From positions 186,001 to 250,000 of IMG/VR virus record IMGVR_UViG_3300044972_002389: a stretch of DNA of 64,000 nucleotides. One strand, 5' to 3'. Below the pieces are notes generated by a model, which worked only from the letters and a program-made list of their open reading frames with translations, had not been told where the DNA came from and did no database searches. Below are positions 1-64,000 of the stretch, one piece after another; within the stretch, counting starts at the first letter, position 1; the number at the start of each line of letters is the position of its first letter. The translations under genes and the position numbers were made by a program.

Positions 1-2
1 AG

Positions 3-206
3 GCCACTCGAGGCATCTACAACGAGTTCCTGCGAGGCGACCTCGAGCCTCATCGCAAGGTGTTTGAGGTGCTAGGCAACAAGACCAAGTGTGCACCCTC
101 AGATCAGCAACTCAGTGGCGTGGGCTTCTCACGTGGACGCAACGACGAGGTCACTGTGCGAGTCTCAACCAACAACTCAACTCGTGCCTACAACATCATT
201 TTTTGA
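3..206 (+). CDS. C-terminal fragment of a conserved phage hypothetical protein (runs off the window edge)
   Basis: Manual translation of frame 3: ATRGIYNEFLRGDLEPHRKVFEVLGNK...QLSGVGFS...YNIIF*; not in the ORF track because there is no start codon. Confidence 0.7.
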   Translation, partial: ATRGIYNEFLRGDLEPHRKVFEVLGNKTKCAPSDQQLSGVGFSRGRNDEVTVRVSTNNSTRAYNIIF

Positions 207-219
207 AAGGACACCCAAC

Positions 220-624
220 ATGAACGATCTTTTTGTTACCGCTTCTCGACAGGCTTGGCGCTTTCCCAGCACTCGTGGCGAGCTCACCACCGAGCAACTG
301 TGGAGCATGCCACTCCTAGCCAAGAATGGCTTTGACCTCAACTCCGTGGCTCGGGGCCTCAACCAAGAGGTCAAGGACCTAGGCGAGGAAAGCTTTGTGG
401 AAACACGGAGCAACCCTGCTCGCTCCACTGCTGAAGGCAAGCTGGAACTGGTCAAATCCATCATCGCTGTGCGACAGGAAGAGAACCGGCTGGCCGAGCA
501 GCGTGCCCAGCGTGCTGTGGAGCGTGCTCGCATCCTGGATGCACTGGCAGCTCGCGAATCCGAAGAGCTCACCAAGGCCAGCAAGGATGAGCTGCTGGCC
601 CGCCTGGCCCAGCTGGACGGCTGA
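220..624 (+). CDS. conserved phage coiled-coil hypothetical protein
   Basis: AAGGA RBS before ATG 220 (MNDLFVTASRQAWRFPSTRGELTTEQLWSMPL); start shortened from the track's 91. Confidence 0.75.
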   Translation: MNDLFVTASRQAWRFPSTRGELTTEQLWSMPLLAKNGFDLNSVARGLNQEVKDLGEESFVETRSNPARSTAEGKLELVKSIIAVRQEENRLAEQRAQRAVERARILDALAARESEELTKASKDELLARLAQLDG

Positions 625-630
625 TTGCTC

Positions 631-663
631 AAGTGAGGGGTGTGACCGTGCCCCTCACTTTTT
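631..663 (+). terminator. intrinsic terminator
   Basis: AAGTGAGGGG...CCCCTCACTT hairpin followed by a T run. Confidence 0.8.
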
Positions 664-666
664 CTC

Positions 667-694
667 TTGACTCAGTCTATGTCTGTGCTACTAT
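667..694 (+). promoter_or_regulatory. early sigma70-type promoter
   Basis: TTGACT-16 bp-TACTAT with TGC extension. Confidence 0.75.
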
Positions 695-721
695 GCCTAT
701 TGACACGCAAGAGGTGAGAAC

Positions 722-1417
722 GTGAGCCTGATCAACAAGCGTATTGCAGACAGCATCCGACGCTACCCCACTCTTTATCGCTGCCGTACTGATGTGCTGG
801 AACAGTGGTTTTGTGTGATTGGCAATGGCATGGAATGGCAGGATGGACAGCTAGTGAGCATATTTGACGAGCCACCTTTGCGCACTGTGGAACAGCTGGT
901 AGCAGAAAACACCAAGTGGATGAGAGAGCGGCTGGAGGAAGATGCCAACGAGATGGATGCCTCTACTTTGGCTCGATATCGTGTGATGATCCAGCAGGAG
1001 AGCATGCGGATTAGGGCCACCGTCGAAAATGCCAATGATCTGGCACTAGTGGAGTGGAGCCACAACACACCGACCAGGCTCAGAGACAGCTTCTCAGCCA
1101 AAAGCATTTATCCTCTCTGTGCCTACAGCCGGATGAGCCAGGTGCCAGATGATGTTGACCCCGAATGGCTTGCAGCAGTGCGTGAGATGATTTTTGTAGT
1201 GTTTCGCAGTGAGCCTGACCAGTATGGATTTGACCCTGAAACCAATGCGAAACAGCACGAGGCCAACATCCAGTTTGCGAGCCAAACTTCGGCTCACTTG
1301 GCTCAACGTTTTGGTGATGGTGGTCGGCCAGCCAGCTATGAATCTTGGTGCTCACGCCAACGGGCATTCAACATCAAGGTCAAGGCAATGATTCAAGACA
1401 TTTTGACAGGAGTGTAA
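722..1417 (+). CDS. hypothetical protein
   Basis: 231-aa ORF, GAGGTG RBS, follows a promoter. Confidence 0.75.
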   Translation: MSLINKRIADSIRRYPTLYRCRTDVLEQWFCVIGNGMEWQDGQLVSIFDEPPLRTVEQLVAENTKWMRERLEEDANEMDASTLARYRVMIQQESMRIRATVENANDLALVEWSHNTPTRLRDSFSAKSIYPLCAYSRMSQVPDDVDPEWLAAVREMIFVVFRSEPDQYGFDPETNAKQHEANIQFASQTSAHLAQRFGDGGRPASYESWCSRQRAFNIKVKAMIQDILTGV

Positions 1418-1420
1418 ACC

Positions 1421-1903
1421 GTGCAAGTCAACAGTGATCAATGGTATGTGAAGTGGTTCCTATGGAACTGCAATATTCTGGACCGGTGGCTCAATCCAGG
1501 ATACGCTAGTCGACGAGTAGAGAGGGCTATGAATAAGGGCACCGACCTCTGCACCTTCTTCCGCACAATCCTGCTGGGCACCCTGGTGGCCCTGCTGAAC
1601 TTGGCTGTGTGGGCGTGGGTGGCGTTTGTGATGCTGGTGATGCCCTTCCTGCTGTTCAATGTCACAACGGTGGCCATGACTGTGGGACTTTTTGTTGGTG
1701 TGTTTGCTGCCGCTATGTTGGTGGCAACGGCTGTTGTGGGAGCACCTGAGGCCATCCGGTGGGTGGCAAGAAAGACCAGCAGCGCAGTCAAGAAAGCTCC
1801 TCAGCGTGCGCCCACATTCCTACAGGTGTTTGGGCGCTATCTCATTGGCGTCAAACAGCGTTTTTGCCCCACCATCACCATTAAGGACAACAACAATGAT
1901 TAA
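1421..1903 (+). CDS. hypothetical membrane protein
   Basis: GGAG RBS; long hydrophobic stretch (about 2 TM helices). Confidence 0.7.
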   Translation: MQVNSDQWYVKWFLWNCNILDRWLNPGYASRRVERAMNKGTDLCTFFRTILLGTLVALLNLAVWAWVAFVMLVMPFLLFNVTTVAMTVGLFVGVFAAAMLVATAVVGAPEAIRWVARKTSSAVKKAPQRAPTFLQVFGRYLIGVKQRFCPTITIKDNNND

Positions 1904-2225
1904 CATCATCCGCAACGGCAGCTTTTTGATCCCCCCAATGGGAGCAGTGGTGGCTGTGGCTGTCACCAGCCTGGCGCTGTTTTTCATGGTCCTAGGCAGC
2001 AAAGAAACTCGAGTGCGAACCTCTGACGCACGGTGTGAGGTGGGCGAAGTTGTCAGCGGCAGCGAGACCATCCGCGTCAAGCTGCTGTGTGATGAGGCGG
2101 GTGAGAAGACAGCCACCAGCACCGGCCAGGCCGAAACTGTGCTGGCCATCCTCAAAACCAACCCCGCCACTGTGGTGTGCAATGTCATGCATACTGGCTG
2201 GGCACGGGACTGCCGCGTGCCCTAA
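1896..2225 (+). CDS. hypothetical protein with N-terminal TM/signal anchor
   Basis: AAGGA RBS before ATG 1896; hydrophobic N-terminus, four Cys. Confidence 0.65.
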   Translation: MINIIRNGSFLIPPMGAVVAVAVTSLALFFMVLGSKETRVRTSDARCEVGEVVSGSETIRVKLLCDEAGEKTATSTGQAETVLAILKTNPATVVCNVMHTGWARDCRVP

Positions 2226-2237
2226 AGGATAGAGTAG

Positions 2238-2429
2238 ATGGTAAGGATCATTGGCAAGGACGAGCGGGAGATGCGGCGTGTGACCTGTCGGTTCTGCGCC
2301 AGCATTTTGGAGTACACCCAGAGCGAGACCACCACACGGTGGGTAGGAGACTACAGCGGTGACCGTGAGCAGATTAGAGAGCTGGCTTGCCCGGGATGCG
2401 GCAACAAAATTCCGGTGAAATTTTATTGA
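2238..2429 (+). CDS. small zinc-ribbon protein
   Basis: CRFC...CPGC motifs; AAGGA RBS. Confidence 0.7.
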   Translation: MVRIIGKDEREMRRVTCRFCASILEYTQSETTTRWVGDYSGDREQIRELACPGCGNKIPVKFY

Positions 2430-2438
2430 AAATTCCAG

Positions 2439-2466
2439 TTGACACCTCTGTGATTTGTGCTATTAT
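2439..2466 (+). promoter_or_regulatory. early sigma70-type promoter
   Basis: TTGACA-16 bp-TATTAT with TGC extension. Confidence 0.8.
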
Positions 2467-2590
2467 CCAGGCGTAGAGCAAAGGCTAGGTGATGCCAAAC
2501 GAGTGCCCAGACTGTGACAGCATGTGGTGCAGACAGCGTGGCTGCCAAGGCAGCATTCCACAACTTCCCCCATATGAGGAGATCCGTCCC

Positions 2591-2806
2591 ATGACCAAGC
2601 GTTTTACCATCGAGCGTGTGATCAAGGTCTATGATGAGGACACCGGTAACCACTTTTATGTGGGTCCCGATGCTGACGGACTTGATGGTATGGAGATTCG
2701 AGATGTCAATAGCGAGGGCAAGATTGACGCTCGCTTCTTCATAGGGCGCGAGCAAGCTGTGCTGGTGGCACAGGCCATCCTCGAGCTATATGGGGACAAG
2801 CAGTGA
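2591..2806 (+). CDS. hypothetical protein
   Basis: GAGGAG RBS before ATG 2591; the upstream GTG at 2489 is an alternative start. Confidence 0.65.
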   Translation: MTKRFTIERVIKVYDEDTGNHFYVGPDADGLDGMEIRDVNSEGKIDARFFIGREQAVLVAQAILELYGDKQ

Positions 2807-3039
2807 GCCGGGCTGCACTCAAGCCCAAGCTTGATGATCAGGATCTTGCAGAGATCCGCAAGGATCACGATTGGTGGATGGCAGCCGCTCCTCCCAACTG
2901 CGTGTTGATTGGGTGGACCGATCGAGAAAGCGCAGTGTTTCAACAGGGTCCTGGTCCGTTTCCCAAAACCATCACCATTCCTGGTGTGGCAGCCGAATAC
3001 ATCCACACTCTTCTCAAAGGCAAGGAACTCACACCATGA
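2803..3039 (+). CDS. hypothetical protein
   Basis: GTGA overlap with the upstream stop. Confidence 0.6.
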   Translation: MSRAALKPKLDDQDLAEIRKDHDWWMAAAPPNCVLIGWTDRESAVFQQGPGPFPKTITIPGVAAEYIHTLLKGKELTP

Positions 3040-3392
3040 GCAAGCCCAATGCTAGAGACCGGCGCACTGTTGAACGTCGTCGTGATCTTGACCAATACAG
3101 CGGACCTTACCGTCTAGAGGACCTACCTGAGCTGCAACATGGTGCTGTATTGGTTCTTGACAGCTGGTATGATGAAACCTCAGTGTATCTTGCCTGGGAA
3201 GAGCTAGAGAGTGAGGAAGAGTGGAGGGCTCGAGTCAAAAAGCTCGATGCGGCTGCTGCTCGTCGCGCCCAGAATCCCACACCACGCAAAAGCAAGGAGC
3301 AGAGGCTGCTGGAGCAGGCTCGCCAAAAGCTCACGCCAGAAGAGTTGGCTGCCTTGGTTCGAGATGCCAGGAATAGCTTGACAATGTCCTAA
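3036..3392 (+). CDS. hypothetical protein
   Basis: ATGA overlap and AAGGA RBS; start shortened from 2871. Confidence 0.65.
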   Translation: MSKPNARDRRTVERRRDLDQYSGPYRLEDLPELQHGAVLVLDSWYDETSVYLAWEELESEEEWRARVKKLDAAAARRAQNPTPRKSKEQRLLEQARQKLTPEELAALVRDARNSLTMS

Positions 3393-3405
3393 AGCCTGCT
3401 ATAGT
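3378..3405 (+). promoter_or_regulatory. early sigma70-type promoter
   Basis: TTGACA-16 bp-TATAGT with TGC extension. Confidence 0.8.
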
Positions 3406-3428
3406 GGTCACACAAACGAGGAAAGCTC

Positions 3429-3656
3429 ATGAATCACCAGCAGGACAGAGATCTACAAGTTTGGCTTGTCACGCTCGATGGAACTCAACAGGCCCATAAT
3501 GTGGTTGTTGAGCTCAAGAAACTAGGATTCTTGCAGTTGACGGTAATGGATGCAATTGGCGTGATCACCGGCAGGGCAGATCAGTCTATTGCCGAGGCAG
3601 CTCGCATCCTCCCGGGTGTTTTGGATGTGGAACCAGAAACTCCAGTGTCAGTTTGA
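3429..3656 (+). CDS. hypothetical protein (small, protease-propeptide/ferredoxin-like pattern)
   Basis: GAGGA RBS; ...GVITG...LPGVLDVEP pattern. Confidence 0.6.
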   Translation: MNHQQDRDLQVWLVTLDGTQQAHNVVVELKKLGFLQLTVMDAIGVITGRADQSIAEAARILPGVLDVEPETPVSV

Positions 3657-3677
3657 TATCTCAAGGAGTACCGGATA

Positions 3678-3896
3678 GTGCAGGACGTATTTGGTCAGGA
3701 TTTGAACGTTGGCGATAAGGTGGCTCTGACCCCGCACGGATACAAGAGCCTGGTTGTTGGCACGATTGTAGGATTCACAGCACAGCAGGTGCGAGTCAGC
3801 TATGAGCGACGACGCCGGTATGGCGATACGGAGGAGACCACAATCCTTCGACCTCCCGGTGATTTGGTCAAAGCCCCAGAACATTTTACCTCTTGA
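3678..3896 (+). CDS. hypothetical protein (SH3/KOW-like)
   Basis: AAGGAG RBS; DVFGQDLNVGDKV motif. Confidence 0.65.
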   Translation: MQDVFGQDLNVGDKVALTPHGYKSLVVGTIVGFTAQQVRVSYERRRRYGDTEETTILRPPGDLVKAPEHFTS

Positions 3897-3920
3897 CATT
3901 CAGCTCGAGTCTGCTATAAT
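3893..3920 (+). promoter_or_regulatory. early sigma70-type promoter
   Basis: Perfect TTGACA-16 bp-TATAAT. Confidence 0.85.
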
Positions 3921-3945
3921 CCCCACATCAAGCGAGGACAGCACC

Positions 3946-4215
3946 ATGTCAATCAACACCAGTGAGCTTTGGGTTGTGGTCTATATCCACAATAATCCCT
4001 ACAGCTTTGACACTGGCATGCCGGACACGGTCTACCTCAAGCGGGAGGAGGCTGAAGCTGCCTGCCGTGAGCTCAACAGCATGCCCAAAACTTTCAGTTG
4101 GGAACGCGAAAATCCCTATTCTGCTGAAAGCCTGTATGATCGCATGCTGACTATTCGGGACGAGAGTCGGCGAGAAGGTGAGCGAGACGAGCGTCGCAAC
4201 GCTGACGGCTACTAG
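3946..4215 (+). CDS. hypothetical protein
   Basis: GAGGA RBS before ATG 3946. Confidence 0.65.
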   Translation: MSINTSELWVVVYIHNNPYSFDTGMPDTVYLKREEAEAACRELNSMPKTFSWERENPYSAESLYDRMLTIRDESRREGERDERRNADGY

Positions 4216-4223
4216 GGGGAAAA

Positions 4224-4448
4224 GTGACCATCAACCGCAAGGCGTTTCAAACACCACAGAAAACTTGGCATGCAGTCAAGTGGACTCGCAAGGGGCGAGG
4301 ATCCTACACTGATTTCGAAGCGGCCAAAAGGTGGTGCAACGCTCATGCTGGAGTCTACAGAGGTGACTGGTGTTACCATTATGGCCCTTGGGAATTCAAG
4401 TTTCGCGACCCCGCTATAGCCTTGATGTTTCAACTTACATGGTGCTAG
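4224..4448 (+). CDS. small protein of the F-x-x-x-x-[DI]-A-x-x-F-x-L-x-W paralog family
   Basis: C-terminus FKFRDPAIALMFQLTWC. Confidence 0.65.
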   Translation: MTINRKAFQTPQKTWHAVKWTRKGRGSYTDFEAAKRWCNAHAGVYRGDWCYHYGPWEFKFRDPAIALMFQLTWC

Positions 4449-4449
4449 T

Positions 4450-4704
4450 ATGAAATGGGAATGGACTCTGTCCGTAGTTGCTGAGCGTGATGCCTCAGGC
4501 AAGCGTCGTCGACTTGAGGAGCATGAGACAGCCGTGGAGGTGCAAGATGGTGGACAGGCACAGCTTGTGGAGTTTGCAAACACCAGTGAGACCGGGCTGT
4601 TTGTGCGCTTGCAGAGCTGGGATGATCAGCGCGAGCATACCGAAATGGCTCAGTTGCTGAACAAGCGAGTGCGAGTCACTGTGGAGGTGCTGGACGATGA
4701 ATGA
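4450..4704 (+). CDS. hypothetical protein
   Basis: Tightly packed ORF in the operon. Confidence 0.6.
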   Translation: MKWEWTLSVVAERDASGKRRRLEEHETAVEVQDGGQAQLVEFANTSETGLFVRLQSWDDQREHTEMAQLLNKRVRVTVEVLDDE

Positions 4705-5011
4705 AGTTTCAAAGATGATTTGTGTGGGCATGATCCTGGCTTCAAAAAAGCGCAAGCCTGACAGCTTGTTTGTGGTCACGCATCTCTATCAGCGAGAGTA
4801 CGCCAATGGTAATCTCGCTGATAGAGCAACAGGATTGATAATTAGCAAAAAGCGTGACCCTGAACCTTGGCTCGAAACTCGGGCTCACGGTGCTCCCCCT
4901 CCGGGGATTGATGGGAGTGAGCTCCGCGACCTAGATGTTAGAAGTCTCGAGCAGATGTTTCCCCATGTGTGGTTTGATCCAGTTGTGCCAGAGCATGAGG
5001 AAGACAAGTGA
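4697..5011 (+). CDS. hypothetical protein
   Basis: GGAGG RBS, overlaps the upstream stop. Confidence 0.6.
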   Translation: MNEVSKMICVGMILASKKRKPDSLFVVTHLYQREYANGNLADRATGLIISKKRDPEPWLETRAHGAPPPGIDGSELRDLDVRSLEQMFPHVWFDPVVPEHEEDK

Positions 5012-5021
5012 ATTTTTCTGG

Positions 5022-5049
5022 TTGACAATCTTCTCTAGGCTGCTACAAT
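5022..5049 (+). promoter_or_regulatory. early sigma70-type promoter
   Basis: TTGACA-16 bp-TACAAT with TGC extension. Confidence 0.8.
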
Positions 5050-5075
5050 GGCGGGGCAAGCAAGGAGCTAGAGCG

Positions 5076-5231
5076 ATGGACGACCTCAGCAAACTGATTG
5101 GGCGCACTGTAGCCAAAGCCGAAATGTTTGGAGACGGTTATTTCCGGCTCACGTTTGAGGACGGAAGCGAGCTGGATGTGATGGCGCACGGCACTGAGCC
5201 GCAGTGGTTGAGTGTTGACTTCACCGATTGA
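5076..5231 (+). CDS. small hypothetical protein (paralog of 6826-6987)
   Basis: AAGGAG RBS; MDDLSKLIGRTV...LTFEDG...WLSVD. Confidence 0.7.
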   Translation: MDDLSKLIGRTVAKAEMFGDGYFRLTFEDGSELDVMAHGTEPQWLSVDFTD

Positions 5232-5256
5232 CAGAGCAGTAGCCTTCAGCTAGTAT
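5228..5256 (+). promoter_or_regulatory. early sigma70-type promoter
   Basis: TTGACA-17 bp-TAGTAT. Confidence 0.7.
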
Positions 5257-5281
5257 GCGCTACCAAAAGAGGAGTTGTGCT

Positions 5282-5590
5282 ATGCAGTTTGTTGTTATTG
5301 ATCTCAAGACTCGCTGCCTGGTGAAGCATCCGCGCACTCGGAAGGAAACCTACAGCACTGAGCGTGCTGCCAAAGCGGCGAAGACCCGCTTGACCAAAAT
5401 TGATATGGACGCCTATCTCGCAGGCAAAAAGTATCCTCGCTCCGACTATGAGGTTATGGACGAGGCAACATACAAGGCACAGGTGCCCATGCGGGAGGTC
5501 ACTAATCTTATGACGGGAGCCACCGTGCTCGAGCGTGCTGACACACCGTGGCACTGTTCAGTCGGTAGTGAGAGTTACTGGAGCAGCTGA
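5282..5590 (+). CDS. conserved phage hypothetical protein
   Basis: GAGGAG RBS; YSTERAAKAAKTR...NLMTG...DTPWHCSVGSESYWS motif. Confidence 0.75.
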   Translation: MQFVVIDLKTRCLVKHPRTRKETYSTERAAKAAKTRLTKIDMDAYLAGKKYPRSDYEVMDEATYKAQVPMREVTNLMTGATVLERADTPWHCSVGSESYWSS

Positions 5591-5591
5591 C

Positions 5592-5909
5592 GTGAGTAAA
5601 CTGGTGACAGATGGTCATGTGGCTGTGCTCTACAGCCCAGGTTTTGGATCATGTTGGTATGACCCCAGCTTTCCCTCCTGCCTAACTGATCCCGCAGTAG
5701 TAGATTGGGTGATGGCGGGAAAACCCAAAAGCCAATTGAGAGAAATTATAACCTATCTCGCTCTAGCTTACGGTGAGGAATTCGGGATTGGCGGGTTGGA
5801 TCAGCTCGCAGTCTCATGGATCCCTGAGGGCACACGGTTTGTGGTGCATGACTATGATGGCAGCGAATATATCTTGCGAGAAGATAAAATGCCGTGGAGT
5901 GTGGCATAA
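5592..5909 (+). CDS. conserved phage hypothetical protein
   Basis: VAVLYSPGFG...WIPEGTRF..HDYDGSE motif. Confidence 0.7.
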   Translation: MSKLVTDGHVAVLYSPGFGSCWYDPSFPSCLTDPAVVDWVMAGKPKSQLREIITYLALAYGEEFGIGGLDQLAVSWIPEGTRFVVHDYDGSEYILREDKMPWSVA

Positions 5910-5924
5910 TCCAGAAAAAACTGG

Positions 5925-5952
5925 TTGACTGAAACCAAAACTTTGCTAATAT
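5925..5952 (+). promoter_or_regulatory. early sigma70-type promoter
   Basis: TTGACT-16 bp-TAATAT with TGC extension. Confidence 0.75.
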
Positions 5953-6003
5953 GTGAGCACGCAAGCAGCAGGGGCTGGTTGCACAACAGGAAAGAAGGTT
6001 ACA

Positions 6004-6234
6004 ATGGGTATCAGCACTGAACTGGCTCGGAAGATCCTCTCGGACGAGATCGACATCTATGATGCGGTGGCATATGGTGAAGGCTGCACCAACGAGGAGC
6101 ATAACTACCTGCAGAACATGTATGACGAGATTGCTGCTGAGCACTTCCTGCATCGGGACGATGCCTCTGAAGAGATCATGGAACGCATCTACGATTGCAT
6201 TTATGACGACTTTGGCGAGGAGGCTGTGGCGTAA
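6004..6234 (+). CDS. small acidic hypothetical protein
   Basis: GAAGG RBS; very D/E-rich. Confidence 0.65.
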   Translation: MGISTELARKILSDEIDIYDAVAYGEGCTNEEHNYLQNMYDEIAAEHFLHRDDASEEIMERIYDCIYDDFGEEAVA

Positions 6235-6278
6235 CAGCCACACCCACCACAGCAACAAGCAGAACTGAGGTACCAAAA

Positions 6279-6560
6279 ATGAACACGCAAACTTCTGTTT
6301 CCGAATGCCTCCAGGAAGCTGACGAGGTGATCCAGAGCCTGAAGGAAGCAGGCTATGACTACAGCCACAAGCGTGCCGAGATTGCTCTGCTGTTTGATAC
6401 TCAGCTCTACAACGGCAACTGGGACTGCACCACGGACTTTGACGATGGTACCCCGGACCTCCGATTGATCCAGGAGGACGAGTATGACCAGCACATGGAT
6501 GATGAGGACAAGCCTGACTCAGTCACCTATGCTGCCGGGCACTATGTGATGCTGGCCTAG
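6279..6560 (+). CDS. small acidic hypothetical protein
   Basis: GAGG RBS; very D/E-rich. Confidence 0.65.
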   Translation: MNTQTSVSECLQEADEVIQSLKEAGYDYSHKRAEIALLFDTQLYNGNWDCTTDFDDGTPDLRLIQEDEYDQHMDDEDKPDSVTYAAGHYVMLA

Positions 6561-6570
6561 GAACACAAAA

Positions 6571-6813
6571 ATGATAGCCACCATCACACTTTGGACCATG
6601 CTGCTGTGGGCCGAATCTCGAGCATCCAGCAGTTCCTTGGAATCTACCCAGATAAATGGGTTTGCGACCCAAGAGGCGTGTTTGACCGCCCTGGCACAAA
6701 TCACCGGGATCAACAAGCGTCTCCAAAATGAGAGAGGGAGTGCAAGGTCAGGCGAGACTGGTGTGGACTTCAAGCTGACGATGTGCATTCCTGTCGAAAC
6801 TCCCAAGAGTTGA
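6571..6813 (+). CDS. hypothetical protein with N-terminal hydrophobic segment
   Basis: AGGA RBS; F.T.EAC...CIP pattern. Confidence 0.6.
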   Translation: MIATITLWTMLLWAESRASSSSLESTQINGFATQEACLTALAQITGINKRLQNERGSARSGETGVDFKLTMCIPVETPKS

Positions 6814-6825
6814 TGGAGACAGCAA

Positions 6826-6987
6826 ATGTGGGACGAAGAGCTTAGGAAGTTTGTGGGTCGCACTGTGGAGAGCATCACTCGCTATGGTGATGAGTATCTC
6901 GAGATTCGCTTTGATGATGGCACCTGTCTCACTGTGGGCTCTCGGGGCAGTGAGGAAAGTTGGCTGGATGTAGATTCTTTGGGTTGA
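6826..6987 (+). CDS. small hypothetical protein (not in ORF track; paralog of 5076-5231)
   Basis: GGAG RBS; MWDEELRKFVGRTVESITRYGDEYLEIRFDDGTCLTVGSRGSEESWLDVDSLG. Confidence 0.7.
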   Translation: MWDEELRKFVGRTVESITRYGDEYLEIRFDDGTCLTVGSRGSEESWLDVDSLG

Positions 6988-7011
6988 CCCCTGCTCAAAC
7001 CCTGCTATAGT
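6984..7011 (+). promoter_or_regulatory. early sigma70-type promoter
   Basis: TTGACC-16 bp-TATAGT with TGC extension. Confidence 0.75.
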
Positions 7012-7038
7012 GTGGTTGCAAGAGAGGAGACCGCAGAC

Positions 7039-7290
7039 ATGATGAGGGCTGTGAAAGCGTTGATGGGCTGGCGTAAGGTGGTTAATGACAGCCTTACAGA
7101 TGTGTCGTTTGGGTCAAACGGTGGAGGCGAGTGGATGGCACAGGAACTGCTCTCCATGTCAGACGCTGACCGTATCGCCCTTGCTGCCGAACTGCTGGCA
7201 GGGACGGGATACGAGACCCGGCGTACGGAGCGTGCAGGCTCTGATGTGGCGGATTTTTTGCTGTGCGGCGCTTCAATGAAGAGGGAGTAG
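7039..7290 (+). CDS. hypothetical protein
   Basis: GAGGAG RBS before ATG 7039. Confidence 0.6.
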   Translation: MMRAVKALMGWRKVVNDSLTDVSFGSNGGGEWMAQELLSMSDADRIALAAELLAGTGYETRRTERAGSDVADFLLCGASMKRE

Positions 7291-7295
7291 TAGAG

Positions 7296-7547
7296 ATGAA
7301 CCTCAGCAAGCTCAAAGTGATCCAGACCACATATGCGCTAGAGCGTGAGGACTACGTGTATCGCATTACAGTGGACGAGGATGGTTGGGTCATCATCAAG
7401 AGGACTGACTCCCAGCATCCCATGTGGACGCATGGGGCTCTCACCCAGGCTTATGACGCGGTCTGTGAAAAGTTTGTGGTGATGATCCGTGTGGAAAACA
7501 TGCGTCTCCGTCCCGATGAGGCTGAAAAAGTGCTTGCAGGGCTTTGA
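7296..7547 (+). CDS. hypothetical protein
   Basis: GGGAG RBS before ATG 7296. Confidence 0.6.
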   Translation: MNLSKLKVIQTTYALEREDYVYRITVDEDGWVIIKRTDSQHPMWTHGALTQAYDAVCEKFVVMIRVENMRLRPDEAEKVLAGL

Positions 7548-7589
7548 AGCTGGTGCTATATTGAGTTTGCACAACAGGGACACGGTGAT

Positions 7590-8021
7590 ATGGCCTACAT
7601 GAACCAAACTCGCAAGAATGAGATCACTCCTGCTGTGAAGCGTGTGCTGAGCAAGTATAAGATCAAGGGCACGCTGAGTGTGCGCAATCACAGCACCTTG
7701 GTGCTGAGCATCAAATCCGGCAGCATTGATTTCTGCCAGAATTGGTATGACAAGTGGACTGCCGAACATGCGCGCCGCCCCACTGCACATCAGCCCACAG
7801 AGGTTCCGGACCACATTGATGTGAATGTGCATCACATTGGGAGCCACTTTTCCGGACGTGCAGAAAAGTGCCTCCAGGAGTTGCTGAACGCTATGAACGA
7901 AGGCAACTGGAACCGGAGCGATGTCCAGACCGATTATTTTGACCGTGGATGGCACGTTTCAATGGGCATTGGTCGTTGGAACAAGCCCTACGTTTTTGAG
8001 AAGGTTAGCAAAGGTGTTTGA
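7590..8021 (+). CDS. conserved phage hypothetical protein
   Basis: MAYMNQ...KY.IKGTLSVRNHSTLV...SDVQTDYFD.GW...IGRWNKPY motif; upstream promoter-like TGCTATATT at 7554. Confidence 0.75.
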   Translation: MAYMNQTRKNEITPAVKRVLSKYKIKGTLSVRNHSTLVLSIKSGSIDFCQNWYDKWTAEHARRPTAHQPTEVPDHIDVNVHHIGSHFSGRAEKCLQELLNAMNEGNWNRSDVQTDYFDRGWHVSMGIGRWNKPYVFEKVSKGV

Positions 8022-8247
8022 AAAGCGTCTATGGCTGGTCAAACTCAGCTTTAGAGATGATCGTCAGAGAGAGTTGGGCACTAGTGAGTTCTCAGTGATG
8101 GCTCGAACTCATTGGGGTGCTCAGAGAGAAGTACGTCGTCAGGTAGAGATCATGCGACACAGCTATGGCCAGATGTATCCAGGCCAATCAGTGTCGATCT
8201 ACAGCACTGTGAGCCTAGGAGTTGGTGAGTTCATCTGCGTAGCCTAG
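8014..8247 (+). CDS. hypothetical protein
   Basis: GTG start overlapping the upstream gene end. Confidence 0.5.
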   Translation: MFEKRLWLVKLSFRDDRQRELGTSEFSVMARTHWGAQREVRRQVEIMRHSYGQMYPGQSVSIYSTVSLGVGEFICVA

Positions 8248-8297
8248 TTTGGAAAACATGCGCCTTAACCCTGCATTGCGATAGCGAGGAAACATAC

Positions 8298-8696
8298 ATG
8301 ACTCGAAACGAGTTTGACGGTTACATTCGGCTGGTGTTCAGCAGCGCAAGCAATTGGCGCGGCGAAGACCACATTTGGTGGCCACATGGAACCGATCTCT
8401 ACTACGAGGTCACATGGATCACAGGTGGGATGACAGGGGGCAACTGTTGGGGGGACAGTGCTGAGCACAGTGTGAGCAGTGAGCCTGAGCCCTCTCTTGA
8501 ACTGCTGGATCAATTCTTGGATGAGGTGTGCCCAGATCTCACTGCTCGGCAGTATCGCCGGCTACTTGCAGAGGTTCCTTATCGAGACAGCTACACTGAC
8601 TACGAGTATTATGGCAACCACACCACACGTGGCAAGAAGGTTGTATCCTTCAAGGACCTCTACAAGTGGTTGTGCCAGGAAGTTTGGAAGTGCTGA
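8298..8696 (+). CDS. conserved phage hypothetical protein
   Basis: GAGGA RBS; W.TGG..GGNCWG...EYYGN motif. Confidence 0.7.
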   Translation: MTRNEFDGYIRLVFSSASNWRGEDHIWWPHGTDLYYEVTWITGGMTGGNCWGDSAEHSVSSEPEPSLELLDQFLDEVCPDLTARQYRRLLAEVPYRDSYTDYEYYGNHTTRGKKVVSFKDLYKWLCQEVWKC

Positions 8697-9097
8697 TTAC
8701 CTGTATCGCTGGCCTGCCCGGCAGTGGCAAAACCCATCTCATGGACAAGATTAGCGACCAATACCCACCGCTCAGAGCATGGGCGGTAGATGACATAACC
8801 GAGCTGGGGCAGTTGCCAGGAGTGCATGCTGTATTCCATCTTGACCATCTCATTATCGCCGATCCTCACTTCTGTAGAGAGAGCACCAGGGTACGTGCAG
8901 AGACTTTGCTGACGGGTTGGTATAACCGGCCCATAGAATGGATCTTTTTTGAGAACAATCCCCAACGATGCCGCGAGAACGTGCACTGTAGGAACGATCA
9001 ACGGAGGGTGTTGGGGATGATCCACATCCTAAGTCAACTCTATACCATTCCAGCAGGGGCTGATGTGCGGCCAGTATATTGTCGCATAGACTCATAA
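8690..9097 (+). CDS. P-loop kinase (polynucleotide kinase / AAA_33-like)
   Basis: Walker A GLPGSGKT near the N-terminus; C-terminal C..N..R lid pattern. Confidence 0.65.
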   Translation: MLITCIAGLPGSGKTHLMDKISDQYPPLRAWAVDDITELGQLPGVHAVFHLDHLIIADPHFCRESTRVRAETLLTGWYNRPIEWIFFENNPQRCRENVHCRNDQRRVLGMIHILSQLYTIPAGADVRPVYCRIDS

Positions 9098-9149
9098 TTT
9101 TTAGGTCTTGATCAAGACTCCTGCTATACTCAAGGCAGGAGAAACATGA

Positions 9150-10091
9150 ATGAAGAAAATACTTGTAACTGGTGGGGCTGGGTTTTTGGGCAGCCACTTG
9201 TGTGAAAGACTTGTGGCCCGAGGACACCATGTGCTGTGTGTGGACAACTATTTTACTGGATCAAAATCCAACATACAGCATTTGTTAAGCAGTTCCAATT
9301 TTGAGGTCATACGTCATGACGTCTGTGTGCCCTTATATGTGGAGGTAGATGAAATCTATAATCTTGCCTGTCCTGCAAGTCCCAAAAGTTATCAAAAAGA
9401 TCCTATTCAAACCATGAAAACCAGTTTTATGGGATCTTATAATCTATTAGGCTTGGCCAAACGCACAAAAGCAAAGATCTTTCAAGCCAGCACTAGCGAA
9501 ATTTATGGCGATCCTTTTGTTCATCCGCAACCAGAATCCTACTGGGGCAATGTAAATCCTCTGGGCCCGCGTGCCTGTTACGATGAAGGCAAACGTGCTG
9601 CTGAAACACTTTTTATGGACTATAACCGGCAACACAATGTTGACGTTCGGGTGGCTAGGATCTTCAACACCTACGGACCGCGCATGAGTGTTGATGATGG
9701 GAGAGTAGTTAGTAATTTTATTGTGCAGGCGTTACAAGGGCTGCCTTTGAGTGTGTATGGTGAAGGCACCCAAACACGTAGCTTCTGTTATGTTGATGAC
9801 CTAATTGATGGCATTTTGACATTGATGGAGTCCACATCTTCTGGCTCACAACCTGTGAATTTAGGCAATCCTCATGAGGTAACAGTCAGGAGCCTTGCAG
9901 AGCAAATCCAACGCCTCACAGGGTCCACTAGCCGGATTTTAAATTTACCGTTGCCTGTAGATGATCCACAACAGCGTCAAGCTGATATTACTAGAGCAAC
10001 AAGCATACTGGGTTGGGAGCCAAAAATCCCTCTTGAGCAAGGACTACAAAAAACTATAGCCTATTTCCAACAGGTGCTGACCAATGCCTAA
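9150..10091 (+). CDS. uxs: UDP-glucuronate decarboxylase (UDP-xylose synthase), NAD-dependent epimerase/dehydratase family
   Basis: [54 protein letters not shown] motifs. Confidence 0.92.
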
Positions 10092-10719
10092 GGTAACAAC
10101 CGCAGTTTTTATCAGTGGACGAGGCAGCAATCTCTTGAGCCTTCTCAAGGCACAAAATGATTCCCATTGCCCCTTTCAAATTCAATTGGTGGTTAGTAAC
10201 AATGAGGATGCGGGCGGATTGAAACTAGCACAAGATCATGGCGTGCAATGGGCAATCTTTCCCAACAGTGCGTACAAAAAAGATAGGGAAGGTCAAGAGG
10301 GGGCTATTCACCAACTTTTGGTGGAACAAAAGATTGAGCTAGTTGCGCTGGCTGGCTACATGCGGGTTTTGACTCCGTGGTTTGTTGCACAATGGAGTCA
10401 ACGAATTATCAATATTCATCCCAGCTTGTTGCCCAAATATCCTGGATTACACACTCACCAAAGGGCTTTGGCAGCAGGGGATCAAGAACACGGTTGCACG
10501 GTACACTATGTTACAAAAGTGTTGGATGCTGGTCCTATTATCCTACAAGCCAAGGTTCCTGTAGAGCCTGGAGATACAGAATCTGATTTGAGTCTTAGGG
10601 TATTGGTGCAAGAACACCTAATCTATCCCCAGGCATTGTCCTTGGTTTCCCAGCAACTCTGCGACAAAAAAATAGTGGGAGAAAAAGGCATTTCGCTGGA
10701 AAAACCGGTAGACAGCTGA
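10084..10719 (+). CDS. purN: phosphoribosylglycinamide formyltransferase
   Basis: [44 protein letters not shown] motifs. Confidence 0.95.
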
Positions 10720-10736
10720 GATGGTGATGCTATTAT
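10709..10736 (+). promoter_or_regulatory. early sigma70-type promoter
   Basis: TAGACA-16 bp-TATTAT with TGC extension. Confidence 0.65.
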
Positions 10737-10771
10737 GCGGTTGTAGGCAACGAAACAGAGGATGCTACACG

Positions 10772-11254
10772 ATGAACACCAAGCAGTTCAACATCATTGG
10801 TATTAGCCGCTTCCAGGGCGTGCTGACCTTCCGCGTTAGCAACGGCAGCATCAAGCACCGTGAGACTGTGCTGGCACGCGAAGGGCACACTGAGGTGCAG
10901 TTCAAGACCCTCCCGCAGCCCATGACCAAGGCTGATGCTGTGGCTTGGATGCGCAGCCAGGGCGTGGACGCTGTGGTGCCGGCCAAGAATCTCAAGAAGA
11001 AGATTGAGGCCATCTTGGCTGCTGAGCGGGAAGCTGCTGCTCAGAAGGCTGCCAAGGATTGGGCCGAGATGCAGACCAACAGCATGAGCAAGCTGGCTGC
11101 CAAGCGGGCCCGGGACGCTGCTCGCAAGCGGGAGAAGCGTGCTGCTGAGCGTGCGGCTCAAGAGGCTGCTAAGCAGCAGGGCATCAACCAGCTGATGGGG
11201 GCGGTTGACCAGGAGTTTGGGGTGGATGTGGAGCGTGAGCTGGCGGGGGAGTAA
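10772..11254 (+). CDS. conserved phage hypothetical protein with K/A/R-rich helical tail
   Basis: GAGGA RBS; GHTEVQFKTLPQPMTKADA motif. Confidence 0.75.
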   Translation: MNTKQFNIIGISRFQGVLTFRVSNGSIKHRETVLAREGHTEVQFKTLPQPMTKADAVAWMRSQGVDAVVPAKNLKKKIEAILAAEREAAAQKAAKDWAEMQTNSMSKLAAKRARDAARKREKRAAERAAQEAAKQQGINQLMGAVDQEFGVDVERELAGE

Positions 11255-11270
11255 GCAGAGGAATATGGAA

Positions 11271-11358
11271 CTGGTGGGGTGACGAACCCGTAAACCCAGT
11301 TTGACACCAAGAAAGCGGCTGGTGGGGTGATGAACCCGTAAACCCAGCCGCTTTCTTG
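11271..11358 (+). repeat. tandem 29-nt structured direct repeat (48-nt period); second copy enclosed in an 11-bp stem
   Basis: CTGGTGGGGTGAYGAACCCGTAAACCCAG at 11271-11299 and 11319-11347; CAAGAAAGCGG/CCGCTTTCTTG flanks. Confidence 0.85.
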
Positions 11359-11392
11359 TGAGTAAATAGGGGAACAAACAAAGGATGGGTCA

Positions 11393-11794
11393 GTGAGAGC
11401 AAGTGATTTTTTGTCGCCAAAAATTCAGTTAACTGAAAGCATAACTGGTAGCGAAATGCTGACTCTCTACAAAAGCATGCATCACGAAGAGCCCACTAAT
11501 CCTGCTATGGTCAACTGGATCAAAAGTCAAGACTGGGGCATAAAAATGATCAACCCGCAAGACTTTCCAGATCACTATGGTGATGTGCTGCCAGATGATC
11601 CTTTTAATCGGGTAATTGATATTGACGATGAGATTGTGAAAAAGCTAACCATCAAACTAGAGCGTGGAGAGCAAGTGGACCCTGTGATTATGGGACCAAA
11701 TGGCAGTGTTGTTGACGGCAACCACCGAGCGCAAGCTGCCAAGGAGGCTAGTGTAAGCATCTTGGCATATGTTCCCATGGGGCAAACTGTTTGA
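11393..11794 (+). CDS. ParB/Srx-like nuclease-domain protein, probably late and virion-packaged
   Basis: PVIM...VVDGNHRAQAA motif; TAAATA at 11363; MRASDF...LTE N-terminus. Confidence 0.75.
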   Translation: MRASDFLSPKIQLTESITGSEMLTLYKSMHHEEPTNPAMVNWIKSQDWGIKMINPQDFPDHYGDVLPDDPFNRVIDIDDEIVKKLTIKLERGEQVDPVIMGPNGSVVDGNHRAQAAKEASVSILAYVPMGQTV

Positions 11795-11825
11795 CGCAAG
11801 CTTGATAAGATCGCATACTTGACCC

Positions 11826-12824
11826 ATGAGCACATATCAAGAAGCTGGCGTTAACATAACTGCTGGAGAAGAGTTTGTTGACCAAATAAGGCCCTTGGCC
11901 CAATCCACACACCGAAAGGGCGTGTTGGGCACAATAGGCGGCTTTGGCGCAGTGTTTGACATCGGCAGCTTGGGCATGCGTGACCCCCTGCTGGTTAGCA
12001 CAACTGATGGCGTGGGAACAAAGCTGTCACTTGTCAAAGAGGCAGGCACACGCCTTCAAGGCTTGGGGCAAGACCTAGTTGCTATGTGTGTGAATGATCT
12101 TGTGACAACAGGTGCAACGCCACTTTATTTCTTGGACTATCTGGCTGTGAACAAGCTGGATCCCTCTACGCATGTTGATATCATAGAGGGCATTGCAGAA
12201 GCTTGCAGAACATCTGGTTGTGCACTAGTGGGCGGTGAAACAGCAGAAATGCCAGGAGTCTACAGCCCAGGCGATTTTGATTTGGCTGGATTCGCTGTGG
12301 GTGCTGTAGAGCGCAACAGGCTGCTTCCTAAAAATGTTTCTGTAGGTGATGCAGTAATTGCTCTGCCCAGCAGCGGAGTGCACAGCAATGGGTTCAGCCT
12401 CGTGAGGAAAATCCTTCACGACAGTGGCACAAGTCTTGATGCGCTTGTGCCTTGGGACCTTACAAAAACTTTTGGTCAAGTGTTATCTACTCCCACTGCC
12501 CTTTATGTCAGCACAATTTTGGAACTGCACACAAAAGGCCTACTTACGGCTGCTGCACACATCACTGGTGGAGGCCTGTATAGCAATCTCAAGCGTGTGT
12601 TGCCAAGTGATCTTGATTTTGAAAAAACCAGAGGTTGTCCGGTGCCTGAAGTATTTCGTTGGCTACAAACCGCAGGGCATGTCTCAGACACTGAAATGCA
12701 CTCTGTGTTCAATATGGGCGTGGGCATGTGTTTGATCTCCAACCAACCCAGCAAAGTAGTTGAGCTGTTGTGGGCGCAAGATCAAGCCTGTTACCTTATT
12801 GGGCATGTAATCAATAAGCGATGA
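11826..12824 (+). CDS. purM: phosphoribosylformylglycinamidine cyclo-ligase (AIR synthetase)
   Basis: YQEAGVNI, TDGVGTKL, VAMCVND, GGETAEMPG, SSGVHSNGFSL, HITGGG, FNMGVG motifs. Confidence 0.96.
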   Translation: MSTYQEAGVNITAGEEFVDQIRPLAQSTHRKGVLGTIGGFGAVFDIGSLGMRDPLLVSTTDGVGTKLSLVKEAGTRLQGLGQDLVAMCVNDLVTTGATPLYFLDYLAVNKLDPSTHVDIIEGIAEACRTSGCALVGGETAEMPGVYSPGDFDLAGFAVGAVERNRLLPKNVSVGDAVIALPSSGVHSNGFSLVRKILHDSGTSLDALVPWDLTKTFGQVLSTPTALYVSTILELHTKGLLTAAAHITGGGLYSNLKRVLPSDLDFEKTRGCPVPEVFRWLQTAGHVSDTEMHSVFNMGVGMCLISNQPSKVVELLWAQDQACYLIGHVINKR

Positions 12825-13018
12825 AGTATCGTGTGGAGATTTGGGAGGCAGTGCGTGGTTTAGAGCCCACTCTTATTCACGTATTGCTGTTCAACACCTT
12901 AGATGACGCCCTTACAAGAGCTAGATCCACTACCTTAGCCAACACCTTGCCTTTGGCTCCTGATTGGTACTCATTCAGTAAGGGACCATATGTTCAAACC
13001 GAAAGCATTACAATATGA
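12821..13018 (+). CDS. hypothetical protein
   Basis: ATGA overlaps at both ends. Confidence 0.55.
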   Translation: MKYRVEIWEAVRGLEPTLIHVLLFNTLDDALTRARSTTLANTLPLAPDWYSFSKGPYVQTESITI

Positions 13019-13914
13019 CCCTTCCTCACTTGCTGAGCATTGATCAGTTTGACCTCACAAGTATACACACATTATTCACAACTGTGAAAGGCATTGAACT
13101 GGGCCTCACCCAACCAGTAGCTCAAGGGAAGGTATGTACTAACCTCTTCTACGAGCCCAGCACACGCACCAGCAGTAGTTTTTATTCAGCCATGGTGCGG
13201 CTAGGTGGCGCTGTCATCCCCATCAATGATGTCAGCTTCAGCTCTGTCAGCAAGGGTGAGAACCTAGAAGACACTATTCGCACTTTGGCCAGCTATTCAG
13301 ACTGCATTGTGTTGCGCCATCCCGAAAAAGGGGCAGCTCAATGGGCTGCGGCTGTAAGTCCTGTTCCTATCATCAATGCAGGCGATGGAGTTGGTGAGCA
13401 TCCCACACAAGCTCTCCTAGACCTCTATACCATCCAGCGGCATGTGGGCTTGACTCGTCCCATTGACGTGTGCCTAATGGGTGACTTGCGTCATGGTCGA
13501 ACTGTGCACAGCCTCACCAGGTTACTGCGTCTATATGATGTGAGACTGCACATGGTGAGTCCACCAGGTCTGGAGATGCCGCAAGAACTCACAGAGGAAA
13601 CAGACAAGCTTTACACCAGCATTGACGAATGTGTGGACAAGGTGGATGTGATCTATGTTACCCGTGTGCAGAAGGAGCGGATTGCGCCGAATCTACAAAG
13701 CACGATGGGCAAGTATCAGCTCACTCCTCAGCACATGAGCCAGGCCAAGAGCAGCAGCATCATCATGCACCCTTTGCCGCGTGTTGACGAGCTGCCCAGC
13801 AGCTTGGACAGTGATCCCCGGGCCGTGTACTTCAAGCAGATGCGCTATGGTCTCTATGTGCGTCAAGCTATCTTTCTCCACATGTTCAGTGACAGCGTGC
13901 CTTGGAAGTTTTAG
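13015..13914 (+). CDS. pyrB: aspartate carbamoyltransferase catalytic subunit
   Basis: FYEPSTRT, SVSKGE, NAGDG.GEHPTQALLD, GDLRHGRTVHS, TRVQKER, MHPLPR motifs. Confidence 0.96.
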   Translation: MTLPHLLSIDQFDLTSIHTLFTTVKGIELGLTQPVAQGKVCTNLFYEPSTRTSSSFYSAMVRLGGAVIPINDVSFSSVSKGENLEDTIRTLASYSDCIVLRHPEKGAAQWAAAVSPVPIINAGDGVGEHPTQALLDLYTIQRHVGLTRPIDVCLMGDLRHGRTVHSLTRLLRLYDVRLHMVSPPGLEMPQELTEETDKLYTSIDECVDKVDVIYVTRVQKERIAPNLQSTMGKYQLTPQHMSQAKSSSIIMHPLPRVDELPSSLDSDPRAVYFKQMRYGLYVRQAIFLHMFSDSVPWKF

Positions 13915-13915
13915 G

Positions 13916-13943
13916 TTGACATCTAAACACTTCTCTGTATAGT
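13916..13943 (+). promoter_or_regulatory. early sigma70-type promoter
   Basis: TTGACA-16 bp-TATAGT. Confidence 0.75.
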
Positions 13944-13969
13944 GCGCTTGAATCCGCAAAGAGGCAACT

Positions 13970-14317
13970 ATGTTTGGCTTCATGAAAAGTTGGTTTACTC
14001 AGCCGTCTCTGTCCGTCAGATCCGCCCAGGATCTCAGCTACTTAGAGCTAATTGAAGAACTGCGAACCAGGGATGATATTGAAATCTTTGCCCGCTTGCG
14101 GTTTCGAGATCAGTGGGTGAAGAATTTTCACGAGAAAAATCCTGGTGCAAAAGTTCCAAGTGGTTTCCTCATGAGGTTTGGTGCACTGGACAGAGTGGCC
14201 TCAGAACGCATGCTGAAACTGATGAACGAACTCAGAGTCATGCGTGAGCTACCAGAAATCAGCCATGAAAAGCTGGAGAAGCACCTTGCGGGCTCCTATC
14301 CAAAGAGCATGCGATGA
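13970..14317 (+). CDS. hypothetical protein
   Basis: GAGG RBS. Confidence 0.6.
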   Translation: MFGFMKSWFTQPSLSVRSAQDLSYLELIEELRTRDDIEIFARLRFRDQWVKNFHEKNPGAKVPSGFLMRFGALDRVASERMLKLMNELRVMRELPEISHEKLEKHLAGSYPKSMR

Positions 14318-14490
14318 ACCAATTGATCGAGTTGAGTTTTTTCCTGCCCGAAATGGTTCTTTTTGGGGCAGGGCTATACACTTGGTATCATCTTTTCACC
14401 TCCATTGGAAAGTGGAGCTGGAAGCGAGTGGCTCTATACCTCTACGGTGCAGCTTGTGTCTACAGCCTTTGGATCATGGGTTACCAATAG
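14314..14490 (+). CDS. small two-TM membrane protein (not in ORF track)
   Basis: ATGA overlap; MNQLIELSFFLPEMVLFGAGLYTWYHLF...VALYLYGAACVYSLWIMGYQ. Confidence 0.55.
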   Translation: MNQLIELSFFLPEMVLFGAGLYTWYHLFTSIGKWSWKRVALYLYGAACVYSLWIMGYQ

Positions 14491-14494
14491 CTGG

Positions 14495-14522
14495 TTGACA
14501 TGCCATCAAAAGCTGCTATATT
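14495..14522 (+). promoter_or_regulatory. early sigma70-type promoter
   Basis: TTGACA-16 bp-TATATT with TGC extension. Confidence 0.75.
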
Positions 14523-14548
14523 GGCGGGGTAGAGCACGGAGACAGTAG

Positions 14549-15271
14549 ATGAGCAACTGGAAGGTAGAACCTGCTGCACCGCACACGGTGGAAGGCATGA
14601 TCTGCTCTCTTGCAGGCGTGTGCGACGGTGCAAGGCAGCATGACCAACAAGGGTTTTCTGGTGCAGACACTGAGTTTGGCCACAGCTTGGCCAATCGTGC
14701 TCAGCAAGGTAGGCCCTTCACGCTGAAGCAAGCGCAGGCTGCATTGAAGCTCGTGAACAAATACCGCCGACAAATTGGTGGGACGGACTTTGTGAAAGCG
14801 TTCCTGGAACAGCCAGTGTTCAAGCTTGCACCGCTGGATCCCAACGCAGCAGTTGGCAACCTCGAAGGCAGGCATCACAATCCGCGGCGTATCATCAGCG
14901 AACAGAAGACTGCGGTGTTCCACTTCCCTTACAATCCGGACTTGGTGGCTGCGCTGAAGATGGTCCGAGGCGAGCACAAGGGCGAAAAGTATCGGGCACA
15001 GTGGGAGCCCTCCCGCAAGGTTTGGTTGTGCCCTGTGAACGAAAGCAGCATCTGGAGCATCATGGATGTTGCAGATAAGTTTGAGTTTGAGGTGGAAGAT
15101 CGTTTCACCACTTACTTGGAGCGTGTGCGAGAAAAGACGGAAGAAAGTCGAGTTCATCTCATGCTGACAGGCGGCCAGCATGTGACATTGGCAGGCGACA
15201 CACTGATTGTGTCGGTTGACGACGCTGCCATTCTCAAGGAGATCGAAGATGAGCTCAACACTGACGCCTGA
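14549..15271 (+). CDS. hypothetical protein resembling the N-terminal (HARP-like) region of SNF2 annealing helicases
   Basis: CDGA...D..GFS..D..FG.SLA...KYRRQ and FPYNPDLVAALK...W motifs. Confidence 0.6.
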   Translation: MSNWKVEPAAPHTVEGMICSLAGVCDGARQHDQQGFSGADTEFGHSLANRAQQGRPFTLKQAQAALKLVNKYRRQIGGTDFVKAFLEQPVFKLAPLDPNAAVGNLEGRHHNPRRIISEQKTAVFHFPYNPDLVAALKMVRGEHKGEKYRAQWEPSRKVWLCPVNESSIWSIMDVADKFEFEVEDRFTTYLERVREKTEESRVHLMLTGGQHVTLAGDTLIVSVDDAAILKEIEDELNTDA

Positions 15272-15530
15272 TTGGATTGACAGAGACCTACTGGCAGAGG
15301 CATTTCGAGAGATGCCTACCCCACATGGTGCCACCTTCGACGATGGCCGCCGCTGGTGTGGACGGTGTGAGAAGCCTGTGCTCACATGTGAGGCAGTGGT
15401 TGGGGATGGTTGGGCTGACAAGATCTGTCAGCGTTGCACCAGCATCTGGCCCGAGTTCAGCGACCTCTACCAGCTGCAACTGCTGATGGCGGATGAGGAT
15501 GAAGATTATTTTCCGGATACTATGCATTGA
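15249..15530 (+). CDS. zinc-finger hypothetical protein
   Basis: CGRC...CQRC; AAGGAG RBS. Confidence 0.6.
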   Translation: MSSTLTPDWIDRDLLAEAFREMPTPHGATFDDGRRWCGRCEKPVLTCEAVVGDGWADKICQRCTSIWPEFSDLYQLQLLMADEDEDYFPDTMH

Positions 15531-15808
15531 CGCTGACAGCTCTAGACCAAATTCAATTCCCTCTCAATCTGCTCAAAACCCGTGACGCTGATCAGTGGCC
15601 CTATATGATTGAGGTTTTAGACGTGCCCAATATTACTTTGAAAAGAAACCAAACACTGGGGCTACAGCTTTTTGGCACTCCTGATGCAGAGAGTTGCAGC
15701 AGCCGATGGTCATGGCATGCCATCAGCATCCATAATTTCTCATGTGTGAGGTTTTGGTTCCGGTCCAAGGATGACTTGACACAATTTGCGTTGATGATGG
15801 AAAGGTAG
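15527..15808 (+). CDS. small protein of the F..x.D...F.L paralog family
   Basis: C-terminus RFWFRSKDDLTQFALMME. Confidence 0.6.
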   Translation: MTLTALDQIQFPLNLLKTRDADQWPYMIEVLDVPNITLKRNQTLGLQLFGTPDAESCSSRWSWHAISIHNFSCVRFWFRSKDDLTQFALMMER

Positions 15809-15811
15809 AAT

Positions 15812-16183
15812 ATGGGTATCGAAGATCTCAAGGGCATCACTCTGCTCAACATTGAGCTTGAACGCGAGCCAGACCAGCTCATGTTTTACAGCGAGTGCGG
15901 GCGTAGGTGGCGAATGTGGCACTGTCAAGACTGCTGTGAGAATGTTGTCCTCCAAGACATCATTGGCGAGCTAAGTGACCTCGTTGGTGCGCCTATTCTT
16001 GTGGCTGAGGAGCGTGTGAATGGAAGCGAGACTGAATGGGGGCACGAGACCTGGACATTTTCCGAACTAGCTACCATCAAGGGCAGCGTGACACTGAGAT
16101 GGCTGGGTGAGAGCAACGGCTACTACAGCGAAGCAGTGGATTTTGAACAGTTGATGAGTGTAGAGGAGAGTCTCCGAGCATGA
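15812..16183 (+). CDS. conserved phage hypothetical protein
   Basis: H.QDCCE.V...TWTF...TIKG.V..RWLGESNGYYSE motif. Confidence 0.8.
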   Translation: MGIEDLKGITLLNIELEREPDQLMFYSECGRRWRMWHCQDCCENVVLQDIIGELSDLVGAPILVAEERVNGSETEWGHETWTFSELATIKGSVTLRWLGESNGYYSEAVDFEQLMSVEESLRA

Positions 16184-16377
16184 GCAGCTACCTAGTGATC
16201 CGTCAAGACGACAACGGTGTGTGCACAATTTTGGCCGACAAGCTCAGTGAGCACGAAAGCCGGCGCTTGGTTGAGATGATGACCAAGCGTGGACACAAGG
16301 CCACTTACTTTGCCCAACTATATCTCAACCCTCATCAGCGCCAGCAGATTCTCATCACTCATCATGTGAATCTCTAG
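16180..16377 (+). CDS. hypothetical protein
   Basis: RQDDNG...GHKATY motif; GAGGAG RBS. Confidence 0.6.
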   Translation: MSSYLVIRQDDNGVCTILADKLSEHESRRLVEMMTKRGHKATYFAQLYLNPHQRQQILITHHVNL

Positions 16378-16385
16378 ATTTAGGA

Positions 16386-16413
16386 TTGACCATCCCTTCA
16401 AACCTGCTACAAT
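16386..16413 (+). promoter_or_regulatory. early sigma70-type promoter
   Basis: TTGACC-16 bp-TACAAT with TGC extension. Confidence 0.75.
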
Positions 16414-16437
16414 GCAGGGGTAGGAAGGAGAGCTTAC

Positions 16438-18045
16438 ATGTTGACTGTTCCAGCCTCGATTGAGAATGCTCGCAAGGTGCTGCGACTCAGCACCAAGCAC
16501 AACCTCAAGGTTGATCCCCGAGTTGAAGCTTTCTTGAACAGCATCCCTCGGGTCACCCAGCTGGAAGGTTTCAACTTCAAGCTGAAGCCTTACCAGGCAG
16601 AGGCTGTTGCGTGGTTGGAGAGCCAGCTGGGAGTTGGACTGTTGGCTGAAGAACAGGGACTGGGAAAGACCGTTGAGGTTATGGCCTACGCCCACAAGAA
16701 TCAGCTGTTTCCTATGATGGTAGTGCTGCCCAATACTCTTAAGTTGAATTGGCGGAATGAAATCATCGCGATGACTGGCACTCGGTACCAAATCAATGTG
16801 GTGGGCACTTCCTACAGCAAGCGTGCCACTGCTGAGCGAGCTGCTCGGCATCCCAATGTCATCTACAGCAAGCGGCCCACAGCCGGTTGCGACATCTACC
16901 TTGTGAACTACGACATCCTCAGTAGCAACCTCGACGACATCGAGGCATTGAATCTCAAGTTCATGGCGGTGGATGAGAGCCACAAGATCAAGAATCCCAG
17001 TGCCAAGCGCACACAGGCTTACATGCGGCTAGCTACTGGTGAGGTGGAGGAAAAGCTCAAGGGCGGTGTGCGCAAGACTCACAAGGTCAGCAAGCCTGTG
17101 CCGCGTGTGGTTCTGATTTCAGGCACTCCAATGGTAAACAGGCCGGCAGAGCTGTGGAGCACTGTCAGGAGCTTGGCCAGCTATGTGCCGCAGTTCAGCA
17201 CTTGGAACAAGTTCGCATGGCGCTTCTGCAACCCGGTGAATAACGGGCATGGTTGGAACTTCGGTGGCAGCTCGAACATGGATGAACTGCACCAGCTGCT
17301 GACAAGCCACCTCATGCTGCGTCGCTTGAAGCGGGACGTGCTGAAGGAGCTGCCGCCCAAGGTGTATCAGGTTATCCCACTGGAGTTTGACCGTGCGGAG
17401 TATGACAGCGTAGAGCGAGCCTTCAAGGGAATTGATTGGAAAGCTGGCCTTGAGACTATGATCCGCTTGGGCAGCAATGCTCCCAAGAGCGATGAGCGCA
17501 TTGTTGCGATGCAGAAGCTGCGTGAGGTGGCTGCGCTCAGCAAGCTCGCCAGCACTGTAGAGTGGATTCGAGATTATACTGAAAACGGCGAGAAGCTGGT
17601 GGTGTTTGCCCACAACCGGGCGGTGATTGACCATATCCAAGGTGCGCTAGCTGCGGACCAGGAGTGGGGCGGAAAGGTTGGAGTTATCTACGGTGGGGTC
17701 AGCAACGAAGAGCGTGCACAGGCTGTTGAGGCTTTTCAGAATGATCCCAAGACCCGAGTGATTTTGGTTAGCATCTCTGCTGGTGGTTTTGGCCTTACCC
17801 TTACGGCTGCAAATGCGGTGGCGTTTGTGCAGACGCCGTGGAGCCCTGGAGAAATTCAGCAGTGTGCAGACCGTGTGCACCGCATTGGTCAAACTAGCGA
17901 CCAGGTTACGATTTTCAACTTGGTGGCTGAAAATACTATCGAAGAGATGATGGCAGACATGCTGTTCAGCAAGGGGCAGGTGCTGGATGCGGGATTGGAT
18001 GGTGGGGCTGTGGTGAACACAGTGGACTTGCGTGCAGCGGGTTAA
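16438..18045 (+). CDS. SNF2-family (SMARCAL1/HARP-like) helicase
   Basis: LKPYQ, AEEQGLGKT, DESHKIKN, SGTPMVNRP.EL, RRLK.DVL.ELPPK, DRVHRIGQ motifs. Confidence 0.92.
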   Translation: MLTVPASIENARKVLRLSTKHNLKVDPRVEAFLNSIPRVTQLEGFNFKLKPYQAEAVAWLESQLGVGLLAEEQGLGKTVEVMAYAHKNQLFPMMVVLPNTLKLNWRNEIIAMTGTRYQINVVGTSYSKRATAERAARHPNVIYSKRPTAGCDIYLVNYDILSSNLDDIEALNLKFMAVDESHKIKNPSAKRTQAYMRLATGEVEEKLKGGVRKTHKVSKPVPRVVLISGTPMVNRPAELWSTVRSLASYVPQFSTWNKFAWRFCNPVNNGHGWNFGGSSNMDELHQLLTSHLMLRRLKRDVLKELPPKVYQVIPLEFDRAEYDSVERAFKGIDWKAGLETMIRLGSNAPKSDERIVAMQKLREVAALSKLASTVEWIRDYTENGEKLVVFAHNRAVIDHIQGALAADQEWGGKVGVIYGGVSNEERAQAVEAFQNDPKTRVILVSISAGGFGLTLTAANAVAFVQTPWSPGEIQQCADRVHRIGQTSDQVTIFNLVAENTIEEMMADMLFSKGQVLDAGLDGGAVVNTVDLRAAG

Positions 18046-18280
18046 CCGGGATCTGGAAGCGGACTACAGCCAGTGGCACGAGGTGCCTATTGAGGCAGAC
18101 AACCCAGTGCCTTTGCCCCATCTTTTGGACGTGTTGGGCGAGCTGCGATGGAGTTGGCTGAAGAAGACACCTGGAGGCAGCTACTGGCTCCAGTGGCACA
18201 GTGGGGTCAACCCCAAACGATATCAACTGGTGTTTGAGCGTGAAGAAGATGCTCTGCTGTTCAGGTTGACGTGGACCTAG
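18032..18280 (+). CDS. small protein of the F..E.DA..F.L.W paralog family
   Basis: C-terminus LVFEREEDALLFRLTWT. Confidence 0.65.
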   Translation: MQRVNRDLEADYSQWHEVPIEADNPVPLPHLLDVLGELRWSWLKKTPGGSYWLQWHSGVNPKRYQLVFEREEDALLFRLTWT

Positions 18281-18283
18281 CGC

Positions 18284-18526
18284 ATGTATGAGACCACAGT
18301 CTTGCCTCAATGGCCACATATGGTAGTGCTGGAAGGCATGTCTCTTGCTGAGCACGAAAACATGCTGCTGTGGTTGATAGATACCTTGGGCCAACCGGAC
18401 TTTTTCAAAGCAAGTAGCCGATGGAGCTATCGTTCTCTGTCATCTCACCAACATTATGAAAAAATTTGGGTGAGCTTTCGGAGCCAAGAGGATGCCAGCT
18501 TGTTTGCCCTCTTGTGGGGAAGGTAG
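18284..18526 (+). CDS. small protein of the F..E.DA..F.L.W paralog family
   Basis: C-terminus VSFRSQEDASLFALLWGR. Confidence 0.65.
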   Translation: MYETTVLPQWPHMVVLEGMSLAEHENMLLWLIDTLGQPDFFKASSRWSYRSLSSHQHYEKIWVSFRSQEDASLFALLWGR

Positions 18527-18565
18527 CATATTGACAACCTTTGGGGTTTCTGATACGCTTTAAGT

Positions 18566-19231
18566 ATGACACTTGATTATTCCATTTGGCTTATTTCACA
18601 AAATTTTGACGATTTACAATTTGCCAACAGCAAATTACAAAACAATACAGTGAATTGGTTCAATGGCAGCAATTATCCCAGTTTTTCCCTGCTGGTGAAC
18701 GATTGTGTTCACCAGAGTCCTACAGAAACAACTATCATACTTTGTAATCGCGTTGCCCCCTCTGACGAAAATATTCAATTGATTTTACAAAAGCTGGATG
18801 AAGGGTTTGCCTTTGTGGCGTTGTATGATTTCCGTTTTTTTGGTATCAAAAAGGAATTGTTTAGGCAAATAGGTGGCTTGGACGAGAAGTTTCCTGGAGG
18901 CTTTGAAGACGATGATTTCATATTGCGATTGATTGGCAACAATCTAGCCTGCTATATTACACAAGAGGCTGAGTATTTCTGGGCCCCCAGCACTTGGGCC
19001 CCTTCAGGACAATATCTTGGCATAAGCTATTTTCAAGAAAAATGGATCAGTTGGCCGGATGCAGTCAACACAACTGAGATGTATAAAAGATTGCCCGACA
19101 GTTTTAAACAACGAGATTGGGGACCCAGGACGCCAGGTGAGTTCTTGTCATGCAAGGAACACAGCTATGTTCAGTCTTGGTTATGCAAGTATTTTTACTT
19201 GAACTCAATCAGGAAAATTTGTGATTTTTAA
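18566..19231 (+). CDS. GT2-like glycosyltransferase
   Basis: KKELFRQIGGLDEKFPGGFEDDDFILR motif typical of the GT-A fold C-terminal part. Confidence 0.7.
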   Translation: MTLDYSIWLISQNFDDLQFANSKLQNNTVNWFNGSNYPSFSLLVNDCVHQSPTETTIILCNRVAPSDENIQLILQKLDEGFAFVALYDFRFFGIKKELFRQIGGLDEKFPGGFEDDDFILRLIGNNLACYITQEAEYFWAPSTWAPSGQYLGISYFQEKWISWPDAVNTTEMYKRLPDSFKQRDWGPRTPGEFLSCKEHSYVQSWLCKYFYLNSIRKICDF

Positions 19232-19401
19232 GATATGTTATGCCTCTACATACAGGCCGGTGGCATACCAACCAGTGACATGTGAACTACTACGCCCTAA
19301 AGGCACCTAGCTTTCCGCGGCAGATTGTAACTAGCCATGTATTGAAATTCATACCTCCTTTTAATTTTTTCCAAGAGTGATTGTCAATTTAAATAAGTGT
19401 T

Positions 19402-20625
19402 ATGAATCAACCAATAGATCCTTGCCAGGGCGTGAGCCTCACAGTTACATTTCCAAAGTTTGAATGCACTGATGGTGTATTACCCAATTTCAACAATCTT
19501 GATGAGTTTGGCCGAGGGCTAGGCAGCATACCAGGGCAATTGGGTCAGATAGCTCAATGCACTGTTACTGCCACAGCCAAACAAATTTCGGATGCAATAG
19601 ACAGTTTACTGAAATTATTTGACAAAACCTTTGGGACCACACTAGGCAGCGTGGACAATCCTGTGTACGGCCCTAACCTCAAAGTCCCAGAACAAGAAAT
19701 GGGTGTACGACTGCGAGCACTGTTTAATGAGTTCAAACTCTATTTGGAACTCAAGTTATTGGACATTTTGGGCAGGATTATTCCCAACTTGAGCTTTTTG
19801 AATATACCGTTGCCGTTCCTGCCCAACTGTACAGTGCGTGATCTTCTTAGTGCAGAGGGTAGAGCTAAAATAAGAGCTGCAATTGGCGCTCGCCAAGATC
19901 AAATAGCAAAAGCCTTGGGCCTACCTTGGAATATCACATTTGATGGAACATTGGGTTTGAAGAACGATGAAATGCGCCAACAAAGCCTAATCAGTAGAGT
20001 ATGGAGTGAGTTCCACAAAGGTTTATTGAGCCTAATCAACAGAGGTTTCCGAGCACTAAGAGCTTTGACTGAACCGATCAAAAAAATTTGGCAAGCCCTG
20101 CGCTTACCAGACCTTCCCAATTTGGTGGCCCTAAATTTTGAAGAGCTTTTCAATAGTGTGTGGCAACCCATCAAAGACTTGGCCATCAGTGCTAATGAAA
20201 AAATGCAGCGCATGATTGATTACTTTCTTGAGTTTGATATAAAAAACTTTTTGGACAAGGCATTTAGTCCCTTGTTGAAATTCATAGCTTGGCCTTTTCC
20301 CACAAAAGTCAAACAGCTTCTCAAAATATCTGACCCACCCAAAGATCTCAATCTTGAGAGCAAGGAAACCCGCTTCAACAGCATAATGCAGGCTGTGAAA
20401 GACTTGTTTGAACAAATTCCTACTCTGATATTGGAACTGTGGATGAAGCTTGTCGTGGGGTTCTTCAAAGCTATCTTGAAGTTTGTTCCCATACTCAAAG
20501 AAATCTTCAAGTACATTCCCTTCACCTTCTGCACATTTATTGGGCTGGTGTTAAGTCCCATTTTGGGACTGGGAAGTGCAGTGGCTGGCCTTATTCCTCC
20601 TGGAATCTCAGTGCAACAAACTTAG
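19402..20625 (+). CDS. late hypothetical protein (helical, hydrophobic; probable virion protein)
   Basis: 407-aa ORF, TAAATA at 19390. Confidence 0.7.
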   Translation: MNQPIDPCQGVSLTVTFPKFECTDGVLPNFNNLDEFGRGLGSIPGQLGQIAQCTVTATAKQISDAIDSLLKLFDKTFGTTLGSVDNPVYGPNLKVPEQEMGVRLRALFNEFKLYLELKLLDILGRIIPNLSFLNIPLPFLPNCTVRDLLSAEGRAKIRAAIGARQDQIAKALGLPWNITFDGTLGLKNDEMRQQSLISRVWSEFHKGLLSLINRGFRALRALTEPIKKIWQALRLPDLPNLVALNFEELFNSVWQPIKDLAISANEKMQRMIDYFLEFDIKNFLDKAFSPLLKFIAWPFPTKVKQLLKISDPPKDLNLESKETRFNSIMQAVKDLFEQIPTLILELWMKLVVGFFKAILKFVPILKEIFKYIPFTFCTFIGLVLSPILGLGSAVAGLIPPGISVQQT

Positions 20626-23399
20626 CCGCACTGAGTTCCATTCAGTTGATCAAAAATGGTCTTTGCTGTATTGAATCTGTTTTGAGCTTCTGGGGTAATT
20701 GTTCCCTGCCGTCCCAACAGCCCTGATGAACTGATCTCGTAGTATTCATTTACTGCTCTAGCTGCTGACTCAGGACTGTTGGTTGCCAACATCTTGGAGT
20801 AGGCACTGCGATGTGTGTTCTTGAATTCCCAATCCACAAAGTCTAGGCTTTTATACAAGGCAGTGTCGTTTGATAGTTGACTCAATTGTGGCCAACTTAC
20901 ACCAATAGCCCGTGGCATATTTTTGAAACGATCGGAATTCCATTGAGCCAAGCCTTTGAAGGTGGGGTTGCTGTCCACTCGGGGATTCAAGGCACTTTCA
21001 ATAGTGAAATTGCCCAGCAAGCCAGCAATGTGTTCGGGTTGATAACCTTTGCCCTTCAAGTAACACCAAGCTTTTTTGGCTTGATTGGAATCAAATCCTT
21101 TGCCAGCCCCACTTGCTGCTGCACTGAAGTCTGCATCAGGTCTAGCTTGGCCACTGAACAAAAATGCGTTGTTGAGACGGCGAGTTTTGAGTTCAAACTT
21201 TTCTTCGTTGTTACAAGCCAAAATCCATCGACTCATTTCATTTGGAACTTTGTTGTAGTCTCCGCTGCTGATCATGCCAGTGATGCCGCTCTTGTCAAAG
21301 TTGTCAGAGCCAATGTTGTAGATGAAGTCTGCTAAACTATTGAACTGATCTTGTGTTAATAGGTTGCTACCAATGCTGCTGTGAATCTTGCCTTCAATTT
21401 TTTTGATGTCTGTTTTCAACAACACCTTCATATTGGTTTCGCTTATACCCTCTCCAACATTCAATTGCGTGCTGATCTGAGTGCCAGAATCGTCTGTTGC
21501 ATTCAAGGTAACTGTGTTGTTTTGAAGTTCTTCACTTGATAACAAATGACCATAACCCAACAGCTTTTGCCCGCTTTTGCATGCATCGTCAAAGGGCTTG
21601 CCAATCAAATTGCCACCCAAACCTTCATGATCAATTATGATTTGAATACCACGGTTGTTAACTGTCCACTCTGTGGAGGGGAGCAATACTCTGGGACCCA
21701 ACGGTTTGAATTCATATTGTGGAGTCCCACCTTCGTCCCAACTTTGCCCAATGTGCAAGCCAGTTTGACCATTCACTATTCCATATACTTGGAGTGGTTT
21801 GTCTTGTGCTGGACTCACTTGCCCCACTTTGTAAGTGCTTTCAGGTGGAGTGATTTTCCTCTGCACTAGGCCTGTGTTGGAATAACCTGGGCCTGAAACA
21901 CTTCTTTGTCTCCAAGGATCAGCTCCTGGCAGTCTGCTGACAATGGTTTGAACAATCTGAATGCTTCTTGCAGGACTCACTACATTCTGCAACTGCACTC
22001 TTTCTTCCGTTCGAATGTCAGGCGATAATGCAACTACTCCTGGTACAGCAGTTATGGGATTATCTGGATTGGTGGGCTTGGCTGCATCTGGTAAATTAGC
22101 AACATTCAAGACTGTTTTTGGACCAGTGTTCACACTTCCTGCACCAGAACGCAAGTTTACAGATCCATTGCCTTGAACTTTGACATCAGCACCACCTACT
22201 AAATTCAAGGTACCTGTGCTTTGAACTTTTACATCAGCACTGGCAACTAAATTTAAGTTACCATTTGTGCTTCTTAACCTTACGTCACCTGTGCTGCTGG
22301 CATCAACATTGCCTCCTGCAAACAAGCGAATATTACCAGTCAAGTTTTTGATGTCAATGTTGCTTTCTTGAGTGGTGAGAAATATGCCATAATTGCTTCT
22401 GTATTGTAGGCTGCCTACAGCAGTGTTGTAGATATTTGAATTACTGACAAGATGCATATTTCCTTGACTGAACAACAAAACATCTCCACCACTGCTGATG
22501 TTGAAGGGCTTTTTGCTGAACATGCGTGTTTCATCTAGGCTTCTCATTTTGATGCTGCCACCAGCTTCAATATTCACATCTCTGTCAGCATGTAAATTGA
22601 TGTCTTGTCCGGCACTGACACTTACACTCTTTTGTCCAAAAATGTCAATGTTGCCTTCTTTGTCCATCTCTATCCTGGCTCTGTTTGGACCAGTGTTGAT
22701 TATGATTCTATCTTTTGTATCATGAATAACAATTTGAGCTAGGCCACGAGTTTGCAGGCGGATGAAAGCGTCTTCTGGGGTGTCGTCCATAACGAAGGTG
22801 TGCCCATATGGGGTTCGGATACCCATAGTGCGAATACCCTGTTGCATACCTCTCGGTGCTGGTCCACCTTGTTCAATAGGGAGGTTAACTCCTCCAGATT
22901 CTCGAGCTGCATCGTAACCTGATAAAAACGTTGGTGATTCACCAGTGAATATATTTGGGTTCTGCTCTTGTGGATTGCTGGCAGGAGTGCTGGCAGGAGT
23001 GCTGGGAGTCATATGATTGCGGTCAACTTGGAACAAACATCCAAACCAAACCCCTCGGCTAGGATCGCCATTTATGAAACAAACCAGCACTTGGTTATTG
23101 AGGTCAGGTGGTATGAATGTCATACCATAGTCTGTTTGTGAGCTTGTGGGATTTAGGTTTACATCAGCTACGTTTGATGCCCCAGCAAATGGACTGGCGT
23201 AATCACAAATGATCCACGTTGCTTCATTATTGATTGCTCCACCAAGTTCAGGGATCCAAACTCGGATACGTCCCATGTTGCGAGCATCATTTACGTCTCG
23301 TATTAGGCCAAGATAAATTTTGTCCCAGGTGGCACGTAGCCCCCCAGGCTCTAGCTCATAAGCTCCAGGTAAATTTACTGTTTGTTTTAATGTTGCCAT
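20622..23399 (-). CDS. baseplate hub/spike protein with tail lysozyme (T4 gp5-like), carrying two muramidase domains
   Basis: OB-fold D...GRIRVWIPEL, PPD....VLV.F..GD, RTPYGH..VMDD, beta-helix repeats, GH24-like HEG...GYGH...TQDQFNSL..F.YN.G, C-terminal IAGLLGN...ES...GLAQW. Confidence 0.88.
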   Translation of the reverse strand: MATLKQTVNLPGAYELEPGGLRATWDKIYLGLIRDVNDARNMGRIRVWIPELGGAINNEATWIICDYASPFAGASNVADVNLNPTSSQTDYGMTFIPPDLNNQVLVCFINGDPSRGVWFGCLFQVDRNHMTPSTPASTPASNPQEQNPNIFTGESPTFLSGYDAARESGGVNLPIEQGGPAPRGMQQGIRTMGIRTPYGHTFVMDDTPEDAFIRLQTRGLAQIVIHDTKDRIIINTGPNRARIEMDKEGNIDIFGQKSVSVSAGQDINLHADRDVNIEAGGSIKMRSLDETRMFSKKPFNISSGGDVLLFSQGNMHLVSNSNIYNTAVGSLQYRSNYGIFLTTQESNIDIKNLTGNIRLFAGGNVDASSTGDVRLRSTNGNLNLVASADVKVQSTGTLNLVGGADVKVQGNGSVNLRSGAGSVNTGPKTVLNVANLPDAAKPTNPDNPITAVPGVVALSPDIRTEERVQLQNVVSPARSIQIVQTIVSRLPGADPWRQRSVSGPGYSNTGLVQRKITPPESTYKVGQVSPAQDKPLQVYGIVNGQTGLHIGQSWDEGGTPQYEFKPLGPRVLLPSTEWTVNNRGIQIIIDHEGLGGNLIGKPFDDACKSGQKLLGYGHLLSSEELQNNTVTLNATDDSGTQISTQLNVGEGISETNMKVLLKTDIKKIEGKIHSSIGSNLLTQDQFNSLADFIYNIGSDNFDKSGITGMISSGDYNKVPNEMSRWILACNNEEKFELKTRRLNNAFLFSGQARPDADFSAAASGAGKGFDSNQAKKAWCYLKGKGYQPEHIAGLLGNFTIESALNPRVDSNPTFKGLAQWNSDRFKNMPRAIGVSWPQLSQLSNDTALYKSLDFVDWEFKNTHRSAYSKMLATNSPESAARAVNEYYEISSSGLLGRQGTITPEAQNRFNTAKTIFDQLNGTQCG

Positions 23400-23414
23400 T
23401 TATAGCTTCTCAAA

Positions 23415-25724
23415 TTATTGATTTATACCTGTTCTCAAAACTGCCGGTACAGTACCAAACTCTGTTCGCGAGTCGCCCAAATTACTCAAAAGGTCACGGG
23501 TTGCTTCACATCGTTGGGTAAATTTCCCGTCTCTGAATATGTGTGTTACTTGCACCATCATATAGAGAGCATTGAAAAAATCAACATCATCACGCAAGTC
23601 CATAAACCCTGTGTTTTCGTCAGGAATAGTTCCTGCCCGGAAAGCCAACATAAAAAATGCATCGTAAGGTTGGTAAACGGCGTATTCATCTATATAGACT
23701 GGAACTCCTGACTGTTGACCAAAATATGTCTGTTGTATATAACTTCTCAACTGTCTATCTCTTTCTATATTTGAAGCCCCTAACCAGTAAGGATCACCAC
23801 GTATCTCCATTGTGATATTCACCATATCTTGCATGCGAGCATAAATTTGTTGTGTTACACTGGCATAAACTTTACGAACATCCGTATCAGTAGCAGTCTG
23901 AGGCCTTAGTTGATTTATAATATCTCTAGTATCTTGGATGTAGGTAAGCTGAGCAGGCAATGTCCTATTATTACTACTAAATTCGTCCTCACTAAATTCA
24001 ACACGTCTTCGCCTTGTTCGTGCAGCATCCCGCTCTCTTTGGAGCTGCTCCCGTAAGCCGGTTACTGGAGATTGATCTTGACCAAAACGTCCATATGCGT
24101 CTTCTAATGTCTGAGCCACATTTGGGTCAAATACTACTAACGACCCTTGAGCTAAGGCACGGCGCGCTGCCTCATCTTCTTGTTCTATTTCTCGTAAACG
24201 ACGCTCACCAGCAGCAATTTGAGTGTCTAATACAACAGCATCAGACGCCTGTGCGCCAGCCCTAAGCCTCCGCAATCTAAGTAACTCTTGTTGAGTTTGA
24301 TCGTATTCTTGAAGCGCAGTCTGTCTACGAGCTAAGGCGCTTTGTAAGTCGCCTAGAGAAGTACGCAGTGCACTAAATGCACTTGGCAAAACTGTTTCAT
24401 TTGTCATAGGCAAAGGTATCCAATGCAGTGCATTGAATTGAACATCAAGATTTATAATCTCTGTGTTGTTTCCTGTGTAAAAATACAAATAAGCCTTTTT
24501 CAGTAGCTTAACAGTCCCAGTATTAATACTTGCTAATCTAGCATCGTGAAATTCGTTTACAAGTTGGAAAGCTCGGCCAAATTCTTGGCTAGCTATAGCT
24601 CTGCGGGTCTGTTTAACTCCAATATAAAATTGGAATTGCCTTATATAATCATTTCTTATGTAGTCCCACCCAATGTTTTTTACTACACACTCAATCCAAG
24701 GAACTTTTATGATACCTGACCTATCATCTGGTATAAAAAATGTAATGTCTTGAATTGATGCACAGACGTCATCTACTAACGCACCAATGCTTATGCCTTT
24801 ACCAGCAATAAATTGAACTTTGTCTCCTACTTGCCTAAAACTAGCACGCCGGTTGTTGATTTGTGGGCTAAACTGGATTTTTTGATTTCTCAATGCCTCC
24901 TCAATGAAAAATTGATAAATTACAACCTGTGTTTGTTGATCTTGTGGCCGTTGACTACTTCTTAAATCAATATAAAACTGATTTAGTTCATCTTCCAATT
25001 TTCCAAAAAATTCACCAACTGTTTTATCAAAGTCTATAATATTTTGCCCAGGCAGTACCCCTCCTGGATCAGAAATGCCTATCCTTCCACTTCCTAGTTC
25101 AATAGTATAAGTTTGTGGTAAAAGATAGAATGAGTTTTTGAATGCCATATTATTATTAACAGCGGCTTTCATTCTATAAATGGTTCCTGCAGCCGTAAGT
25201 GTATTCGACAAATCAACTATATTAAGTTTGTAGACTTTAAAAAACTTTCTTTGGGCATTGGCAACTATATTTCCGTCAGCATCGTAATAGTTGAACCATA
25301 ACATCAAAAATATAGGAGCTAATCGCCAATTAAGGTTACCTAGTTGCTTGCTGCTTTCAAAAATTTTGTCAGGTAAGCTCATATTATACGGTTCTGCAAT
25401 CACCATGTCTACTTCTACTGAGGTTGCATTTTTAGTACGAAAATTATGGCTTACAGCATCTTTTATTTCACATTCTATTATATTGAACCCAGCCGTAACT
25501 CCACTTTCAGCCACAACAACATATCTAACCTCATTTAGGTACAATTTTTCATCAATATCATCTTCATCAGCTTCTCTATCATTTACCAAAACTAATTGTA
25601 AATGATATGTGTATCTGTCATGAGAATTTAGCATATTATCTTCTGGGCTGAAATTTAGGCCTTTAAGAGCGAGCTCACTTAAAATGCGTCGAAGATAATG
25701 ATTAGTCACAAGTGGGGTAGCCAT
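23415..25724 (-). CDS. putative baseplate hub protein (gp27-like position)
   Basis: 769 aa between gp53-like and gp5-like genes; C-terminal EIRGDPYWL...Y....V.H.F..GKFTQ motif. Confidence 0.65.
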   Translation of the reverse strand: MATPLVTNHYLRRILSELALKGLNFSPEDNMLNSHDRYTYHLQLVLVNDREADEDDIDEKLYLNEVRYVVVAESGVTAGFNIIECEIKDAVSHNFRTKNATSVEVDMVIAEPYNMSLPDKIFESSKQLGNLNWRLAPIFLMLWFNYYDADGNIVANAQRKFFKVYKLNIVDLSNTLTAAGTIYRMKAAVNNNMAFKNSFYLLPQTYTIELGSGRIGISDPGGVLPGQNIIDFDKTVGEFFGKLEDELNQFYIDLRSSQRPQDQQTQVVIYQFFIEEALRNQKIQFSPQINNRRASFRQVGDKVQFIAGKGISIGALVDDVCASIQDITFFIPDDRSGIIKVPWIECVVKNIGWDYIRNDYIRQFQFYIGVKQTRRAIASQEFGRAFQLVNEFHDARLASINTGTVKLLKKAYLYFYTGNNTEIINLDVQFNALHWIPLPMTNETVLPSAFSALRTSLGDLQSALARRQTALQEYDQTQQELLRLRRLRAGAQASDAVVLDTQIAAGERRLREIEQEDEAARRALAQGSLVVFDPNVAQTLEDAYGRFGQDQSPVTGLREQLQRERDAARTRRRRVEFSEDEFSSNNRTLPAQLTYIQDTRDIINQLRPQTATDTDVRKVYASVTQQIYARMQDMVNITMEIRGDPYWLGASNIERDRQLRSYIQQTYFGQQSGVPVYIDEYAVYQPYDAFFMLAFRAGTIPDENTGFMDLRDDVDFFNALYMMVQVTHIFRDGKFTQRCEATRDLLSNLGDSRTEFGTVPAVLRTGINQ

Positions 25725-26023
25725 TACAAACTACTTTCTATACTAAGCTGGTTAGGTGCATAAATTGTTATCCCAGGAACGAAATCATAAATTGGATCCA
25801 CAATTTGATCAGGATTTAGGATAGCAAACGCCCACCATGCCCGGGGATTCTGATATAGTTCAAAACTCAATAAGTCAGGCCGATGTAGATGCCGTTGTGC
25901 CAAAGTAACAATTAGATCGTCAGTTGTTCTTGTGAGCAATGGAGGTCGCCAAAAATCCAGATATGTAGTGTTTTGTGGAGTACGATAGTAAGGACTACTG
26001 CGTAGATAAGTTACTGTTGTCAT
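25724..26023 (-). CDS. baseplate wedge protein (T4 gp53-like, LysM-related)
   Basis: HRPDLLSFELY...WW.FAILNP...DPIYDF.PG..IY.P motif. Confidence 0.8.
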   Translation of the reverse strand: MTTVTYLRSSPYYRTPQNTTYLDFWRPPLLTRTTDDLIVTLAQRHLHRPDLLSFELYQNPRAWWAFAILNPDQIVDPIYDFVPGITIYAPNQLSIESSL

Positions 26024-26982
26024 TAGATGAAATCACTTTGACTTGGGTCACCATTGATGTATTTGGGCAACTCGAATCTCTTCCGCAATGTGGTAGGAGT
26101 GTGTTGCACAATCAATGTTACTGAAATTTTAAACAAGCTGGGTAACCAAACACCTTTTGTAGCTGACGGTGTTTGTTGTTGAACACTGGCTCCAGGAGGA
26201 TTGTTCAATGGATCGTCCCAATTCCGGTTTGCAGGCTGGGTAACACCAGGCAAACCTTGCAACGCTAGGCCAGGTTCGCCAGCATCTTCAAGCTGTTGTG
26301 GCGACCTAATTATTGGTGTGGGTCGCACTGTAGGTTGATTAGTAGCAGGCAGCCCACTAGCCACTTGAACATAGTCTACATCATCTGGAAATCCAATACT
26401 ATAGCTCTTGACTATGACTGGCAAGTTGTTGAACACAAAGGGACCGTAGGCATTGAACAAGAGAATAGGAGGAGGTGTGCCTGCATCTTTGTCATTTTCA
26501 CCAAAATGCATCTTGCTCATGGTTCTCAAAAAGTGTATGCATGCCAAGGCATAGCGTCCTTCTTTTTGATTTTGAACAGTGAATTGACCATCCACACTGA
26601 ATGAAGTTGCAGGAGTACGTGCAAATATATGAAAGTCTTGGTTTGTATGTACAGTGCTAATGGTTTGATAATCAATGTCTTGTTGATAGTTGATTGTAGG
26701 TGTGTAGGGCCAAACCATGCCATTGTTTGTTTCTCGCAAAGGATCCAATAATCCCTTGCCCAACACGCGATTAGCAGCAGCTGGTCTGGGCCGCAGGCTT
26801 ACACGTCGGTTAGTGGGATCTTGATTGTTGAGTGTTCCCAACAAATTCACACCATCTCCAATTCCAAAACCGCCAAACACCCCGCGTGGAAAAATAGCAG
26901 AGGCAGCCGACCCCACAACGTTGTTTACAAGTCCACCAACCAAAGAACCAGTGTTAACACCAAAACCACCAAATCTAGGCAT
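26023..26982 (-). CDS. baseplate / tail-tube initiator protein (gp48/gp54-like)
   Basis: WPYTPTI, HFLRTMSKM.FG, GTPPP.L...YG...F...PV motifs; TAAATA at 27013-27018 (minus). Confidence 0.65.
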   Translation of the reverse strand: MPRFGGFGVNTGSLVGGLVNNVVGSAASAIFPRGVFGGFGIGDGVNLLGTLNNQDPTNRRVSLRPRPAAANRVLGKGLLDPLRETNNGMVWPYTPTINYQQDIDYQTISTVHTNQDFHIFARTPATSFSVDGQFTVQNQKEGRYALACIHFLRTMSKMHFGENDKDAGTPPPILLFNAYGPFVFNNLPVIVKSYSIGFPDDVDYVQVASGLPATNQPTVRPTPIIRSPQQLEDAGEPGLALQGLPGVTQPANRNWDDPLNNPPGASVQQQTPSATKGVWLPSLFKISVTLIVQHTPTTLRKRFELPKYINGDPSQSDFI

Positions 26983-27054
26983 GCAATTCTTTCCTCAAAA
27001 ATATTAGCCAAATATTTATGTGCTGGAAACCAGCTGGAATCTAAATACTAGATC

Positions 27055-27888
27055 ATGAAACAGTTTGAACTCTCCCCACAATTAGTTTTTGAAGGCGGCA
27101 ACGTATTCAAAACCTCAGATGGCTATCCACGCACCACTCGTATCCCACTGGCTTTGATCAGTCCCACGTTGGATTGGCTGGAAAAAATCACAGGGCTGCC
27201 TATGCATGGCATGACCTTGGGCAGTGTTGGCAAAAAAGCCAGCAGTGGGGATATCGACATTGTAGTCGACAGCAAGAAAATGTCAAAAGCCCAATTTGCC
27301 CAAAGTCTCCAAAACTGGGTGTTGAGCCAAGGTTTGAACCCCAAAGAGTATGTGAAGCCTGCTGGAGAAGTTCATCTGTTGACACCAATTGCAGGTGATC
27401 CCAAGAATGGCTTCGTGCAAACTGACTTTTTCTTCCATGATGATCCTCAATGGATGAAATTCAGCATGCAGAGTCCAGGAGACGCCAGCAACTACACTGG
27501 TGCAGAAAGAAATCAACTCATGAGCAGTATTGCCAAAGCATTGGGAATGAAATACAGTTGGCAACGTGGACTGTTGAATCGGGAAGATGAATCTGTTATC
27601 TCCACTGATCCTGATGTGATTGCACAAAAGCTATTGGGGCCCAGATTCACTCACGACAGCTTCCAAAGTGTTGAAACTATTCAACGAGCCATCAAAGGCA
27701 ATAGGGCTATTCATCAAGGGTTGACTGAGTTGATTCAAACTCTAAGGAGCTTGGATAAATTAGGGCCCACTGGCAAACCCACAATGGATGTGAAAACTGG
27801 GAAGTTTAAGCAGAAATCTCCCAGTGAGCAACGCAAATCAGAAGAAGAAGCTGCAAGGATTGAGCAGTTGACAGGTGTAGCTGTTTAG
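27055..27888 (+). CDS. Pol-beta-superfamily nucleotidyltransferase-like protein, probably virion-packaged
   Basis: LGSVGKK..SGDIDIVVD (GS + DxD) and VQTDF third Asp; VFE/GGNVF N-terminus; TAAATA at 27042. Confidence 0.7.
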   Translation: MKQFELSPQLVFEGGNVFKTSDGYPRTTRIPLALISPTLDWLEKITGLPMHGMTLGSVGKKASSGDIDIVVDSKKMSKAQFAQSLQNWVLSQGLNPKEYVKPAGEVHLLTPIAGDPKNGFVQTDFFFHDDPQWMKFSMQSPGDASNYTGAERNQLMSSIAKALGMKYSWQRGLLNREDESVISTDPDVIAQKLLGPRFTHDSFQSVETIQRAIKGNRAIHQGLTELIQTLRSLDKLGPTGKPTMDVKTGKFKQKSPSEQRKSEEEAARIEQLTGVAV

Positions 27889-30104
27889 CTTTTGTTTCCG
27901 TATCGGGGATCAATTGGCTTGACATGAATCTGATCAAACAGCAGAGGAAAGTTGGGCAAAACTTTTGGTAGGTCTGTTCTCTCCAACCAATTGTAATTTA
28001 CGCTGCTGTGTGGAATGAAGTTGGGGAAATCGTGAGTTCCGCCCTTGCTCTTCAAATGATGATGAAATTTGTGTGCCAGGTCACAATCTAGGTCTAGGCA
28101 CAGGGCTTTGTCGCCCATTTTGGTCCAACCTTTTATTTGTGCTGGCACAACCACAGTGTTACCATGCATGCTCATGAGGTGAGGCACTGGTTTTTGGCTA
28201 TACAAAACAGTCATGTGAAGATCATCAGTATTCATACAGGGAACACCTTGACTTTCACACCATTCTTTGAGCTCTCGAGCATTTTTGGGACTCATGCTCA
28301 AAACAACTATGGTGCCAGCAGCGTGCTCATGAGCTTCCATTACTGTGTTCCTAGGGTGCTTGAGATAGCGTCGAACTGATTGGAACAGCCTATTGGAAAG
28401 TTCATCATCCAAACCCACAGCTTGGTGGAAAGCCTTTTTGTCTTTGTTCAAAACAGCCTCACGTGCCTTGGTGCCGCTTATTCCACTAACGCCAATGCCA
28501 TCTGGATGCCGTTCTCCAGCTGATACAATTTCAATCGTCACTGGTTGACGTTGATGTTTTTCACGTATTTCTGGACTGTTCCAAGAGTCAAAAAGGTCTT
28601 TCATGCCCTGCACACGATCTTCGCCGGCAACAAATACAAAATGTCTATAGCCTTTGTTGTAGAGCCATTCTGCGGCTTGCAGCGGAGTTTTGATGCTCTC
28701 ATCCTGCACCACATGATCTTGGTGTTGAGACATAATCTCTTGGAAAAACTCCAGCTTTTCCGCCCAAGGCAATGGATTCTTTTTTCCGTCTTGACTGTGA
28801 CTCAAAAAGATCCAATAGTCACCCTTGCCAGCGTGTTTGGCCATTGTGTTAACCAAGTGCTGATGACCACGAGTGGGAGGATTCATCCTCCCAAAGGTCC
28901 AAACTACCCGGTTGTGTTCTTGTTCCATCAATGAATCAGGCTCGCCTTTTCTCATAAATTGGGCACGATTTACAAACTTCACTATTCCAGTGGGAGTTAC
29001 AGCCACAAATCCCTCATGTCCTGGATCTCCACCCAAACTAGCACCCACTGTCCCATCTGTTTGACGGTCCATTTGTTTCTTGAGATCCAGCTTCAAACTT
29101 GTTAACAAACTTACTATCCGCCACACGCTATTGTAACCATGGATGTGGCTTTGAATCCATTTCAAACACTTGGCCTGCATTGCAGGGCTAGCAGTACTGT
29201 TGAGCCCTGTAAGCCACTCCAAAAACTCTCTACTCACATGGCTAAATGTGGAACTACCACGTTCTGCCTTTTTGGCCAAAAAGCTTTTCATCAAGCCAGG
29301 AAGGCTCAAGATTTCATGACTGGCTAGTTGTCCTCTGTCCAAAAATGATTTCACACTTACAGCATGCACTCTAAACAAGTGGGATAATTTGTCAACTAAG
29401 TTTTTATCCAGGTTCAAACTTTTGAGCATGGTGGCTTCATGAGGTAGGATAGCCAGTCCTTGATCAGTGCGAAAGCCATATTGACTAATGTTTCGCAAGG
29501 CTTCTGGTTCCTGATCTTCAGGGCTTTGATAAACACTGTGCATGACCACGCCAGCACTGCTGTTGGCAATCATTTCACCATATTGACTGTTGACAGGCAC
29601 ACGATAAGTTATTTTGTTGGGTGTAAATTCATATGCCCCATCTACAATGGGAGGTACACCAGTCCACAACAAATCCGCTTGAACGTAACCGATAAATCCT
29701 TTTGGGGTAACTTTTTTCAACAATGGGTAGAGACTGGCTATTTTGTTGGCATATGCCAGTCGAGCACTCTTTGCACTGGGGCTGGTGTCTTTCATTTTCC
29801 TGCTCATGAGCATATTGACAATATCCTCAGGGCTTGTGGTTAAACCATTGTATTTTTTACTGCTGAATCCAGCTTTGTCTGTTAACACAAATTTATAGTC
29901 TTTCCATCCAGAAATCAAGGCTGGTGTTCCATCCATTTTTATACTAACATACTCGGGTTGATGAGCAGTTGTGCTCAGTATATGAAAAGCTCTTTTGGCA
30001 CCATCTAACCCCTCATCGAAGATCATGTCTTCTGGATGCTCGATACGGGCTTTGGCCTCAGTCAAAGAGAGATTTACTACTGGTAATAAGTCAAACAGCT
30101 TCAT
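27885..30104 (-). CDS. three-domain protein: ligase-like KxDG domain + HIGH-class cytidyltransferase-like domain + Acb1/gp57B-like 2H phosphoesterase
   Basis: SIKMDGTPA...HEGFV; FGRMNPPTRGH...VAGEDR...SGTKAR; LHMTVLYS...GTHDFPNFIPHSSV; TAAATA at 30144-30149 (minus). Confidence 0.8.
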   Translation of the reverse strand: MKLFDLLPVVNLSLTEAKARIEHPEDMIFDEGLDGAKRAFHILSTTAHQPEYVSIKMDGTPALISGWKDYKFVLTDKAGFSSKKYNGLTTSPEDIVNMLMSRKMKDTSPSAKSARLAYANKIASLYPLLKKVTPKGFIGYVQADLLWTGVPPIVDGAYEFTPNKITYRVPVNSQYGEMIANSSAGVVMHSVYQSPEDQEPEALRNISQYGFRTDQGLAILPHEATMLKSLNLDKNLVDKLSHLFRVHAVSVKSFLDRGQLASHEILSLPGLMKSFLAKKAERGSSTFSHVSREFLEWLTGLNSTASPAMQAKCLKWIQSHIHGYNSVWRIVSLLTSLKLDLKKQMDRQTDGTVGASLGGDPGHEGFVAVTPTGIVKFVNRAQFMRKGEPDSLMEQEHNRVVWTFGRMNPPTRGHQHLVNTMAKHAGKGDYWIFLSHSQDGKKNPLPWAEKLEFFQEIMSQHQDHVVQDESIKTPLQAAEWLYNKGYRHFVFVAGEDRVQGMKDLFDSWNSPEIREKHQRQPVTIEIVSAGERHPDGIGVSGISGTKAREAVLNKDKKAFHQAVGLDDELSNRLFQSVRRYLKHPRNTVMEAHEHAAGTIVVLSMSPKNARELKEWCESQGVPCMNTDDLHMTVLYSQKPVPHLMSMHGNTVVVPAQIKGWTKMGDKALCLDLDCDLAHKFHHHLKSKGGTHDFPNFIPHSSVNYNWLERTDLPKVLPNFPLLFDQIHVKPIDPRYGNKS

Positions 30105-30224
30105 TGTTACGCCCCAACATAATCTTTTGGCAATCTATTGAATTATTTAACAGATCAAGGCGTCCATTTTGACTTCTTCTGTAACCAATTACAAAATTTA
30201 GGGTTTCAAACACAAAGGACTATA

Positions 30225-31070
30225 ATGGCATTGGTTCCCAAGATCAAATATCTAACAAACAAAGATTTATTGTCTGCAATCCATGAAAGTAAGCTTACTT
30301 TTTGTGAATTTGTTGACAAAAAATACACTGATTTTGATGTCATTGTATATGATCTTGCAGCAGCAACTCCAGAAGTTTTGGACGCTGCTCGACACAAAAA
30401 GCTAGCTAACAAAATGGCTGAAGAAAAGAAAGCCAGCGGCAGCAAGACTTTTGAATCTTCATTAACATTGGATAATGTGCCTTTGGATGAAATTGTTGTG
30501 AGGCTTATGACTTTTGTGCACATTCCGTTAAACCCTGCCAAAGCTGACAAAGCCAAAAATCAGGCAGAAAAACACATCAGATGCAATTTCCCTCCTTTTC
30601 AACATTGGATTTTCCAAAACAATGAATGGAAATGTGTGGGCAAGAGTCATCACAAAAAGGGTGAATTCACCTTAACTGGCGGTAGGATTACTGATAGACT
30701 GGCTGCTATGTGGATCAAATTGGTTGATCGCTATGGGCATAGAGGCAACTGGAGAGGTTACACTTATCTTGACGAAATGAAAGCGCAAGCACTGGTGCAA
30801 TTGGCACAAGTGGGACTTCAATTTGATGAAGCTAAAAGCTCAAACCCCTTTGCTTATTATACTACCGTAAGTAGTACAAGTTTTCTCAAGATATTACAAC
30901 TGGAAAAGAGAAGTCAACACATAAGAGATGATCTTTTGATCATGCATGGTGCAACACCCAGTCACACCCGACAGACCGAGGATCAGTTGGCACAACAACT
31001 GGGATTTGACAATGCAGAAGCAGCAGTCCCACTTGTTGTGCCCCAAATGAGCCCAACTGGCCCCATCTAG
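30225..31070 (+). CDS. late-transcription sigma factor (T4 gp55-like)
   Basis: KYLTNKDLL, NWRGYTYLDEMK, QFDEAKSSNPFAYYT motifs; AAGGA RBS before ATG 30225. Confidence 0.88.
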   Translation: MALVPKIKYLTNKDLLSAIHESKLTFCEFVDKKYTDFDVIVYDLAAATPEVLDAARHKKLANKMAEEKKASGSKTFESSLTLDNVPLDEIVVRLMTFVHIPLNPAKADKAKNQAEKHIRCNFPPFQHWIFQNNEWKCVGKSHHKKGEFTLTGGRITDRLAAMWIKLVDRYGHRGNWRGYTYLDEMKAQALVQLAQVGLQFDEAKSSNPFAYYTTVSSTSFLKILQLEKRSQHIRDDLLIMHGATPSHTRQTEDQLAQQLGFDNAEAAVPLVVPQMSPTGPI

Positions 31071-32788
31071 TATTTTTTGATCCACACTGCGTTGCCTGCA
31101 TCATAAAAACGATTGTAGCCCAAATTTTTGGCAATTTCTTGCTCTGTATTGCCCGCAGCTAAGCCTTGTATTTTGTGTTTTTGAAATTTAAGTCGGCTCT
31201 GAACGTCATTTATATTTTTCCAATACCAATAATTGGGTGGACTGATATGACTTAACTCAAAGCCTGTTTTTTCGTAACCATTTCCCAGTCCCCAGTTCAA
31301 GTTACTGTAGGACACCAAGCTTTTGAATCCCAACTCCTGATGTGCATGATTCAAAAGCTTGCTAAGCCCTCCTGGCACATGATACCCAGGCAAAATACAA
31401 TAACGGGCCAGCTCATAATCACTCCCTTTGCTATACCTAGTTTTGACAAAGCTAGCAAGTGCAACAAGCGACCCGTTGTGTTCCAAACCCCAAATATGTT
31501 TGGTTGGTATGTTGCCCTGCAAGTGTGAGTTCTGAATAAATGTTTTAGCTGTTCCAAAATCCACAACTGTAATGTTGCATTTACGTGCACCAACAATTGT
31601 TTTTTTCAAACCCACTACGTGTGACAATCTGTCAAATATAATATTGGGTTTTTGCACCATCTCATGTTCCCAAATTTGAACAAGCCTTACACCTTTTTCA
31701 AGAGCTTGTTTCCATTTATTTTGATGATATTTTTTGTCTCCTATTTGGCAATCTGAATGATAAAAGATGCCATTAAACTCAATACCCACATTTAAATCTG
31801 GAAGATAAAAGTCAATCTCCAATGGCTTGATAACTTGCCTATTCCATTGCTCAAAAGATATGTTATTATCCCACAACCATTGTTTGATCTTTGTTTCTCC
31901 CCAACTTTCTTTTCTTGGATAACAAGCAAAACAACGCAAATCAGATTCTCTTTTCAAGGCAACACTGAATTGGTTATGGCATTTTTGGCAAACAAACGAA
32001 TGTTCAGAATAACGATGTGAGTCCAAAAATTCTTCTTGAGTGAATAACGGAGTGTAATCAGTCCTATTTGTAATATAGGAATCCCAAGATTTTTGCCGAA
32101 AAGTTTTCCTATTGGTCTCCCTATGCTCTGTTGTCAAAAACGGGGCCACAACACCATATTTTGAGAGGTTGGTTTTTTTGGTTTTAACTAACACCTCCAG
32201 GTTTTGAGCAGGAACAGGTGCTCCATAAGTGTTTTGAAACACCTCTATAGTTTTGGTTCTTATATCAGGATGTTGCTGAGGAAAGTTTACTCCCCAATTT
32301 TCCTGGATCGTTTTTTGTGCTTTGTCTAAAACAACAGGATTTAAGGTTGGAGCTTTTGCGCCATACTTTTCAAAACATGTGGTCTCAGCTTTGGCTTTGA
32401 CCTTGTCATGTTGACTTGCATACTCAAAACCATACTTTTGAAGGTTGGTATTTTTACGTTTTTCGTGAATATGATTTATTTCATCTCTAGTGCGGCTGTG
32501 TCGAACGCTTTCCTGATATTCACGATTACAGGAGCATTGAGATTGATTACCACAGAATTTTCTGAACCCTAGAACCATATTATTGAAAGTCCTGAACTTA
32601 CCACTCTGTTCACACCAACTGTTTTCTGCATTAGTGTTATGAACGTATGCATAAAATTTAGCTGCAATTGGGCCTTCACAAGGAAATAATTTGTCTAGCT
32701 CTTCTTTGTGTATAGGCAACAACTTTGTCAACCTATTTGGTGTAATCTCCTTGTTCAACCAAAGTTCTTTCAATTCTGCCAAATTCAC
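31067..32788 (-). CDS. free-standing putative homing endonuclease (KYG repeats + Vsr/PD-(D/E)xK-like domain + GNAT-like tail)
   Basis: T...KYG repeats; EIDFYLPD...GIEFNGIFYHS; L.QIWEHE; ARKC; YDAGN. Confidence 0.75.
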   Translation of the reverse strand: MNLAELKELWLNKEITPNRLTKLLPIHKEELDKLFPCEGPIAAKFYAYVHNTNAENSWCEQSGKFRTFNNMVLGFRKFCGNQSQCSCNREYQESVRHSRTRDEINHIHEKRKNTNLQKYGFEYASQHDKVKAKAETTCFEKYGAKAPTLNPVVLDKAQKTIQENWGVNFPQQHPDIRTKTIEVFQNTYGAPVPAQNLEVLVKTKKTNLSKYGVVAPFLTTEHRETNRKTFRQKSWDSYITNRTDYTPLFTQEEFLDSHRYSEHSFVCQKCHNQFSVALKRESDLRCFACYPRKESWGETKIKQWLWDNNISFEQWNRQVIKPLEIDFYLPDLNVGIEFNGIFYHSDCQIGDKKYHQNKWKQALEKGVRLVQIWEHEMVQKPNIIFDRLSHVVGLKKTIVGARKCNITVVDFGTAKTFIQNSHLQGNIPTKHIWGLEHNGSLVALASFVKTRYSKGSDYELARYCILPGYHVPGGLSKLLNHAHQELGFKSLVSYSNLNWGLGNGYEKTGFELSHISPPNYWYWKNINDVQSRLKFQKHKIQGLAAGNTEQEIAKNLGYNRFYDAGNAVWIKKY

Positions 32789-32915
32789 AATTTTTCTCCA
32801 ACCCTATTGCATATTATTTATATATCATAATGAATATCACAAATCTAGGTCCTGCCCACCTGTTGAACTAACAGTTTTTATCAGCTATACTCTGACTCAA
32901 GGAGACTTTTGAGTC

Positions 32916-33947
32916 ATGACTATCAATCTAGACAATGTTGATTTTTCAAAAGTAATTGCCATAACTGATGTGCATTTTGGCATGCGGAACAACTCCAAAC
33001 AGCACAACACTTGGTGTACTGAGTTTTTGGAGTTTGTGGTCAAACGAGCACAAGAGCTGAAAATCAAAACACTCTTGTTTTTGGGCGACTGGAGTCACAA
33101 CCGCAACAGTGTGAACATCAGCACACTCAATTACAGCCACAATGGCATGAAACTGCTAAACAACAATTTTGACAATGTGATAATGCTCTTGGGCAACCAT
33201 GATCTCTATTTTCGAGATACTCTAGAGCTGCACAGTATTCCCTATGCACAGGATTTTTCAAATATTCACCTAATTGACAAAATCACCACAGTCAAAGACT
33301 ATTGTTTTGTTCCTTGGTTGGTGGGTGATGAGTATAAGTTGATTCAAAAAATCAAACAGCCTTATTTGTTTTGTCATGCTGAAATTGCCAAGTTCCGGAT
33401 GAATGCCATGGTGGAAATGCCCGATCATGGCGGCTTGAACAGTGAACACTTTCAAAATCAAAAATTGGTGTTCAGTGGGCATTTTCACAAAAGGCAGCGA
33501 AAGGGCAACATTTGTTATATTGGCAATGCCTTTCCTCACAACTTTGCAGATGCGGGAGACGATGATAGAGGGTTGATGATCTGGACTCCTGGAACTGATC
33601 CCATATTTGAAAAATGGCTTAGTGCACCCAAGTATCGCACGTATAACCTTACAGAGGCACTTCAGGATCCTACCGGCTTGATAGACAACAAAACTTTCGC
33701 ACGGATAACAGTAGATGCTGACTTAACTTATGAAGACCTTGCCTTCATTAGAGAGTTATTTGAAACTCAGCTAGCTGCCTTGGATGTGAGTTTTATTCAT
33801 GGCAGAAGTGATGGAGATGACACTGTTCTTGATGATAGTGAAATCAATTTTGAAAGCGTTGACTCAATTGTGGTGTCACATTTGAATAGTATTGAAAGCA
33901 CTACAATGAACAAACAACGCTTGATTGAAATCTATCAGAGTATTTGA
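32916..33947 (+). CDS. recombination endonuclease subunit (T4 gp47 / SbcD / Mre11-like)
   Basis: TDVHFG, LGDW, GNHD, FSGHFH metallophosphoesterase motifs. Confidence 0.92.
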   Translation: MTINLDNVDFSKVIAITDVHFGMRNNSKQHNTWCTEFLEFVVKRAQELKIKTLLFLGDWSHNRNSVNISTLNYSHNGMKLLNNNFDNVIMLLGNHDLYFRDTLELHSIPYAQDFSNIHLIDKITTVKDYCFVPWLVGDEYKLIQKIKQPYLFCHAEIAKFRMNAMVEMPDHGGLNSEHFQNQKLVFSGHFHKRQRKGNICYIGNAFPHNFADAGDDDRGLMIWTPGTDPIFEKWLSAPKYRTYNLTEALQDPTGLIDNKTFARITVDADLTYEDLAFIRELFETQLAALDVSFIHGRSDGDDTVLDDSEINFESVDSIVVSHLNSIESTTMNKQRLIEIYQSI

Positions 33948-35725
33948 ACTTGATCATCCTCAAAAACGTCACAATCAAAAACTTCATGAGTGTGGGTGCT
34001 GTTACACAATCAGTTACTCTCACACAACCTGGCTTGACTCTTGTATTGGGCGAGAATCTAGACTTGGGCGGCAACGGCAACCGGAATGGTGTTGGCAAAT
34101 CGACGCTGATTTCAGCCATTTGTTATGCCCTGTATGGTCAAGCTCTTACTAACATCAAGAAAAACAATCTCATCAACAGCATCAACAAAAAGAACATGGT
34201 GGTGAGTATTGAGTTTGAAGCCCACGGCAACAGCTACAAAATTGAACGTGGCCGTGCCCCTAGTTTTTTCCGCTATGTTGTAAATGATGAATCAGTAAAT
34301 GAAAACAAAAGTGCAGACGAAGCTCAAGGCGAAAACAAAGATACTCAGAAAGAGATTGAGAAGGTATTGGGCATCAGCCACACCATGTTCAAACACATTG
34401 TGGCTTTGAACACCTATACTGAGCCATTTTTGAGCATGGGTGCTGGAAAACAGCGAGAAATAATTGAAGAGCTGTTGGGAATTACATTACTGTCTCAGAA
34501 GGCAGAAAACCTCAAAAAGCTTATTCAAACAACCAAACAAACTATTGAACAAGAAGAGTTCAAAATACATACTATCAAAAACAGCAATACACGTATTTTG
34601 AGCACTATTGAAAGTTTGAATCAAAAAACCCAACAGTGGGATACTCAACATCAGAACAAAATTCAAGACTTGGAAAATGCACTAGATGCTTTGAGTCATC
34701 TTGATGTTGAGCAGGAAATTCAAAGTCACAAAGACAATCTTGTGTATCGTGAACTTCAAACAGCATTGAAGAATGTGCGCAGCCAAAGCCAAACAAAAAC
34801 ACAGCATGGAACACAGCTGAAGGCGCAACAAAACAACTGGTTAACTCAGTATAGTCAAATTCAAGACCACAACTGCGCAATGTGTGGTCAAAAGATTCAT
34901 GACGAGAAACAAACACATCTGCTGGACGACCTTGAGCACAAAATTACCAAACTGGACAGCAGCATTCAAACACTGGAACAGGAATGCCTGAGTTTGACAC
35001 AAGAACTGGATGAGCTCATGGGTCTGTCTAGTGCTGTATCGCTAAACCAAACATTTTACAAAAGCATTGATGAGGCATATGAGCATCGAAACAGTCTCAC
35101 ACTTCTTAGTGGTGAACTGGACAAACTTAAGCTTGAAACCAATCCTTATCAAGCCCAAGTGGGTAATTTAAATGACACACTGCAAGAAGTCACTTATGAT
35201 TCACTAAATGAACTCAGCCAACTCAAAGACCATCAAGAGTTTCTCTTGAAGCTGCTAACAAACAAAGACAGCTTCATCCGAAAGCGTATTATTGATCAAA
35301 ACCTCAGCTACTTGAATCACAGACTGGGTGAATATCTAGCTGGATTGATGTTGCCACACCAAGTTAAATTCAGCAACGACTTGGGAGTTGAGATCATGCA
35401 TATGGGCGTAGACTTTGACTTTGACAGTCTCAGCCGAGGTGAACGCACAAGAGTTTGTTTGGCACTCAGCTGGGCATTCCGAGACATTTTTGAAAACATG
35501 AACACCAGCATCAACTTCATGGCTGTTGATGAGATCCTTGATGTGGGACTTGACAGCACAGGACTTGAAAGATCTCTAGAGACGCTTAAGGCTATGAGCA
35601 GAGATCGGAACAAGAACATTTTGTTGATCTCACATAGAGAAGAGCTAACAAGTCGCTGCGATCGAGTTTTGTATGTTATCAAAGAGTTAGGTTTCACTCG
35701 TTTCAGCTATGAAAGCGGTGAGTAA
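33944..35725 (+). CDS. recombination ATPase subunit (T4 gp46 / SbcC / Rad50-like)
   Basis: NGVGKST Walker A, CAMCGQ zinc hook, LSRGE signature, VDE Walker B, ISH. Confidence 0.93.
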   Translation: MNLIILKNVTIKNFMSVGAVTQSVTLTQPGLTLVLGENLDLGGNGNRNGVGKSTLISAICYALYGQALTNIKKNNLINSINKKNMVVSIEFEAHGNSYKIERGRAPSFFRYVVNDESVNENKSADEAQGENKDTQKEIEKVLGISHTMFKHIVALNTYTEPFLSMGAGKQREIIEELLGITLLSQKAENLKKLIQTTKQTIEQEEFKIHTIKNSNTRILSTIESLNQKTQQWDTQHQNKIQDLENALDALSHLDVEQEIQSHKDNLVYRELQTALKNVRSQSQTKTQHGTQLKAQQNNWLTQYSQIQDHNCAMCGQKIHDEKQTHLLDDLEHKITKLDSSIQTLEQECLSLTQELDELMGLSSAVSLNQTFYKSIDEAYEHRNSLTLLSGELDKLKLETNPYQAQVGNLNDTLQEVTYDSLNELSQLKDHQEFLLKLLTNKDSFIRKRIIDQNLSYLNHRLGEYLAGLMLPHQVKFSNDLGVEIMHMGVDFDFDSLSRGERTRVCLALSWAFRDIFENMNTSINFMAVDEILDVGLDSTGLERSLETLKAMSRDRNKNILLISHREELTSRCDRVLYVIKELGFTRFSYESGE

Positions 35726-35810
35726 TTATCTGTACTCCATAAATATAGATATATGCCGGTCACGACCCTGGCAGGTCCACCGGCTCTATCGCTTTAAGGG
35801 AGCAACAGCT

Positions 35811-36635
35811 ATGTCTATTTATCGTAATATCAAACCCTTTGGGTTTTATGTGTATGCCTACTTAAGAAAAACAACATCCAACAATGGTCCTGCAGGAACC
35901 CCTTATTATATTGGAAAAGGGACCGGCATACGTTACAAAGAAAACCACGGAACTCTACCTGTACCAAAAGAAGCATGGAGGATTGTTGTCCTTGAACAAG
36001 GATTAACTAATCTTGGTGCTGTTGCGCTCGAAAGAAGGCTGATACTCTGGTGGGGACGCCTGGATAATAACACAGGTATATTACACAATCGAACTGATGG
36101 CGGGGATGGGGCAGTTGGGAAGATAGTCTCTGATGAATCAAGAATGAAAGCAAGTGTTAACAATTGTGGCAAAAAAAGAAGTGCAGAAACAATCAAGAAC
36201 ATAAAAGATGCATTATCTCTTATCGACAGGTCAGGAGAGAATCATCCGTTATATGGCAAAAAGCATTCTGATGAAGCTAGATCTAAAATGAGCGAAGCTA
36301 AAAAAGGCAGGTCCTATGAAGAAATTTATGGCCCAAAAGCAGAAGAGATGCGAGCTGCACGCTCACAAAAATCTCGGGGACGAAGTCTGTCTGCTGAGAC
36401 CAAAGAAAAGATAAGTTTAGCAAATCGAGGCAAGAAAAAACCTGCAGGCTTTGGAGTCCGAATGTCCGCAGTAAGGTCTGGCCAAAAAGTCTCTGAAGAA
36501 ATTTTGAAGAAGAGAGCACAGATATTCGAAGCAACAAAACAAACTTGTGAACATTGCGGGAATATCTTTGGTTTAGCGAACTATATCAGATGGCATGGTC
36601 CTAATTGCAAAACTCAACCTAACCAACTACTATAG
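35811..36635 (+). CDS. GIY-YIG homing endonuclease with NUMOD3 repeats (Seg-like)
   Basis: FYVYAYLR...PYYIGKG..R, L.N.TDGGDG, GKKHSDEARSKMS; GGGAG RBS before ATG 35811; TAAATA at 35740. Confidence 0.88.
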   Translation: MSIYRNIKPFGFYVYAYLRKTTSNNGPAGTPYYIGKGTGIRYKENHGTLPVPKEAWRIVVLEQGLTNLGAVALERRLILWWGRLDNNTGILHNRTDGGDGAVGKIVSDESRMKASVNNCGKKRSAETIKNIKDALSLIDRSGENHPLYGKKHSDEARSKMSEAKKGRSYEEIYGPKAEEMRAARSQKSRGRSLSAETKEKISLANRGKKKPAGFGVRMSAVRSGQKVSEEILKKRAQIFEATKQTCEHCGNIFGLANYIRWHGPNCKTQPNQLL

Positions 36636-36650
36636 GCGATTCGATTGGGA

Positions 36651-37166
36651 TTATACACCAGCAGTATAACTCAGTTCAGCAATCTTCAGCTTGTTTTGTT
36701 CAAAAAATGGCTCAAACTCTGTTATTACAAAGGTTTTGTAACGTGCGTGGTTTTCAACCGTGAAGTCAGCCAAATGTTTTTGATCAAAACAAGCATAACT
36801 TCCTTTGTGATTGATGCGTATGACAACAAACCACAAATCTTCTGGATCACATGTGTCAAGTGTTTGCTCTATCCAAGCATCCAGTTGTTTGATATCTCCA
36901 TTGCACATGAGTCGATGCCACGGAAAGTCTTGATAAAACTTACTTTCAATCACCAGCTTTTTCATATGGGAAGGTGGAATGAGATCACTTTTGAAGTAGC
37001 TGATTTGCGTAGCATCCATAGTGTCTTTTCTCTTGGTGTTTGCTCCTCCAATGAAGGCACCAGAATTAGGAACCCTAATAAATTTGGCTTCATATAACGT
37101 TGTGAGAAACTTGGCTATCCGTAATTCGCCTGCATTTCCTTTTGCCTTGCCTTTGGACCCTGCCAT
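36651..37166 (-). CDS. Holliday junction resolvase (Hjc-like PD-(D/E)xK)
   Basis: K.KG...E..IA..L, RVPNSGA, SDL, IESKFY motifs. Confidence 0.75.
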   Translation of the reverse strand: MAGSKGKAKGNAGELRIAKFLTTLYEAKFIRVPNSGAFIGGANTKRKDTMDATQISYFKSDLIPPSHMKKLVIESKFYQDFPWHRLMCNGDIKQLDAWIEQTLDTCDPEDLWFVVIRINHKGSYACFDQKHLADFTVENHARYKTFVITEFEPFFEQNKLKIAELSYTAGV

Positions 37167-37205
37167 ATGTTTTTTCCTGTAATCCAGAAAAAGCTCTGGA
37201 AGTCT

Positions 37206-37234
37206 TTGATTTTATAGTTTTAGATGGCTATAAT
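37206..37234 (+). promoter_or_regulatory. sigma70-type promoter for the TnpB-like gene
   Basis: TTGATT-17 bp-TATAAT with GC extension. Confidence 0.65.
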
Positions 37235-37258
37235 CAAAATAACAAAAGAGCATTTCAA

Positions 37259-38068
37259 ATGAAGCACAACAAGCCACAACACCGCAGCATTTTTATTGTA
37301 GTTGATCCAGTAGATCAAAATCGGCTCAATAGTTTTTTCCGACAAGAGTTGGGATTTTACAATACCCTTGTAGGAACCTTTGGAAGTCGTGTAAGAGCAT
37401 TTCCACAAACTATTCTCAACATCACACACGATCAAGCATCACTCTTTTGTGATCTAGCCAAATACAATCTCAACATTCGCGAATTGGTGAAAAAGCCTCA
37501 AGAATGGCCTGAACAACTGAAAAGTTATTTTCCAGTTGCTTTTGACAGACTCACACAAAAAACAATTTTGACCGAAGCGCAAATTATGATGTTTGAATCT
37601 GCCGGAGCCAATCGCTGGATTATGATTCCAGAAGCCAAAAAACAGATGGCTAGAGCAGTTATTGATTTTTACAAAGAGCAAGCAGACATTTTGGCTCATC
37701 CCCAATCAAGCGATATAATTGAGGTGGCTTACAAGACACCACCCAGCAGCTTGAGTGAGTTGGAAATCAGCAACAAACGTCATGCACAGATCCCTCGTAA
37801 TGAAATCAAATACAAATACAACAACACTGAACAACATACAGAAATTTGGACTCCGTTAACTACAAAACCCATTATTATTCCGCATTTTAACCTTAACGAA
37901 TACAATCGATGGACAACAGCAATAGTCAAGCAAGAGAGTGGTAGATTCTGTGAATACAACACACCTTGGGTAATTGACTTCAAAAATACAAAAAACAATT
38001 ATCTTTTGAAATATCTAGACAGCACAGCACGTAGTCCAGGCAATTATAGAATCAGCAACTACGCATAA
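37259..38068 (+). CDS. 269-aa protein resembling the TnpB/Cas12f WED-REC half, with no RuvC domain
   Basis: N-terminal RSIFIVVDP.DQNRL..FF...LGFYN.LV, mid helix ARAVIDFY...YKTPP, beta-rich IWTP...TAIVKQ.SG...WVIDF; ends where RuvC-I would start. The ORF is solid, the family call is tentative. Confidence 0.55.
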   Translation: MKHNKPQHRSIFIVVDPVDQNRLNSFFRQELGFYNTLVGTFGSRVRAFPQTILNITHDQASLFCDLAKYNLNIRELVKKPQEWPEQLKSYFPVAFDRLTQKTILTEAQIMMFESAGANRWIMIPEAKKQMARAVIDFYKEQADILAHPQSSDIIEVAYKTPPSSLSELEISNKRHAQIPRNEIKYKYNNTEQHTEIWTPLTTKPIIIPHFNLNEYNRWTTAIVKQESGRFCEYNTPWVIDFKNTKNNYLLKYLDSTARSPGNYRISNYA

Positions 38069-38090
38069 CAGAGTATATTTTTAAAACATA

Positions 38091-38454
38091 GTGGCTTTAT
38101 ATGATGGTGTAGTGTCCATCCGTATCTACCAGGCGCGAAGGCCGGGGAAAATTGCGTATGAGGGTTTACGGTTCTATGCCCTCGCCACAAAAGTGAACAA
38201 AAAGGATCCAGCCTCTCACTGTCCCGTGACGCTGGAAGGGGTTCAGTCAACAGCCTGTCTGACTGAATTCCCTGCGTGTGTGATGAGCACATAACCGAGA
38301 AGGCAGCTCCATGAGCATAAGTCCGAGAAGAGAGTCAGGAACGCTGGAAATAGGTTCTCCGCCAGCTGGAAGCAATTCCCAAGACGAGACAGGCAGGCCG
38401 AAGCCCTATACGAAAGCCTTTTCACACTTCTCCTCCCGGTGGGGAGAAGTGTGA
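38091..38454 (+). ncRNA. candidate structured non-coding RNA (~365 nt) with pseudoknot
   Basis: At least six complementary stems, a loop-to-distal 8-bp pairing (38253-38260 with 38387-38394) and a terminal 12-bp stem (38422-38454); GC-rich island with no credible ORF; strand is assumed. Confidence 0.65.
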
Positions 38455-38574
38455 CTTCCTCCCTAACGAAATACCCAGAACTATTATCAGTCCAACAAGT
38501 ATCCTATTCCAGATCCAATAATATCATCAATAAGATCATTGAGATTCATACTAGATCACGCCCAGCTAAAATTA

Positions 38575-38820
38575 TCACTTCTTTGATTGAGCCTTCCTAT
38601 AAGCTTCGGCTTGCATCTCATAGTGTTTGGAAATAGTTCCACTCAAAGATTTCATCTGTGAAGTGGTGAGACGCCAAGCTTCACTGTAGGTGAGTCCTCC
38701 GTTCATGTAATACACTAGGTTGGCAATATCGCTTTCAATCATTTCCACTTCTTTTTCGCAGCTTCTCAGTACTTGGGTGATGGCTACATGATCACCCCTG
38801 AGAAGCTTTAGTCGAAAAAA
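38575..38820 (-). CDS. gp51-like baseplate/tail assembly ORF, probably the -1 frameshift extension of the upstream gene (not in ORF track)
   Basis: Open -1 frame FFRLKLLRGD...EMIESDIANLVYYMNGGLTYSEAWRLT...KAQSKK*. Confidence 0.75.
   Translation of the reverse strand, partial: FFRLKLLRGDHVAITQVLRSCEKEVEMIESDIANLVYYMNGGLTYSEAWRLTTSQMKSLSGTISKHYEMQAEAYRKAQSKK
38760..38820 (-). other. programmed -1 ribosomal frameshift signal
   Basis: T TTT TTC heptamer (38820-38814), 6-nt spacer, then a 10+7 bp stem-loop (38807-38760). Confidence 0.75.
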
Positions 38821-39641
38821 CTTGTGGGATCAAAGTCAATTGACTGGCTCCAAGTGTGTGAGCAACCGTCGCATTGAAAAGAGGTTTCGGTATCAATACC
38901 AGTTTTGTTGAGCTCTTTCAACTTGTCGATGATGGCGTTGGCACTGGTTGTGGGAATACCTTTCACAAACTCTTGAATGTATTCTTGATTGGTGACCAGT
39001 TCACCACTACTGATTATTTTGATTTCAGTTATGCTCATGGCCATGATGTCCAATGTGCGTTTGGCCATGTGATTCACTTGTTTGGTCACACTACTGATCT
39101 TTTCTGCATCAGTTGTGTCTGTTTCTTGTAACACTTTGATGCTTCTGGCTTGTTCCACTTCATTCAACAGTTGTAGATTTCTCTGCTCAAAGTTGTAAGG
39201 ACGCAGGAAAACTTGGAGTGCTCCATCTATTTCAATATAGGTGGGGCCTTCAACATAAGTTTGTGTTTCGATAAATGCAGAGAGGTCTATACCAAAGTTG
39301 TGCTCTTTTCCACAACTGGGACATGTGGTGTCTATTTCCATAGTTGACCCTGCACTGGCAATTCTTATGGCAACAAGTAGGGTGTTGATGTCAGGCTCCA
39401 CAAGCTTCTTGGGATCTTTGACTCCAGGAACACAGTTTCGGAAAACACTCAACAATGCATCGCCATTCAACAGCGCATCAGGAGTTTTCAACATGATTTG
39501 ATCAATAGCAGTCAACGGATACACTGCCATTTCGCCATTGGCTGAAGTCTCAAGGAAATCACTAGGATAAAATTTGCCTCGTGTTGGCAATTGTGCATAG
39601 GCCTTGGGTGTGTGAAAGTATTGACTCAATGGATTACTCAT
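38808..39641 (-). CDS. baseplate hub assembly / tail chaperone (T4 gp26-like)
   Basis: NPL..YF..P..Y..LPT.G.FY, KTPDALLNG, LVAIRIAS, CPSC...C..C, FDPTSFF end. Confidence 0.8.
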   Translation of the reverse strand: MSNPLSQYFHTPKAYAQLPTRGKFYPSDFLETSANGEMAVYPLTAIDQIMLKTPDALLNGDALLSVFRNCVPGVKDPKKLVEPDINTLLVAIRIASAGSTMEIDTTCPSCGKEHNFGIDLSAFIETQTYVEGPTYIEIDGALQVFLRPYNFEQRNLQLLNEVEQARSIKVLQETDTTDAEKISSVTKQVNHMAKRTLDIMAMSITEIKIISSGELVTNQEYIQEFVKGIPTTSANAIIDKLKELNKTGIDTETSFQCDGCSHTWSQSIDFDPTSFFD

Positions 39642-39678
39642 TACTGGCGCCCTATTATCTAAGTATGTTATTCCCTAG

Positions 39679-39697
39679 TATTTAAGGGGCTTAAATA
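39679..39697. promoter_or_regulatory. back-to-back divergent late promoters
   Basis: TATTTAAGGGGCTTAAATA contains TAAATA on each strand between divergent late genes. Confidence 0.75.
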
Positions 39698-39727
39698 TGG
39701 GTAGTCTCCTGTTGTGAGAAAATTTGT

Positions 39728-42052
39728 ATGAGTTTTACAGCTAGTGAATTGAAAGATATCAGCAAGAATTGGGCCCAGGAGCGCACTCTCGGAGAGTTGC
39801 GTGACAAGATGGCGTCAAACAACAGTATTTTGGCTGCTATTGCTAAAGAAAAGTTCAACTTAGATGCTGCAACTATTCGCTCATTTGAAGATGCTATTGA
39901 TGATGCCAAAGATGGCTTGACAGAACTTCAAAATAGTGCGGAGAAAGCTAAAAGGGCTCAGGTCAATCAACTGCGTCATGAACAACGCATGCAAGGCTAT
40001 GAACAGGAAATCAAAGGCAATTACAAACGCAGTGTTGATGATTTACGCTCAAGCTTAGACAAAATGAGTCGATTTGACAGCAGTAGACTGTATGAAGGTG
40101 TCACAAGTGGTATCAACAGCTTAAGCTATAATTTCCGTAAGGCAGATGGTAGTGCAACTGGGTTAAGCACAGCATTTGCTGGCTTGAACAAAGTGGTGGC
40201 TGTTGTTGCTGCTGGTGTGGGAATTTTTGCTAGCGGAATGCCAGCTTTTCAGGCCATGGCAAACACCGGTGTTACTTTTGGCGGCAGTCTTGAAAAGATG
40301 CAGGAAATGGTTGGTCGTACAGGTTTGAAGCTGGAAGAGTTTCAAGGACTTGTTGGGCAATTTGGTACTACAATTGGTGGAGTGGGTGAAGAAAATTTTG
40401 CCAAATTGATTCGGGCAACACAAACAGCTACTAGGGAGTTTGGTATGTACGGCCAGACGTCTCAACAACAGGCTGAGTCCGTTAGTTTCTTTGTGAACAG
40501 CTTAGTCGAAGGTGGGCTTTCATTCCAGCAAGCAAGCGCAATGAACGAACAAGGCACTGCACAATATTTGCGTGAGCTTACAGCACTTACTATTTTAACT
40601 GGCAAAGATAGAAAAACATTAGAGGCTAGACAAAAAGAGCTAGATCAAGATAGATTTATTAGACTTCGGGTTAGGCAATTGGAACAGACCAATCCTGAAG
40701 CGGCAGCAACATTTAAGAAAAACACTGGCCAATTGGCAATGGACATAGGGCCTAAATTGACAAGAGCCATAGCAGGCATGCAATATGGGCTTATGCCTCC
40801 TGACGAGCAAATGCGCGCCTTTATGAGCATAGGCGGGACAATGTCTGGAATGGAGCAATTGTCTAGGCAGCTAACATCAGGATCTACCTTAGACATGATG
40901 GAAGGAGCTGGGAATTTAAAACGTAATTTTAGCCAAGGACAGGGCTTAAATGATTTTGTAACACAGGCGTATCTGGGAAGTAAGTACGCAGGAGCAGGTG
41001 ACATAGCTGATGAATTATATGGAGACGCAGCACGGGCAAAGGCGGCTGAAGCGCAGCCAGGAGGTATGCAGAGGATACTTGATATCTTCACCGGAAGAGG
41101 TGGAAACTTAGATCAAGCTACTACTGCCATGCAAAAAGTGACTATGGATACTGCTCGTATCACTGGTGACTTCAAGGCAGCGCTCTGGGCAGCTACACAA
41201 CAGTTGGGCTTGTTTACGAAAGTTCTTGAACCCTTGGCAGCAGCAACTGGCGCAGGCGCAGGAGCAGCAAACTCATTTTATGGAATGGCTGCCAGTGGTA
41301 TGTCCGGAGCAGCTTCGGCCTTAATGACAGGAGCTGCTGTGGCATTGATGCCTAAATTGCTGGCAAGTACAGCTTTAAAAGCTGCAATACCACGGTTACT
41401 GGGAGGAGGAGGCTTGGGTTTGACTTCAATGCTGGGCTCAACAGGAATGATGTCTGGTATGATGGGCGGGGCTGGTAATCTTGCTGCTAGAGGAGGGTTG
41501 TTAGGAATGACAGGAAATCGCTTACTAGGTTCGGGGTTAAGTAGAGGCATTTTAGGAGGAGGTTTAGGAGGACTCGCAGGAGGGATGGCGGGCGCAGGAC
41601 TTGGTAGCATGCTGGGCCTTGGCTCATTTGGTAGTGGTGCCTTAGGCGTATTAGGTGGGGCAGCAGGCGGCTTCTTGATGGGTGGGCCGGTGGGGGCACT
41701 TGTAGGTGGTCTGGGTGCTGCACTACCTATGCTTATAAGTTCAGCAAGTGCATCAGAAGCAAGGCCAGGTGATCAAACTGGCAATGCTGGTGGTTTATTA
41801 CAAGATTCAACTGCACTTGTTGAAATGCAAGCAAGCAGCACGTCATATGTTTCTGCTATGGCTGCACTTGTAAGTAGAGTAGCAGCACAAGCCACTATGA
41901 CTAGTCTTGCTCCACCAATAGCACCGCAAAACGATGCACTATTAGGTATGGTCACTACCTTGAACAGCACAGTGGCAGCACAAACACCCTACATCCAAGA
42001 TCAAGCAAGACAAGCACGTATCACAGCTGGAATAATTGGTGACTTTGCCTAG
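39728..42052 (+). CDS. tape-measure-like protein
   Basis: 774 aa, helical, A/G/Q-rich with a glycine-zipper hydrophobic C-terminal region; adjacent to the gp26/gp51-like genes. Confidence 0.6.
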   Translation: MSFTASELKDISKNWAQERTLGELRDKMASNNSILAAIAKEKFNLDAATIRSFEDAIDDAKDGLTELQNSAEKAKRAQVNQLRHEQRMQGYEQEIKGNYKRSVDDLRSSLDKMSRFDSSRLYEGVTSGINSLSYNFRKADGSATGLSTAFAGLNKVVAVVAAGVGIFASGMPAFQAMANTGVTFGGSLEKMQEMVGRTGLKLEEFQGLVGQFGTTIGGVGEENFAKLIRATQTATREFGMYGQTSQQQAESVSFFVNSLVEGGLSFQQASAMNEQGTAQYLRELTALTILTGKDRKTLEARQKELDQDRFIRLRVRQLEQTNPEAAATFKKNTGQLAMDIGPKLTRAIAGMQYGLMPPDEQMRAFMSIGGTMSGMEQLSRQLTSGSTLDMMEGAGNLKRNFSQGQGLNDFVTQAYLGSKYAGAGDIADELYGDAARAKAAEAQPGGMQRILDIFTGRGGNLDQATTAMQKVTMDTARITGDFKAALWAATQQLGLFTKVLEPLAAATGAGAGAANSFYGMAASGMSGAASALMTGAAVALMPKLLASTALKAAIPRLLGGGGLGLTSMLGSTGMMSGMMGGAGNLAARGGLLGMTGNRLLGSGLSRGILGGGLGGLAGGMAGAGLGSMLGLGSFGSGALGVLGGAAGGFLMGGPVGALVGGLGAALPMLISSASASEARPGDQTGNAGGLLQDSTALVEMQASSTSYVSAMAALVSRVAAQATMTSLAPPIAPQNDALLGMVTTLNSTVAAQTPYIQDQARQARITAGIIGDFA

Positions 42053-42117
42053 AGGTAATCTTTTTTCTGGGTATTTTTCTCACATAAATATCAAAAACCG
42101 AGAGAAACAGAACCCTG

Positions 42118-43875
42118 ATGGCTTGGAAAAAATATTTCACAACAGTACCGAGTCAAGCTAGACTCACTGCAAGACTAGCAGAAATCAACAAAGACAACAG
42201 TCAAGGTGCAACCACTACAAAATTCAGCAGTTATTTGCCTGAAGTCTATGCTGGTGCTCCAAACCGAGTTGAACGCTATGTGGCTTATGAACAAGCTGAT
42301 TTAGATAGTGAAATCAATCGCAGCTTGGACACTATTGCTGAGTTCTGCACACAAAACCAAAGTGATGATGAGCCTATTCCTTTCCGATTTATTTGGAAAG
42401 GTGATGTTACTGAAACTGAAACAGAACTTTTGGCCAGTGCACTTCAACAATGGTGCAGCATCAATAAACTGAATCAACGAATCTTCAAAATATTCCGTAA
42501 TACTGTCAAATACGGTGATCAATTTTTCGTCCGAGATCCAGAAACCTATGAGCTGTTGTGGGTAGATTCAGCCAAAGTGGAAAAAATCATTGTCAATGAG
42601 GCACAAGGCAAAAAAATTGAACAATATGTGATTAGAGATTTGGATTTCAATTTACAAAGTCTAGTGGCAACCAACCCTCTTGTGCATGATCAATACAGTT
42701 TCCCAGGAGGTTACCCTCGTAGTGCGAACCCAGCAGCTGGTGCAGGCAACATCAACTATGGACAGCCCACAACACCTGGCGGCCGTACCAGCAGATTTTA
42801 CAATCCAGCCAACAGCATGGCAATTGATGCCAACCACGTGGTGCATCTCAGTTTAAGTGAAGGCTTGGATCAATATTGGCCTTTTGGCACCAGCATCATT
42901 GAAGCAGTTTACAAAACTTACAAACAAAAAGACCTTTTGGAAGACTGCATTCTCATTTACCGTATTGTGCGTGCACCTGAGCGCAGAGTGTTTAAGATTG
43001 ACGTGGGTCAGCTGCAAGGTCAACGTGCCATGCAGTATGTTGAAAGAGTCAAAAACGAAATTTACCAAAGGCGACTCCCAAACCGCACAGGTGGTGGCTC
43101 AAGTATTATTGACAGCGCCTATAATCCCATAAGCATTACAGAAGATTTCTTCCTTGCAACCAACAGTGAACAACGCGGCACAACTATTGACACTTTGAAC
43201 GCTGGCGAAAACTTGGGCACTATTGACGACTTGAAATACTTCAACAACAAGTTGATGCGCGGGCTGGGTATTCCCAGCAGCTATTTGCCCACTGGACCAG
43301 ATGATGGCACAGCAGTTTACAACGATGGCAAAGTGGGAACAGCATTTATCCAAGAGTATAGATTCAACAAATATTGCCAAAGATTGCAGAACAGTCTTGC
43401 GCCAACATTGGATATGGAATTTAAATTGTTTTTGAAGTTCCGTGGCATTGAGGTACACAGCAGTTTGTTTGAGTTGGCATTTAACGTTCCACAAAGTTTC
43501 AGTCAATATCGCAACATGAGCATTGACACTGAGCGTGTTAACCTCTTCAGTTCAGCTATGAACAGTGATGCAAGAGCTTACATGAGCAAGAGATATGCGC
43601 TCAAGCGTTATCTAGGATGGACAGAAGAAGATATTCTGGAAAATGAGCGGATGTGGAAAGAAGAAAACAACGACAAAGTCAAAGGCAAGACTGGCACCAG
43701 CCCCATTGAAGACAGGGGTGTGGGACTGGGATCAATAGGGATACGCCCTTCACCAGAGCCTGATTTTGGTATGGGTGGACCTGAGATGCCTCCTGAAGCC
43801 CCGCTTGAGACACCGGGATTTGAAACACCTGAAGTTGCTCCAGGTGCTGAAACACCTCCAACTGAAACACAGTAA
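42118..43875 (+). CDS. portal protein (T4 gp20-like)
   Basis: LLEDCILIYRIVRAPERRVFKIDVG, EDFF, LKYFNNKLMRGLGIPSSYL, IQEYRF motifs; TAAATA at 42085. Confidence 0.95.
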   Translation: MAWKKYFTTVPSQARLTARLAEINKDNSQGATTTKFSSYLPEVYAGAPNRVERYVAYEQADLDSEINRSLDTIAEFCTQNQSDDEPIPFRFIWKGDVTETETELLASALQQWCSINKLNQRIFKIFRNTVKYGDQFFVRDPETYELLWVDSAKVEKIIVNEAQGKKIEQYVIRDLDFNLQSLVATNPLVHDQYSFPGGYPRSANPAAGAGNINYGQPTTPGGRTSRFYNPANSMAIDANHVVHLSLSEGLDQYWPFGTSIIEAVYKTYKQKDLLEDCILIYRIVRAPERRVFKIDVGQLQGQRAMQYVERVKNEIYQRRLPNRTGGGSSIIDSAYNPISITEDFFLATNSEQRGTTIDTLNAGENLGTIDDLKYFNNKLMRGLGIPSSYLPTGPDDGTAVYNDGKVGTAFIQEYRFNKYCQRLQNSLAPTLDMEFKLFLKFRGIEVHSSLFELAFNVPQSFSQYRNMSIDTERVNLFSSAMNSDARAYMSKRYALKRYLGWTEEDILENERMWKEENNDKVKGKTGTSPIEDRGVGLGSIGIRPSPEPDFGMGGPEMPPEAPLETPGFETPEVAPGAETPPTETQ

Positions 43876-43883
43876 ATATCAAG

Positions 43884-45860
43884 ATGAATACAAATATCAC
43901 AAAGACCAATGGCACTACGCTGGCAAGTATTCCGCCAGGACAGTATAACAGCACAGTTTCCAGTTTGATCCTATTTGGTAAGAATTTTGCCAATTACGGT
44001 ACTTATTTGAATGAAAATCTTGTTCATCTCATGGAAAATTTTGCCGACCAAAGTCCTCCACAAAGTCCCACACAAGGACAGCTTTGGTACAAAACCACAG
44101 ACAAACAAATGTATGTTTGGGAAGGCAGTGTTTGGAAACTGCTAAATGCAGAAAGCCTGCAACAGATTGCTGATGCAATTGTTAAAAATCGCATTTACGT
44201 TGCAGAAAGTGGTAATGATACCAACAGTGGACAAAGTTGGTATAGCGCCAAGCGAACTGTGAAAGCTGCATGTGCTGAAGCAGCTAGACAAATTGCCACA
44301 GGTGCATTCCGACCTGATCACACAGCTATATTAGTAGCAGCTGGTGACTATACTGAAGACTGTCCTATTGAAATTCCGCCAGGTGTCAGCATTATTGGCG
44401 ATAATCTTAGAGCTGTTTCCATACGACCAAGAGTCGCAACTACTGATGTATTTTATTTGAACAGCAAGTGTTATGTGTATGGCATTACTGTAAGAGATCA
44501 TAGATTGAATCCATCAGCATTGGATATAACTCCAGCAGGTTATGCCAACACAAGTGGAGTGAATACATCTGCACTGATCTCTACAACTCGACAAACAGGA
44601 TTTGCCTTTGGCTTTGCTCCAGGTGCAGACATCTTGGTCAGTCCCTATGTACAAAACTGTTCCAGCATTAGTGGCGATCCAGACACTGGATCAGGGATTT
44701 ACCCAGGTGGTGGCGGTGTGTTGATTGATCCCAGTGTTTTGGGACCCAATAATAGGATTCACAGCATTGTTATTGACGCATTTACTCAAATCAATCTTGG
44801 TGGTATCGGCGTCAAAGTCATTGGCAAAGGCTACATGCAGTTGGTGAGTTTTTTCGTTAACTTCTGCCAGTTTGGCTTGCTGTGCCTTGATGGTGGTCAC
44901 GTGACTGCATTGAACAGCAATTGCAGTTTTGGCAATTATGCTCTTTGGAGTCAAGGACACCGGTATCTTGAAACCACTGACAGCCCTGTGGCTGTAAATC
45001 AAACTTGGGCCACCAATGGTGTCAGTTCTGATTTTGTCACAACGGGTGGCACTTATGTTTTGCCAAATCAATTCAGTGACTTGGAAGTGCAATTTTTAGA
45101 CACTGCAACACCGTTGCTGCCCACTGTTGACTATACAATATCAAAAGGTGTAACAGCGGGTGGTTTGCCTTGTTCAGTTATTAGCTTGAAGTCTTTGCCC
45201 ATAGCTGGCCGGCAATTGCGAGCCAGGATCAAGTTTGGCTCCTTGATTGAAGCCAGCGGCTATACCATGAGCTATGCTGGTGCTGGCTTGGATTATGCCA
45301 AACTCAGCCCCAGTCAAGATGGCAGTGGCTACGCTGATCCCAACAAATATACTATTGCACTAGCTGGTGGACGTGTATTCCATACCACAACTGACGAAAG
45401 CGGAGACTTTTATGTGGGGGCTGTGACACCCAATCCAGCGTTTCAAGTTGGCGGATTGACTATTGCCAATGGCGGAGGCAGCTATAACGTAGGGGATACA
45501 TTGAATTTCATTACCCCAGCCAACGTTAACAGCACCTATGCTGTGCCCACAACACTTAAGGTTTTGAGTGTGTCCAGTGGTGTTATTACAAGTGTTGCGA
45601 TTCTTATTCCTGGATACTATCTACTTTCGGCGCCAGGTAGCACAACAATTGGCAGTTTGCCCACAAATCCCATTAGTGCAACGTCAACAAGTGGTGGTGG
45701 ATCGTCAGCTACTTTTAACTTCGTGTGGGAGAAACCTCCTGCCAGACCCAGTTTCCGCATAAATCAGAGACGAGGTGCTATTGATGGACGCAGCTTTTAT
45801 CAAAGCATCTTTGGATTTATGACTCCCTTTATACTTGCTCTTTCACGCAAAGGATCTTAA
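43884..45860 (+). CDS. virion structural protein (tail fibre/baseplate) with beta-helix domain
   Basis: L.L.GKN..NYG...NEN.VHLMENFA...P..P..GQLWY head; IYVA..G.D.N.G; GDNLR; SPYVQNCS; DAFTQIN. Confidence 0.75.
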   Translation: MNTNITKTNGTTLASIPPGQYNSTVSSLILFGKNFANYGTYLNENLVHLMENFADQSPPQSPTQGQLWYKTTDKQMYVWEGSVWKLLNAESLQQIADAIVKNRIYVAESGNDTNSGQSWYSAKRTVKAACAEAARQIATGAFRPDHTAILVAAGDYTEDCPIEIPPGVSIIGDNLRAVSIRPRVATTDVFYLNSKCYVYGITVRDHRLNPSALDITPAGYANTSGVNTSALISTTRQTGFAFGFAPGADILVSPYVQNCSSISGDPDTGSGIYPGGGGVLIDPSVLGPNNRIHSIVIDAFTQINLGGIGVKVIGKGYMQLVSFFVNFCQFGLLCLDGGHVTALNSNCSFGNYALWSQGHRYLETTDSPVAVNQTWATNGVSSDFVTTGGTYVLPNQFSDLEVQFLDTATPLLPTVDYTISKGVTAGGLPCSVISLKSLPIAGRQLRARIKFGSLIEASGYTMSYAGAGLDYAKLSPSQDGSGYADPNKYTIALAGGRVFHTTTDESGDFYVGAVTPNPAFQVGGLTIANGGGSYNVGDTLNFITPANVNSTYAVPTTLKVLSVSSGVITSVAILIPGYYLLSAPGSTTIGSLPTNPISATSTSGGGSSATFNFVWEKPPARPSFRINQRRGAIDGRSFYQSIFGFMTPFILALSRKGS

Positions 45861-45863
45861 CAT

Positions 45864-46334
45864 ATGCCTGCACCTATTTTTAACTTTCGTAATGTCAAAG
45901 TTAGAGTTACAAATGATCAACCCACAACCATTTACAAAGTTTCAAGTTACGATCAAACTATTCCCAACACAACATTGCCTCCAGGTGTAGATCCAACTGA
46001 AGTCAGTATTGTGTTGTTGACTGTTCAATGCAGCAACATTACAGGCAGTCCCAGCAGTCCTACTCTACGGAAAACCATCAATCTCAGTGTATGGATTGAT
46101 AATCCTCCTGATCCAGCCTATCTGCCCACTGGTAGACGTTACCTTGTTAACAATTACACAATTATTCCCAACAACGCTTTTGACCCCTTGAATGGCAATT
46201 TGATCATGAGCAGCGGAGATACCTTGGTTGTACAAGTAAGTAATCCTCCAGCAGAAACAACCAATACCAGTACTGATAACTGTGTTGATGTTGTTGTAAG
46301 CCTATTGGAAATTGCCAATGCGACTGCCAATTAA
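45864..46334 (+). CDS. hypothetical virion protein
   Basis: In the late operon; beta-rich. Confidence 0.65.
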   Translation: MPAPIFNFRNVKVRVTNDQPTTIYKVSSYDQTIPNTTLPPGVDPTEVSIVLLTVQCSNITGSPSSPTLRKTINLSVWIDNPPDPAYLPTGRRYLVNNYTIIPNNAFDPLNGNLIMSSGDTLVVQVSNPPAETTNTSTDNCVDVVVSLLEIANATAN

Positions 46335-46343
46335 GGACTAAGC

Positions 46344-46898
46344 ATGCCAAAGCTACTTGATAACCGCGTTGTTGGATCAGCTGATCTTATTGATGTGCAA
46401 CTGGAAGGTGTTCCAGCTGGCTTGGTATTGAAAGTCTCTGCCAACGGAGAGCAATTCTTTTTTGGGCAACAAATTGGACCACCTGGACCTCCAGGTATTA
46501 TTGGCACAGCAGGGAGCCCTGGCCCTCAAGGACCACCAGGAGATGACACATTTGTTGTTGGTCCACCTGGGCCTCCTGGTCCTCCTGGTATGGGAGGGGG
46601 AATTCCTGGAAGCCCAGGAGTTCAAGGACCTCCAGGTCCAAACAAAGGCCCGCCAGGCGATCAAGGACCCAATGGTGATACTGGGCCAACAGGACCACAA
46701 ATAACTGATCAACAACATTATGCAGCAGTTTTCAGCACTGCTGGTCCACAAACATGGACAGCGCCACCTGGTGTTAGGCGTGCTAGAATAACACTGATCG
46801 GTGGAGGGGCTGGGGGAACGTTGGGCATTTATGTGCCTCCAGGTTCAGTTCCACCTACAGAAGGTGGCCCTGGGGCTGGCGGCGGAGGACTATTTTGA
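46344..46898 (+). CDS. collagen-like fibre protein, N-terminal part
   Basis: MPKLLDNR head, Gly-X-Y repeats, start of glycine-rich domain (WTAPPGV...ITLIGGG). Confidence 0.8.
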
Positions 46899-47024
46899 TT
46901 ACCATAAGTAGTAACAGAGTCGTAGCATAAGACAGCCATTGTCTATTATAGGGATTTAAGGCTATGCAACGCTGGGACTAAACAGTTGGGGTGTAACAAT
47001 GGATAGCTATAGAGGATTACTGTT

Positions 47025-47405
47025 ATGAGTGGAAGCATTGGCGGATGGTTTACTGGCCTGGCTGGAGGCTCTGGAGCAATTTTACGGCTGTGGGTAGATA
47101 TAATCCCAAATGCCACCTATAATCTTCAAGTTGGTGCTGGAGGTCAAGGGCAAACATCTGCCACAGTTCCTCCAACAAATGGAGGCAACACTACTATGAG
47201 CGGACCAGGTGGAGTATTTTATTCTGCTGGAGGCGGCGTAGCAGTGAGTGGAGGCAATGCAGGCACGACACCAAACATAATTTGGCCCTTGGTACCTGGA
47301 TCATATCTCCATGGTTTGGCAGGTGCAGGAGGCGATCCCACTAAGCCAAATCCTGCAGGGTCAAATGGCTCAGCTGGCCTTATTTTGATTGAATGGATTA
47401 ACTAA
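47025..47405 (+). CDS. collagen-like fibre protein, C-terminal part of the glycine-rich domain
   Basis: Same frame as 46344-46898; ends GLILIEW like its paralogs; GAGGA RBS. Confidence 0.75.
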
Positions 47406-48334
47406 TGCCTCGCTTACTTGATAACCGTATTGTTGGCCCATCACGAGACGTTTTGACTACAACATTATATGGGGCACCTGCCGGGTATGTGTTACGAGTA
47501 TCCCCCACAGGAGATACACTTGTGGTCACAACCCCAGGTGGCCCACTGGGTCCTCCAGGTCCTCCTGGCCCCGCTGGACTAGCAGGGCCTGTTGGGCCAC
47601 CTGGAGCCAGCAGTGCATTAGTAGGTGATACAGGTCCCCCAGGTCCTCCTGGTCCTGCAGGAGGACCTCCTGGTCCTGCAGGTTTAACTGGACCAACGGG
47701 ACCAGGCGGGGGACCAGTGGGTCCTCCAGGACCGCCTGGAATTACTGGACCTATTGGGCCGCCTAGTGGCAATCAAGATATAAATGCAGCACAACTTGTG
47801 TCTCCTGGTGTATGGACAGCACCCCCAGGTGTGTTTTCTGTTAAGCTGACACTTATTGGAGCAGGGGGAGGCGGTAGTTTGCCCGTGAGTGGGGGTAGTC
47901 CAATTGAATTTGACAATAGTGCTCAATCTGGTTGGACAATACAAGGTATTCCTGGAAGCAGTGGTGGCGTAAATGAACAATGGGTAACTGTGCAGGGCGG
48001 ACAAAATTACAATGTCACAATAGGAGTTGGGGGTAGTGGAGCTATAATATCTGGAGGTGGGGTGTACCCCAATGAAAATAATATTCCAACATATTACCCA
48101 CAATATATATACGTTCCACCAAGTCCTGGCACCCCTACAACATGGAGTGGTCCAGGCAGTCCCACAGTCGTAGCAGGCGGCGGCCCATCAGCAGGCACCC
48201 CCGCAGGAATTCTGGGTACTCCTGGAGTGAATTCCCCCTTAAGTGTGGGATTGGGTGTGGCAACAGTCTATGGATTTGGGGCAGGAGCAGAACAACAGGG
48301 CGGCCCTGGTGCAGCACTTATAGAATGGATTTAA
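47405..48334 (+). CDS. collagen-like fibre protein with glycine-rich C-terminal domain
   Basis: MPRLLDNR head, GPP repeats, ends GAALIEW. Confidence 0.85.
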
Positions 48335-48337
48335 AAG

Positions 48338-49273
48338 ATGCCAAAACTTCTTGATAAGCGTATAATAGGCGGGTCTGCAGACGTCCTGAATACAATACTG
48401 ATTGGTGTGCCTGCTGGGTTGCCCCTTATAGTGGCGCCAACAGGCGCCGCTTTGCTGTTGGGTCCAGCCACAAGTTTTCCAGGCGTAAGGGGGCCTACAG
48501 GGCCTACAGGATTGGGAGGAGCGCCAGGATTTGGTGGATTTCCTGCCCCTCCAGGTGTAAAAGGTGCCACTGGGTCTGCTGGGCAGCCTGGCCCATTAGC
48601 AGGACCACCAGGCACACTAGGGGCAACCGGGCCAGTAGGTGGCGCTGGCCCGACCGGAGACCCAGGGGCAACAGGAACTCTTGGTTTTCCAGGACCCCAA
48701 GGGACAGGCCAAAAATTAGCAGTAGCTGGCTTTTTGTCTCCCAGTACATGGGCTGTGCCTGCTACAACTACTAATGTAAAAATCACAACTGTGGGCGGAG
48801 GAGGAGCAGGTGGTTGGGGAGCAATTTATACAACACAGGATTACACAGGTGCTGACGGCGGCTATGCTGATGGTCCCACTATAAAACTAATTGGAGGCAA
48901 GGGTGGACCAGGTGCCGCTATAGAAACATGGATACCGGTCACGGCAGGCAGTAATTTGCAAGTAATAGTTGGAGGTGGTGGGGCTGCTAACATTAGTAAT
49001 TCTGGAAACCCTGGCACGCCCAGCCAACTTTTGGATCAAAGTGGAATAGCCCTTGTTACAGCAGGTGGTGGAAGCGGCGGCCTCAATGCCAACATCTTCA
49101 CACCCGGTGCCAATGGTGCGAGAGGAACTGCCACCAGCATAGGCCCGCTGGTTTACTTGAATGCTGACTTAGGCCTTAGGTTTGGTTACGGGGGCGTGGG
49201 CCGAGACGATACATCAGCATCAGGTGGACAACCAGGTGCAGTTCTTATAGAATATGTTGCTGTAGGTCCTTAA
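48338..49273 (+). CDS. collagen-like fibre protein with glycine-rich C-terminal domain
   Basis: MPKLLDKR head, Gly-X-Y repeats, ends GAVLIEY. Confidence 0.85.
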
Positions 49274-49878
49274 CGCAGTGCTGGACCAGTTAACCAAGCC
49301 ACCAAAGTGCGGCGTAACCCACTTGTAACGGGTGTTACTCTATGCAGAACAAAGCTGGGAAAAACGGCTACAAGGCCTAGATCCTTGCTAATGGTTTGTG
49401 GATCAGCGCCTAACTTAACTTGTAGATTGCCACCTTCATACTCACAGGGATCGCTCAATTGTAAAACTACACTGAGTTTTCGAGGACCGTGGTTTGTGGA
49501 AGTGATGCCACTGTCAATATGCCAGGTGTAGTGACCCTCATCATCCCCGTAGTATTCAGTGTATTGCAGGTGTTCACCAAATCCCCACAAATCAAAGCGA
49601 AAATGCTGGCCATTTAAATTACGAACAATATTACCCAAGCGTTGATAAATCCAATCAGTGTCAGGACTGGCTTCAATCCAACTGGTTTTGCTTTTGCGTA
49701 TTTGTTCATAATTTTGAGCGGGATCAAATCCACCAATTACCGCTTTTCCTGGCTGTCTAGCCTGCCCTAGTTGAATTATCTTTTTTATATCATCTCCTGA
49801 AAATCCATCTTTCCAGGTTGCTACGTTTGCCTCACCAGCGCCAAAGCTGGGACTTGGTAAAAATTGATAAATTGACAC
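49270..49878 (-). CDS. 2OG-Fe(II) oxygenase (prolyl 4-hydroxylase / PKHD-type)
   Basis: [30 protein letters not shown]; GGAG RBS before GTG 49878. Confidence 0.88.
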
Positions 49879-49940
49879 TCTGTTGCTCCCTTTGATTTGA
49901 ACTATACAAGGGCCTTTGTTTCTCTGCAATAAATAGATTT

Positions 49941-50168
49941 ATGAGAGCAATGGATTTAGATAGTGCTGGCTATTACAGCCCAGACCAAGATCATTATACT
50001 ATGCAAAATCAGTATGACCCGCGTCGACCCAAGATTACAATCGCACATTTAAATCAAATGAAAAGAATGCGTAGTGCCAAGAAATTGGAAAATCTTGTGC
50101 GCAGAGATCTTTTGGGCCTGTTGTATGGCGCTCCCTCTGCTGAAGGCGGCGGAATGCCAGGCATGTAG
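49941..50168 (+). CDS. small late head-assembly-region protein
   Basis: TAAATA at 49930; RRPK.T..HLN.MK.MR...YG motif. Confidence 0.7.
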   Translation: MRAMDLDSAGYYSPDQDHYTMQNQYDPRRPKITIAHLNQMKRMRSAKKLENLVRRDLLGLLYGAPSAEGGGMPGM

Positions 50169-50264
50169 TCTAAAATTGCCTTATTTTCCATATAAATCCA
50201 AGTTATTCTTCAACTCCTTCTAAATAAACACAGAGTCTATCAACTTTACCAAAGGAGACAAACT

Positions 50265-51626
50265 ATGGCTAATAGCAAGCTGTTGAAGGTAATGGATTAC
50301 CTTATCAACGAGCAAGAAGACAAGGCTCGTGACCTGTTGCACCAAATCTTCATTGAGAAGGCACGTGCAATTCACGAGGAAATGCTAAGTGACGACGAGC
50401 ATGAAATGGACAGGGACGAGGGCAGAAATCTCGGAGATGACATTGAATTTCACAAAGAAGAAATTGAGAATGAAGAGCATTATGGCGACGGCACAATGGA
50501 AGATGTTGACCTCGATGACGCGGTTGAAGATCTCACAGTAAGTGCTGGCGATGATGAAGATGCTGACGATGTTGATGTTGACGTGGAAGACGATGACATA
50601 GACATGGACGCTGAAGACGACATGGACGATGAAGACGACATGGACGATGAAGAAATGGATGCTGATGAAGCTGAAATGGATGCAGACATGGACCACGACG
50701 AGGAAGCTGAAGGCGAGCGTCTAAAAGACATTGAGCAAGCAATTGAAGAGTTGACTGCTGAATTTGAAGCTATGAAGGCTGAACTACATGGTGAACATGG
50801 TGATGCAGAGGGAGATAAAATGCCCCTGCAGGAAATGGCAGATTCGGGCACTACGCCTGGTGGTAAACAGTACAAAATTAGCGGCGATTTTGAAACCGTG
50901 ACTGTTAATGGAACTTCTTACCCAATCCGCAAACTGAGTGGTCAAGGGGACAACCCCGACTACGTAATAGATGACATCCATATTGGTCAAACATATCAGG
51001 ACATGCCACACCCTGACGCGGATGAGGAAGACTATGAGGAAGAATATGAAGTCTGGACAGAAGCACCAGGACAAGCAGATAACACCCTACACGTTGGTAC
51101 GTGGGATGAGTGCTGGAACTTTTTAATTGATCAACTAGGAAGTGAAGACCATTCGCGTTTGAAAAGACGCCTACAGCGCGATGCTAGCGGTGGTGGCATG
51201 AGAGAAGGCTGGATGGACAACACTGACGACCTTGATGAAGACTATGATGATCTTGATGAAGCCATTGCCCTCGATACAGTTCATGTTGATCTCAAGAAAG
51301 TTGGCGAAGTTGGCTCAGGAAAGTTTTCTCGTAGTGATGTAAGCAAGCATAGCCCAGTGCCCAAAGGCGTTCAAAGCCCTGTTCCAGGTGCCAAGCCAGT
51401 TGTGACAGGCAAGGGATCAAAGGCTGATGGATATCATCTTCAATCTGCCCCCACAAGTGCCAGTATGAACTTGTCCAACCGTCGCAAGAAGGCTAGTGAA
51501 GACATGACTCATGTCAGCAAGGAAGGCAGCACAAAGGCCATGTTGAACAAAGATCGTTCAGAAGGTTTTGGCGCCGCCAACGTTCGCAGCCCACTGGGCA
51601 GCACCGGCACAACACCAAAGAAGTAA
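50265..51626 (+). CDS. acidic prohead core protein
   Basis: LINE...KA..L.H.IFIEKAR.I.E head, D/E-rich linker, upstream of the protease; TAAATA at 50221; AAGGAG RBS. Confidence 0.7.
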   Translation: MANSKLLKVMDYLINEQEDKARDLLHQIFIEKARAIHEEMLSDDEHEMDRDEGRNLGDDIEFHKEEIENEEHYGDGTMEDVDLDDAVEDLTVSAGDDEDADDVDVDVEDDDIDMDAEDDMDDEDDMDDEEMDADEAEMDADMDHDEEAEGERLKDIEQAIEELTAEFEAMKAELHGEHGDAEGDKMPLQEMADSGTTPGGKQYKISGDFETVTVNGTSYPIRKLSGQGDNPDYVIDDIHIGQTYQDMPHPDADEEDYEEEYEVWTEAPGQADNTLHVGTWDECWNFLIDQLGSEDHSRLKRRLQRDASGGGMREGWMDNTDDLDEDYDDLDEAIALDTVHVDLKKVGEVGSGKFSRSDVSKHSPVPKGVQSPVPGAKPVVTGKGSKADGYHLQSAPTSASMNLSNRRKKASEDMTHVSKEGSTKAMLNKDRSEGFGAANVRSPLGSTGTTPKK

Positions 51627-51642
51627 TTTATCAACAAGAAAT

Positions 51643-51680
51643 TATGCTGTAACTCAAAAGGTTACAGCATAGTTCTTTGA
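51643..51680 (+). terminator. hairpin, probable terminator
   Basis: TATGCTGTAAC...GTTACAGCATA inverted repeat followed by a T-rich tail. Confidence 0.6.
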
Positions 51681-51766
51681 AAAAACACTGGTTTCTTACT
51701 GGAAATCCAGCTGTTTCAGATAGTGTTGTTAAATATTGTTACTACGAAACTAAACAGGAAACAAAA

Positions 51767-52399
51767 ATGGTCTCAATTCTGCAAGAACACTTGCATTTTG
51801 ATGATGCACAAATGAAGGTTGTTACCGAAGCCATAGAAGGTGGTCATAAAAACCTCTTCATGGAAGGAATCTTCATTCAAGGCGGAATCAAAAATCATAA
51901 CGGAAGAGTCTATCCTGTAGACGAGATTCGCAAAGCCGTAGAGCTAGTAAATTCAAGCATATCCAAAGACAATGGGGTACCTGGTGAACTGGATCATCCA
52001 CAAGAGCTTCAAATTCATCTAGATCGCGTAAGCCACAGCATTCAAAAAATGTGGATAGACGGTCCCAATGGCCTTGGTAAGTTGAAAGTATTACCAACAC
52101 CTTGCGGTCAAATTGCAAAAACCTTGCTTGAGAGTGGTGTAAAACTTGGCGTTTCATCACGTGGCTCAGGCAATGTCGATCCCTATGGGAACGTTTCAGA
52201 TTTTGAAATGTTAACAGTCGACATAGTGGCCAAACCTTCAGCCCCAAGTGCATATCCTGTGCCTGTATATGAGGCTATGTATCACAGAAGGCTCGGCAGC
52301 AACATCAGAGACTTGGCAGAAAGCGTGCGTCATGATGAGAAGGCTCAAAAGCATCTCACCAAGACCCTGCTCCGCTGGGTTAACGAGTTGAAGATTTAA
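51767..52399 (+). CDS. prohead protease (T4 gp21-like)
   Basis: GIFIQ...N.NGRVYP, GELDHP, GVSSRGSG, D.VA.PSAP.AYP; TAAATA at 51730. Confidence 0.95.
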   Translation: MVSILQEHLHFDDAQMKVVTEAIEGGHKNLFMEGIFIQGGIKNHNGRVYPVDEIRKAVELVNSSISKDNGVPGELDHPQELQIHLDRVSHSIQKMWIDGPNGLGKLKVLPTPCGQIAKTLLESGVKLGVSSRGSGNVDPYGNVSDFEMLTVDIVAKPSAPSAYPVPVYEAMYHRRLGSNIRDLAESVRHDEKAQKHLTKTLLRWVNELKI

Positions 52400-52417
52400 C
52401 AAGGAGACGCCAGTCCT

Positions 52418-53623
52418 ATGGAAAAACAACTACAAGAGCTCCTGGAGAACGAAGTGCTTGGCCCCGAAGCCAAAACTGCCCTTCAGGAAGCATTCACAAA
52501 CAAGCTCAAAGAAGCTGAGACAAAGCTCCAAGAAAGTTATGCTCATCGCTTCGAGCACGAGCGCGGATTGCTTGTGGAAGCCATGGACAAGATGTTGAAC
52601 GATGTTGTGAGAAAAGAACTCAGTGAGTTCTCTCAAGACAAGCAAGCAGTAGCAGCCAAAAAGGTGCAGCTCACCCAGGCTGTTAGTGAGGCAAAATCCA
52701 CTTACAACAAAAAGCTGGCCCAACATGTGAAAATGATGGAACAGTTTATGCAAGGTGAAATCCGCAAGGAAATTACTGAGTTCAAAGCCGACAGAAAACA
52801 GTTGGCCGTTCAACGCAAATCTATGGCTACCGAACTGCTGGAGAGTAAGAAAAACGCTCAAGCAGCCCTCGAAGCTAAAATTGGCAAACTGGAGAACTTT
52901 GTTCTTCAGCAATTGTCAGAAGAAATTTCCGAATTTCAATCTGACAAAAAGGCTCTGGTAGAGCAACGAGTCAAACTGGCAAGCGAAGCAAAACGCAAGC
53001 TGGATGAAACCCAACGCTCATTTGTCAACAGAGCAACCACTGTGGTTGATAAAACCTTGAACGAGGTCATCAAGCGCGAGTTGGTGCAATGGAGAGACGA
53101 TATCAAAATTGCTCGTGAGAACAATTTTGGTCGTAAAATATTCGAAGCTGTGGCCGCTGAATTTATGACCAGCTACCTTGCAGAAGGTACTCAAGTCAAA
53201 AAGCTCAGTGATCAACTCAAGACGCAACAAGCAGCACTAGCTGAGGCACAAAAGGCAATTCATGAGAAAGAAAATCTCTTGGAAAGCGTTCGTGCACAAA
53301 GCCGTGCAGCACAAGCTCAGCTTCAAAGAGCCCAAGTGCTCAATGAGCTGTTGAACCCCTTGGCCAGAGACAAGAAAAAGATCATGGAAAGCCTTTTGGA
53401 AGATGTGAAAACCACACACCTCAAAGAAAGCTATCACAGATACTTGCCCGCAGTGTTGAACCAAAATGCACCAGCCGCACCAAAGGCTGTGCAAGCAAAA
53501 CCCAGCAGAGCTGTGGCACATTCCGGAGACCGCGTAAGTCTCGTGGAAACACAACAAAACCCAACTGAAGATCGCGATCTTCAAAATATCTTGTATTTGG
53601 CCGGTGTCGCCAAAGCACAATAA
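52418..53623 (+). CDS. prohead scaffold protein (T4 gp22-like)
   Basis: Coiled coil, FGRKIFEA..AEF motif, between the protease and major capsid genes. Confidence 0.85.
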   Translation: MEKQLQELLENEVLGPEAKTALQEAFTNKLKEAETKLQESYAHRFEHERGLLVEAMDKMLNDVVRKELSEFSQDKQAVAAKKVQLTQAVSEAKSTYNKKLAQHVKMMEQFMQGEIRKEITEFKADRKQLAVQRKSMATELLESKKNAQAALEAKIGKLENFVLQQLSEEISEFQSDKKALVEQRVKLASEAKRKLDETQRSFVNRATTVVDKTLNEVIKRELVQWRDDIKIARENNFGRKIFEAVAAEFMTSYLAEGTQVKKLSDQLKTQQAALAEAQKAIHEKENLLESVRAQSRAAQAQLQRAQVLNELLNPLARDKKKIMESLLEDVKTTHLKESYHRYLPAVLNQNAPAAPKAVQAKPSRAVAHSGDRVSLVETQQNPTEDRDLQNILYLAGVAKAQ

Positions 53624-53630
53624 GGAGAAA

Positions 53631-54845
53631 ATGACTATGAAAGGCAACCTTTTTGAAGCCAACTGGAATCTCACCAGAGACGCTCTTTGCGAAGGCCTCA
53701 CCGGCAATCGCAAGAAAGTTATGGAAGTGGTTCTTGAGAATACCAAGCGTGACCTAAGCAGCAAAGCAGGCATCTTGTTTGAAAACGCAACACCTGGTTC
53801 AACAAGCCAAGGCAACGTTGCTACCCTAAACAAGGTTATCCTGCCCGTTATCCGTCGAGTGATGCCAACTGTTATCGCTAACGAGATCATCGGCGTGCAA
53901 CCAATGACAGGTCCCGTTGGGCAAATCCACACCCTGCGTGTGCGTTATGCCGACACATACCCCAATCCAGCAGTAGCTGGTGGCGTGATTGCTGGTACTG
54001 AAGCTCTCAGCCCCTTTGACATTGCTCGCTTTTACAGCGGTAATGGCGATGTGAACAACCCTCGCGGTGCTGCTGCTGCAACACTTGAAGGCACAGCTGG
54101 CAAGAGACTAAACATCCAGATCTTGAAAGAGACTGTGGAAGCCAAGACCCGCAAGCTCAGCGCTCGCTGGACTTTCGAGGCTGCACAAGATGCACAAGCC
54201 CAACAAGGCATTGACATCGAAGCTGAGATTATGGCTGCTCTAGCTCAAGAAATCACAGCTGAAATTGACCAAGAGATCCTAAACAGCCTGCGCAACCTAG
54301 CTGGCATCACTCTCACATACGACCAAGGCGCTGTCTCCGGCACTGCCACATTCGTTGGTGACGAGCATGCTGCTCTTGCTGTCTTGATCAACCGTGGTGC
54401 AAACTTGATTGCTGCTCGCACACGTCGTGGTGCTGGTAACTGGGTTGTGGTTTCCCCCACAGCACTGACAATCCTGCAAAGCGCAACAACTTCCGCTTTC
54501 GCTCGCACAACTGAAGGCACATTCGAAGCTCCAACCAACACCAAGTTCGTTGGCGTTTTGAACAACTCAGTTCGCGTGTATGTGGACCAATATGCTGCTG
54601 ATGATACCCCTGTGCTAGTTGGTTACAAGGGTCCTGGCGAAATTGATGCGGCTGCGTATTATTGCCCATATGTGCCACTGACAAGCAGTGGTGTTGTGAT
54701 TGATCCCAACACCTTCGAACCAGTGGTATCTTTCATGTCACGATATGGTTACTTGGAACTCAGCAACGTAGCAAGTTCACTTGGTAATGCTGCTGACTAC
54801 TTGGCTGGCATCGCCATAAATACTGCGAATTTGAAATTTCTTTAA
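53631..54845 (+). CDS. major capsid protein (T4 gp23-like)
   Basis: RRVMPTVIANEIIGVQPMTGP, VEAKTRKLSARWT.E.AQD, EITAEID.E, YYCPYVPL, SRYG; AAGGAG RBS. Confidence 0.97.
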   Translation: MTMKGNLFEANWNLTRDALCEGLTGNRKKVMEVVLENTKRDLSSKAGILFENATPGSTSQGNVATLNKVILPVIRRVMPTVIANEIIGVQPMTGPVGQIHTLRVRYADTYPNPAVAGGVIAGTEALSPFDIARFYSGNGDVNNPRGAAAATLEGTAGKRLNIQILKETVEAKTRKLSARWTFEAAQDAQAQQGIDIEAEIMAALAQEITAEIDQEILNSLRNLAGITLTYDQGAVSGTATFVGDEHAALAVLINRGANLIAARTRRGAGNWVVVSPTALTILQSATTSAFARTTEGTFEAPTNTKFVGVLNNSVRVYVDQYAADDTPVLVGYKGPGEIDAAAYYCPYVPLTSSGVVIDPNTFEPVVSFMSRYGYLELSNVASSLGNAADYLAGIAINTANLKFL

Positions 54846-54892
54846 GTTATTGATATCATTAGCTTTTTTTGAAGCTAATGGTGGAAAACGAC

Positions 54893-54930
54893 AAGATAAA
54901 ACCCCGGGATCTCTCCCGGGGTTTTATCTT
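54893..54930. terminator. bidirectional intrinsic terminator
   Basis: AAGATAAAACCCCGGGA / TCCCGGGGTTTTATCTT 17-bp inverted repeat between convergent genes. Confidence 0.85.
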
Positions 54931-55783
54931 AAAACAATGTGCAACCTTGCAGTAACAATTGCTCTCTCCAATCATCAGCCAATGCACCAGGAACTTTGAT
55001 GCGGAATATTTGGTACCCTTGCGCAATAGCGTTTGCAGTCTTGCGTGCATCTCGTGCTTGAGTCTTAGCGAGCCCTTCAAGTTTAATAGATTCTGCATCA
55101 TCTTTCTTACCATATAAATTCTTGTTGTAATGATATGGTCCATCTATTTCAACTAATATTTTTTCATTTATTACGAAGTCATAAAGAAACAATCCGACAC
55201 GTACAAATTTGCGATATATCAGCCCTGATTCAATAAGGATTTGTTCAAACTGTAGCTCCGGTTTAGTATTGAATAATTTCATTCCAAGCTTGTCTGGATT
55301 TTCCGCCATAAACTTCAGTCTACCCCGACTGTAATTTTCCTTTTGTTCATCAGTAGCCTTGCTGCCGCGCCGTGCAGCCCACATCTGTTCAACCTTTTGT
55401 TGCACTAGTGCAGGATCTCTAGTTTGTGCTATGTGACTCATTCTCTTTTTGAATTCGTCACTACGTTTGTAGCCTTTTTGAGGACTGCCACCATTACTCT
55501 CTAAAAATTTCTGGTAACTTTCTTTTTGCCGCTCCACAGCTTCTCTAGGCATAATTTTACCCTTGTTACCAACACCAATTTTTTGTTTGGTTTCTTCGCT
55601 GTGTTTTCTGCCAGTCCGCACTTGTTTTTGTTTGGCACGCAACTCCTCTGTCCATGGCTTCATTGCGCTAACAGGATTCCCAGGAAATTTTTCTTGATAC
55701 TCTTGACTTGATAAACCATGGCTTTTGAGGTGCTTACCTACCAAGGTGCCCAATTGTCTTTTGCAGATTTGACATTCGATCAT
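54929..55783 (-). CDS. putative homing endonuclease (C2H2 finger + NUMOD3 + Vsr-like domain)
   Basis: CQIC...HLKSH; GRKHSEETKQKI; YDF....LVEIDGPYH; TAAATA at 55813-55818 (minus). Confidence 0.78.
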   Translation of the reverse strand: MIECQICKRQLGTLVGKHLKSHGLSSQEYQEKFPGNPVSAMKPWTEELRAKQKQVRTGRKHSEETKQKIGVGNKGKIMPREAVERQKESYQKFLESNGGSPQKGYKRSDEFKKRMSHIAQTRDPALVQQKVEQMWAARRGSKATDEQKENYSRGRLKFMAENPDKLGMKLFNTKPELQFEQILIESGLIYRKFVRVGLFLYDFVINEKILVEIDGPYHYNKNLYGKKDDAESIKLEGLAKTQARDARKTANAIAQGYQIFRIKVPGALADDWREQLLLQGCTLF

Positions 55784-55857
55784 TTAACAAACTCTCCAAT
55801 TTAAGTTTGTTGTATTTATAGCGATATGTCAAATCCAGTATCAAATGAGGCTACGAC

Positions 55858-55885
55858 AAAAGCCTGGGATTTCTCCCAGGCTTTT
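55858..55885 (-). terminator. intrinsic terminator
   Basis: AAAAGCCTGGGA...TCCCAGGCTTTT. Confidence 0.75.
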
Positions 55886-57504
55886 CATGTTTTATACCAT
55901 ATCCATTTAGCGTTGCCACAATCCCAAATCCTTTCCAAGCCTGCCCCTTGGGCCATGGAATATTCAGTGCAGCCTTCTGTAACAAGATGGGGATACTTTT
56001 TGATCATGGACTGTTTGTTGAATGTAAATCTATGATATCGTTTGAAGTCAGGATTTTTGAGACTGAAATACCAATAATTGGGTGGGGTATCTTCAAAGCG
56101 CCTAAATCCCAGATGTGCAAGATATAACCCTTGGCCCCATCTGAGGTCAGCATAACTGAGCACACTTTGGGGCTGATATGTTTTCTCAAAATGATTAAAC
56201 AATCTTGCAGCAATACCAGCATAATGCTGCCCATCTGTGCTGAATCGCACCATTTCCCACTGCCAAACTTCTTTGGGCTTTGTGAACTTTCGACCTTGAC
56301 TGAATGTCATCACAGCAACCAATTTTTGATTTAGGTCATATGCACCCACAGCAACTTCTGCTTTGGCTGCGCCACTTATATGATGGGTGTTCAAGAAATC
56401 TGTTGCTTGACTACTGGAGATGCAAGAGAGTCTGAGGCATCGGGCCCCGGGCCCTCGTTTATTGATGCCCAATATTTGTGATAGCCTAGATTTCACAATT
56501 TGTGATCTATTGAGCCATTCATCCTCAAATATGGTTATCAATTTGATGCCTTGGTCTCGACAGGCAATATATTTGTTCTTGTGATACCCTCGTTGTTTGT
56601 GACGCTGACTATGCCAATATAAGCCACAATATTCTATGCCAAGGTGCTGACTCTCACTATAGAGGTCAATTTCCTGCTTGTTAAGCAAGGTTGTTCGAGT
56701 TTTCTCAAAATCAACAAAACCTTGAGCTTTCAACCAGCTGTTCAACTGTAGTTCAGCTGATATTTCATTTGGCTGGCGGATTCCCCATATTTTGAGGTAT
56801 TTGAGTATTGTGGTCTCACAAACAGCTAGTTCTTGAGCCATATTTGATATATTTGATGTTTCAAACATGGTTTTGAGCGCAACAGGATCATTAAGCACTT
56901 GGTTTGCAAGAGAACTATAATTTTTCTGAGCTGGGTTTGAGACACCGTATTTGTTATTAAGAGTTTCTGTTGTTTTGGCGATCACATCCTGCCTCTTGCT
57001 ATGCCAATCTACGCCATACTGCTCTAGGCATTGTTGTCTTATCCTTTCCACATTTTTAGGATCCTTCATGGGATTGTTCACTAATCGATGAGTATCTACG
57101 TGGGGAAGGCAGAACGCATTTGACACCCCATATGTATTTTCAAGTGTTTGTTGTGCTTTAGCTTTGGATTTAGGATTTGCTAGCCCTACACCGCCGTTCT
57201 CTTTGAGAACCTTAACACGACGTTCTGTTGCAGCAGCCTTGGCATGCACACACTCTTTTGAACAGAATTCTCTGTGACCCTTGGTTATGCTAATAAAGCT
57301 TACTGATTTTCCACATACACATGCAGGGGGCTGGCTAAGCTGTTTAACATAGCAATAGATCTTCTCGCTCAATAGATCACAGTACTGGCTTGCACTCCAA
57401 GAATTCACAGTGGTCAACAAGTTCACGTCATGTTTGACTCTAGTTGCAATACCATCTATCTTGTGATTGCTTAGCAGATTTTGGATCTTTTCAAGTGGTG
57501 TCAT
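55885..57504 (-). CDS. free-standing putative homing endonuclease, paralog of 31067-32788
   Basis: YGV.N repeats; EIDLY....GIEYCGLYWHS; LITIFEDEW; SYADLRW; IWDCGN; TAAATA at 57537-57542 (minus). Confidence 0.75.
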   Translation of the reverse strand: MTPLEKIQNLLSNHKIDGIATRVKHDVNLLTTVNSWSASQYCDLLSEKIYCYVKQLSQPPACVCGKSVSFISITKGHREFCSKECVHAKAAATERRVKVLKENGGVGLANPKSKAKAQQTLENTYGVSNAFCLPHVDTHRLVNNPMKDPKNVERIRQQCLEQYGVDWHSKRQDVIAKTTETLNNKYGVSNPAQKNYSSLANQVLNDPVALKTMFETSNISNMAQELAVCETTILKYLKIWGIRQPNEISAELQLNSWLKAQGFVDFEKTRTTLLNKQEIDLYSESQHLGIEYCGLYWHSQRHKQRGYHKNKYIACRDQGIKLITIFEDEWLNRSQIVKSRLSQILGINKRGPGARCLRLSCISSSQATDFLNTHHISGAAKAEVAVGAYDLNQKLVAVMTFSQGRKFTKPKEVWQWEMVRFSTDGQHYAGIAARLFNHFEKTYQPQSVLSYADLRWGQGLYLAHLGFRRFEDTPPNYWYFSLKNPDFKRYHRFTFNKQSMIKKYPHLVTEGCTEYSMAQGAGLERIWDCGNAKWIWYKT

Positions 57505-57640
57505 AATAGGGCCTTGTGTGATAGATGTTACACTACTATTTACACATATAATAGGGATCTGTATCCAATAAAGTCAATATTGACACACCCCCTTCCCTAA
57601 GCCAAACTCTACTTGATTACCTATACTCAGGAATAATACG

Positions 57641-58675
57641 ATGGAACGGCTACCCGACCTCAAAACAGAAGTTTTGCCATTCAATGGTTTGAATCTACAC
57701 ATAAACAAAGCTGACTTCTGGAGCAGCAAGCTACGTCTCCAAAATGACAATTGGTTGTTCAAGAAATGGTGGAAAAGCTGGAAGTCACTGGGACTGGAAG
57801 GACCAGGACTGCTGTTGGATATTGGTGCAAACTATGGTGTTGCCAGCTGGGAATTTTTGAGTCAAAGCTTCTGTAGTCAAACAATTATGTTTGAACCCAT
57901 TCAAGAAAATTGTGAATGCATAATGCGTAGCTATGCAGGCAAGGAAAGCATTTATCAAATCCACAACCAGGCAGTGAGTCAACAAAGTGGAGAAATCAGC
58001 TTTCAATACAATCCCAAACAAACTGGCACCAGCCATATTGTGGGATCAGAGGGCGGAAACCGCACTGTGAAAACTGTTTGCATTGACAGCCTTGATCTTC
58101 CCAAAATCAAGCTCATGAAAATTGATGTTGAAGGTCATGAGCTTGATGTTCTCAAAGGTGCGGCTGCCCGTATTCAACAAGACCAACCTTGGATATTCTT
58201 TGAATGCAATCACAATAATGCAGTGGAACTGCAAAAAGTCACTAATGTAATCAATTGGTTCTTGGAACATGATTATGTTCCTATTAGTAGTAGCTATCAT
58301 CAAATTTTGACTGAAACTGATATCAGGGCCAGCAGCCTCGCAAGCAACAGCATCCTGGCAGGTGTGAACGATCTATTGGCTGTGCCTCGAGCCCTGCTGC
58401 CCAGCAACAGTGAGAAAGTCCATCTCTACAAAGTGTATCAGGAGCAATTGACAAAATCTGGAAAAGTCAGCTTTTGGAAAGATAGGGTGCCTTGGTTTCA
58501 GTTGAACGCTAGGGAAATGGCCAAGCTAGACAAACTGCCGGAGGAGGGAGAAACTTTGTCTCCCAGCCGCAGTAACAAAGTTTATACGCGAGAGGGAGAT
58601 TTGGTTGTTTTTACAGAAAGGTTTTTTCAACAGTTTCCAGAATATCAAAACGCATTGAGTGATATCTTTACATGA
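57641..58675 (+). CDS. FkbM-family SAM-dependent methyltransferase
   Basis: LDIGANYG, FEP, MKIDVEGHE..VLKGA motifs. Confidence 0.88.
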   Translation: MERLPDLKTEVLPFNGLNLHINKADFWSSKLRLQNDNWLFKKWWKSWKSLGLEGPGLLLDIGANYGVASWEFLSQSFCSQTIMFEPIQENCECIMRSYAGKESIYQIHNQAVSQQSGEISFQYNPKQTGTSHIVGSEGGNRTVKTVCIDSLDLPKIKLMKIDVEGHELDVLKGAAARIQQDQPWIFFECNHNNAVELQKVTNVINWFLEHDYVPISSSYHQILTETDIRASSLASNSILAGVNDLLAVPRALLPSNSEKVHLYKVYQEQLTKSGKVSFWKDRVPWFQLNAREMAKLDKLPEEGETLSPSRSNKVYTREGDLVVFTERFFQQFPEYQNALSDIFT

Positions 58676-58711
58676 TCAAAGGAGCTGGATTTGTGTCCAG
58701 CTCCTTTGATT
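58675..58711. terminator. bidirectional intrinsic terminator
   Basis: ATCAAAGGAGCTGGA...TCCAGCTCCTTTGAT between convergent genes. Confidence 0.8.
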
Positions 58712-58712
58712 G

Positions 58713-59600
58713 TTAAAAGCCCAAGCTTTTCAAAGCGTCCTTGGCCATCTTGATGCCGTCTTCAGCAGCTTTGGCGTCTGGACCCTTGCTTGCACCACGC
58801 GGCAGCACACCCTCGCAAATCAGCGTTGCAATAACTGGGGAGATGGCTGATCCCACAGCAATACCAACACCGGCTGGTGTACCCCAGAGATATGCATTAG
58901 TAATCGTTGTGTTGATGCAATTTGACAGAGCATTGAACACAAGTGTCTTGTTCACTTGACCCTTTACCCCTGGAATCAAAAACAAGCCTTCGGTTATGAT
59001 GTAACTGATACTGCAACTCAATGCCATAGTTTGTGCTGCGGAGGCAGCCTTACCCGCTTGTGATGCAAACCAGGCAACCCAGGTCATGCTGGCTGCGGTT
59101 GAATTCACAGTGCCTGGATCACCTGGAGCAGGCTTGGGAGCAAAGTAGAGCACTATACCAGTTGTGAGTGCATAGTTCAAGCCAATTCTACAGGCATTAG
59201 CATCCGCCCAGGCATATGCATCTTCAGCAGCTTTGACAACTGCCTCAGCACCATCCTTATACAAGTCTTGTGCTAGAGCACTGCCCTTCTTCCACTCATC
59301 ACTAGCAACGTTGATGCCCTGTTTGGCAGCCTCTTCGGTGTTTTTGGCAACGGTGTTGGCAACACTTGCACTCACAGCAGCAGTATTGTTAGCCAAGCTT
59401 ACTGAATAATTGTAGGCATCAGACGCTGCCTTAGATGCGTCCTTGTAGGCATCAGTGGCTGTGTTGGCTATTGTGTCAACAGCCTTGTCAACAGTTTTGG
59501 TAGTTTCTTTAACCACAGTGTTGCTGGTGTCAGTGACAGTTTTTGTCACACTGTTGGTGGCCTTTTTGACGTCCTTGGTGCTGGGCATTTTTATTTTCAT
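58713..59600 (-). CDS. hypothetical protein (A/T/K-rich amphipathic repeats + hydrophobic C-terminal domain)
   Basis: AAGGA RBS; 11-residue periodic N-terminal half. Confidence 0.7.
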   Translation of the reverse strand: MKIKMPSTKDVKKATNSVTKTVTDTSNTVVKETTKTVDKAVDTIANTATDAYKDASKAASDAYNYSVSLANNTAAVSASVANTVAKNTEEAAKQGINVASDEWKKGSALAQDLYKDGAEAVVKAAEDAYAWADANACRIGLNYALTTGIVLYFAPKPAPGDPGTVNSTAASMTWVAWFASQAGKAASAAQTMALSCSISYIITEGLFLIPGVKGQVNKTLVFNALSNCINTTITNAYLWGTPAGVGIAVGSAISPVIATLICEGVLPRGASKGPDAKAAEDGIKMAKDALKSLGF

Positions 59601-59697
59601 TCTTGGTCCTTATATACATAGAGAGTTGTTGCCATCATTATAGCAGAGTCAGGACATACATTGCTACTTTGTTACTGGTGTTACTGAGGCAAAAATA

Positions 59698-60462
59698 CTA
59701 ACAAGGTAAGTAGGAAATGTATTTTTTTACACCCAATTGGCACATCAATTCTAATATTCTGTCAGCATTTGGGCTTTTTTGAATACTCAATAAGTTTCTG
59801 ATAACTCTCTCGTCATCTTCTTGGTCAGCTAACAAGCTAATGTGTTTCTTGATCCACTCAAGGTCTGTTTTCACCATAAGTGGTTGTGGAAACATAGTCA
59901 AGGCTTTGAAGTATCGCATGATTTGGTTGGGATCGTCCTTGATGTTGGATTTAGTATCAGGCAACATTCGGATACGACTGTGCTTCAAATCGGCGTATCC
60001 GCCTTGATAATCCCAAATGTGGCCATGTAAATCCATACTCATGCTGTTGATTGTCAGGTCCCGCATTTCACTGTCTGTAGCCCAGTTTTTGGCTTTTTTG
60101 AGAAAAGGTCGAGCACCTTTCAACTGTATCCTGTAACCCAAACTGGTTATTTCCACTTTGTTTTTGTCCCCGTTCTGCCTAAAAACGGCTTTGATGGTGC
60201 CATGTTTGATGCCCTGTGTTTCTGCCTCAATTCCATATAGGTTCAAGAGAAACAACGTTTCACTAGGATCTGCGTCCACTACCAAATCAATATCCCGTGG
60301 TTTTTTATGTAGCAACATGTCTCTCACTGCACCACCTACAATCCGAGTGGACACATGATGATCATGAAGAATTTTCAAAATTTGCCGCGTATTGGGATCA
60401 ATAAATTGGTCCATTATTTGCATATCAACTTGTGCAACTGGCTTTGTGGGATACTGTTTCAT
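59698..60462 (-). CDS. cca: tRNA nucleotidyltransferase (CCA-adding / poly(A) polymerase family)
   Basis: VGGAVRD.LL...P.DID, EITS, D..MRDLTINSM, D..GG..DL; start moved to ATG 60462 after TAAATA at 60468-60473. Confidence 0.82.
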   Translation of the reverse strand: MKQYPTKPVAQVDMQIMDQFIDPNTRQILKILHDHHVSTRIVGGAVRDMLLHKKPRDIDLVVDADPSETLFLLNLYGIEAETQGIKHGTIKAVFRQNGDKNKVEITSLGYRIQLKGARPFLKKAKNWATDSEMRDLTINSMSMDLHGHIWDYQGGYADLKHSRIRMLPDTKSNIKDDPNQIMRYFKALTMFPQPLMVKTDLEWIKKHISLLADQEDDERVIRNLLSIQKSPNADRILELMCQLGVKKYISYLPC

Positions 60463-60470
60463 AGGATTAT

Positions 60471-62354
60471 TTAGAGGCTGAGACGCCATAAGCCCTGTGT
60501 ATACGTGCTCTTGGGAAAAGCTTTCCATTCTTGATTCGTCCAAAGAAACCATTTTTGACTGTATTGATTCAACACCAATGTCTGCAAAGGGCTGCTGCTG
60601 TCAAAGGCCAAAACCCATTGTGAGCCGTTGTATTCAATTATATCGTTGGCAATAACAGGGTAAATTACTTGCACAAAATCTCCAATTTGTGCAACAGAGT
60701 CTCCTGACAAAACCACTTGGTATTGAAGTGCATTCAATTGTACAATTTGCACAACACTTGCAGTTTGTGTAATGCCTGACCCAAATAGGATTTGCATGCT
60801 GCGGTTCAGGCTTAACTGGGCTTGATCAACAGGTTCTATTACCAGTTCGTTGGTGCTGACCCTACCAACTACCAGTGCCTGCACATTTGGTATTGCCTGA
60901 ACATTGCCCCACGCGCCGCTTTGAAATGCAATTTCATTTGTCAACAAATATCTTTGACCAAATCTTTCCTCAGTCAAGCCAGAGCCAGGGTAAGTGCGCT
61001 GTGGATCAATAACAGCAGTGATGGGAGGAAGTTGATCTCCGGGCCAACTGGAAAGTTTGCCTTTCCAAATCAAATAGTTTTGGTTGGTGGGATGAAAATC
61101 AATATATCCCACAATGTCAGAGTCTCTGTTGTCAAGATCATCTGTTGACAACAGCCTTATTTGGCTAGCGTTTTCTTGGAAACTGCTTTGGGGTTTTACT
61201 GCGCCATATTTGTCCAAGAGCCTCCACCAAGCCAAGGTTCCGCCCTTGTATATGGTGGGCTGAAATCCCAAATCTTGGATTGGTGTGCCTTCCACGTTTT
61301 CCAAGACAATATCTCCACCAGTCATGTTCCAAAATTCAATTTGCTGATTCAAATTAAAAACTGCGTTCAAACTGGGTTCAACAGTTCGCACTCGAATCAA
61401 GTTGATTAAATCATCAATACTTGTGTTGGGTATTGTTATAGCTTGCCCATTGAACTTGAATGTAGTACCAGGTGTCAATACAGGATTTTTTCTGCCCAAC
61501 ACACGGGTCGGCAATGTCTGAGGATCAATCGTACTACCAGAAGGACTTTGTAGGCTGATTTCCCAGGTGTTTTCACCTGCATTGGCCATGGCAATACAGG
61601 CATCCAGAGGAGTTGTTAACACTCTACTCAGCAAAGACTGTTCGGTCCACTCCATTGTGTTGGGATCATATTCACCTTCACGTATATTTGTTACAATCTC
61701 TTGAATTATCTTTTGTAGTTTTACTTTGGCTGGTGGATTTATGAAAATTGGCACTTTGTATTCAACAGTACAAACATCAATGGGGTTTTCTGTACCAATG
61801 GGAATACTTCGACTGCTCCAAGTGATGTTTGTGGGCTCAAGGGTTGTAATAGCTGTCCAGTCCAAGGGATTGTTCGATGTTTGAATATCAATCATTCCAT
61901 TATAGAGTACTTGGGTTTGCTCAATAAGCTCTTCTTTTTGGTTAAGGTTACTGGTCCAAAAGTCTACGTTGAAGGTCAGGTCAAAAGGTACAGCCATATA
62001 ACGTTCAACAGTGCTTCTGTTACCTTGTGTACCTAGGTAGCGACTATTTTCTCCGTCGTATTCACGTTCAATAACGTTTTGTGTTGAAACAAGGCTTGGA
62101 GCATGACGCCGGTTGGGTGCCAAACTCATGGCTGTCAAATAGACTGAGATGAAAGGGGCTGTTGGTAATTTGTTTTCACTGTTGGCATTTGTGATGGTTT
62201 CTGCCAAACGTGAAGGGTCACCATAGCGACAAGGCACTCGCCTCAGCTTCGGGGTGCCGTCGCTGTTGATACCCATGCTTACACTGAAGTTGCTGAATGC
62301 TCGTATGACTTGAAGTCTATACTGCCGTAGCTGTTGGTTGTACCAATATTCCAT
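60471..62354 (-). CDS. tail terminator / sheath stabiliser (T4 gp15-like) with long C-terminal extension
   Basis: Q.R.Y..Q..R.FSNF, VP.RYGD, VPFDL...VD.WT.N..QK..L.EQ, PPAKVK. Confidence 0.8.
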   Translation of the reverse strand: MEYWYNQQLRQYRLQVIRAFSNFSVSMGINSDGTPKLRRVPCRYGDPSRLAETITNANSENKLPTAPFISVYLTAMSLAPNRRHAPSLVSTQNVIEREYDGENSRYLGTQGNRSTVERYMAVPFDLTFNVDFWTSNLNQKEELIEQTQVLYNGMIDIQTSNNPLDWTAITTLEPTNITWSSRSIPIGTENPIDVCTVEYKVPIFINPPAKVKLQKIIQEIVTNIREGEYDPNTMEWTEQSLLSRVLTTPLDACIAMANAGENTWEISLQSPSGSTIDPQTLPTRVLGRKNPVLTPGTTFKFNGQAITIPNTSIDDLINLIRVRTVEPSLNAVFNLNQQIEFWNMTGGDIVLENVEGTPIQDLGFQPTIYKGGTLAWWRLLDKYGAVKPQSSFQENASQIRLLSTDDLDNRDSDIVGYIDFHPTNQNYLIWKGKLSSWPGDQLPPITAVIDPQRTYPGSGLTEERFGQRYLLTNEIAFQSGAWGNVQAIPNVQALVVGRVSTNELVIEPVDQAQLSLNRSMQILFGSGITQTASVVQIVQLNALQYQVVLSGDSVAQIGDFVQVIYPVIANDIIEYNGSQWVLAFDSSSPLQTLVLNQYSQKWFLWTNQEWKAFPKSTYTQGLWRLSL

Positions 62355-62797
62355 TAGCTGAGAAACAAGTCCCTTTCAGCATTTCGGCGGCGGGTCAAAC
62401 CTGCCAGTTCTTTGCCACCAGCTTTGTTCCATTTGGGGAACTCATCAGCAGCACCAGCATAGTCACCTGCATTGAGCTTTTTCAAGAGTGTGCTGCTACG
62501 TAAATTGCCAGCGCCTAGATTGTAAGTGAAACTCACAAGTGCGTCAAATTGGTTTTGTGTAACTGGCACAGAGACAGCACTGTTAACAGATTGCTCAAAT
62601 GCTTTGACATCAGTTTTCAGATAGTCGTTGGCTTGGGACTCTGTTATAACTGACGGCACTTTAACTGCTTGACTATTGATTTTGGTTGTGCCATAACCAA
62701 TAGTGGCTACACCTGCAGGACAGATATAGGCGTCCAATCGCAAGCCTTCAAAACTCTTGATAAGTGATAGCCCTTTTTCGCCTGTTGTTTTACTCAT
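62354..62797 (-). CDS. endolysin, GH24 lysozyme
   Basis: FEGLRL.AY.CPAGV.TIGYG (E-x8-C-x5-T), QNQFDALVSF.YNLG, GL.RRR.AER.LF; GAGGAG RBS before ATG 62797. Confidence 0.93.
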   Translation of the reverse strand: MSKTTGEKGLSLIKSFEGLRLDAYICPAGVATIGYGTTKINSQAVKVPSVITESQANDYLKTDVKAFEQSVNSAVSVPVTQNQFDALVSFTYNLGAGNLRSSTLLKKLNAGDYAGAADEFPKWNKAGGKELAGLTRRRNAERDLFLS

Positions 62798-62807
62798 GTT
62801 TGTCTCC

Positions 62808-63902
62808 TCATAAAATATCTGGATCGAGTTTGGGTTTGATAGCTGTGCGCAGGTTTTGGCGTTCATCAATCACACTACCATCTGTGAGAGTGGTTTTGTT
62901 TTTGTTGTTTATGAAGCTAGTGAGCACGCGGTTAGCGGGTAGCCACGGGGCCCTATAATTGGTCTCAACTCTCTTCCACTTTGATGCAGTCCGTTTGTAT
63001 AATACAGGGGGAACATAATCTAAGCGAAGGAAATAGTCGCCTTCTTTGTTAACAGCGGGAAAACTTGTGCCAGAAGGCACAGGTTTGCTTTGGTTTGGTG
63101 GGATACCGTCTGAGTTGTAGACTGAAATAGGTTGGTCTAAGTCCTCTTGAAGGATGTAAAAGTGTGTGCTTTGCCAGTTTCTGAATGCCACGTTAGCAGT
63201 AGCCTCTTCCAAAACACCATCGTTGATGCTGATTTCTTTGTCATATACGCTAGTGATATCACCAATTGTAGGCATGCTGCCGTCAGGATTGGGCTCAGGC
63301 ACAATTCCATCTCCACGATCTTCCAATTCTTTATTCAAAATGTCCTGGAACTCTTGACTGTCTGTAAGTGGTTGGCACTTCACACGCCATAGATGTGCCC
63401 ACCAAGTGGGGCTAAATCCTTCTGCAGGACGTGTGCCCTCTTGGATCACGTAAAACTTGTTGATGGGCCTGCCATCCAAAGTAGTGTCGTCTCTCATGTG
63501 CAGCACTTCAAGTACATCACCACTCATTAACCGTCGGCCCAGTTGGGTAACCATTTGGTTGATATGAAAGGTTATGAAAATTGTATCTGTTGACAGGAAA
63601 AAACCAAACTGCTTCAAATCAAACTCTGTGTCAGTGACTAAGTAGTGTCCCTTGAGGCTGTAGACGTCGTTGTCATATTTTCTGTCTCTCACCTCCAAGT
63701 TCACTAAGTCTGATATGCTGAGTAAGTTGGTTTCGTCTGTGTCAGGTGTAACAATCTTGGGATCTGGATTCAGTGGCCCAACGTACTTATGGCAATAAAA
63801 TTCTGTACCACCCATGTTCATATACTGAGATGCCATGCGATCAAAGAACTTGTAATCTTTGTTTTTCGCACCAACTCCATTCCAGAACGTCAACGGCGGC
63901 AT
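62808..63902 (-). CDS. neck / head-closure protein (T4 gp14-like)
   Basis: E.RDRKYD, FDLKQFG.FL..D..FITFH, GRRLMSGDVLE, HLWRVKC; TAAATA at 63923-63928 (minus). Confidence 0.8.
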   Translation of the reverse strand: MPPLTFWNGVGAKNKDYKFFDRMASQYMNMGGTEFYCHKYVGPLNPDPKIVTPDTDETNLLSISDLVNLEVRDRKYDNDVYSLKGHYLVTDTEFDLKQFGFFLSTDTIFITFHINQMVTQLGRRLMSGDVLEVLHMRDDTTLDGRPINKFYVIQEGTRPAEGFSPTWWAHLWRVKCQPLTDSQEFQDILNKELEDRGDGIVPEPNPDGSMPTIGDITSVYDKEISINDGVLEEATANVAFRNWQSTHFYILQEDLDQPISVYNSDGIPPNQSKPVPSGTSFPAVNKEGDYFLRLDYVPPVLYKRTASKWKRVETNYRAPWLPANRVLTSFINNKNKTTLTDGSVIDERQNLRTAIKPKLDPDIL

Positions 63903-64000
63903 AACATTTTCCTCATTTGTGATATTTATGATAGTCACACTCCTGACTCTTTCTTATGTTGAAAGCTGTATTACAGTCGTATTAAAACTTTAGAGCCTCA

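What the first reader, a model, noticed from the sequence alone, without database searches (positions are those of the whole stretch)
46860..47060. Collagen fibre gene interrupted in frame by a structured 126-nt spacer: bypass, intron or true split gene
Seen: 46344-46898 (184 aa) and 47025-47405 (126 aa) are in the same frame and together match the intact neighbouring paralogs (309 and 311 aa). The break falls inside the glycine-rich domain. The gap has several in-frame stops and pairings (CGTAGCATA/TATGCAACG, AGACA/TGTCT, and CCATTGT with distal ACAATGG). The codon before the stop is TTT (GGC GGA GGA CTA TTT TGA) and a matching in-frame GGC GGA TGG TTT lies at about 47040-47051. Joining TTT to TTT gives ...[13 protein letters not shown], the same loop length as the 48338 paralog. 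Known: T4 gene 60 ribosomal hopping uses matched take-off and landing codons next to a stop. Against this, a GAGGA RBS precedes ATG 47025, so two separate chains are also plausible.
Basis: partly seen in the sequence, partly recalled or inferred. Interest (0 to 1): 0.65.

Follow-up and report, generated by a model that had tools for sequence, protein, structure and literature searches.

The report
Conserved two-gene split tail-fibre head
The "interrupted" collagen-like fibre gene of this lake jumbo phage is an old, conserved split into two separately translated genes whose products probably reassemble into one receptor-binding head; it shows no sign of ribosome hopping or an intron, and the 126-nt spacer is strain-specific filler.

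Summary
The sequence facts are confirmed. ORF 46344-46898 (184 aa) and ORF 47025-47405 (126 aa) are in frame, 126 nt apart, and together match the intact paralogs. The bypass and intron readings fail.

- **The split is conserved.** At least nine related lineages carry it (ORF2 identity down to 44-45%). The junction varies: 126, 94, 93, 39, 24, 20, 16 and 15 nt gaps, or a 4-nt overlap.
- **Frame and codon match are chance.** Relative frames in six lineages are 0, 1, 0, 2, 2, 1. The TTT/TTT pair occurs only in the window.
- **ORF2 starts on its own.** Six lineages read (window and L015 share the same stretch) show a Shine-Dalgarno-like motif 7-8 nt before a start codon.
- **Both ORFs are under selection.** dN/dS is at most about 0.35.
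- **The spacer is not special.** It folds no better than shuffles, matches no Rfam family, is unique to its strain and is replaced by unrelated sequence in a 95-100% identical sister strain.
- **It is real DNA.** Contigs of three lake-metagenome runs and five IMG/VR contigs carry it unchanged.
- **The head fold.** It resembles the TNF-like plus glycine-rich head of the cyanophage Pam3 fibre, and the break lies in a hypervariable loop.
- **The two pieces are predicted to bind.** Score 0.78 against 0.00 for the best control.

A naturally split fibre head is a modest novelty.

The parts
46344..46898 (+). ORF1, 184 aa. It holds the N-terminal domain (MPKLLDNR...), a collagen-like G-X-Y region (aa 45-119), the first strands of the head domain (to about aa 168) and a variable Gly-rich tail.
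   Evidence: (PF01391 19.6 bits, below the cut-off). Orthologues of 183-213 aa end at the same place.
46868..46980 (+). Strain-specific segment: the ORF1 tail codons, the stop and the 5' part of the spacer. In sister strains L015 and L051 it is replaced by unrelated sequence.
   Evidence: Alignments A2 and A8. The identity profile is 54-66% here against 95-100% in the flanks. The core 30-mer occurs only in the five same-strain contigs of IMG/VR.
46899..47024 (+). 126-nt intergenic spacer, 40% G+C, single copy in the genome.
   Evidence: There is no Rfam match in or next to the gap.
46981..47024 (+). 3' part of the spacer, shared with L015 and L051. It contains the Shine-Dalgarno GAGGA at 47012-47016, 8 nt before the ATG.
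47025..47405 (+). ORF2, 126 aa: the C-terminal two thirds of the TNF-like/glycine-rich head (MSGSIGG...LILIEWIN). Its stop overlaps the start of paralog 2 (TAATG).
47405..48334 (+). Intact paralog 2 (309 aa): collagen-like region plus a complete head.
   Evidence: AF2 model of the head, pLDDT 85. Foldseek hits to 7ypx, 9d93 and ALK GRD chains.
48338..49273 (+). Intact paralog 3 (311 aa).
   Evidence: PF21722 Gly_rich_2, 22.0 bits against a cut-off of 24.3.
49270..49929 (-). 2OG-Fe(II) oxygenase, convergent with the fibre genes and conserved next to them in relatives.
   Evidence: PF13640, E 5e-14.
43884..46334 (+). Upstream conserved genes: a 658-aa tail fibre protein and a 156-aa protein. The gene order is the same in all relatives.

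Best explanation
The first of three tandem collagen-like fibre genes of this roughly 330-kb lake phage is a genuine, long-standing split gene. ORF1 gives a chain with the N-terminal domain, the collagen-like stalk and the first beta-strands of the TNF-like/glycine-rich head, and it ends in a dispensable, variable Gly-rich tail. ORF2 is translated from its own Shine-Dalgarno site and start codon and supplies the rest of the head. The two chains then co-fold without a covalent link into a head like that of the intact paralogs (inferred). The break lies in a hypervariable surface loop. The 126-nt spacer is non-conserved intergenic DNA that arose by segment replacement at this junction. It is not a recoding signal or an intron.

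Shown: the conserved split, the independent start signals, purifying selection, and the lack of conservation of the spacer.

Inferred: separate translation, and assembly of the two chains.
For: **The split is conserved**
- It is present in every lineage found. Gaps are 126, 94, 93, 39, 24, 20, 16 and 15 nt, or a 4-nt overlap.
- Relative frames in six lineages are 0, 1, 0, 2, 2, 1.
- Each of the six lineages read (window and L015 share the same stretch) has an SD-like GGAG, AGGAG, GAGGA or AAGGA 7-8 nt before an ATG or GTG, and six of the seven lineages read begin MSG[ST][IV]G (L036 begins MTVFAG).

**No unsplit orthologue was seen**
- Proteins 67-98% identical to ORF1 are 192-213 aa long. The 286-316 aa hits (49-52% identical) are paralog-2 orthologues.
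- Stand-alone ORF2 homologues of 124-134 aa reach down to 45% identity.

**Both ORFs are under selection**
- pS is 0.60-0.78 (saturated) against pN 0.17-0.42 between the diverged lineages. dN/dS is 0.08-0.35 where it can be computed.

**The spacer carries no signal**
- Folding z-scores are -0.49 and -0.11.
- Rfam gives nothing.
- The spacer is single copy in the genome and confined to its own strain in IMG/VR.
- In a 95-100% identical sister strain, 113 nt are replaced by unrelated sequence.

**The DNA is real**
- Contigs of three lake-metagenome runs and five IMG/VR contigs carry it unchanged, with no joints.

**Structure**
- The AF2 model of the paralog-2 head has pLDDT 85. The break maps to its least confident N-terminal loop, blocks 41-60, pLDDT 66-73.
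- The best Foldseek hits are the cyanophage Pam3 fibre 7ypx, Bxb1 tail-tip chains and ALK/LTK glycine-rich domains.
- ORF1(120-184) with ORF2 scores ipSAE 0.78 against 0.00 for the best of 3 controls. That mark was reached by 58 of 80 solved complexes and 2 of 110 mismatched pairs. The runs agree in at least 93% of contacts, and the partner's pLDDT is at least 84.
- In that model the ORF1 strand ITLIG pairs with the ORF2 strands ILRLW and LILIEW.
Against: - There are no RNA, ribosome or protein data: no listed run is on record as RNA. Separate translation and assembly are therefore inferred.
- The complex score uses my own shallow alignments (10 and 8 rows). It may partly reflect the model's memory of single-chain homologues, so it shows likeness more than binding.
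- In L018 a single in-frame TAA and 15 nt separate the ORFs, so some read-through fusion there cannot be excluded.
Confidence: 0.82

Rival explanations
1. Programmed translational bypass of the T4 gene 60 type. The ribosome takes off at TTT 46893-46895 before the UGA, slides 153 nt and lands on TTT 47049-47051, giving one fused chain of about 300 aa.
For: In the window there is a matched TTT on both sides, with a stop right after the first. The ORFs are in frame, and the joined loop would be 35 residues, as in paralog 3.
Against: - The matched codon is absent in all five other lineages: GAG, GAT, ACA, GGT and GCA have no in-frame match in the first 15 ORF2 codons.
- The hop would be 153 nt, against about 50 nt in the known cassettes (10.1101/2022.08.31.505936).
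- There is no local take-off stem-loop: 46893-46910 is unpaired in the MFE fold.
- A premature TTT at 46955 would lead into a stop.
- The gene is still split where the gap is only 15-39 nt or absent, and the downstream piece always has its own SD and start codon.
Confidence: 0.03
2. A small intron or other RNA-level excision removes the 126 nt.
For: Only the in-frame arrangement and some short pairings in the gap support it.
Against: - No Rfam intron family matches, even at E up to 10.
- 126 nt is well below the usual group I or II size (general knowledge).
- The gap is no more structured than shuffles.
- The sequence is not conserved in the sister strain, where the ORFs are out of frame.
- Other lineages have no insert, yet the gene is still split.
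Confidence: 0.01
3. A decaying pseudogene: a recent nonsense or indel lesion, with the fragments no longer functional.
For: In-frame stops lie inside what is a single domain in the paralogs.
Against: - The same split persists across lineages whose synonymous sites are saturated. Both pieces stay open with dN/dS of 0.08-0.35.
- The ORF2 start and SD are conserved.
- The ORF2 stop stays coupled to the start of the next gene.
- The two pieces are predicted to complement each other.
Confidence: 0.04
4. Two separate proteins that do not reassemble. ORF1 would form a truncated fibre, and ORF2 would work on its own, for example as an assembly factor or decoy.
For: Fibre genes are often followed by small assembly or chaperone genes, such as Pam3 gp25 (PMC9608196). 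No binding has been measured.
Against: - ORF2 is homologous to the C-terminal part of the head of the paralogs, not to a Tfa-type chaperone.
- In the model the central ORF1 strand is sandwiched between the first and last ORF2 strands, with about 340 contacts, so neither piece looks able to fold alone.
Confidence: 0.08
5. An assembly or sequencing artefact, or read-through under another genetic code.
For: None beyond the oddity of the gap.
Against: - The sequence is identical in five IMG/VR contigs and in contigs of three lake-metagenome runs from separate samples and studies.
- The gap holds TGA, TAA and TAG in frame, so no single reassignment opens it.
- No tRNA gene was found in the window.
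Confidence: 0.01

Closest known systems
Cyanophage Pam3 tail fibre gp24 (PDB 7YPX/7YFW; PMC9608196) and the ALK/LTK TNF-like plus glycine-rich ('TG') domains
   Same: The head of paralog 2 gives these as the best Foldseek matches (prob 1.0, E 3e-4 to 1e-3, TM 0.37-0.50). Shared sequence features are GGGGxGG-type motifs and a variable loop region. The paper describes hypervariable distal tips that bind the receptor.
   Different: The stalk here is collagen-like rather than alpha-helical. Sequence identity is only 16-20%. In the first paralog the head is encoded by two genes, whereas Pam3 gp24 is one chain with a separate chaperone, gp25.
Aeromonas phage Aeh1 split ribonucleotide reductase NrdA-a/NrdA-b ('genes in pieces'; PMC3045599)
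   Same: A phage gene is broken inside a domain into two separately translated ORFs whose products reassemble. Extra tail sequences sit at the new C- and N-termini.
   Different: In Aeh1 the break was made by a mobile endonuclease gene (mobE) that is still present, and assembly was shown biochemically. Here no mobile gene lies at the junction in any lineage, the gaps are -4 to 126 nt, and assembly is only predicted.
T4 gene 60 translational bypass cassette (10.1101/2022.08.31.505936)
   Same: A stop follows a codon that recurs downstream, and an SD-like motif lies in the gap.
   Different: The distance is 153 nt rather than about 50. There is no take-off stem-loop, and a premature landing triplet is present. 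Nothing is conserved in relatives, and the downstream piece has its own conserved start.
Salmonella phage S16 gp37/gp38 adhesin (PDB 6F45, as cited in PMC9608196)
   Same: A glycine-rich receptor-binding tip is carried on a polypeptide separate from the fibre shaft.
   Different: gp38 is a complete domain that docks onto gp37. Here a single domain is cut through its fold.
Collagen-like phage and prophage fibre proteins (Pfam PF01391; e.g. PMC3368898)
   Same: G-X-Y repeats lie in tail-fibre genes, and there are PHROG tail-fibre hits.
   Different: The repeat stretches are short (4-8 triplets) and score below Pfam's cut-off. There are three tandem paralogs next to a 2OG-Fe(II) oxygenase.

Membership tests
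T4 gene 60-type bypass cassette | Matched take-off and landing codons, conserved among relatives | tested here: not met
   TTT/TTT occurs in the window only. Five other lineages have no in-frame match in the first 15 ORF2 codons.
T4 gene 60-type bypass cassette | Stop or slow codon directly after the take-off codon | tested here: met
   TTT TGA at 46893-46898. This is trivially true of any ORF end.
T4 gene 60-type bypass cassette | Local stem-loop with the take-off codon in its 5' arm | tested here: not met
   46893-46910 is unpaired in the MFE and centroid folds, z = -0.49.
T4 gene 60-type bypass cassette | Gap of about 50 nt, free of premature landing triplets, with a mini-SD 5-7 nt before the landing codon | tested here: not met
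   The gap is 153 nt. TTT at 46955 leads into a stop. The nearest GGA ends 3 nt before TTT 47049.
T4 gene 60-type bypass cassette | Nascent-peptide signal upstream of the take-off | not testable with these tools
   There is no model for such a signal outside topoisomerase. The ORF1 tail is hypervariable among relatives.
Self-splicing intron (group I/II) | Match to an intron covariance model, conserved core structure | tested here: not met
   Rfam at E up to 10 gives nothing in or next to the gap. The fold is no better than shuffles. The sequence is replaced in the sister strain.
TNF-like + glycine-rich (TG) fibre head / Pfam Gly_rich_2 (PF21722) | Sequence match to PF21722 | tested here: inconclusive
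   Paralog 3 scores 22.0 bits against a cut-off of 24.3. Precomputed PF21722 hits are on record for ORF2 orthologues P0004, P0006 and P0007.
TNF-like + glycine-rich (TG) fibre head / Pfam Gly_rich_2 (PF21722) | Fold similarity to solved TG domains | tested here: met
   The model has pLDDT 85. The top hits are 7ypx_A, 9d93 Qa/Qb, 7lir and 7nx1, prob 0.9-1.0, though TM is only 0.35-0.50.
Collagen triple-helix repeat (PF01391) | Uninterrupted G-X-Y repeats, Pfam match | tested here: inconclusive
   G-X-Y runs of 8, 5, 4 and 6 triplets lie in ORF1. Pfam gives 19.6 bits against a cut-off of 27.2.
Genes-in-pieces split protein (Aeh1 NrdA-a/b type) | Two ORFs, each with its own start signals, both conserved under selection | tested here: met
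Genes-in-pieces split protein (Aeh1 NrdA-a/b type) | The products assemble into the functional unit | tested here: inconclusive
   This is a prediction only: ipSAE 0.78 against 0.00 for the best control. No experiment exists.
Genes-in-pieces split protein (Aeh1 NrdA-a/b type) | A mobile endonuclease gene at the break | tested here: not met
   Gaps of -4 to 126 nt hold no ORF in any lineage.

The most novel reading that the evidence does not exclude
ORF1, paralog 2 and paralog 3 have G-X-Y blocks and interruptions in register. They may form one heterotrimeric collagen-like fibre whose head is a pseudo-trimer of TG domains. One of these domains would be deliberately split, so that its loop-rich C-terminal piece (ORF2) is a separately made, exchangeable specificity subunit. 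The junction would then serve as a recombination hotspot for swapping host range.
Probability: 0.12. Interest if true: 0.55.

Novelty: new variant of a known kind. Interest (0 to 1): 0.3.

Why it matters
The finding removes a tempting candidate for a second natural family of ribosome hopping. In-frame halves with a matched codon can arise by chance, and comparison with relatives settles the question.

What remains is a naturally split TNF-like/glycine-rich receptor-binding domain. It has been kept as two genes across deep divergence, and it is cut in the loop that varies most between strains. If the two chains do reassemble, this is a natural example of fragment complementation in a phage fibre head. 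It also marks a permissive site for engineering or swapping specificity modules. It is of moderate interest to people who work on phage structure and host range, and it is not a new mechanism.

Tried and rejected
- **Rfam.** A scan of 45000-49500 at E up to 10 gave only chance miRNA and lncRNA hits outside the gap.
- **Promoter and terminator scan.** Counts were no higher than in shuffles, and nothing lay in the gap.
- **Annotated phage records.** blastn of the region found only a 64-nt collagen-repeat hit.
- **Dispersed element.** The gap is single copy in the 328-kb genome. Its core 30-mer, and the hairpin of L015, occur only in their own strains in IMG/VR.
- **Alternative genetic code.** Rejected, because all three stop codons occur in frame in the gap.
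- **Frameshift fusion.** In the window, L015 and L018 a stop closes ORF2's frame between the ORF1 stop and the ORF2 start. I saw no slippery heptamer at the L019 overlap by eye.
- **RNA evidence.** No listed run is on record as RNA, and the contigs laid cannot show transcripts.
- **Degenerate-tail origin.** I considered that the spacer is a decayed remainder of a longer Gly-rich ORF1 tail. I rejected this by eye: the spacer has 40% G+C and no GGN periodicity.
- **Searches not run.** The large profile search (search of protein representatives) was not used, because the family scans and word searches did not leave the protein open.
- **Joined sequence.** The joined 'hop' product was never sent to a search or a fold. 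Both pieces were searched and folded separately by reference, and only the loop length of the joined form was counted in a script.

Full report
**Context**

The window is bases 186001-250000 of a 328,603-bp IMG/VR virus record, estimated 77% complete. The runs that hold the stretch are all lake-water metagenomes.

The finding lies in a structural gene block:
- portal (phrog_213);
- a 658-aa tail-fibre protein;
- a conserved 156-aa protein;
- three tandem collagen-like fibre paralogs;
- a convergent 2OG-Fe(II) oxygenase;
- further on, the head protease.

**The observation**

The sequence facts hold.
- ORF1 (46344-46898, 184 aa) and ORF2 (47025-47405, 126 aa) share a frame and lie 126 nt apart.
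- In that frame the stops are TGA, TAA, TAG, TAG, TAG.
- Together the two ORFs align along the whole length of paralog 2 (309 aa) and paralog 3 (311 aa). The break falls after the [10 protein letters not shown] strand of the glycine-rich head.
- The TTT-TGA end of ORF1, the downstream GGC GGA TGG TTT, and GAGGA 8 nt before the ATG are all as described.

The word 'structured' does not hold.
- The gap folds no better than dinucleotide shuffles: z = -0.49, with 60 of 200 shuffles folding as well, and z = -0.11 in the wider context.
- One of the listed pairings has a central mismatch, and two of them exclude each other.

**Relatives decide the question**

I searched ORF1, ORF2 and the upstream 156-aa protein separately in IMG/VR, in JGI metagenome contigs and in the clustered protein collection. 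I then fetched the contexts. Every lineage has the same gene order and the same split.

| Lineage | Gap between ORF1 and ORF2 | Relative frame |
|---|---|---|
| window type | 126 nt | 0 |
| L015 type (95-100% identical over the 6-kb fibre locus outside the junction and two paralog-2 loop stretches) | 94 nt | 1 |
| L051 | 93 nt | not determined |
| contig of P0002 | 39 nt | not determined |
| L046 | 24 nt | not determined |
| L035 | 20 nt | 2 |
| L036 | 16 nt | 1 |
| L018/L050 | 15 nt | 0 |
| L019/L020/L047-49 | 4-nt ATGA overlap | 2 |

- The shared frame in the window is therefore the 1 in 3 outcome.
- The last sense codon of ORF1 differs in each lineage (TTT, GAG, GAT, ACA, GGT, GCA). Only the window has a matching in-frame codon early in ORF2.
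- Every lineage read has an SD-like motif 7-8 nt before an ATG or GTG, and ORF2 usually begins MSG[ST][IV]G.
- Every ORF2 stop overlaps the start of paralog 2 (TAATG or TGATG), which suits translational coupling within an operon.
- Proteins 67-98% identical to ORF1 are all 192-213 aa long. The 286-316 aa hits, at 49-52% identity, carry the paralog-2 N-terminus. No unsplit orthologue was seen, within the limits of the word-based searches.

**Not a pseudogene, not an artefact**

- Between the diverged lineages synonymous sites are saturated (pS 0.60-0.78) while pN is 0.17-0.42.
- Where dS can be computed, dN/dS is 0.08-0.23 for ORF1 and 0.18-0.35 for ORF2.
- The gap stands unchanged in five IMG/VR contigs and in Logan contigs of three runs from separate samples and studies, with no joint or deleted form. 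In a fourth run the contigs break just before the junction (no piece laid on 46801-46903), as expected where strains are mixed.

**What the spacer is**

- Against sister strain L015 the 6-kb fibre locus is 95-100% identical in most 100-nt windows (two further windows score 89% and 91%). The lowest values are at 46844-47030 (54-66%) and in two loop-coding stretches of paralog 2.
- In the window, 46868-46980 (the ORF1 tail, the stop and the 5' spacer) is replaced wholesale in L015 and L051.
- The last 44 nt, which include the SD, are shared.
- The L015 and L051 version has an 11-bp hairpin that starts at the stop codon (z = -2.0). Between the two strains it shows one compensatory G-C to A-U change.
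- The L015 and L051 version also carries a relic ORF2 start. ATGAGCGGAACAGTTGG matches the L018 ORF2 start at 15 of 17 positions, and 0 of 20,000 shuffles reach that.
- I infer repeated segment replacement at this junction, which left untranslated remnants.
- Neither spacer core occurs outside its own strain in IMG/VR, and the window's spacer is single copy in the genome. It is therefore not a dispersed mobile element.

**How it probably works**

- An AlphaFold2 model of the paralog-2 head has mean pLDDT 85 and pTM 0.77.
- Its best solved matches are the cyanophage Pam3 fibre (7ypx), Bxb1 tail-tip chains (9d93 Qa/Qb) and the ALK/LTK TNF-like plus glycine-rich domains. Foldseek gives prob 1.0 and E 3e-4 to 1e-3, but TM is only 0.37-0.50. 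The same fold class is described in PMC9608196.
- The break maps to the least confident loop of the N-terminal part of the model, residues 41-60, pLDDT 66-73.
- The equivalent loop of intact paralog 2 (47831-47918) is itself the most variable stretch of that gene between strains.
- ORF1(120-184) with ORF2 gave ipSAE 0.78, 0.78 and 0.77, against 0.00 for the best of three controls. That mark was reached by 58 of 80 solved complexes and 2 of 110 mismatched pairs. The runs agree in at least 93% of contacts, and the partner's pLDDT is at least 84.
- In that model the ORF1 strand ITLIG pairs with the first (ILRLW) and last (LILIEW) strands of ORF2. The variable ORF1 tail (residues 169-184) is not named among the confident interface residues, which the tool says is no evidence that it does not touch.
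- This supports co-folding of the two chains into one head, but does not prove it. The alignments were my own and shallow, and single-chain homologues may be in the model's memory.

**Comparison with known systems**

- The window fails the defining features of gene 60-type bypass listed in 10.1101/2022.08.31.505936. It lacks conserved matched codons, a take-off stem-loop, a gap of about 50 nt free of premature landing triplets, and a correctly spaced mini-SD.
- No intron family matches.
- The nearest functional analogue is the 'genes in pieces' NrdA-a/NrdA-b of phage Aeh1 (PMC3045599). The difference is that no homing endonuclease gene sits at this break in any lineage.
- The nearest structural relatives are the TG-type fibre heads. 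Here the head is on a collagen-like stalk and, in one paralog, is encoded by two genes.

**Verdict**

- The bypass and intron readings are not supported.
- A conserved split through a receptor-binding domain is a modest novelty: a new variant of known kinds.

Noticed in passing
window 49270-49929 (-): A 2OG-Fe(II) oxygenase (PF13640, E 5e-14) lies convergent to the three collagen-like genes and keeps that position in all relatives. It is a candidate prolyl hydroxylase acting on the fibres.
   Followed up: partly
window 46344-49273: The G-X-Y blocks and their interruptions are in register in ORF1 (aa 45-68, 73-87, 89-100, 102-119), paralog 2 (46-69, 74-88, 90-104, 106-120) and paralog 3 (49-69, 73-87, 89-124). 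This would fit a heterotrimeric triple helix as well as plain paralogy.
   Followed up: no
window 47831-47918 and 48119-48215: Against the 95-100% identical sister strain L015, these two head-loop stretches of paralog 2 drop to 75% (with indels) and 82% identity. The first is the loop equivalent to the split site. Variant contigs at 47866-47956 appear in run X15.
   Followed up: partly
L015 4567-4594; L051 about 770-800: An 11-bp hairpin (GTAACCGGGGC-TAG-GCCCCGGTTAC) starts at the ORF1 stop in the sister strains. Between L015 and L051 it shows one compensatory G-C to A-U change, one G.U pair and one mismatch. No T-run follows it, and its function is unknown.
   Followed up: partly
L015 4617-4640: A relic ORF2 start, ATGAGCGGAACAGTTGG followed by a stop after 7 codons, lies 51 nt upstream of the working ATG. 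It matches the L018 ORF2 start at 15 of 17 positions, and 0 of 20,000 shuffles reach that.
   Followed up: yes
L045 (NCBI MAG contig JBJKNK010003250.1): In this L019-type contig ORF1 and paralog 2 are further fragmented (166+116 aa and 138+184 aa), while ORF2 is intact. Assembly indels in the repeats are the likely cause.
   Followed up: no
window 47398-47772 (-) and 48331-48786 (-): Long antisense ORFs (124 and 151 aa, Gly/Pro-rich) lie opposite the collagen-like regions. This is expected from GGN/CCN repeats and is not evidence of genes.
   Followed up: no
window 50265-51626 (+): A 453-aa protein with a very acidic D/E-rich middle lies just upstream of the head maturation protease (phrog_207). 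Next comes a 401-aa phrog_10922 protein in the position where a capsid gene would be expected.
   Followed up: no
window 1-64000: ARAGORN found no tRNA gene in the 64-kb window.
   Followed up: yes

What the first reader, a model, noticed from the sequence alone, without database searches (positions are those of the whole stretch)
46344..49878. GPP-rich collagen fibre triplet with an adjacent prolyl-hydroxylase-like oxygenase
Seen: three paralogs share an MP[KR]LLD[NK]R head and collagen tracts, the first two unusually rich in Gly-Pro-Pro (Pro in the Y position, as in animal collagen). A 2OG-Fe(II) oxygenase gene overlaps the last stop codon. Known: Y-position hydroxyproline stabilises triple helices, and most prokaryotic collagens lack it. 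Inferred: the phage may hydroxylate, and perhaps glycosylate, its own fibres, and three paralogs could form a heterotrimer. Such oxygenases are common in large phages, so the adjacency may be incidental.
Basis: partly seen in the sequence, partly recalled or inferred. Interest (0 to 1): 0.6.

Follow-up and report, generated by a model that had tools for sequence, protein, structure and literature searches.

The report
Phage collagen fibres with prolyl hydroxylase
A giant lake phage carries three related collagen-stalked receptor-binding fibre genes next to a prolyl-hydroxylase-type enzyme gene, and this enzyme type sits beside Gly-X-Pro repeat fibre genes in many unrelated phages, so phages probably hydroxylate proline in their own fibres as animals do in collagen.

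Summary
P1, P2 and P3 share the MP[KR]LLD[NK]R head and a 75-76-residue interrupted Gly-X-Y stalk. P1 and P2 carry 8 and 9 GPP triplets (Y-position Pro 0.42-0.43). A convergent 2OG-Fe(II) oxygenase shares a TTAA stop with P3.

The split is conserved in three related contigs and in independent lake metagenomes.

The C-terminal domain of the fibres folds like the TNF-like plus glycine-rich receptor-binding tip of cyanophage Pam3 tail fibre gp24 (Z 13.9). The oxygenase is the only PF13640 gene in the 328.6-kb phage record. Its Fe and 2OG ligands are invariant, and its nearest solved folds are protein prolyl hydroxylases, including the PBCV-1 collagen P4H.

The adjacency is probably not incidental:
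- Near 63 dereplicated homologues, 29 of 31 Y-Pro Gly-X-Y ORFs lie within 2 kb, on the same strand. Other collagen types are spread evenly.
- In the reverse test, 62% of GNPGN[AP]GNPG loci carry the oxygenase, against 10% of GPT-type loci.

Self-hydroxylation of X-Pro-Gly in the fibres is the best-supported reading, but no chemistry was tested. Glycosylation is unsupported and a heterotrimer remains open.

The parts
43884..45860 (+). 658-aa fibre- or baseplate-like protein directly after the portal gene. It is a conserved upstream member of the module; its role was not resolved.
   Evidence: PHROG tail-fibre and baseplate-wedge families, E 1.8e-42 to 5e-14. Conserved at 74-75% identity in the same position in L086 and L087.
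45864..46334 (+). 156-aa conserved companion protein of unknown function. An adaptor or chaperone role is only a guess.
   Evidence: No Pfam or PHROG hit. Present in the same position in L086, L087, the 7804-bp contig and L088.
46344..46898 (+). Fibre paralog P1, part a: MPKLLDNR head, GPP-rich collagen stalk (8 GPP) and the first strands and GGGAGG motif of the glycine-rich domain.
   Evidence: Pfam Collagen E 8e-4, below threshold. PHROG tail fibre hits.
46899..47024 (.). 126-nt non-coding spacer that splits P1. It has four further in-frame stops and an AGAGGA Shine-Dalgarno site before the ATG at 47025.
   Evidence: No Rfam match. Fold z-score -0.4. Present without indels in independent lake metagenome contigs, and enriched in substitutions in a variant strain. 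Relatives have 20-39-nt spacers at the same point.
47025..47405 (+). Fibre paralog P1, part b: the remainder of the TNF-like/glycine-rich domain, ending LILIEWIN.
   Evidence: Aligns to the C-terminal halves of P2 and P3. Hit by the C-domain HMM at E 4.5e-7. Conserved as a separate ORF of 124-132 aa in relatives.
47405..48334 (+). Fibre paralog P2: head, GPP-rich collagen stalk (9 GPP, Y-Pro 0.43) and a C-terminal TNF-like plus glycine-rich receptor-binding domain.
   Evidence: Orthologues at 55-95% identity keep the GPP pattern. Model residues 124-309 match Pam3 fibre 7ypx (Z 13.9), Bxb1 tail tip (Z 11.8) and ALK GRD (Z about 9).
48338..49273 (+). Fibre paralog P3: the same architecture with a Pro-poorer collagen stalk (1 GPP, Y-Pro 0.25) and a different break register.
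   Evidence: PF21722 Gly_rich_2 at 22 bits against a cut-off of 24.3, and Collagen at E 2.9e-4.
49270..49878 (-). 202-aa 2OG-Fe(II) oxygenase of the prolyl-hydroxylase clade. It is convergent with P3 and shares the TTAA stop. It is the proposed fibre prolyl hydroxylase.
   Evidence: PF13640 at 53.4 bits. It is the only PF13640 gene in the 328.6-kb record. H120, D122, H179 and R189 are invariant. GTG start with SD. Model pLDDT 86. Nearest folds: PPHD Z 19.4, TaPHD 19.2, PBCV-1 collagen P4H 17.9.

Best explanation
The region is a fibre module of a freshwater jumbo T4-like phage. It encodes three paralogous fibre proteins, the first made as two polypeptides. Each has a short N-terminal attachment head, a short interrupted collagen-type stalk and a Pam3-gp24-like TNF-like/glycine-rich receptor-binding tip.

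The adjacent 202-residue 2OG-Fe(II) oxygenase is a protein prolyl hydroxylase. Its most likely substrate is the newly made, still unfolded fibre chain. It would convert Pro in X-Pro-Gly (the Y position of Gly-X-Y) to hydroxyproline, using Fe(II), 2-oxoglutarate and O2. That would stabilise stalks of only 4-8 uninterrupted triplets, which would otherwise be marginal triple helices.

What is shown: the gene anatomy, the fold classes, the catalytic residues and the conserved gene linkage. What is inferred: the substrate, the modified residue and the stabilising effect.
For: 1. Enzyme class.
- PF13640 scores above its cut-off.
- The HxD...H triad and the 2OG-binding Arg are invariant across 21 homologues.
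- The closest solved sequences are PKHD-type hydroxylases.
- The closest folds are all protein prolyl hydroxylases: P. putida PPHD Z 19.4, Trichoplax PHD 19.2, PBCV-1 collagen P4H 17.9, PHD2 and OGFOD1 16.6, Chlamydomonas P4H 15.8, human C-P4H-II 15.2 and B. anthracis P4H 15.0. Apart from PiuC (17.4) and an uncharacterised Burkholderia 2OG oxygenase (16.1), both of unknown substrate, other 2OG enzymes score 15 or less.

2. Substrate candidates.
- P1 and P2 have Y-Pro of 0.42-0.43. The genome's other collagen ORFs have 0.01-0.02.
- P2 orthologues keep the GPP pattern.
- X-Pro-Gly is the classical P4H recognition motif (PMC8968730).

3. Linkage in the lineage.
- This is the only PF13640 gene in 328.6 kb, and it abuts the fibres.
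- The arrangement is kept in three relatives.
- A relative with only 54% oxygenase identity (L088) has a single head-plus-GPP-collagen gene with a different C-terminal domain, still next to the oxygenase.

4. Linkage outside the lineage.
- In 63 dereplicated viral loci with 39-55% identical oxygenases, no other window gene is shared. Yet 29 of 31 Y-Pro Gly-X-Y ORFs lie within 2 kb, on the same strand. That is 14.8 and 9.8 per 100 kb, against about 0.3 beyond 2 kb. X-Pro and other types are spread evenly.
- ORFs with at least 3 G-x-P-G motifs number 35 of 379 within 2.5 kb and 2 of 449 beyond (odds ratio 22.7, p 2e-10).

5. Reverse test.
- Of 73 loci found only by a DNA pattern encoding GNPGN[AP]GNPG, 45 (62%) have the oxygenase within 1.9 kb, on the same strand. 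After dereplication this is 38 of 65.
- Of 79 GPTGPTGPTG control loci, 8 (10%) have it (odds ratio 14, p 2e-11).

6. Fibre identity. The P2 C-domain matches the Pam3 tail fibre tip (PMC9608196).
Against: - No chemistry was done: there is no hydroxyproline measurement and no enzyme assay.
- The single best fold match is PPHD, whose substrate is EF-Tu, not collagen.
- The protein scores far below the NCBIfam equivalog cut-offs for YbiX/PiuC, so its exact subfamily is undefined.
- In this lineage the oxygenase is convergent with the fibre genes and so is not co-transcribed with them. In most other loci it is on the same strand.
- Only about 60% of loci show the pair in either direction, and many loci are truncated.
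- The neighbours elsewhere may be distant glycine-rich-domain relatives of these fibres. Part of the linkage could therefore be an inherited cassette rather than independent convergence.
- P3 is poor in Y-Pro.
- The complex prediction gave no answer.
Confidence: 0.55

Rival explanations
1. The oxygenase is a host-directed or general auxiliary enzyme. It might hydroxylate host EF-Tu as PPHD does, or a ribosomal protein as OGFOD1/Tpa1 does, or it might sense 2OG or oxygen. On this reading its position beside the fibres has no functional meaning.
For: - The top fold match is PPHD bound to EF-Tu (Z 19.4), and OGFOD1 scores Z 16.6.
- 2OG-Fe(II) oxygenases are very common in cyanomyophages, in varied contexts such as next to UvsW or denV.
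- Viral P4HA is usually treated as an auxiliary metabolic gene of cryptic role (PMC9301287).
- The gene is convergent with the fibre genes.
Against: - The two-way, type-specific linkage with Gly-X-Pro repeat genes across loci that share no other gene.
- It is the only PF13640 gene in the genome, and it abuts the only Y-Pro-rich collagens.
- The linkage survives a swap of the fibre's C-terminal domain.
Confidence: 0.2
2. The oxygenase does modify the fibres, but not at Y-position proline. It could be a prolyl 3-hydroxylase acting on X-position Pro. It could also hydroxylate Lys, Asn or Asp, or act within the glycine-rich tip rather than the stalk.
For: - The neighbours in other loci are rich in Asn at the X position (0.3-0.46).
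- Mimivirus lysyl hydroxylase and LH3 are also fold neighbours (Z 14.1 and 13.3).
- More distant oxygenases sit beside Y-Lys-bearing collagens.
- B. anthracis P4H hydroxylates both X and Y prolines (PMC8968730).
Against: - The only composition feature shared by the window's GPP tracts and the GNP-type neighbours is Pro followed by Gly. Asn and Lys are nearly absent from the tracts of P1 and P2.
- Prolyl hydroxylases score higher than the lysyl hydroxylases.
Confidence: 0.15
3. The three paralogs form an obligate 1:1:1 heterotrimeric fibre, as the C1q A/B/C chains do.
For: - The three genes lie in tandem in a fixed order in all close relatives.
- They share the head and the overall stalk length (75-76 residues).
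- P1 and P2 have identical break registers.
Against: - P3 has a 3-residue first break where P1 and P2 have 4, and it lacks the third break.
- The relative L088 manages with a single gene.
- Pam3 gp24, with the same tip fold, is a homotrimer (PMC9608196).
- The tips are only about 40% identical, which fits three fibres of different specificity.
Confidence: 0.2

Closest known systems
PBCV-1 viral collagen prolyl 4-hydroxylase (vCPH, PDB 5c5t) with proline-rich viral proteins
   Same: It is a virus-encoded small monomeric 2OG-Fe(II) prolyl hydroxylase. It is a fold neighbour (Z 17.9, 166 residues aligned), and its virus encodes proline-rich repeat proteins as presumed substrates.
   Different: Its host is eukaryotic (an algal virus). 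It shares only 18% identity. No adjacent substrate gene is defined there. Here the enzyme lies in a bacteriophage, abutting Gly-Pro-Pro fibres.
Pseudomonas putida PPHD (PDB 4iw3) and HIF prolyl hydroxylases (PHD2, TaPHD)
   Same: They are the best structural matches (Z 19.4 and 19.2). They have the same HxD...H plus Arg chemistry and are of similar size.
   Different: Their substrates are EF-Tu or HIF loops, not Gly-X-Y repeats. They show no linkage to fibre genes.
PKHD-type hydroxylases YbiX / PiuC / Sbal_3634 (PDB 3dkq, 9qn0)
   Same: They are the closest by sequence among solved structures (E 1.2e-10) and are in the same Pfam family.
   Different: The window protein scores 64.6 bits against NCBIfam cut-offs of 143 to 399, so it is not an equivalog. 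Those proteins are chromosomal and iron-uptake-associated, and their substrate is unknown.
Bacillus anthracis P4H with the collagen-like BclA
   Same: It is a prokaryotic prolyl hydroxylase able to hydroxylate (PPG)n peptides, in an organism with collagen-like surface filaments (PMC8968730). It is a fold neighbour at Z 15.0.
   Different: It is a bacterial enzyme, not a phage one. BclA is GPT-rich (Y = Thr) and is not known to be hydroxylated. The enzyme and substrate genes are not adjacent.
Cyanophage Pam3 tail fibre gp24 (PDB 7ypx)
   Same: The C-terminal TNF-like plus glycine-rich (GGGGxGG) receptor-binding tip matches at Z 13.9 over 144 residues.
   Different: Pam3 gp24 has an alpha-helical shaft and a separate chaperone, gp25. 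Here the shaft is a collagen-type stalk behind a beta-rich head, there are three paralogs, and one of them is split into two ORFs.
Mimivirus collagen-like proteins with L230 lysyl hydroxylase/glycosyltransferase (PDB 6ax6)
   Same: The virus encodes both collagen-like fibre proteins and the 2OG oxygenase that modifies them. The oxygenase is a fold neighbour at Z 14.1.
   Different: It acts on Lys rather than Pro, is fused to a glycosyltransferase, and belongs to a giant eukaryotic virus.

Membership tests
2OG-Fe(II) oxygenase, P4H-type (Pfam PF13640) | Profile score above the curated cut-off | tested here: met
   53.4 bits against a cut-off of 27. It is the only such gene in the genome, at 55.3 bits.
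2OG-Fe(II) oxygenase, P4H-type (Pfam PF13640) | HxD...H iron triad and a basic residue binding the C5 carboxylate of 2OG | tested here: met
   H120, D122, H179 and R189 are invariant in 21 homologues.
Protein prolyl hydroxylases (collagen P4H, PHD, PPHD) | Double-stranded beta-helix fold closest to known prolyl hydroxylases | tested here: met
   Model pLDDT is 86. Nine of the eleven best representative chains are protein prolyl hydroxylases (Z 15.2-19.4); the other two are PiuC and an uncharacterised Burkholderia oxygenase.
Protein prolyl hydroxylases (collagen P4H, PHD, PPHD) | Hydroxylation of peptidyl proline, here X-Pro-Gly | not testable with these tools
   This needs an enzyme assay or mass spectrometry. 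The complex prediction gave no answer.
PKHD-type hydroxylase YbiX/PiuC (NCBIfam PRK05467 equivalogs) | Score above the equivalog cut-off | tested here: not met
   Best score 64.6 bits against a cut-off of 143. The others score 35-46 against 180-399.
Collagen triple-helix repeat proteins (Pfam PF01391) | Gly at every third residue over long runs, with a profile score above the cut-off | tested here: inconclusive
   The Gly-X-Y runs are 4-12 triplets long with 1-4-residue breaks. Pfam scores are 19.6 (P1a) and 21.0 (P3) against a cut-off of 27.2, and P2 gives no hit.
Collagen triple-helix repeat proteins (Pfam PF01391) | Formation of a trimeric triple helix, nucleated by a flanking trimerisation domain | not testable with these tools
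   The flanking tip has the fold of a trimeric fibre tip (PMC9608196). The monomer model of the stalk has pLDDT below 40.
Pam3 gp24-type TNF-like/glycine-rich fibre tip (Pfam PF21722 Gly_rich_2) | Fold match over the whole domain, with GGGGxGG-type glycine-rich motifs | tested here: met
   7ypx Z 13.9 (144 residues aligned), 9d93_Qa Z 11.8, ALK GRD Z about 9. The next unrelated hit scores Z 4.0. The motifs are GAGGGGS, GGGGAGG and GGGAGG.
Pam3 gp24-type TNF-like/glycine-rich fibre tip (Pfam PF21722 Gly_rich_2) | Profile score above the curated cut-off | tested here: not met
   P3 scores 22.0 bits against a cut-off of 24.3. P1 and P2 give no hit.

The most novel reading that the evidence does not exclude
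Aquatic phages may carry a widespread, so far undescribed two-gene cassette: a prolyl-hydroxylase-type oxygenase plus a receptor-binding fibre built of Gly-X-Pro repeats. In that case hydroxyproline would be a regular constituent of phage virions. The abundant viral 'P4HA' gene, now counted as a cryptic auxiliary metabolic gene, would in fact be a maturation enzyme for structural proteins. The window's phage would be a variant with animal-like Gly-Pro-Pro stalks, three paralogous fibres and one fibre gene permanently split into two polypeptides.
Probability: 0.45. Interest if true: 0.75.

Novelty: new variant of a known kind. Interest (0 to 1): 0.62.

Why it matters
Hydroxyproline-stabilised collagen is regarded as an animal feature. 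Prokaryotic and phage collagens are described as lacking it and as using Thr or Gln at the Y position instead (PMC8968730).

Viral P4H-type genes are among the most frequent 'auxiliary metabolic genes' in aquatic viromes. Their role has been called cryptic (PMC9301287).

A specific, two-way linkage between this oxygenase clade and Gly-X-Pro fibre genes gives that role a concrete and testable answer. It also names a defined enzyme-substrate pair for making hydroxylated recombinant collagen in bacteria. If correct, a class of 'metabolic' viral genes would be reclassified as structural-maturation genes. Finally, the conserved split of one fibre gene within a folded domain is a natural example of a two-chain receptor-binding tip.

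Tried and rejected
- Megablast of 42118-50200 against isolated phages found no match. There is no close cultured relative: the best oxygenase identities in isolates are 33-39%.
- Rfam on 46000-50300 gave only chance-level miRNA hits. The P1 spacer has no significant RNA structure (z -0.4). An intron, a ribozyme or a bypass element is therefore not supported, and the relatives have ordinary stop/SD/ATG junctions.
- HMMs of the window fibres' head and C-domain found nothing in the 80 oxygenase loci. tblastn with the other window genes found nothing there either. The wider linkage is therefore not explained by detectable synteny.
- The search for related loci with a GNP-repeat fibre returned nothing, probably because of low-complexity filtering. 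It was replaced by DNA-pattern scans.
- Complex prediction with the oxygenase and P2 residues 40-125 gave no answer (score 0.00, controls not run). This is not evidence either way.
- Literature searches for phage prolyl hydroxylase with collagen or tail fibres, and for PiuC function, found nothing relevant beyond PMC9301287 and PMC8968730. Absence from the held library does not prove absence from the literature.
- The large profile search (search of protein representatives) was not used. The word search and the family scans were sufficient.
Full report
CONTEXT

The window is bases 186001-250000 of a 328.6-kb IMG/VR viral record that CheckV rates 77% complete. It is a T4-like phage. A gp20-type portal lies at 42118-43875 (PF07230, E 8e-101). 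A T4 baseplate protein, a gp15-like sheath stabiliser and the gp21/gp22/gp23 head genes lie nearby. The finding's stretch is held by lake-water metagenomes from 20 studies, so this is a freshwater phage. No isolated phage matches it at the DNA level.

THE OBSERVATION

- Three ORFs start [16 protein letters not shown] and MPKLLDKR at 46344, 47405 and 48338. They are 40-51% identical.
- Each has a 75-76-residue interrupted Gly-X-Y tract.
- P1 and P2 have 8 and 9 GPP triplets, with Pro at 0.42-0.43 of Y positions. P3 has 1 GPP and Y-Pro of 0.25.
- The other collagen-like ORFs of the same genome have Y-Pro of 0.01-0.02. In 106 database collagen-like hits retrieved with the GPP-rich query itself, the median Y-Pro is 0.15, and only 8 reach 0.40.
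- P2 orthologues at 55-95% identity keep the GPP pattern.
- The oxygenase occupies 49270-49878 on the minus strand, with a GTG start and a good Shine-Dalgarno site. Homologues are about 200 residues long, which fits this start rather than the upstream TTG. Its stop and the stop of P3 share TTAA at 49270-49273.

P1 is two ORFs. After residue 184 comes a TGA and then a 126-nt spacer with four more in-frame stops. A Shine-Dalgarno site and an ATG at 47025 then open a 126-residue ORF that aligns to the C-terminal half of P2 and P3.

This is not an assembly error and not a recent pseudogene.
- Contigs from four other lake runs cover 46300-49950 with no indels. One is a 26-kb contig of a variant strain with 42 substitutions, and it keeps the stops.
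- Three related contigs (fibre identity 43-85%) have the same split at the same point in the domain. Their spacers are 20-39 nt long, with their own SD and ATG.
- The spacer has no Rfam match and no significant fold.

P1 is therefore a conserved two-chain fibre protein.

WHAT THE FIBRES ARE

PHROG scans hit tail-fibre families. P3 scores just below the threshold of PF21722, the glycine-rich domain. An AlphaFold model of P2 built on nine homologues is confident only for residues 124-309. That domain matches:
- the cyanophage Pam3 tail fibre gp24 (7ypx, Z 13.9, 144 residues aligned);
- a mycobacteriophage Bxb1 tail-tip protein (Z 11.8);
- the ALK glycine-rich domains (Z about 9).

The next, unrelated hit scores Z 4.0. 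In Pam3 this TNF-like plus glycine-rich unit is the trimeric receptor-binding tip (PMC9608196). The proteins are therefore receptor-binding fibres: head, collagen-type stalk, glycine-rich tip. Where on the virion they attach is not shown.

WHAT THE OXYGENASE IS

- It is the only PF13640 gene in the 328.6-kb record.
- H120, D122, H179 and R189 are invariant.
- By sequence, the closest solved proteins are PKHD-type hydroxylases. It falls far short of the NCBIfam equivalog cut-offs, so it is not a YbiX/PiuC orthologue.
- The model has pLDDT 86. Against 48,161 representative chains, nine of the eleven best matches are protein prolyl hydroxylases. They are P. putida PPHD (Z 19.4), Trichoplax PHD (19.2), PBCV-1 collagen P4H (17.9), Dictyostelium PHD, PHD2 and OGFOD1 (all 16.6), Chlamydomonas P4H (15.8), P4H-TM (15.6) and human C-P4H-II (15.2). 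The other two are PiuC (17.4) and an uncharacterised Burkholderia oxygenase (16.1). B. anthracis P4H follows at 15.0.

'Prolyl-hydroxylase-like' is justified. 'Collagen-type' cannot be decided from the fold.

IS THE ADJACENCY INCIDENTAL?

Four lines of evidence argue against it.

1. Lineage conservation. The order portal, 650-aa protein, 150-aa protein, P1a, P1b, P2, P3, convergent oxygenase, 75-aa protein, acidic protein, gp21, gp22, gp23 is kept in three relatives. A 340-kb relative with only 54% oxygenase identity has one 218-residue protein with the same head, 7 GPPG motifs and an unrelated C-terminal domain. It still lies tail-to-tail with the oxygenase.

2. Forward test. A profile scan of IMG/VR gave at least 589 oxygenase relatives, and the best 80 loci were fetched. 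Apart from one weak portal match and one weak match to the 658-aa protein, none shares another window gene by tblastn, and none shares the fibre head or tip by HMM.
   - After dereplication to 63 loci, Gly-X-Y ORFs with Pro at Y but not at X cluster beside the oxygenase. Typical repeats are GNPGNAGNPG, with Y-Pro of 0.08-0.42.
   - 29 of 31 lie within 2 kb, all on the same strand. The density is 14.8 and 9.8 per 100 kb, against about 0.3 beyond 2 kb.
   - The usual phage collagen type (X = Pro, Y = Thr or Gln) and other types are spread evenly over 0-10 kb.
   - ORFs with at least three G-x-P-G motifs number 35 of 379 within 2.5 kb and 2 of 449 beyond (odds ratio 22.7, p 2e-10). They occur in 23 of 40 loci that have full flanks.

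3. Reverse test with a control. A DNA pattern encoding GNPGN[AP]GNPG retrieved 80 loci, and 73 have the motif in frame. Of these, 45 (62%) carry the oxygenase within 1.9 kb on the same strand.
   - A control pattern encoding GPTGPTGPTG gave 8 of 79 (10%), with weaker oxygenase scores (odds ratio 14, p 2e-11).
   - After dereplication the figures are 38 of 65 against 8 of 79. With full flanks they are 11 of 17 against 1 of 16.

4. Cassette contents. The genes between fibre and oxygenase in those loci are often further PF13640 oxygenases, and once a PrmA-like protein methyltransferase. In one 190-kb relative, a 477-residue fibre with 23 G-x-P-G motifs follows the baseplate and tail-fibre genes and precedes two oxygenases.

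One caveat applies. These neighbours begin and end like glycine-rich-domain proteins. Some of the linkage may therefore be an old cassette that has been inherited, rather than repeated independent association.

MECHANISM

The one sequence feature shared by the window's GPP stalks and the GNP-type neighbours is Pro followed by Gly at the Y position. That is the classical prolyl 4-hydroxylase site (PMC8968730).

The most likely reading is that the enzyme hydroxylates Y-position Pro on nascent, unfolded fibre chains. This would raise the stability of stalks that have only 4-8 uninterrupted triplets. I put this at about 0.55.

The rivals are:
- a host-directed or general role, about 0.2 (the top fold hit is the EF-Tu hydroxylase PPHD);
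- modification of the fibres at another residue, about 0.15.

The convergent orientation here means the enzyme and the fibres are not co-transcribed. The enzyme only needs to be present when the fibres are made.

THE OTHER CLAIMS

- Glycosylation. No glycosyltransferase lies among the neighbours scanned. GT2 genes lie at about 15-16, 31 and 47 kb of the record, and a GT25 gene at about 124 kb. All are outside the window. The claim is not supported.
- Heterotrimer. P1 and P2 share exactly the same break register, but P3 does not. One gene suffices in L088, and Pam3 gp24 is a homotrimer. The question is open, and a heterotrimer is not required.

NOVELTY

Virus-encoded prolyl and lysyl hydroxylases with collagen-like substrates are known from giant eukaryotic viruses (PBCV-1, Mimivirus). 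A bacterial P4H is known from B. anthracis.

For bacteriophages I found no description of the linkage in the held library. One paper states that the viral use of P4H 'remains cryptic' (PMC9301287). I rate this a new variant of a known kind.

The complex prediction gave no answer. It is reported only as a step that was tried.

Noticed in passing
window 46874-47105: In a variant strain (a 26-kb contig of run X16), 22 of the 40 listed substitutions across 46300-49950 fall in this 230-nt stretch around the P1a/P1b junction. Eight of them are in the 126-nt spacer. The in-frame stops are kept.
   Followed up: partly
G000 (own genome) 2-1144 and 26193-28235, outside the window: There are two further collagen-like ORFs. 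One, at the contig end, has X-Pro of 0.84-1.0. The other is 681 aa with 145 triplets and almost no Pro. GT2 glycosyltransferase genes lie nearby at about 15-16 kb and 31.5 kb, and a GT25-family gene lies at 123750-124193.
   Followed up: no
L209 (Synechococcus phage S-CAM9, NC_031922.1) 1-5546; L221-L278: In a cultured cyanomyophage, a tail fibre with a GQK/GPT collagen tract (Y-Lys 0.37) lies 0.4 kb upstream of two tandem 2OG oxygenases. Four of the eight GPT-type control loci that carry a more distant oxygenase also have Y-Lys of 0.15-0.23. This may point to phage lysyl hydroxylases.
   Followed up: partly
L006 8059-8691; L021 5732-6382; L048 5552-6133; L053 5588-6181: Between the Gly-X-Pro fibre gene and the oxygenase, other phages carry second and third PF13640 oxygenases. 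L006 also has a PrmA/lysine-methyltransferase-like gene. This suggests larger fibre-modification cassettes.
   Followed up: partly
window 35709-36635 and 54929-55783: Two NUMOD3-motif ORFs look like homing endonucleases. The second lies directly after the major capsid gene on the opposite strand.
   Followed up: no
L088 13453-16896: The portal gene of the 340-kb relative is 1147 aa long and has an intein-splicing domain hit between two portal halves. The window's portal has none.
   Followed up: no
window 57641-58675 and 59698-60552: An FkbM-family methyltransferase and a PolyA-polymerase/CCA-adding head-domain protein lie next to the gp15-like gene.
   Followed up: no
window 50265-51626: A 453-aa, extremely acidic (Asp/Glu-rich) protein with no family hit lies between the 75-aa gene that follows the oxygenase and the prohead protease. 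It is conserved in relatives at 70-87% identity. It may be a prohead core or scaffold component.
   Followed up: no
window 1-18000: G+C is 0.48-0.54 here, against 0.39-0.45 in much of the rest of the window. The cause was not examined.
   Followed up: no
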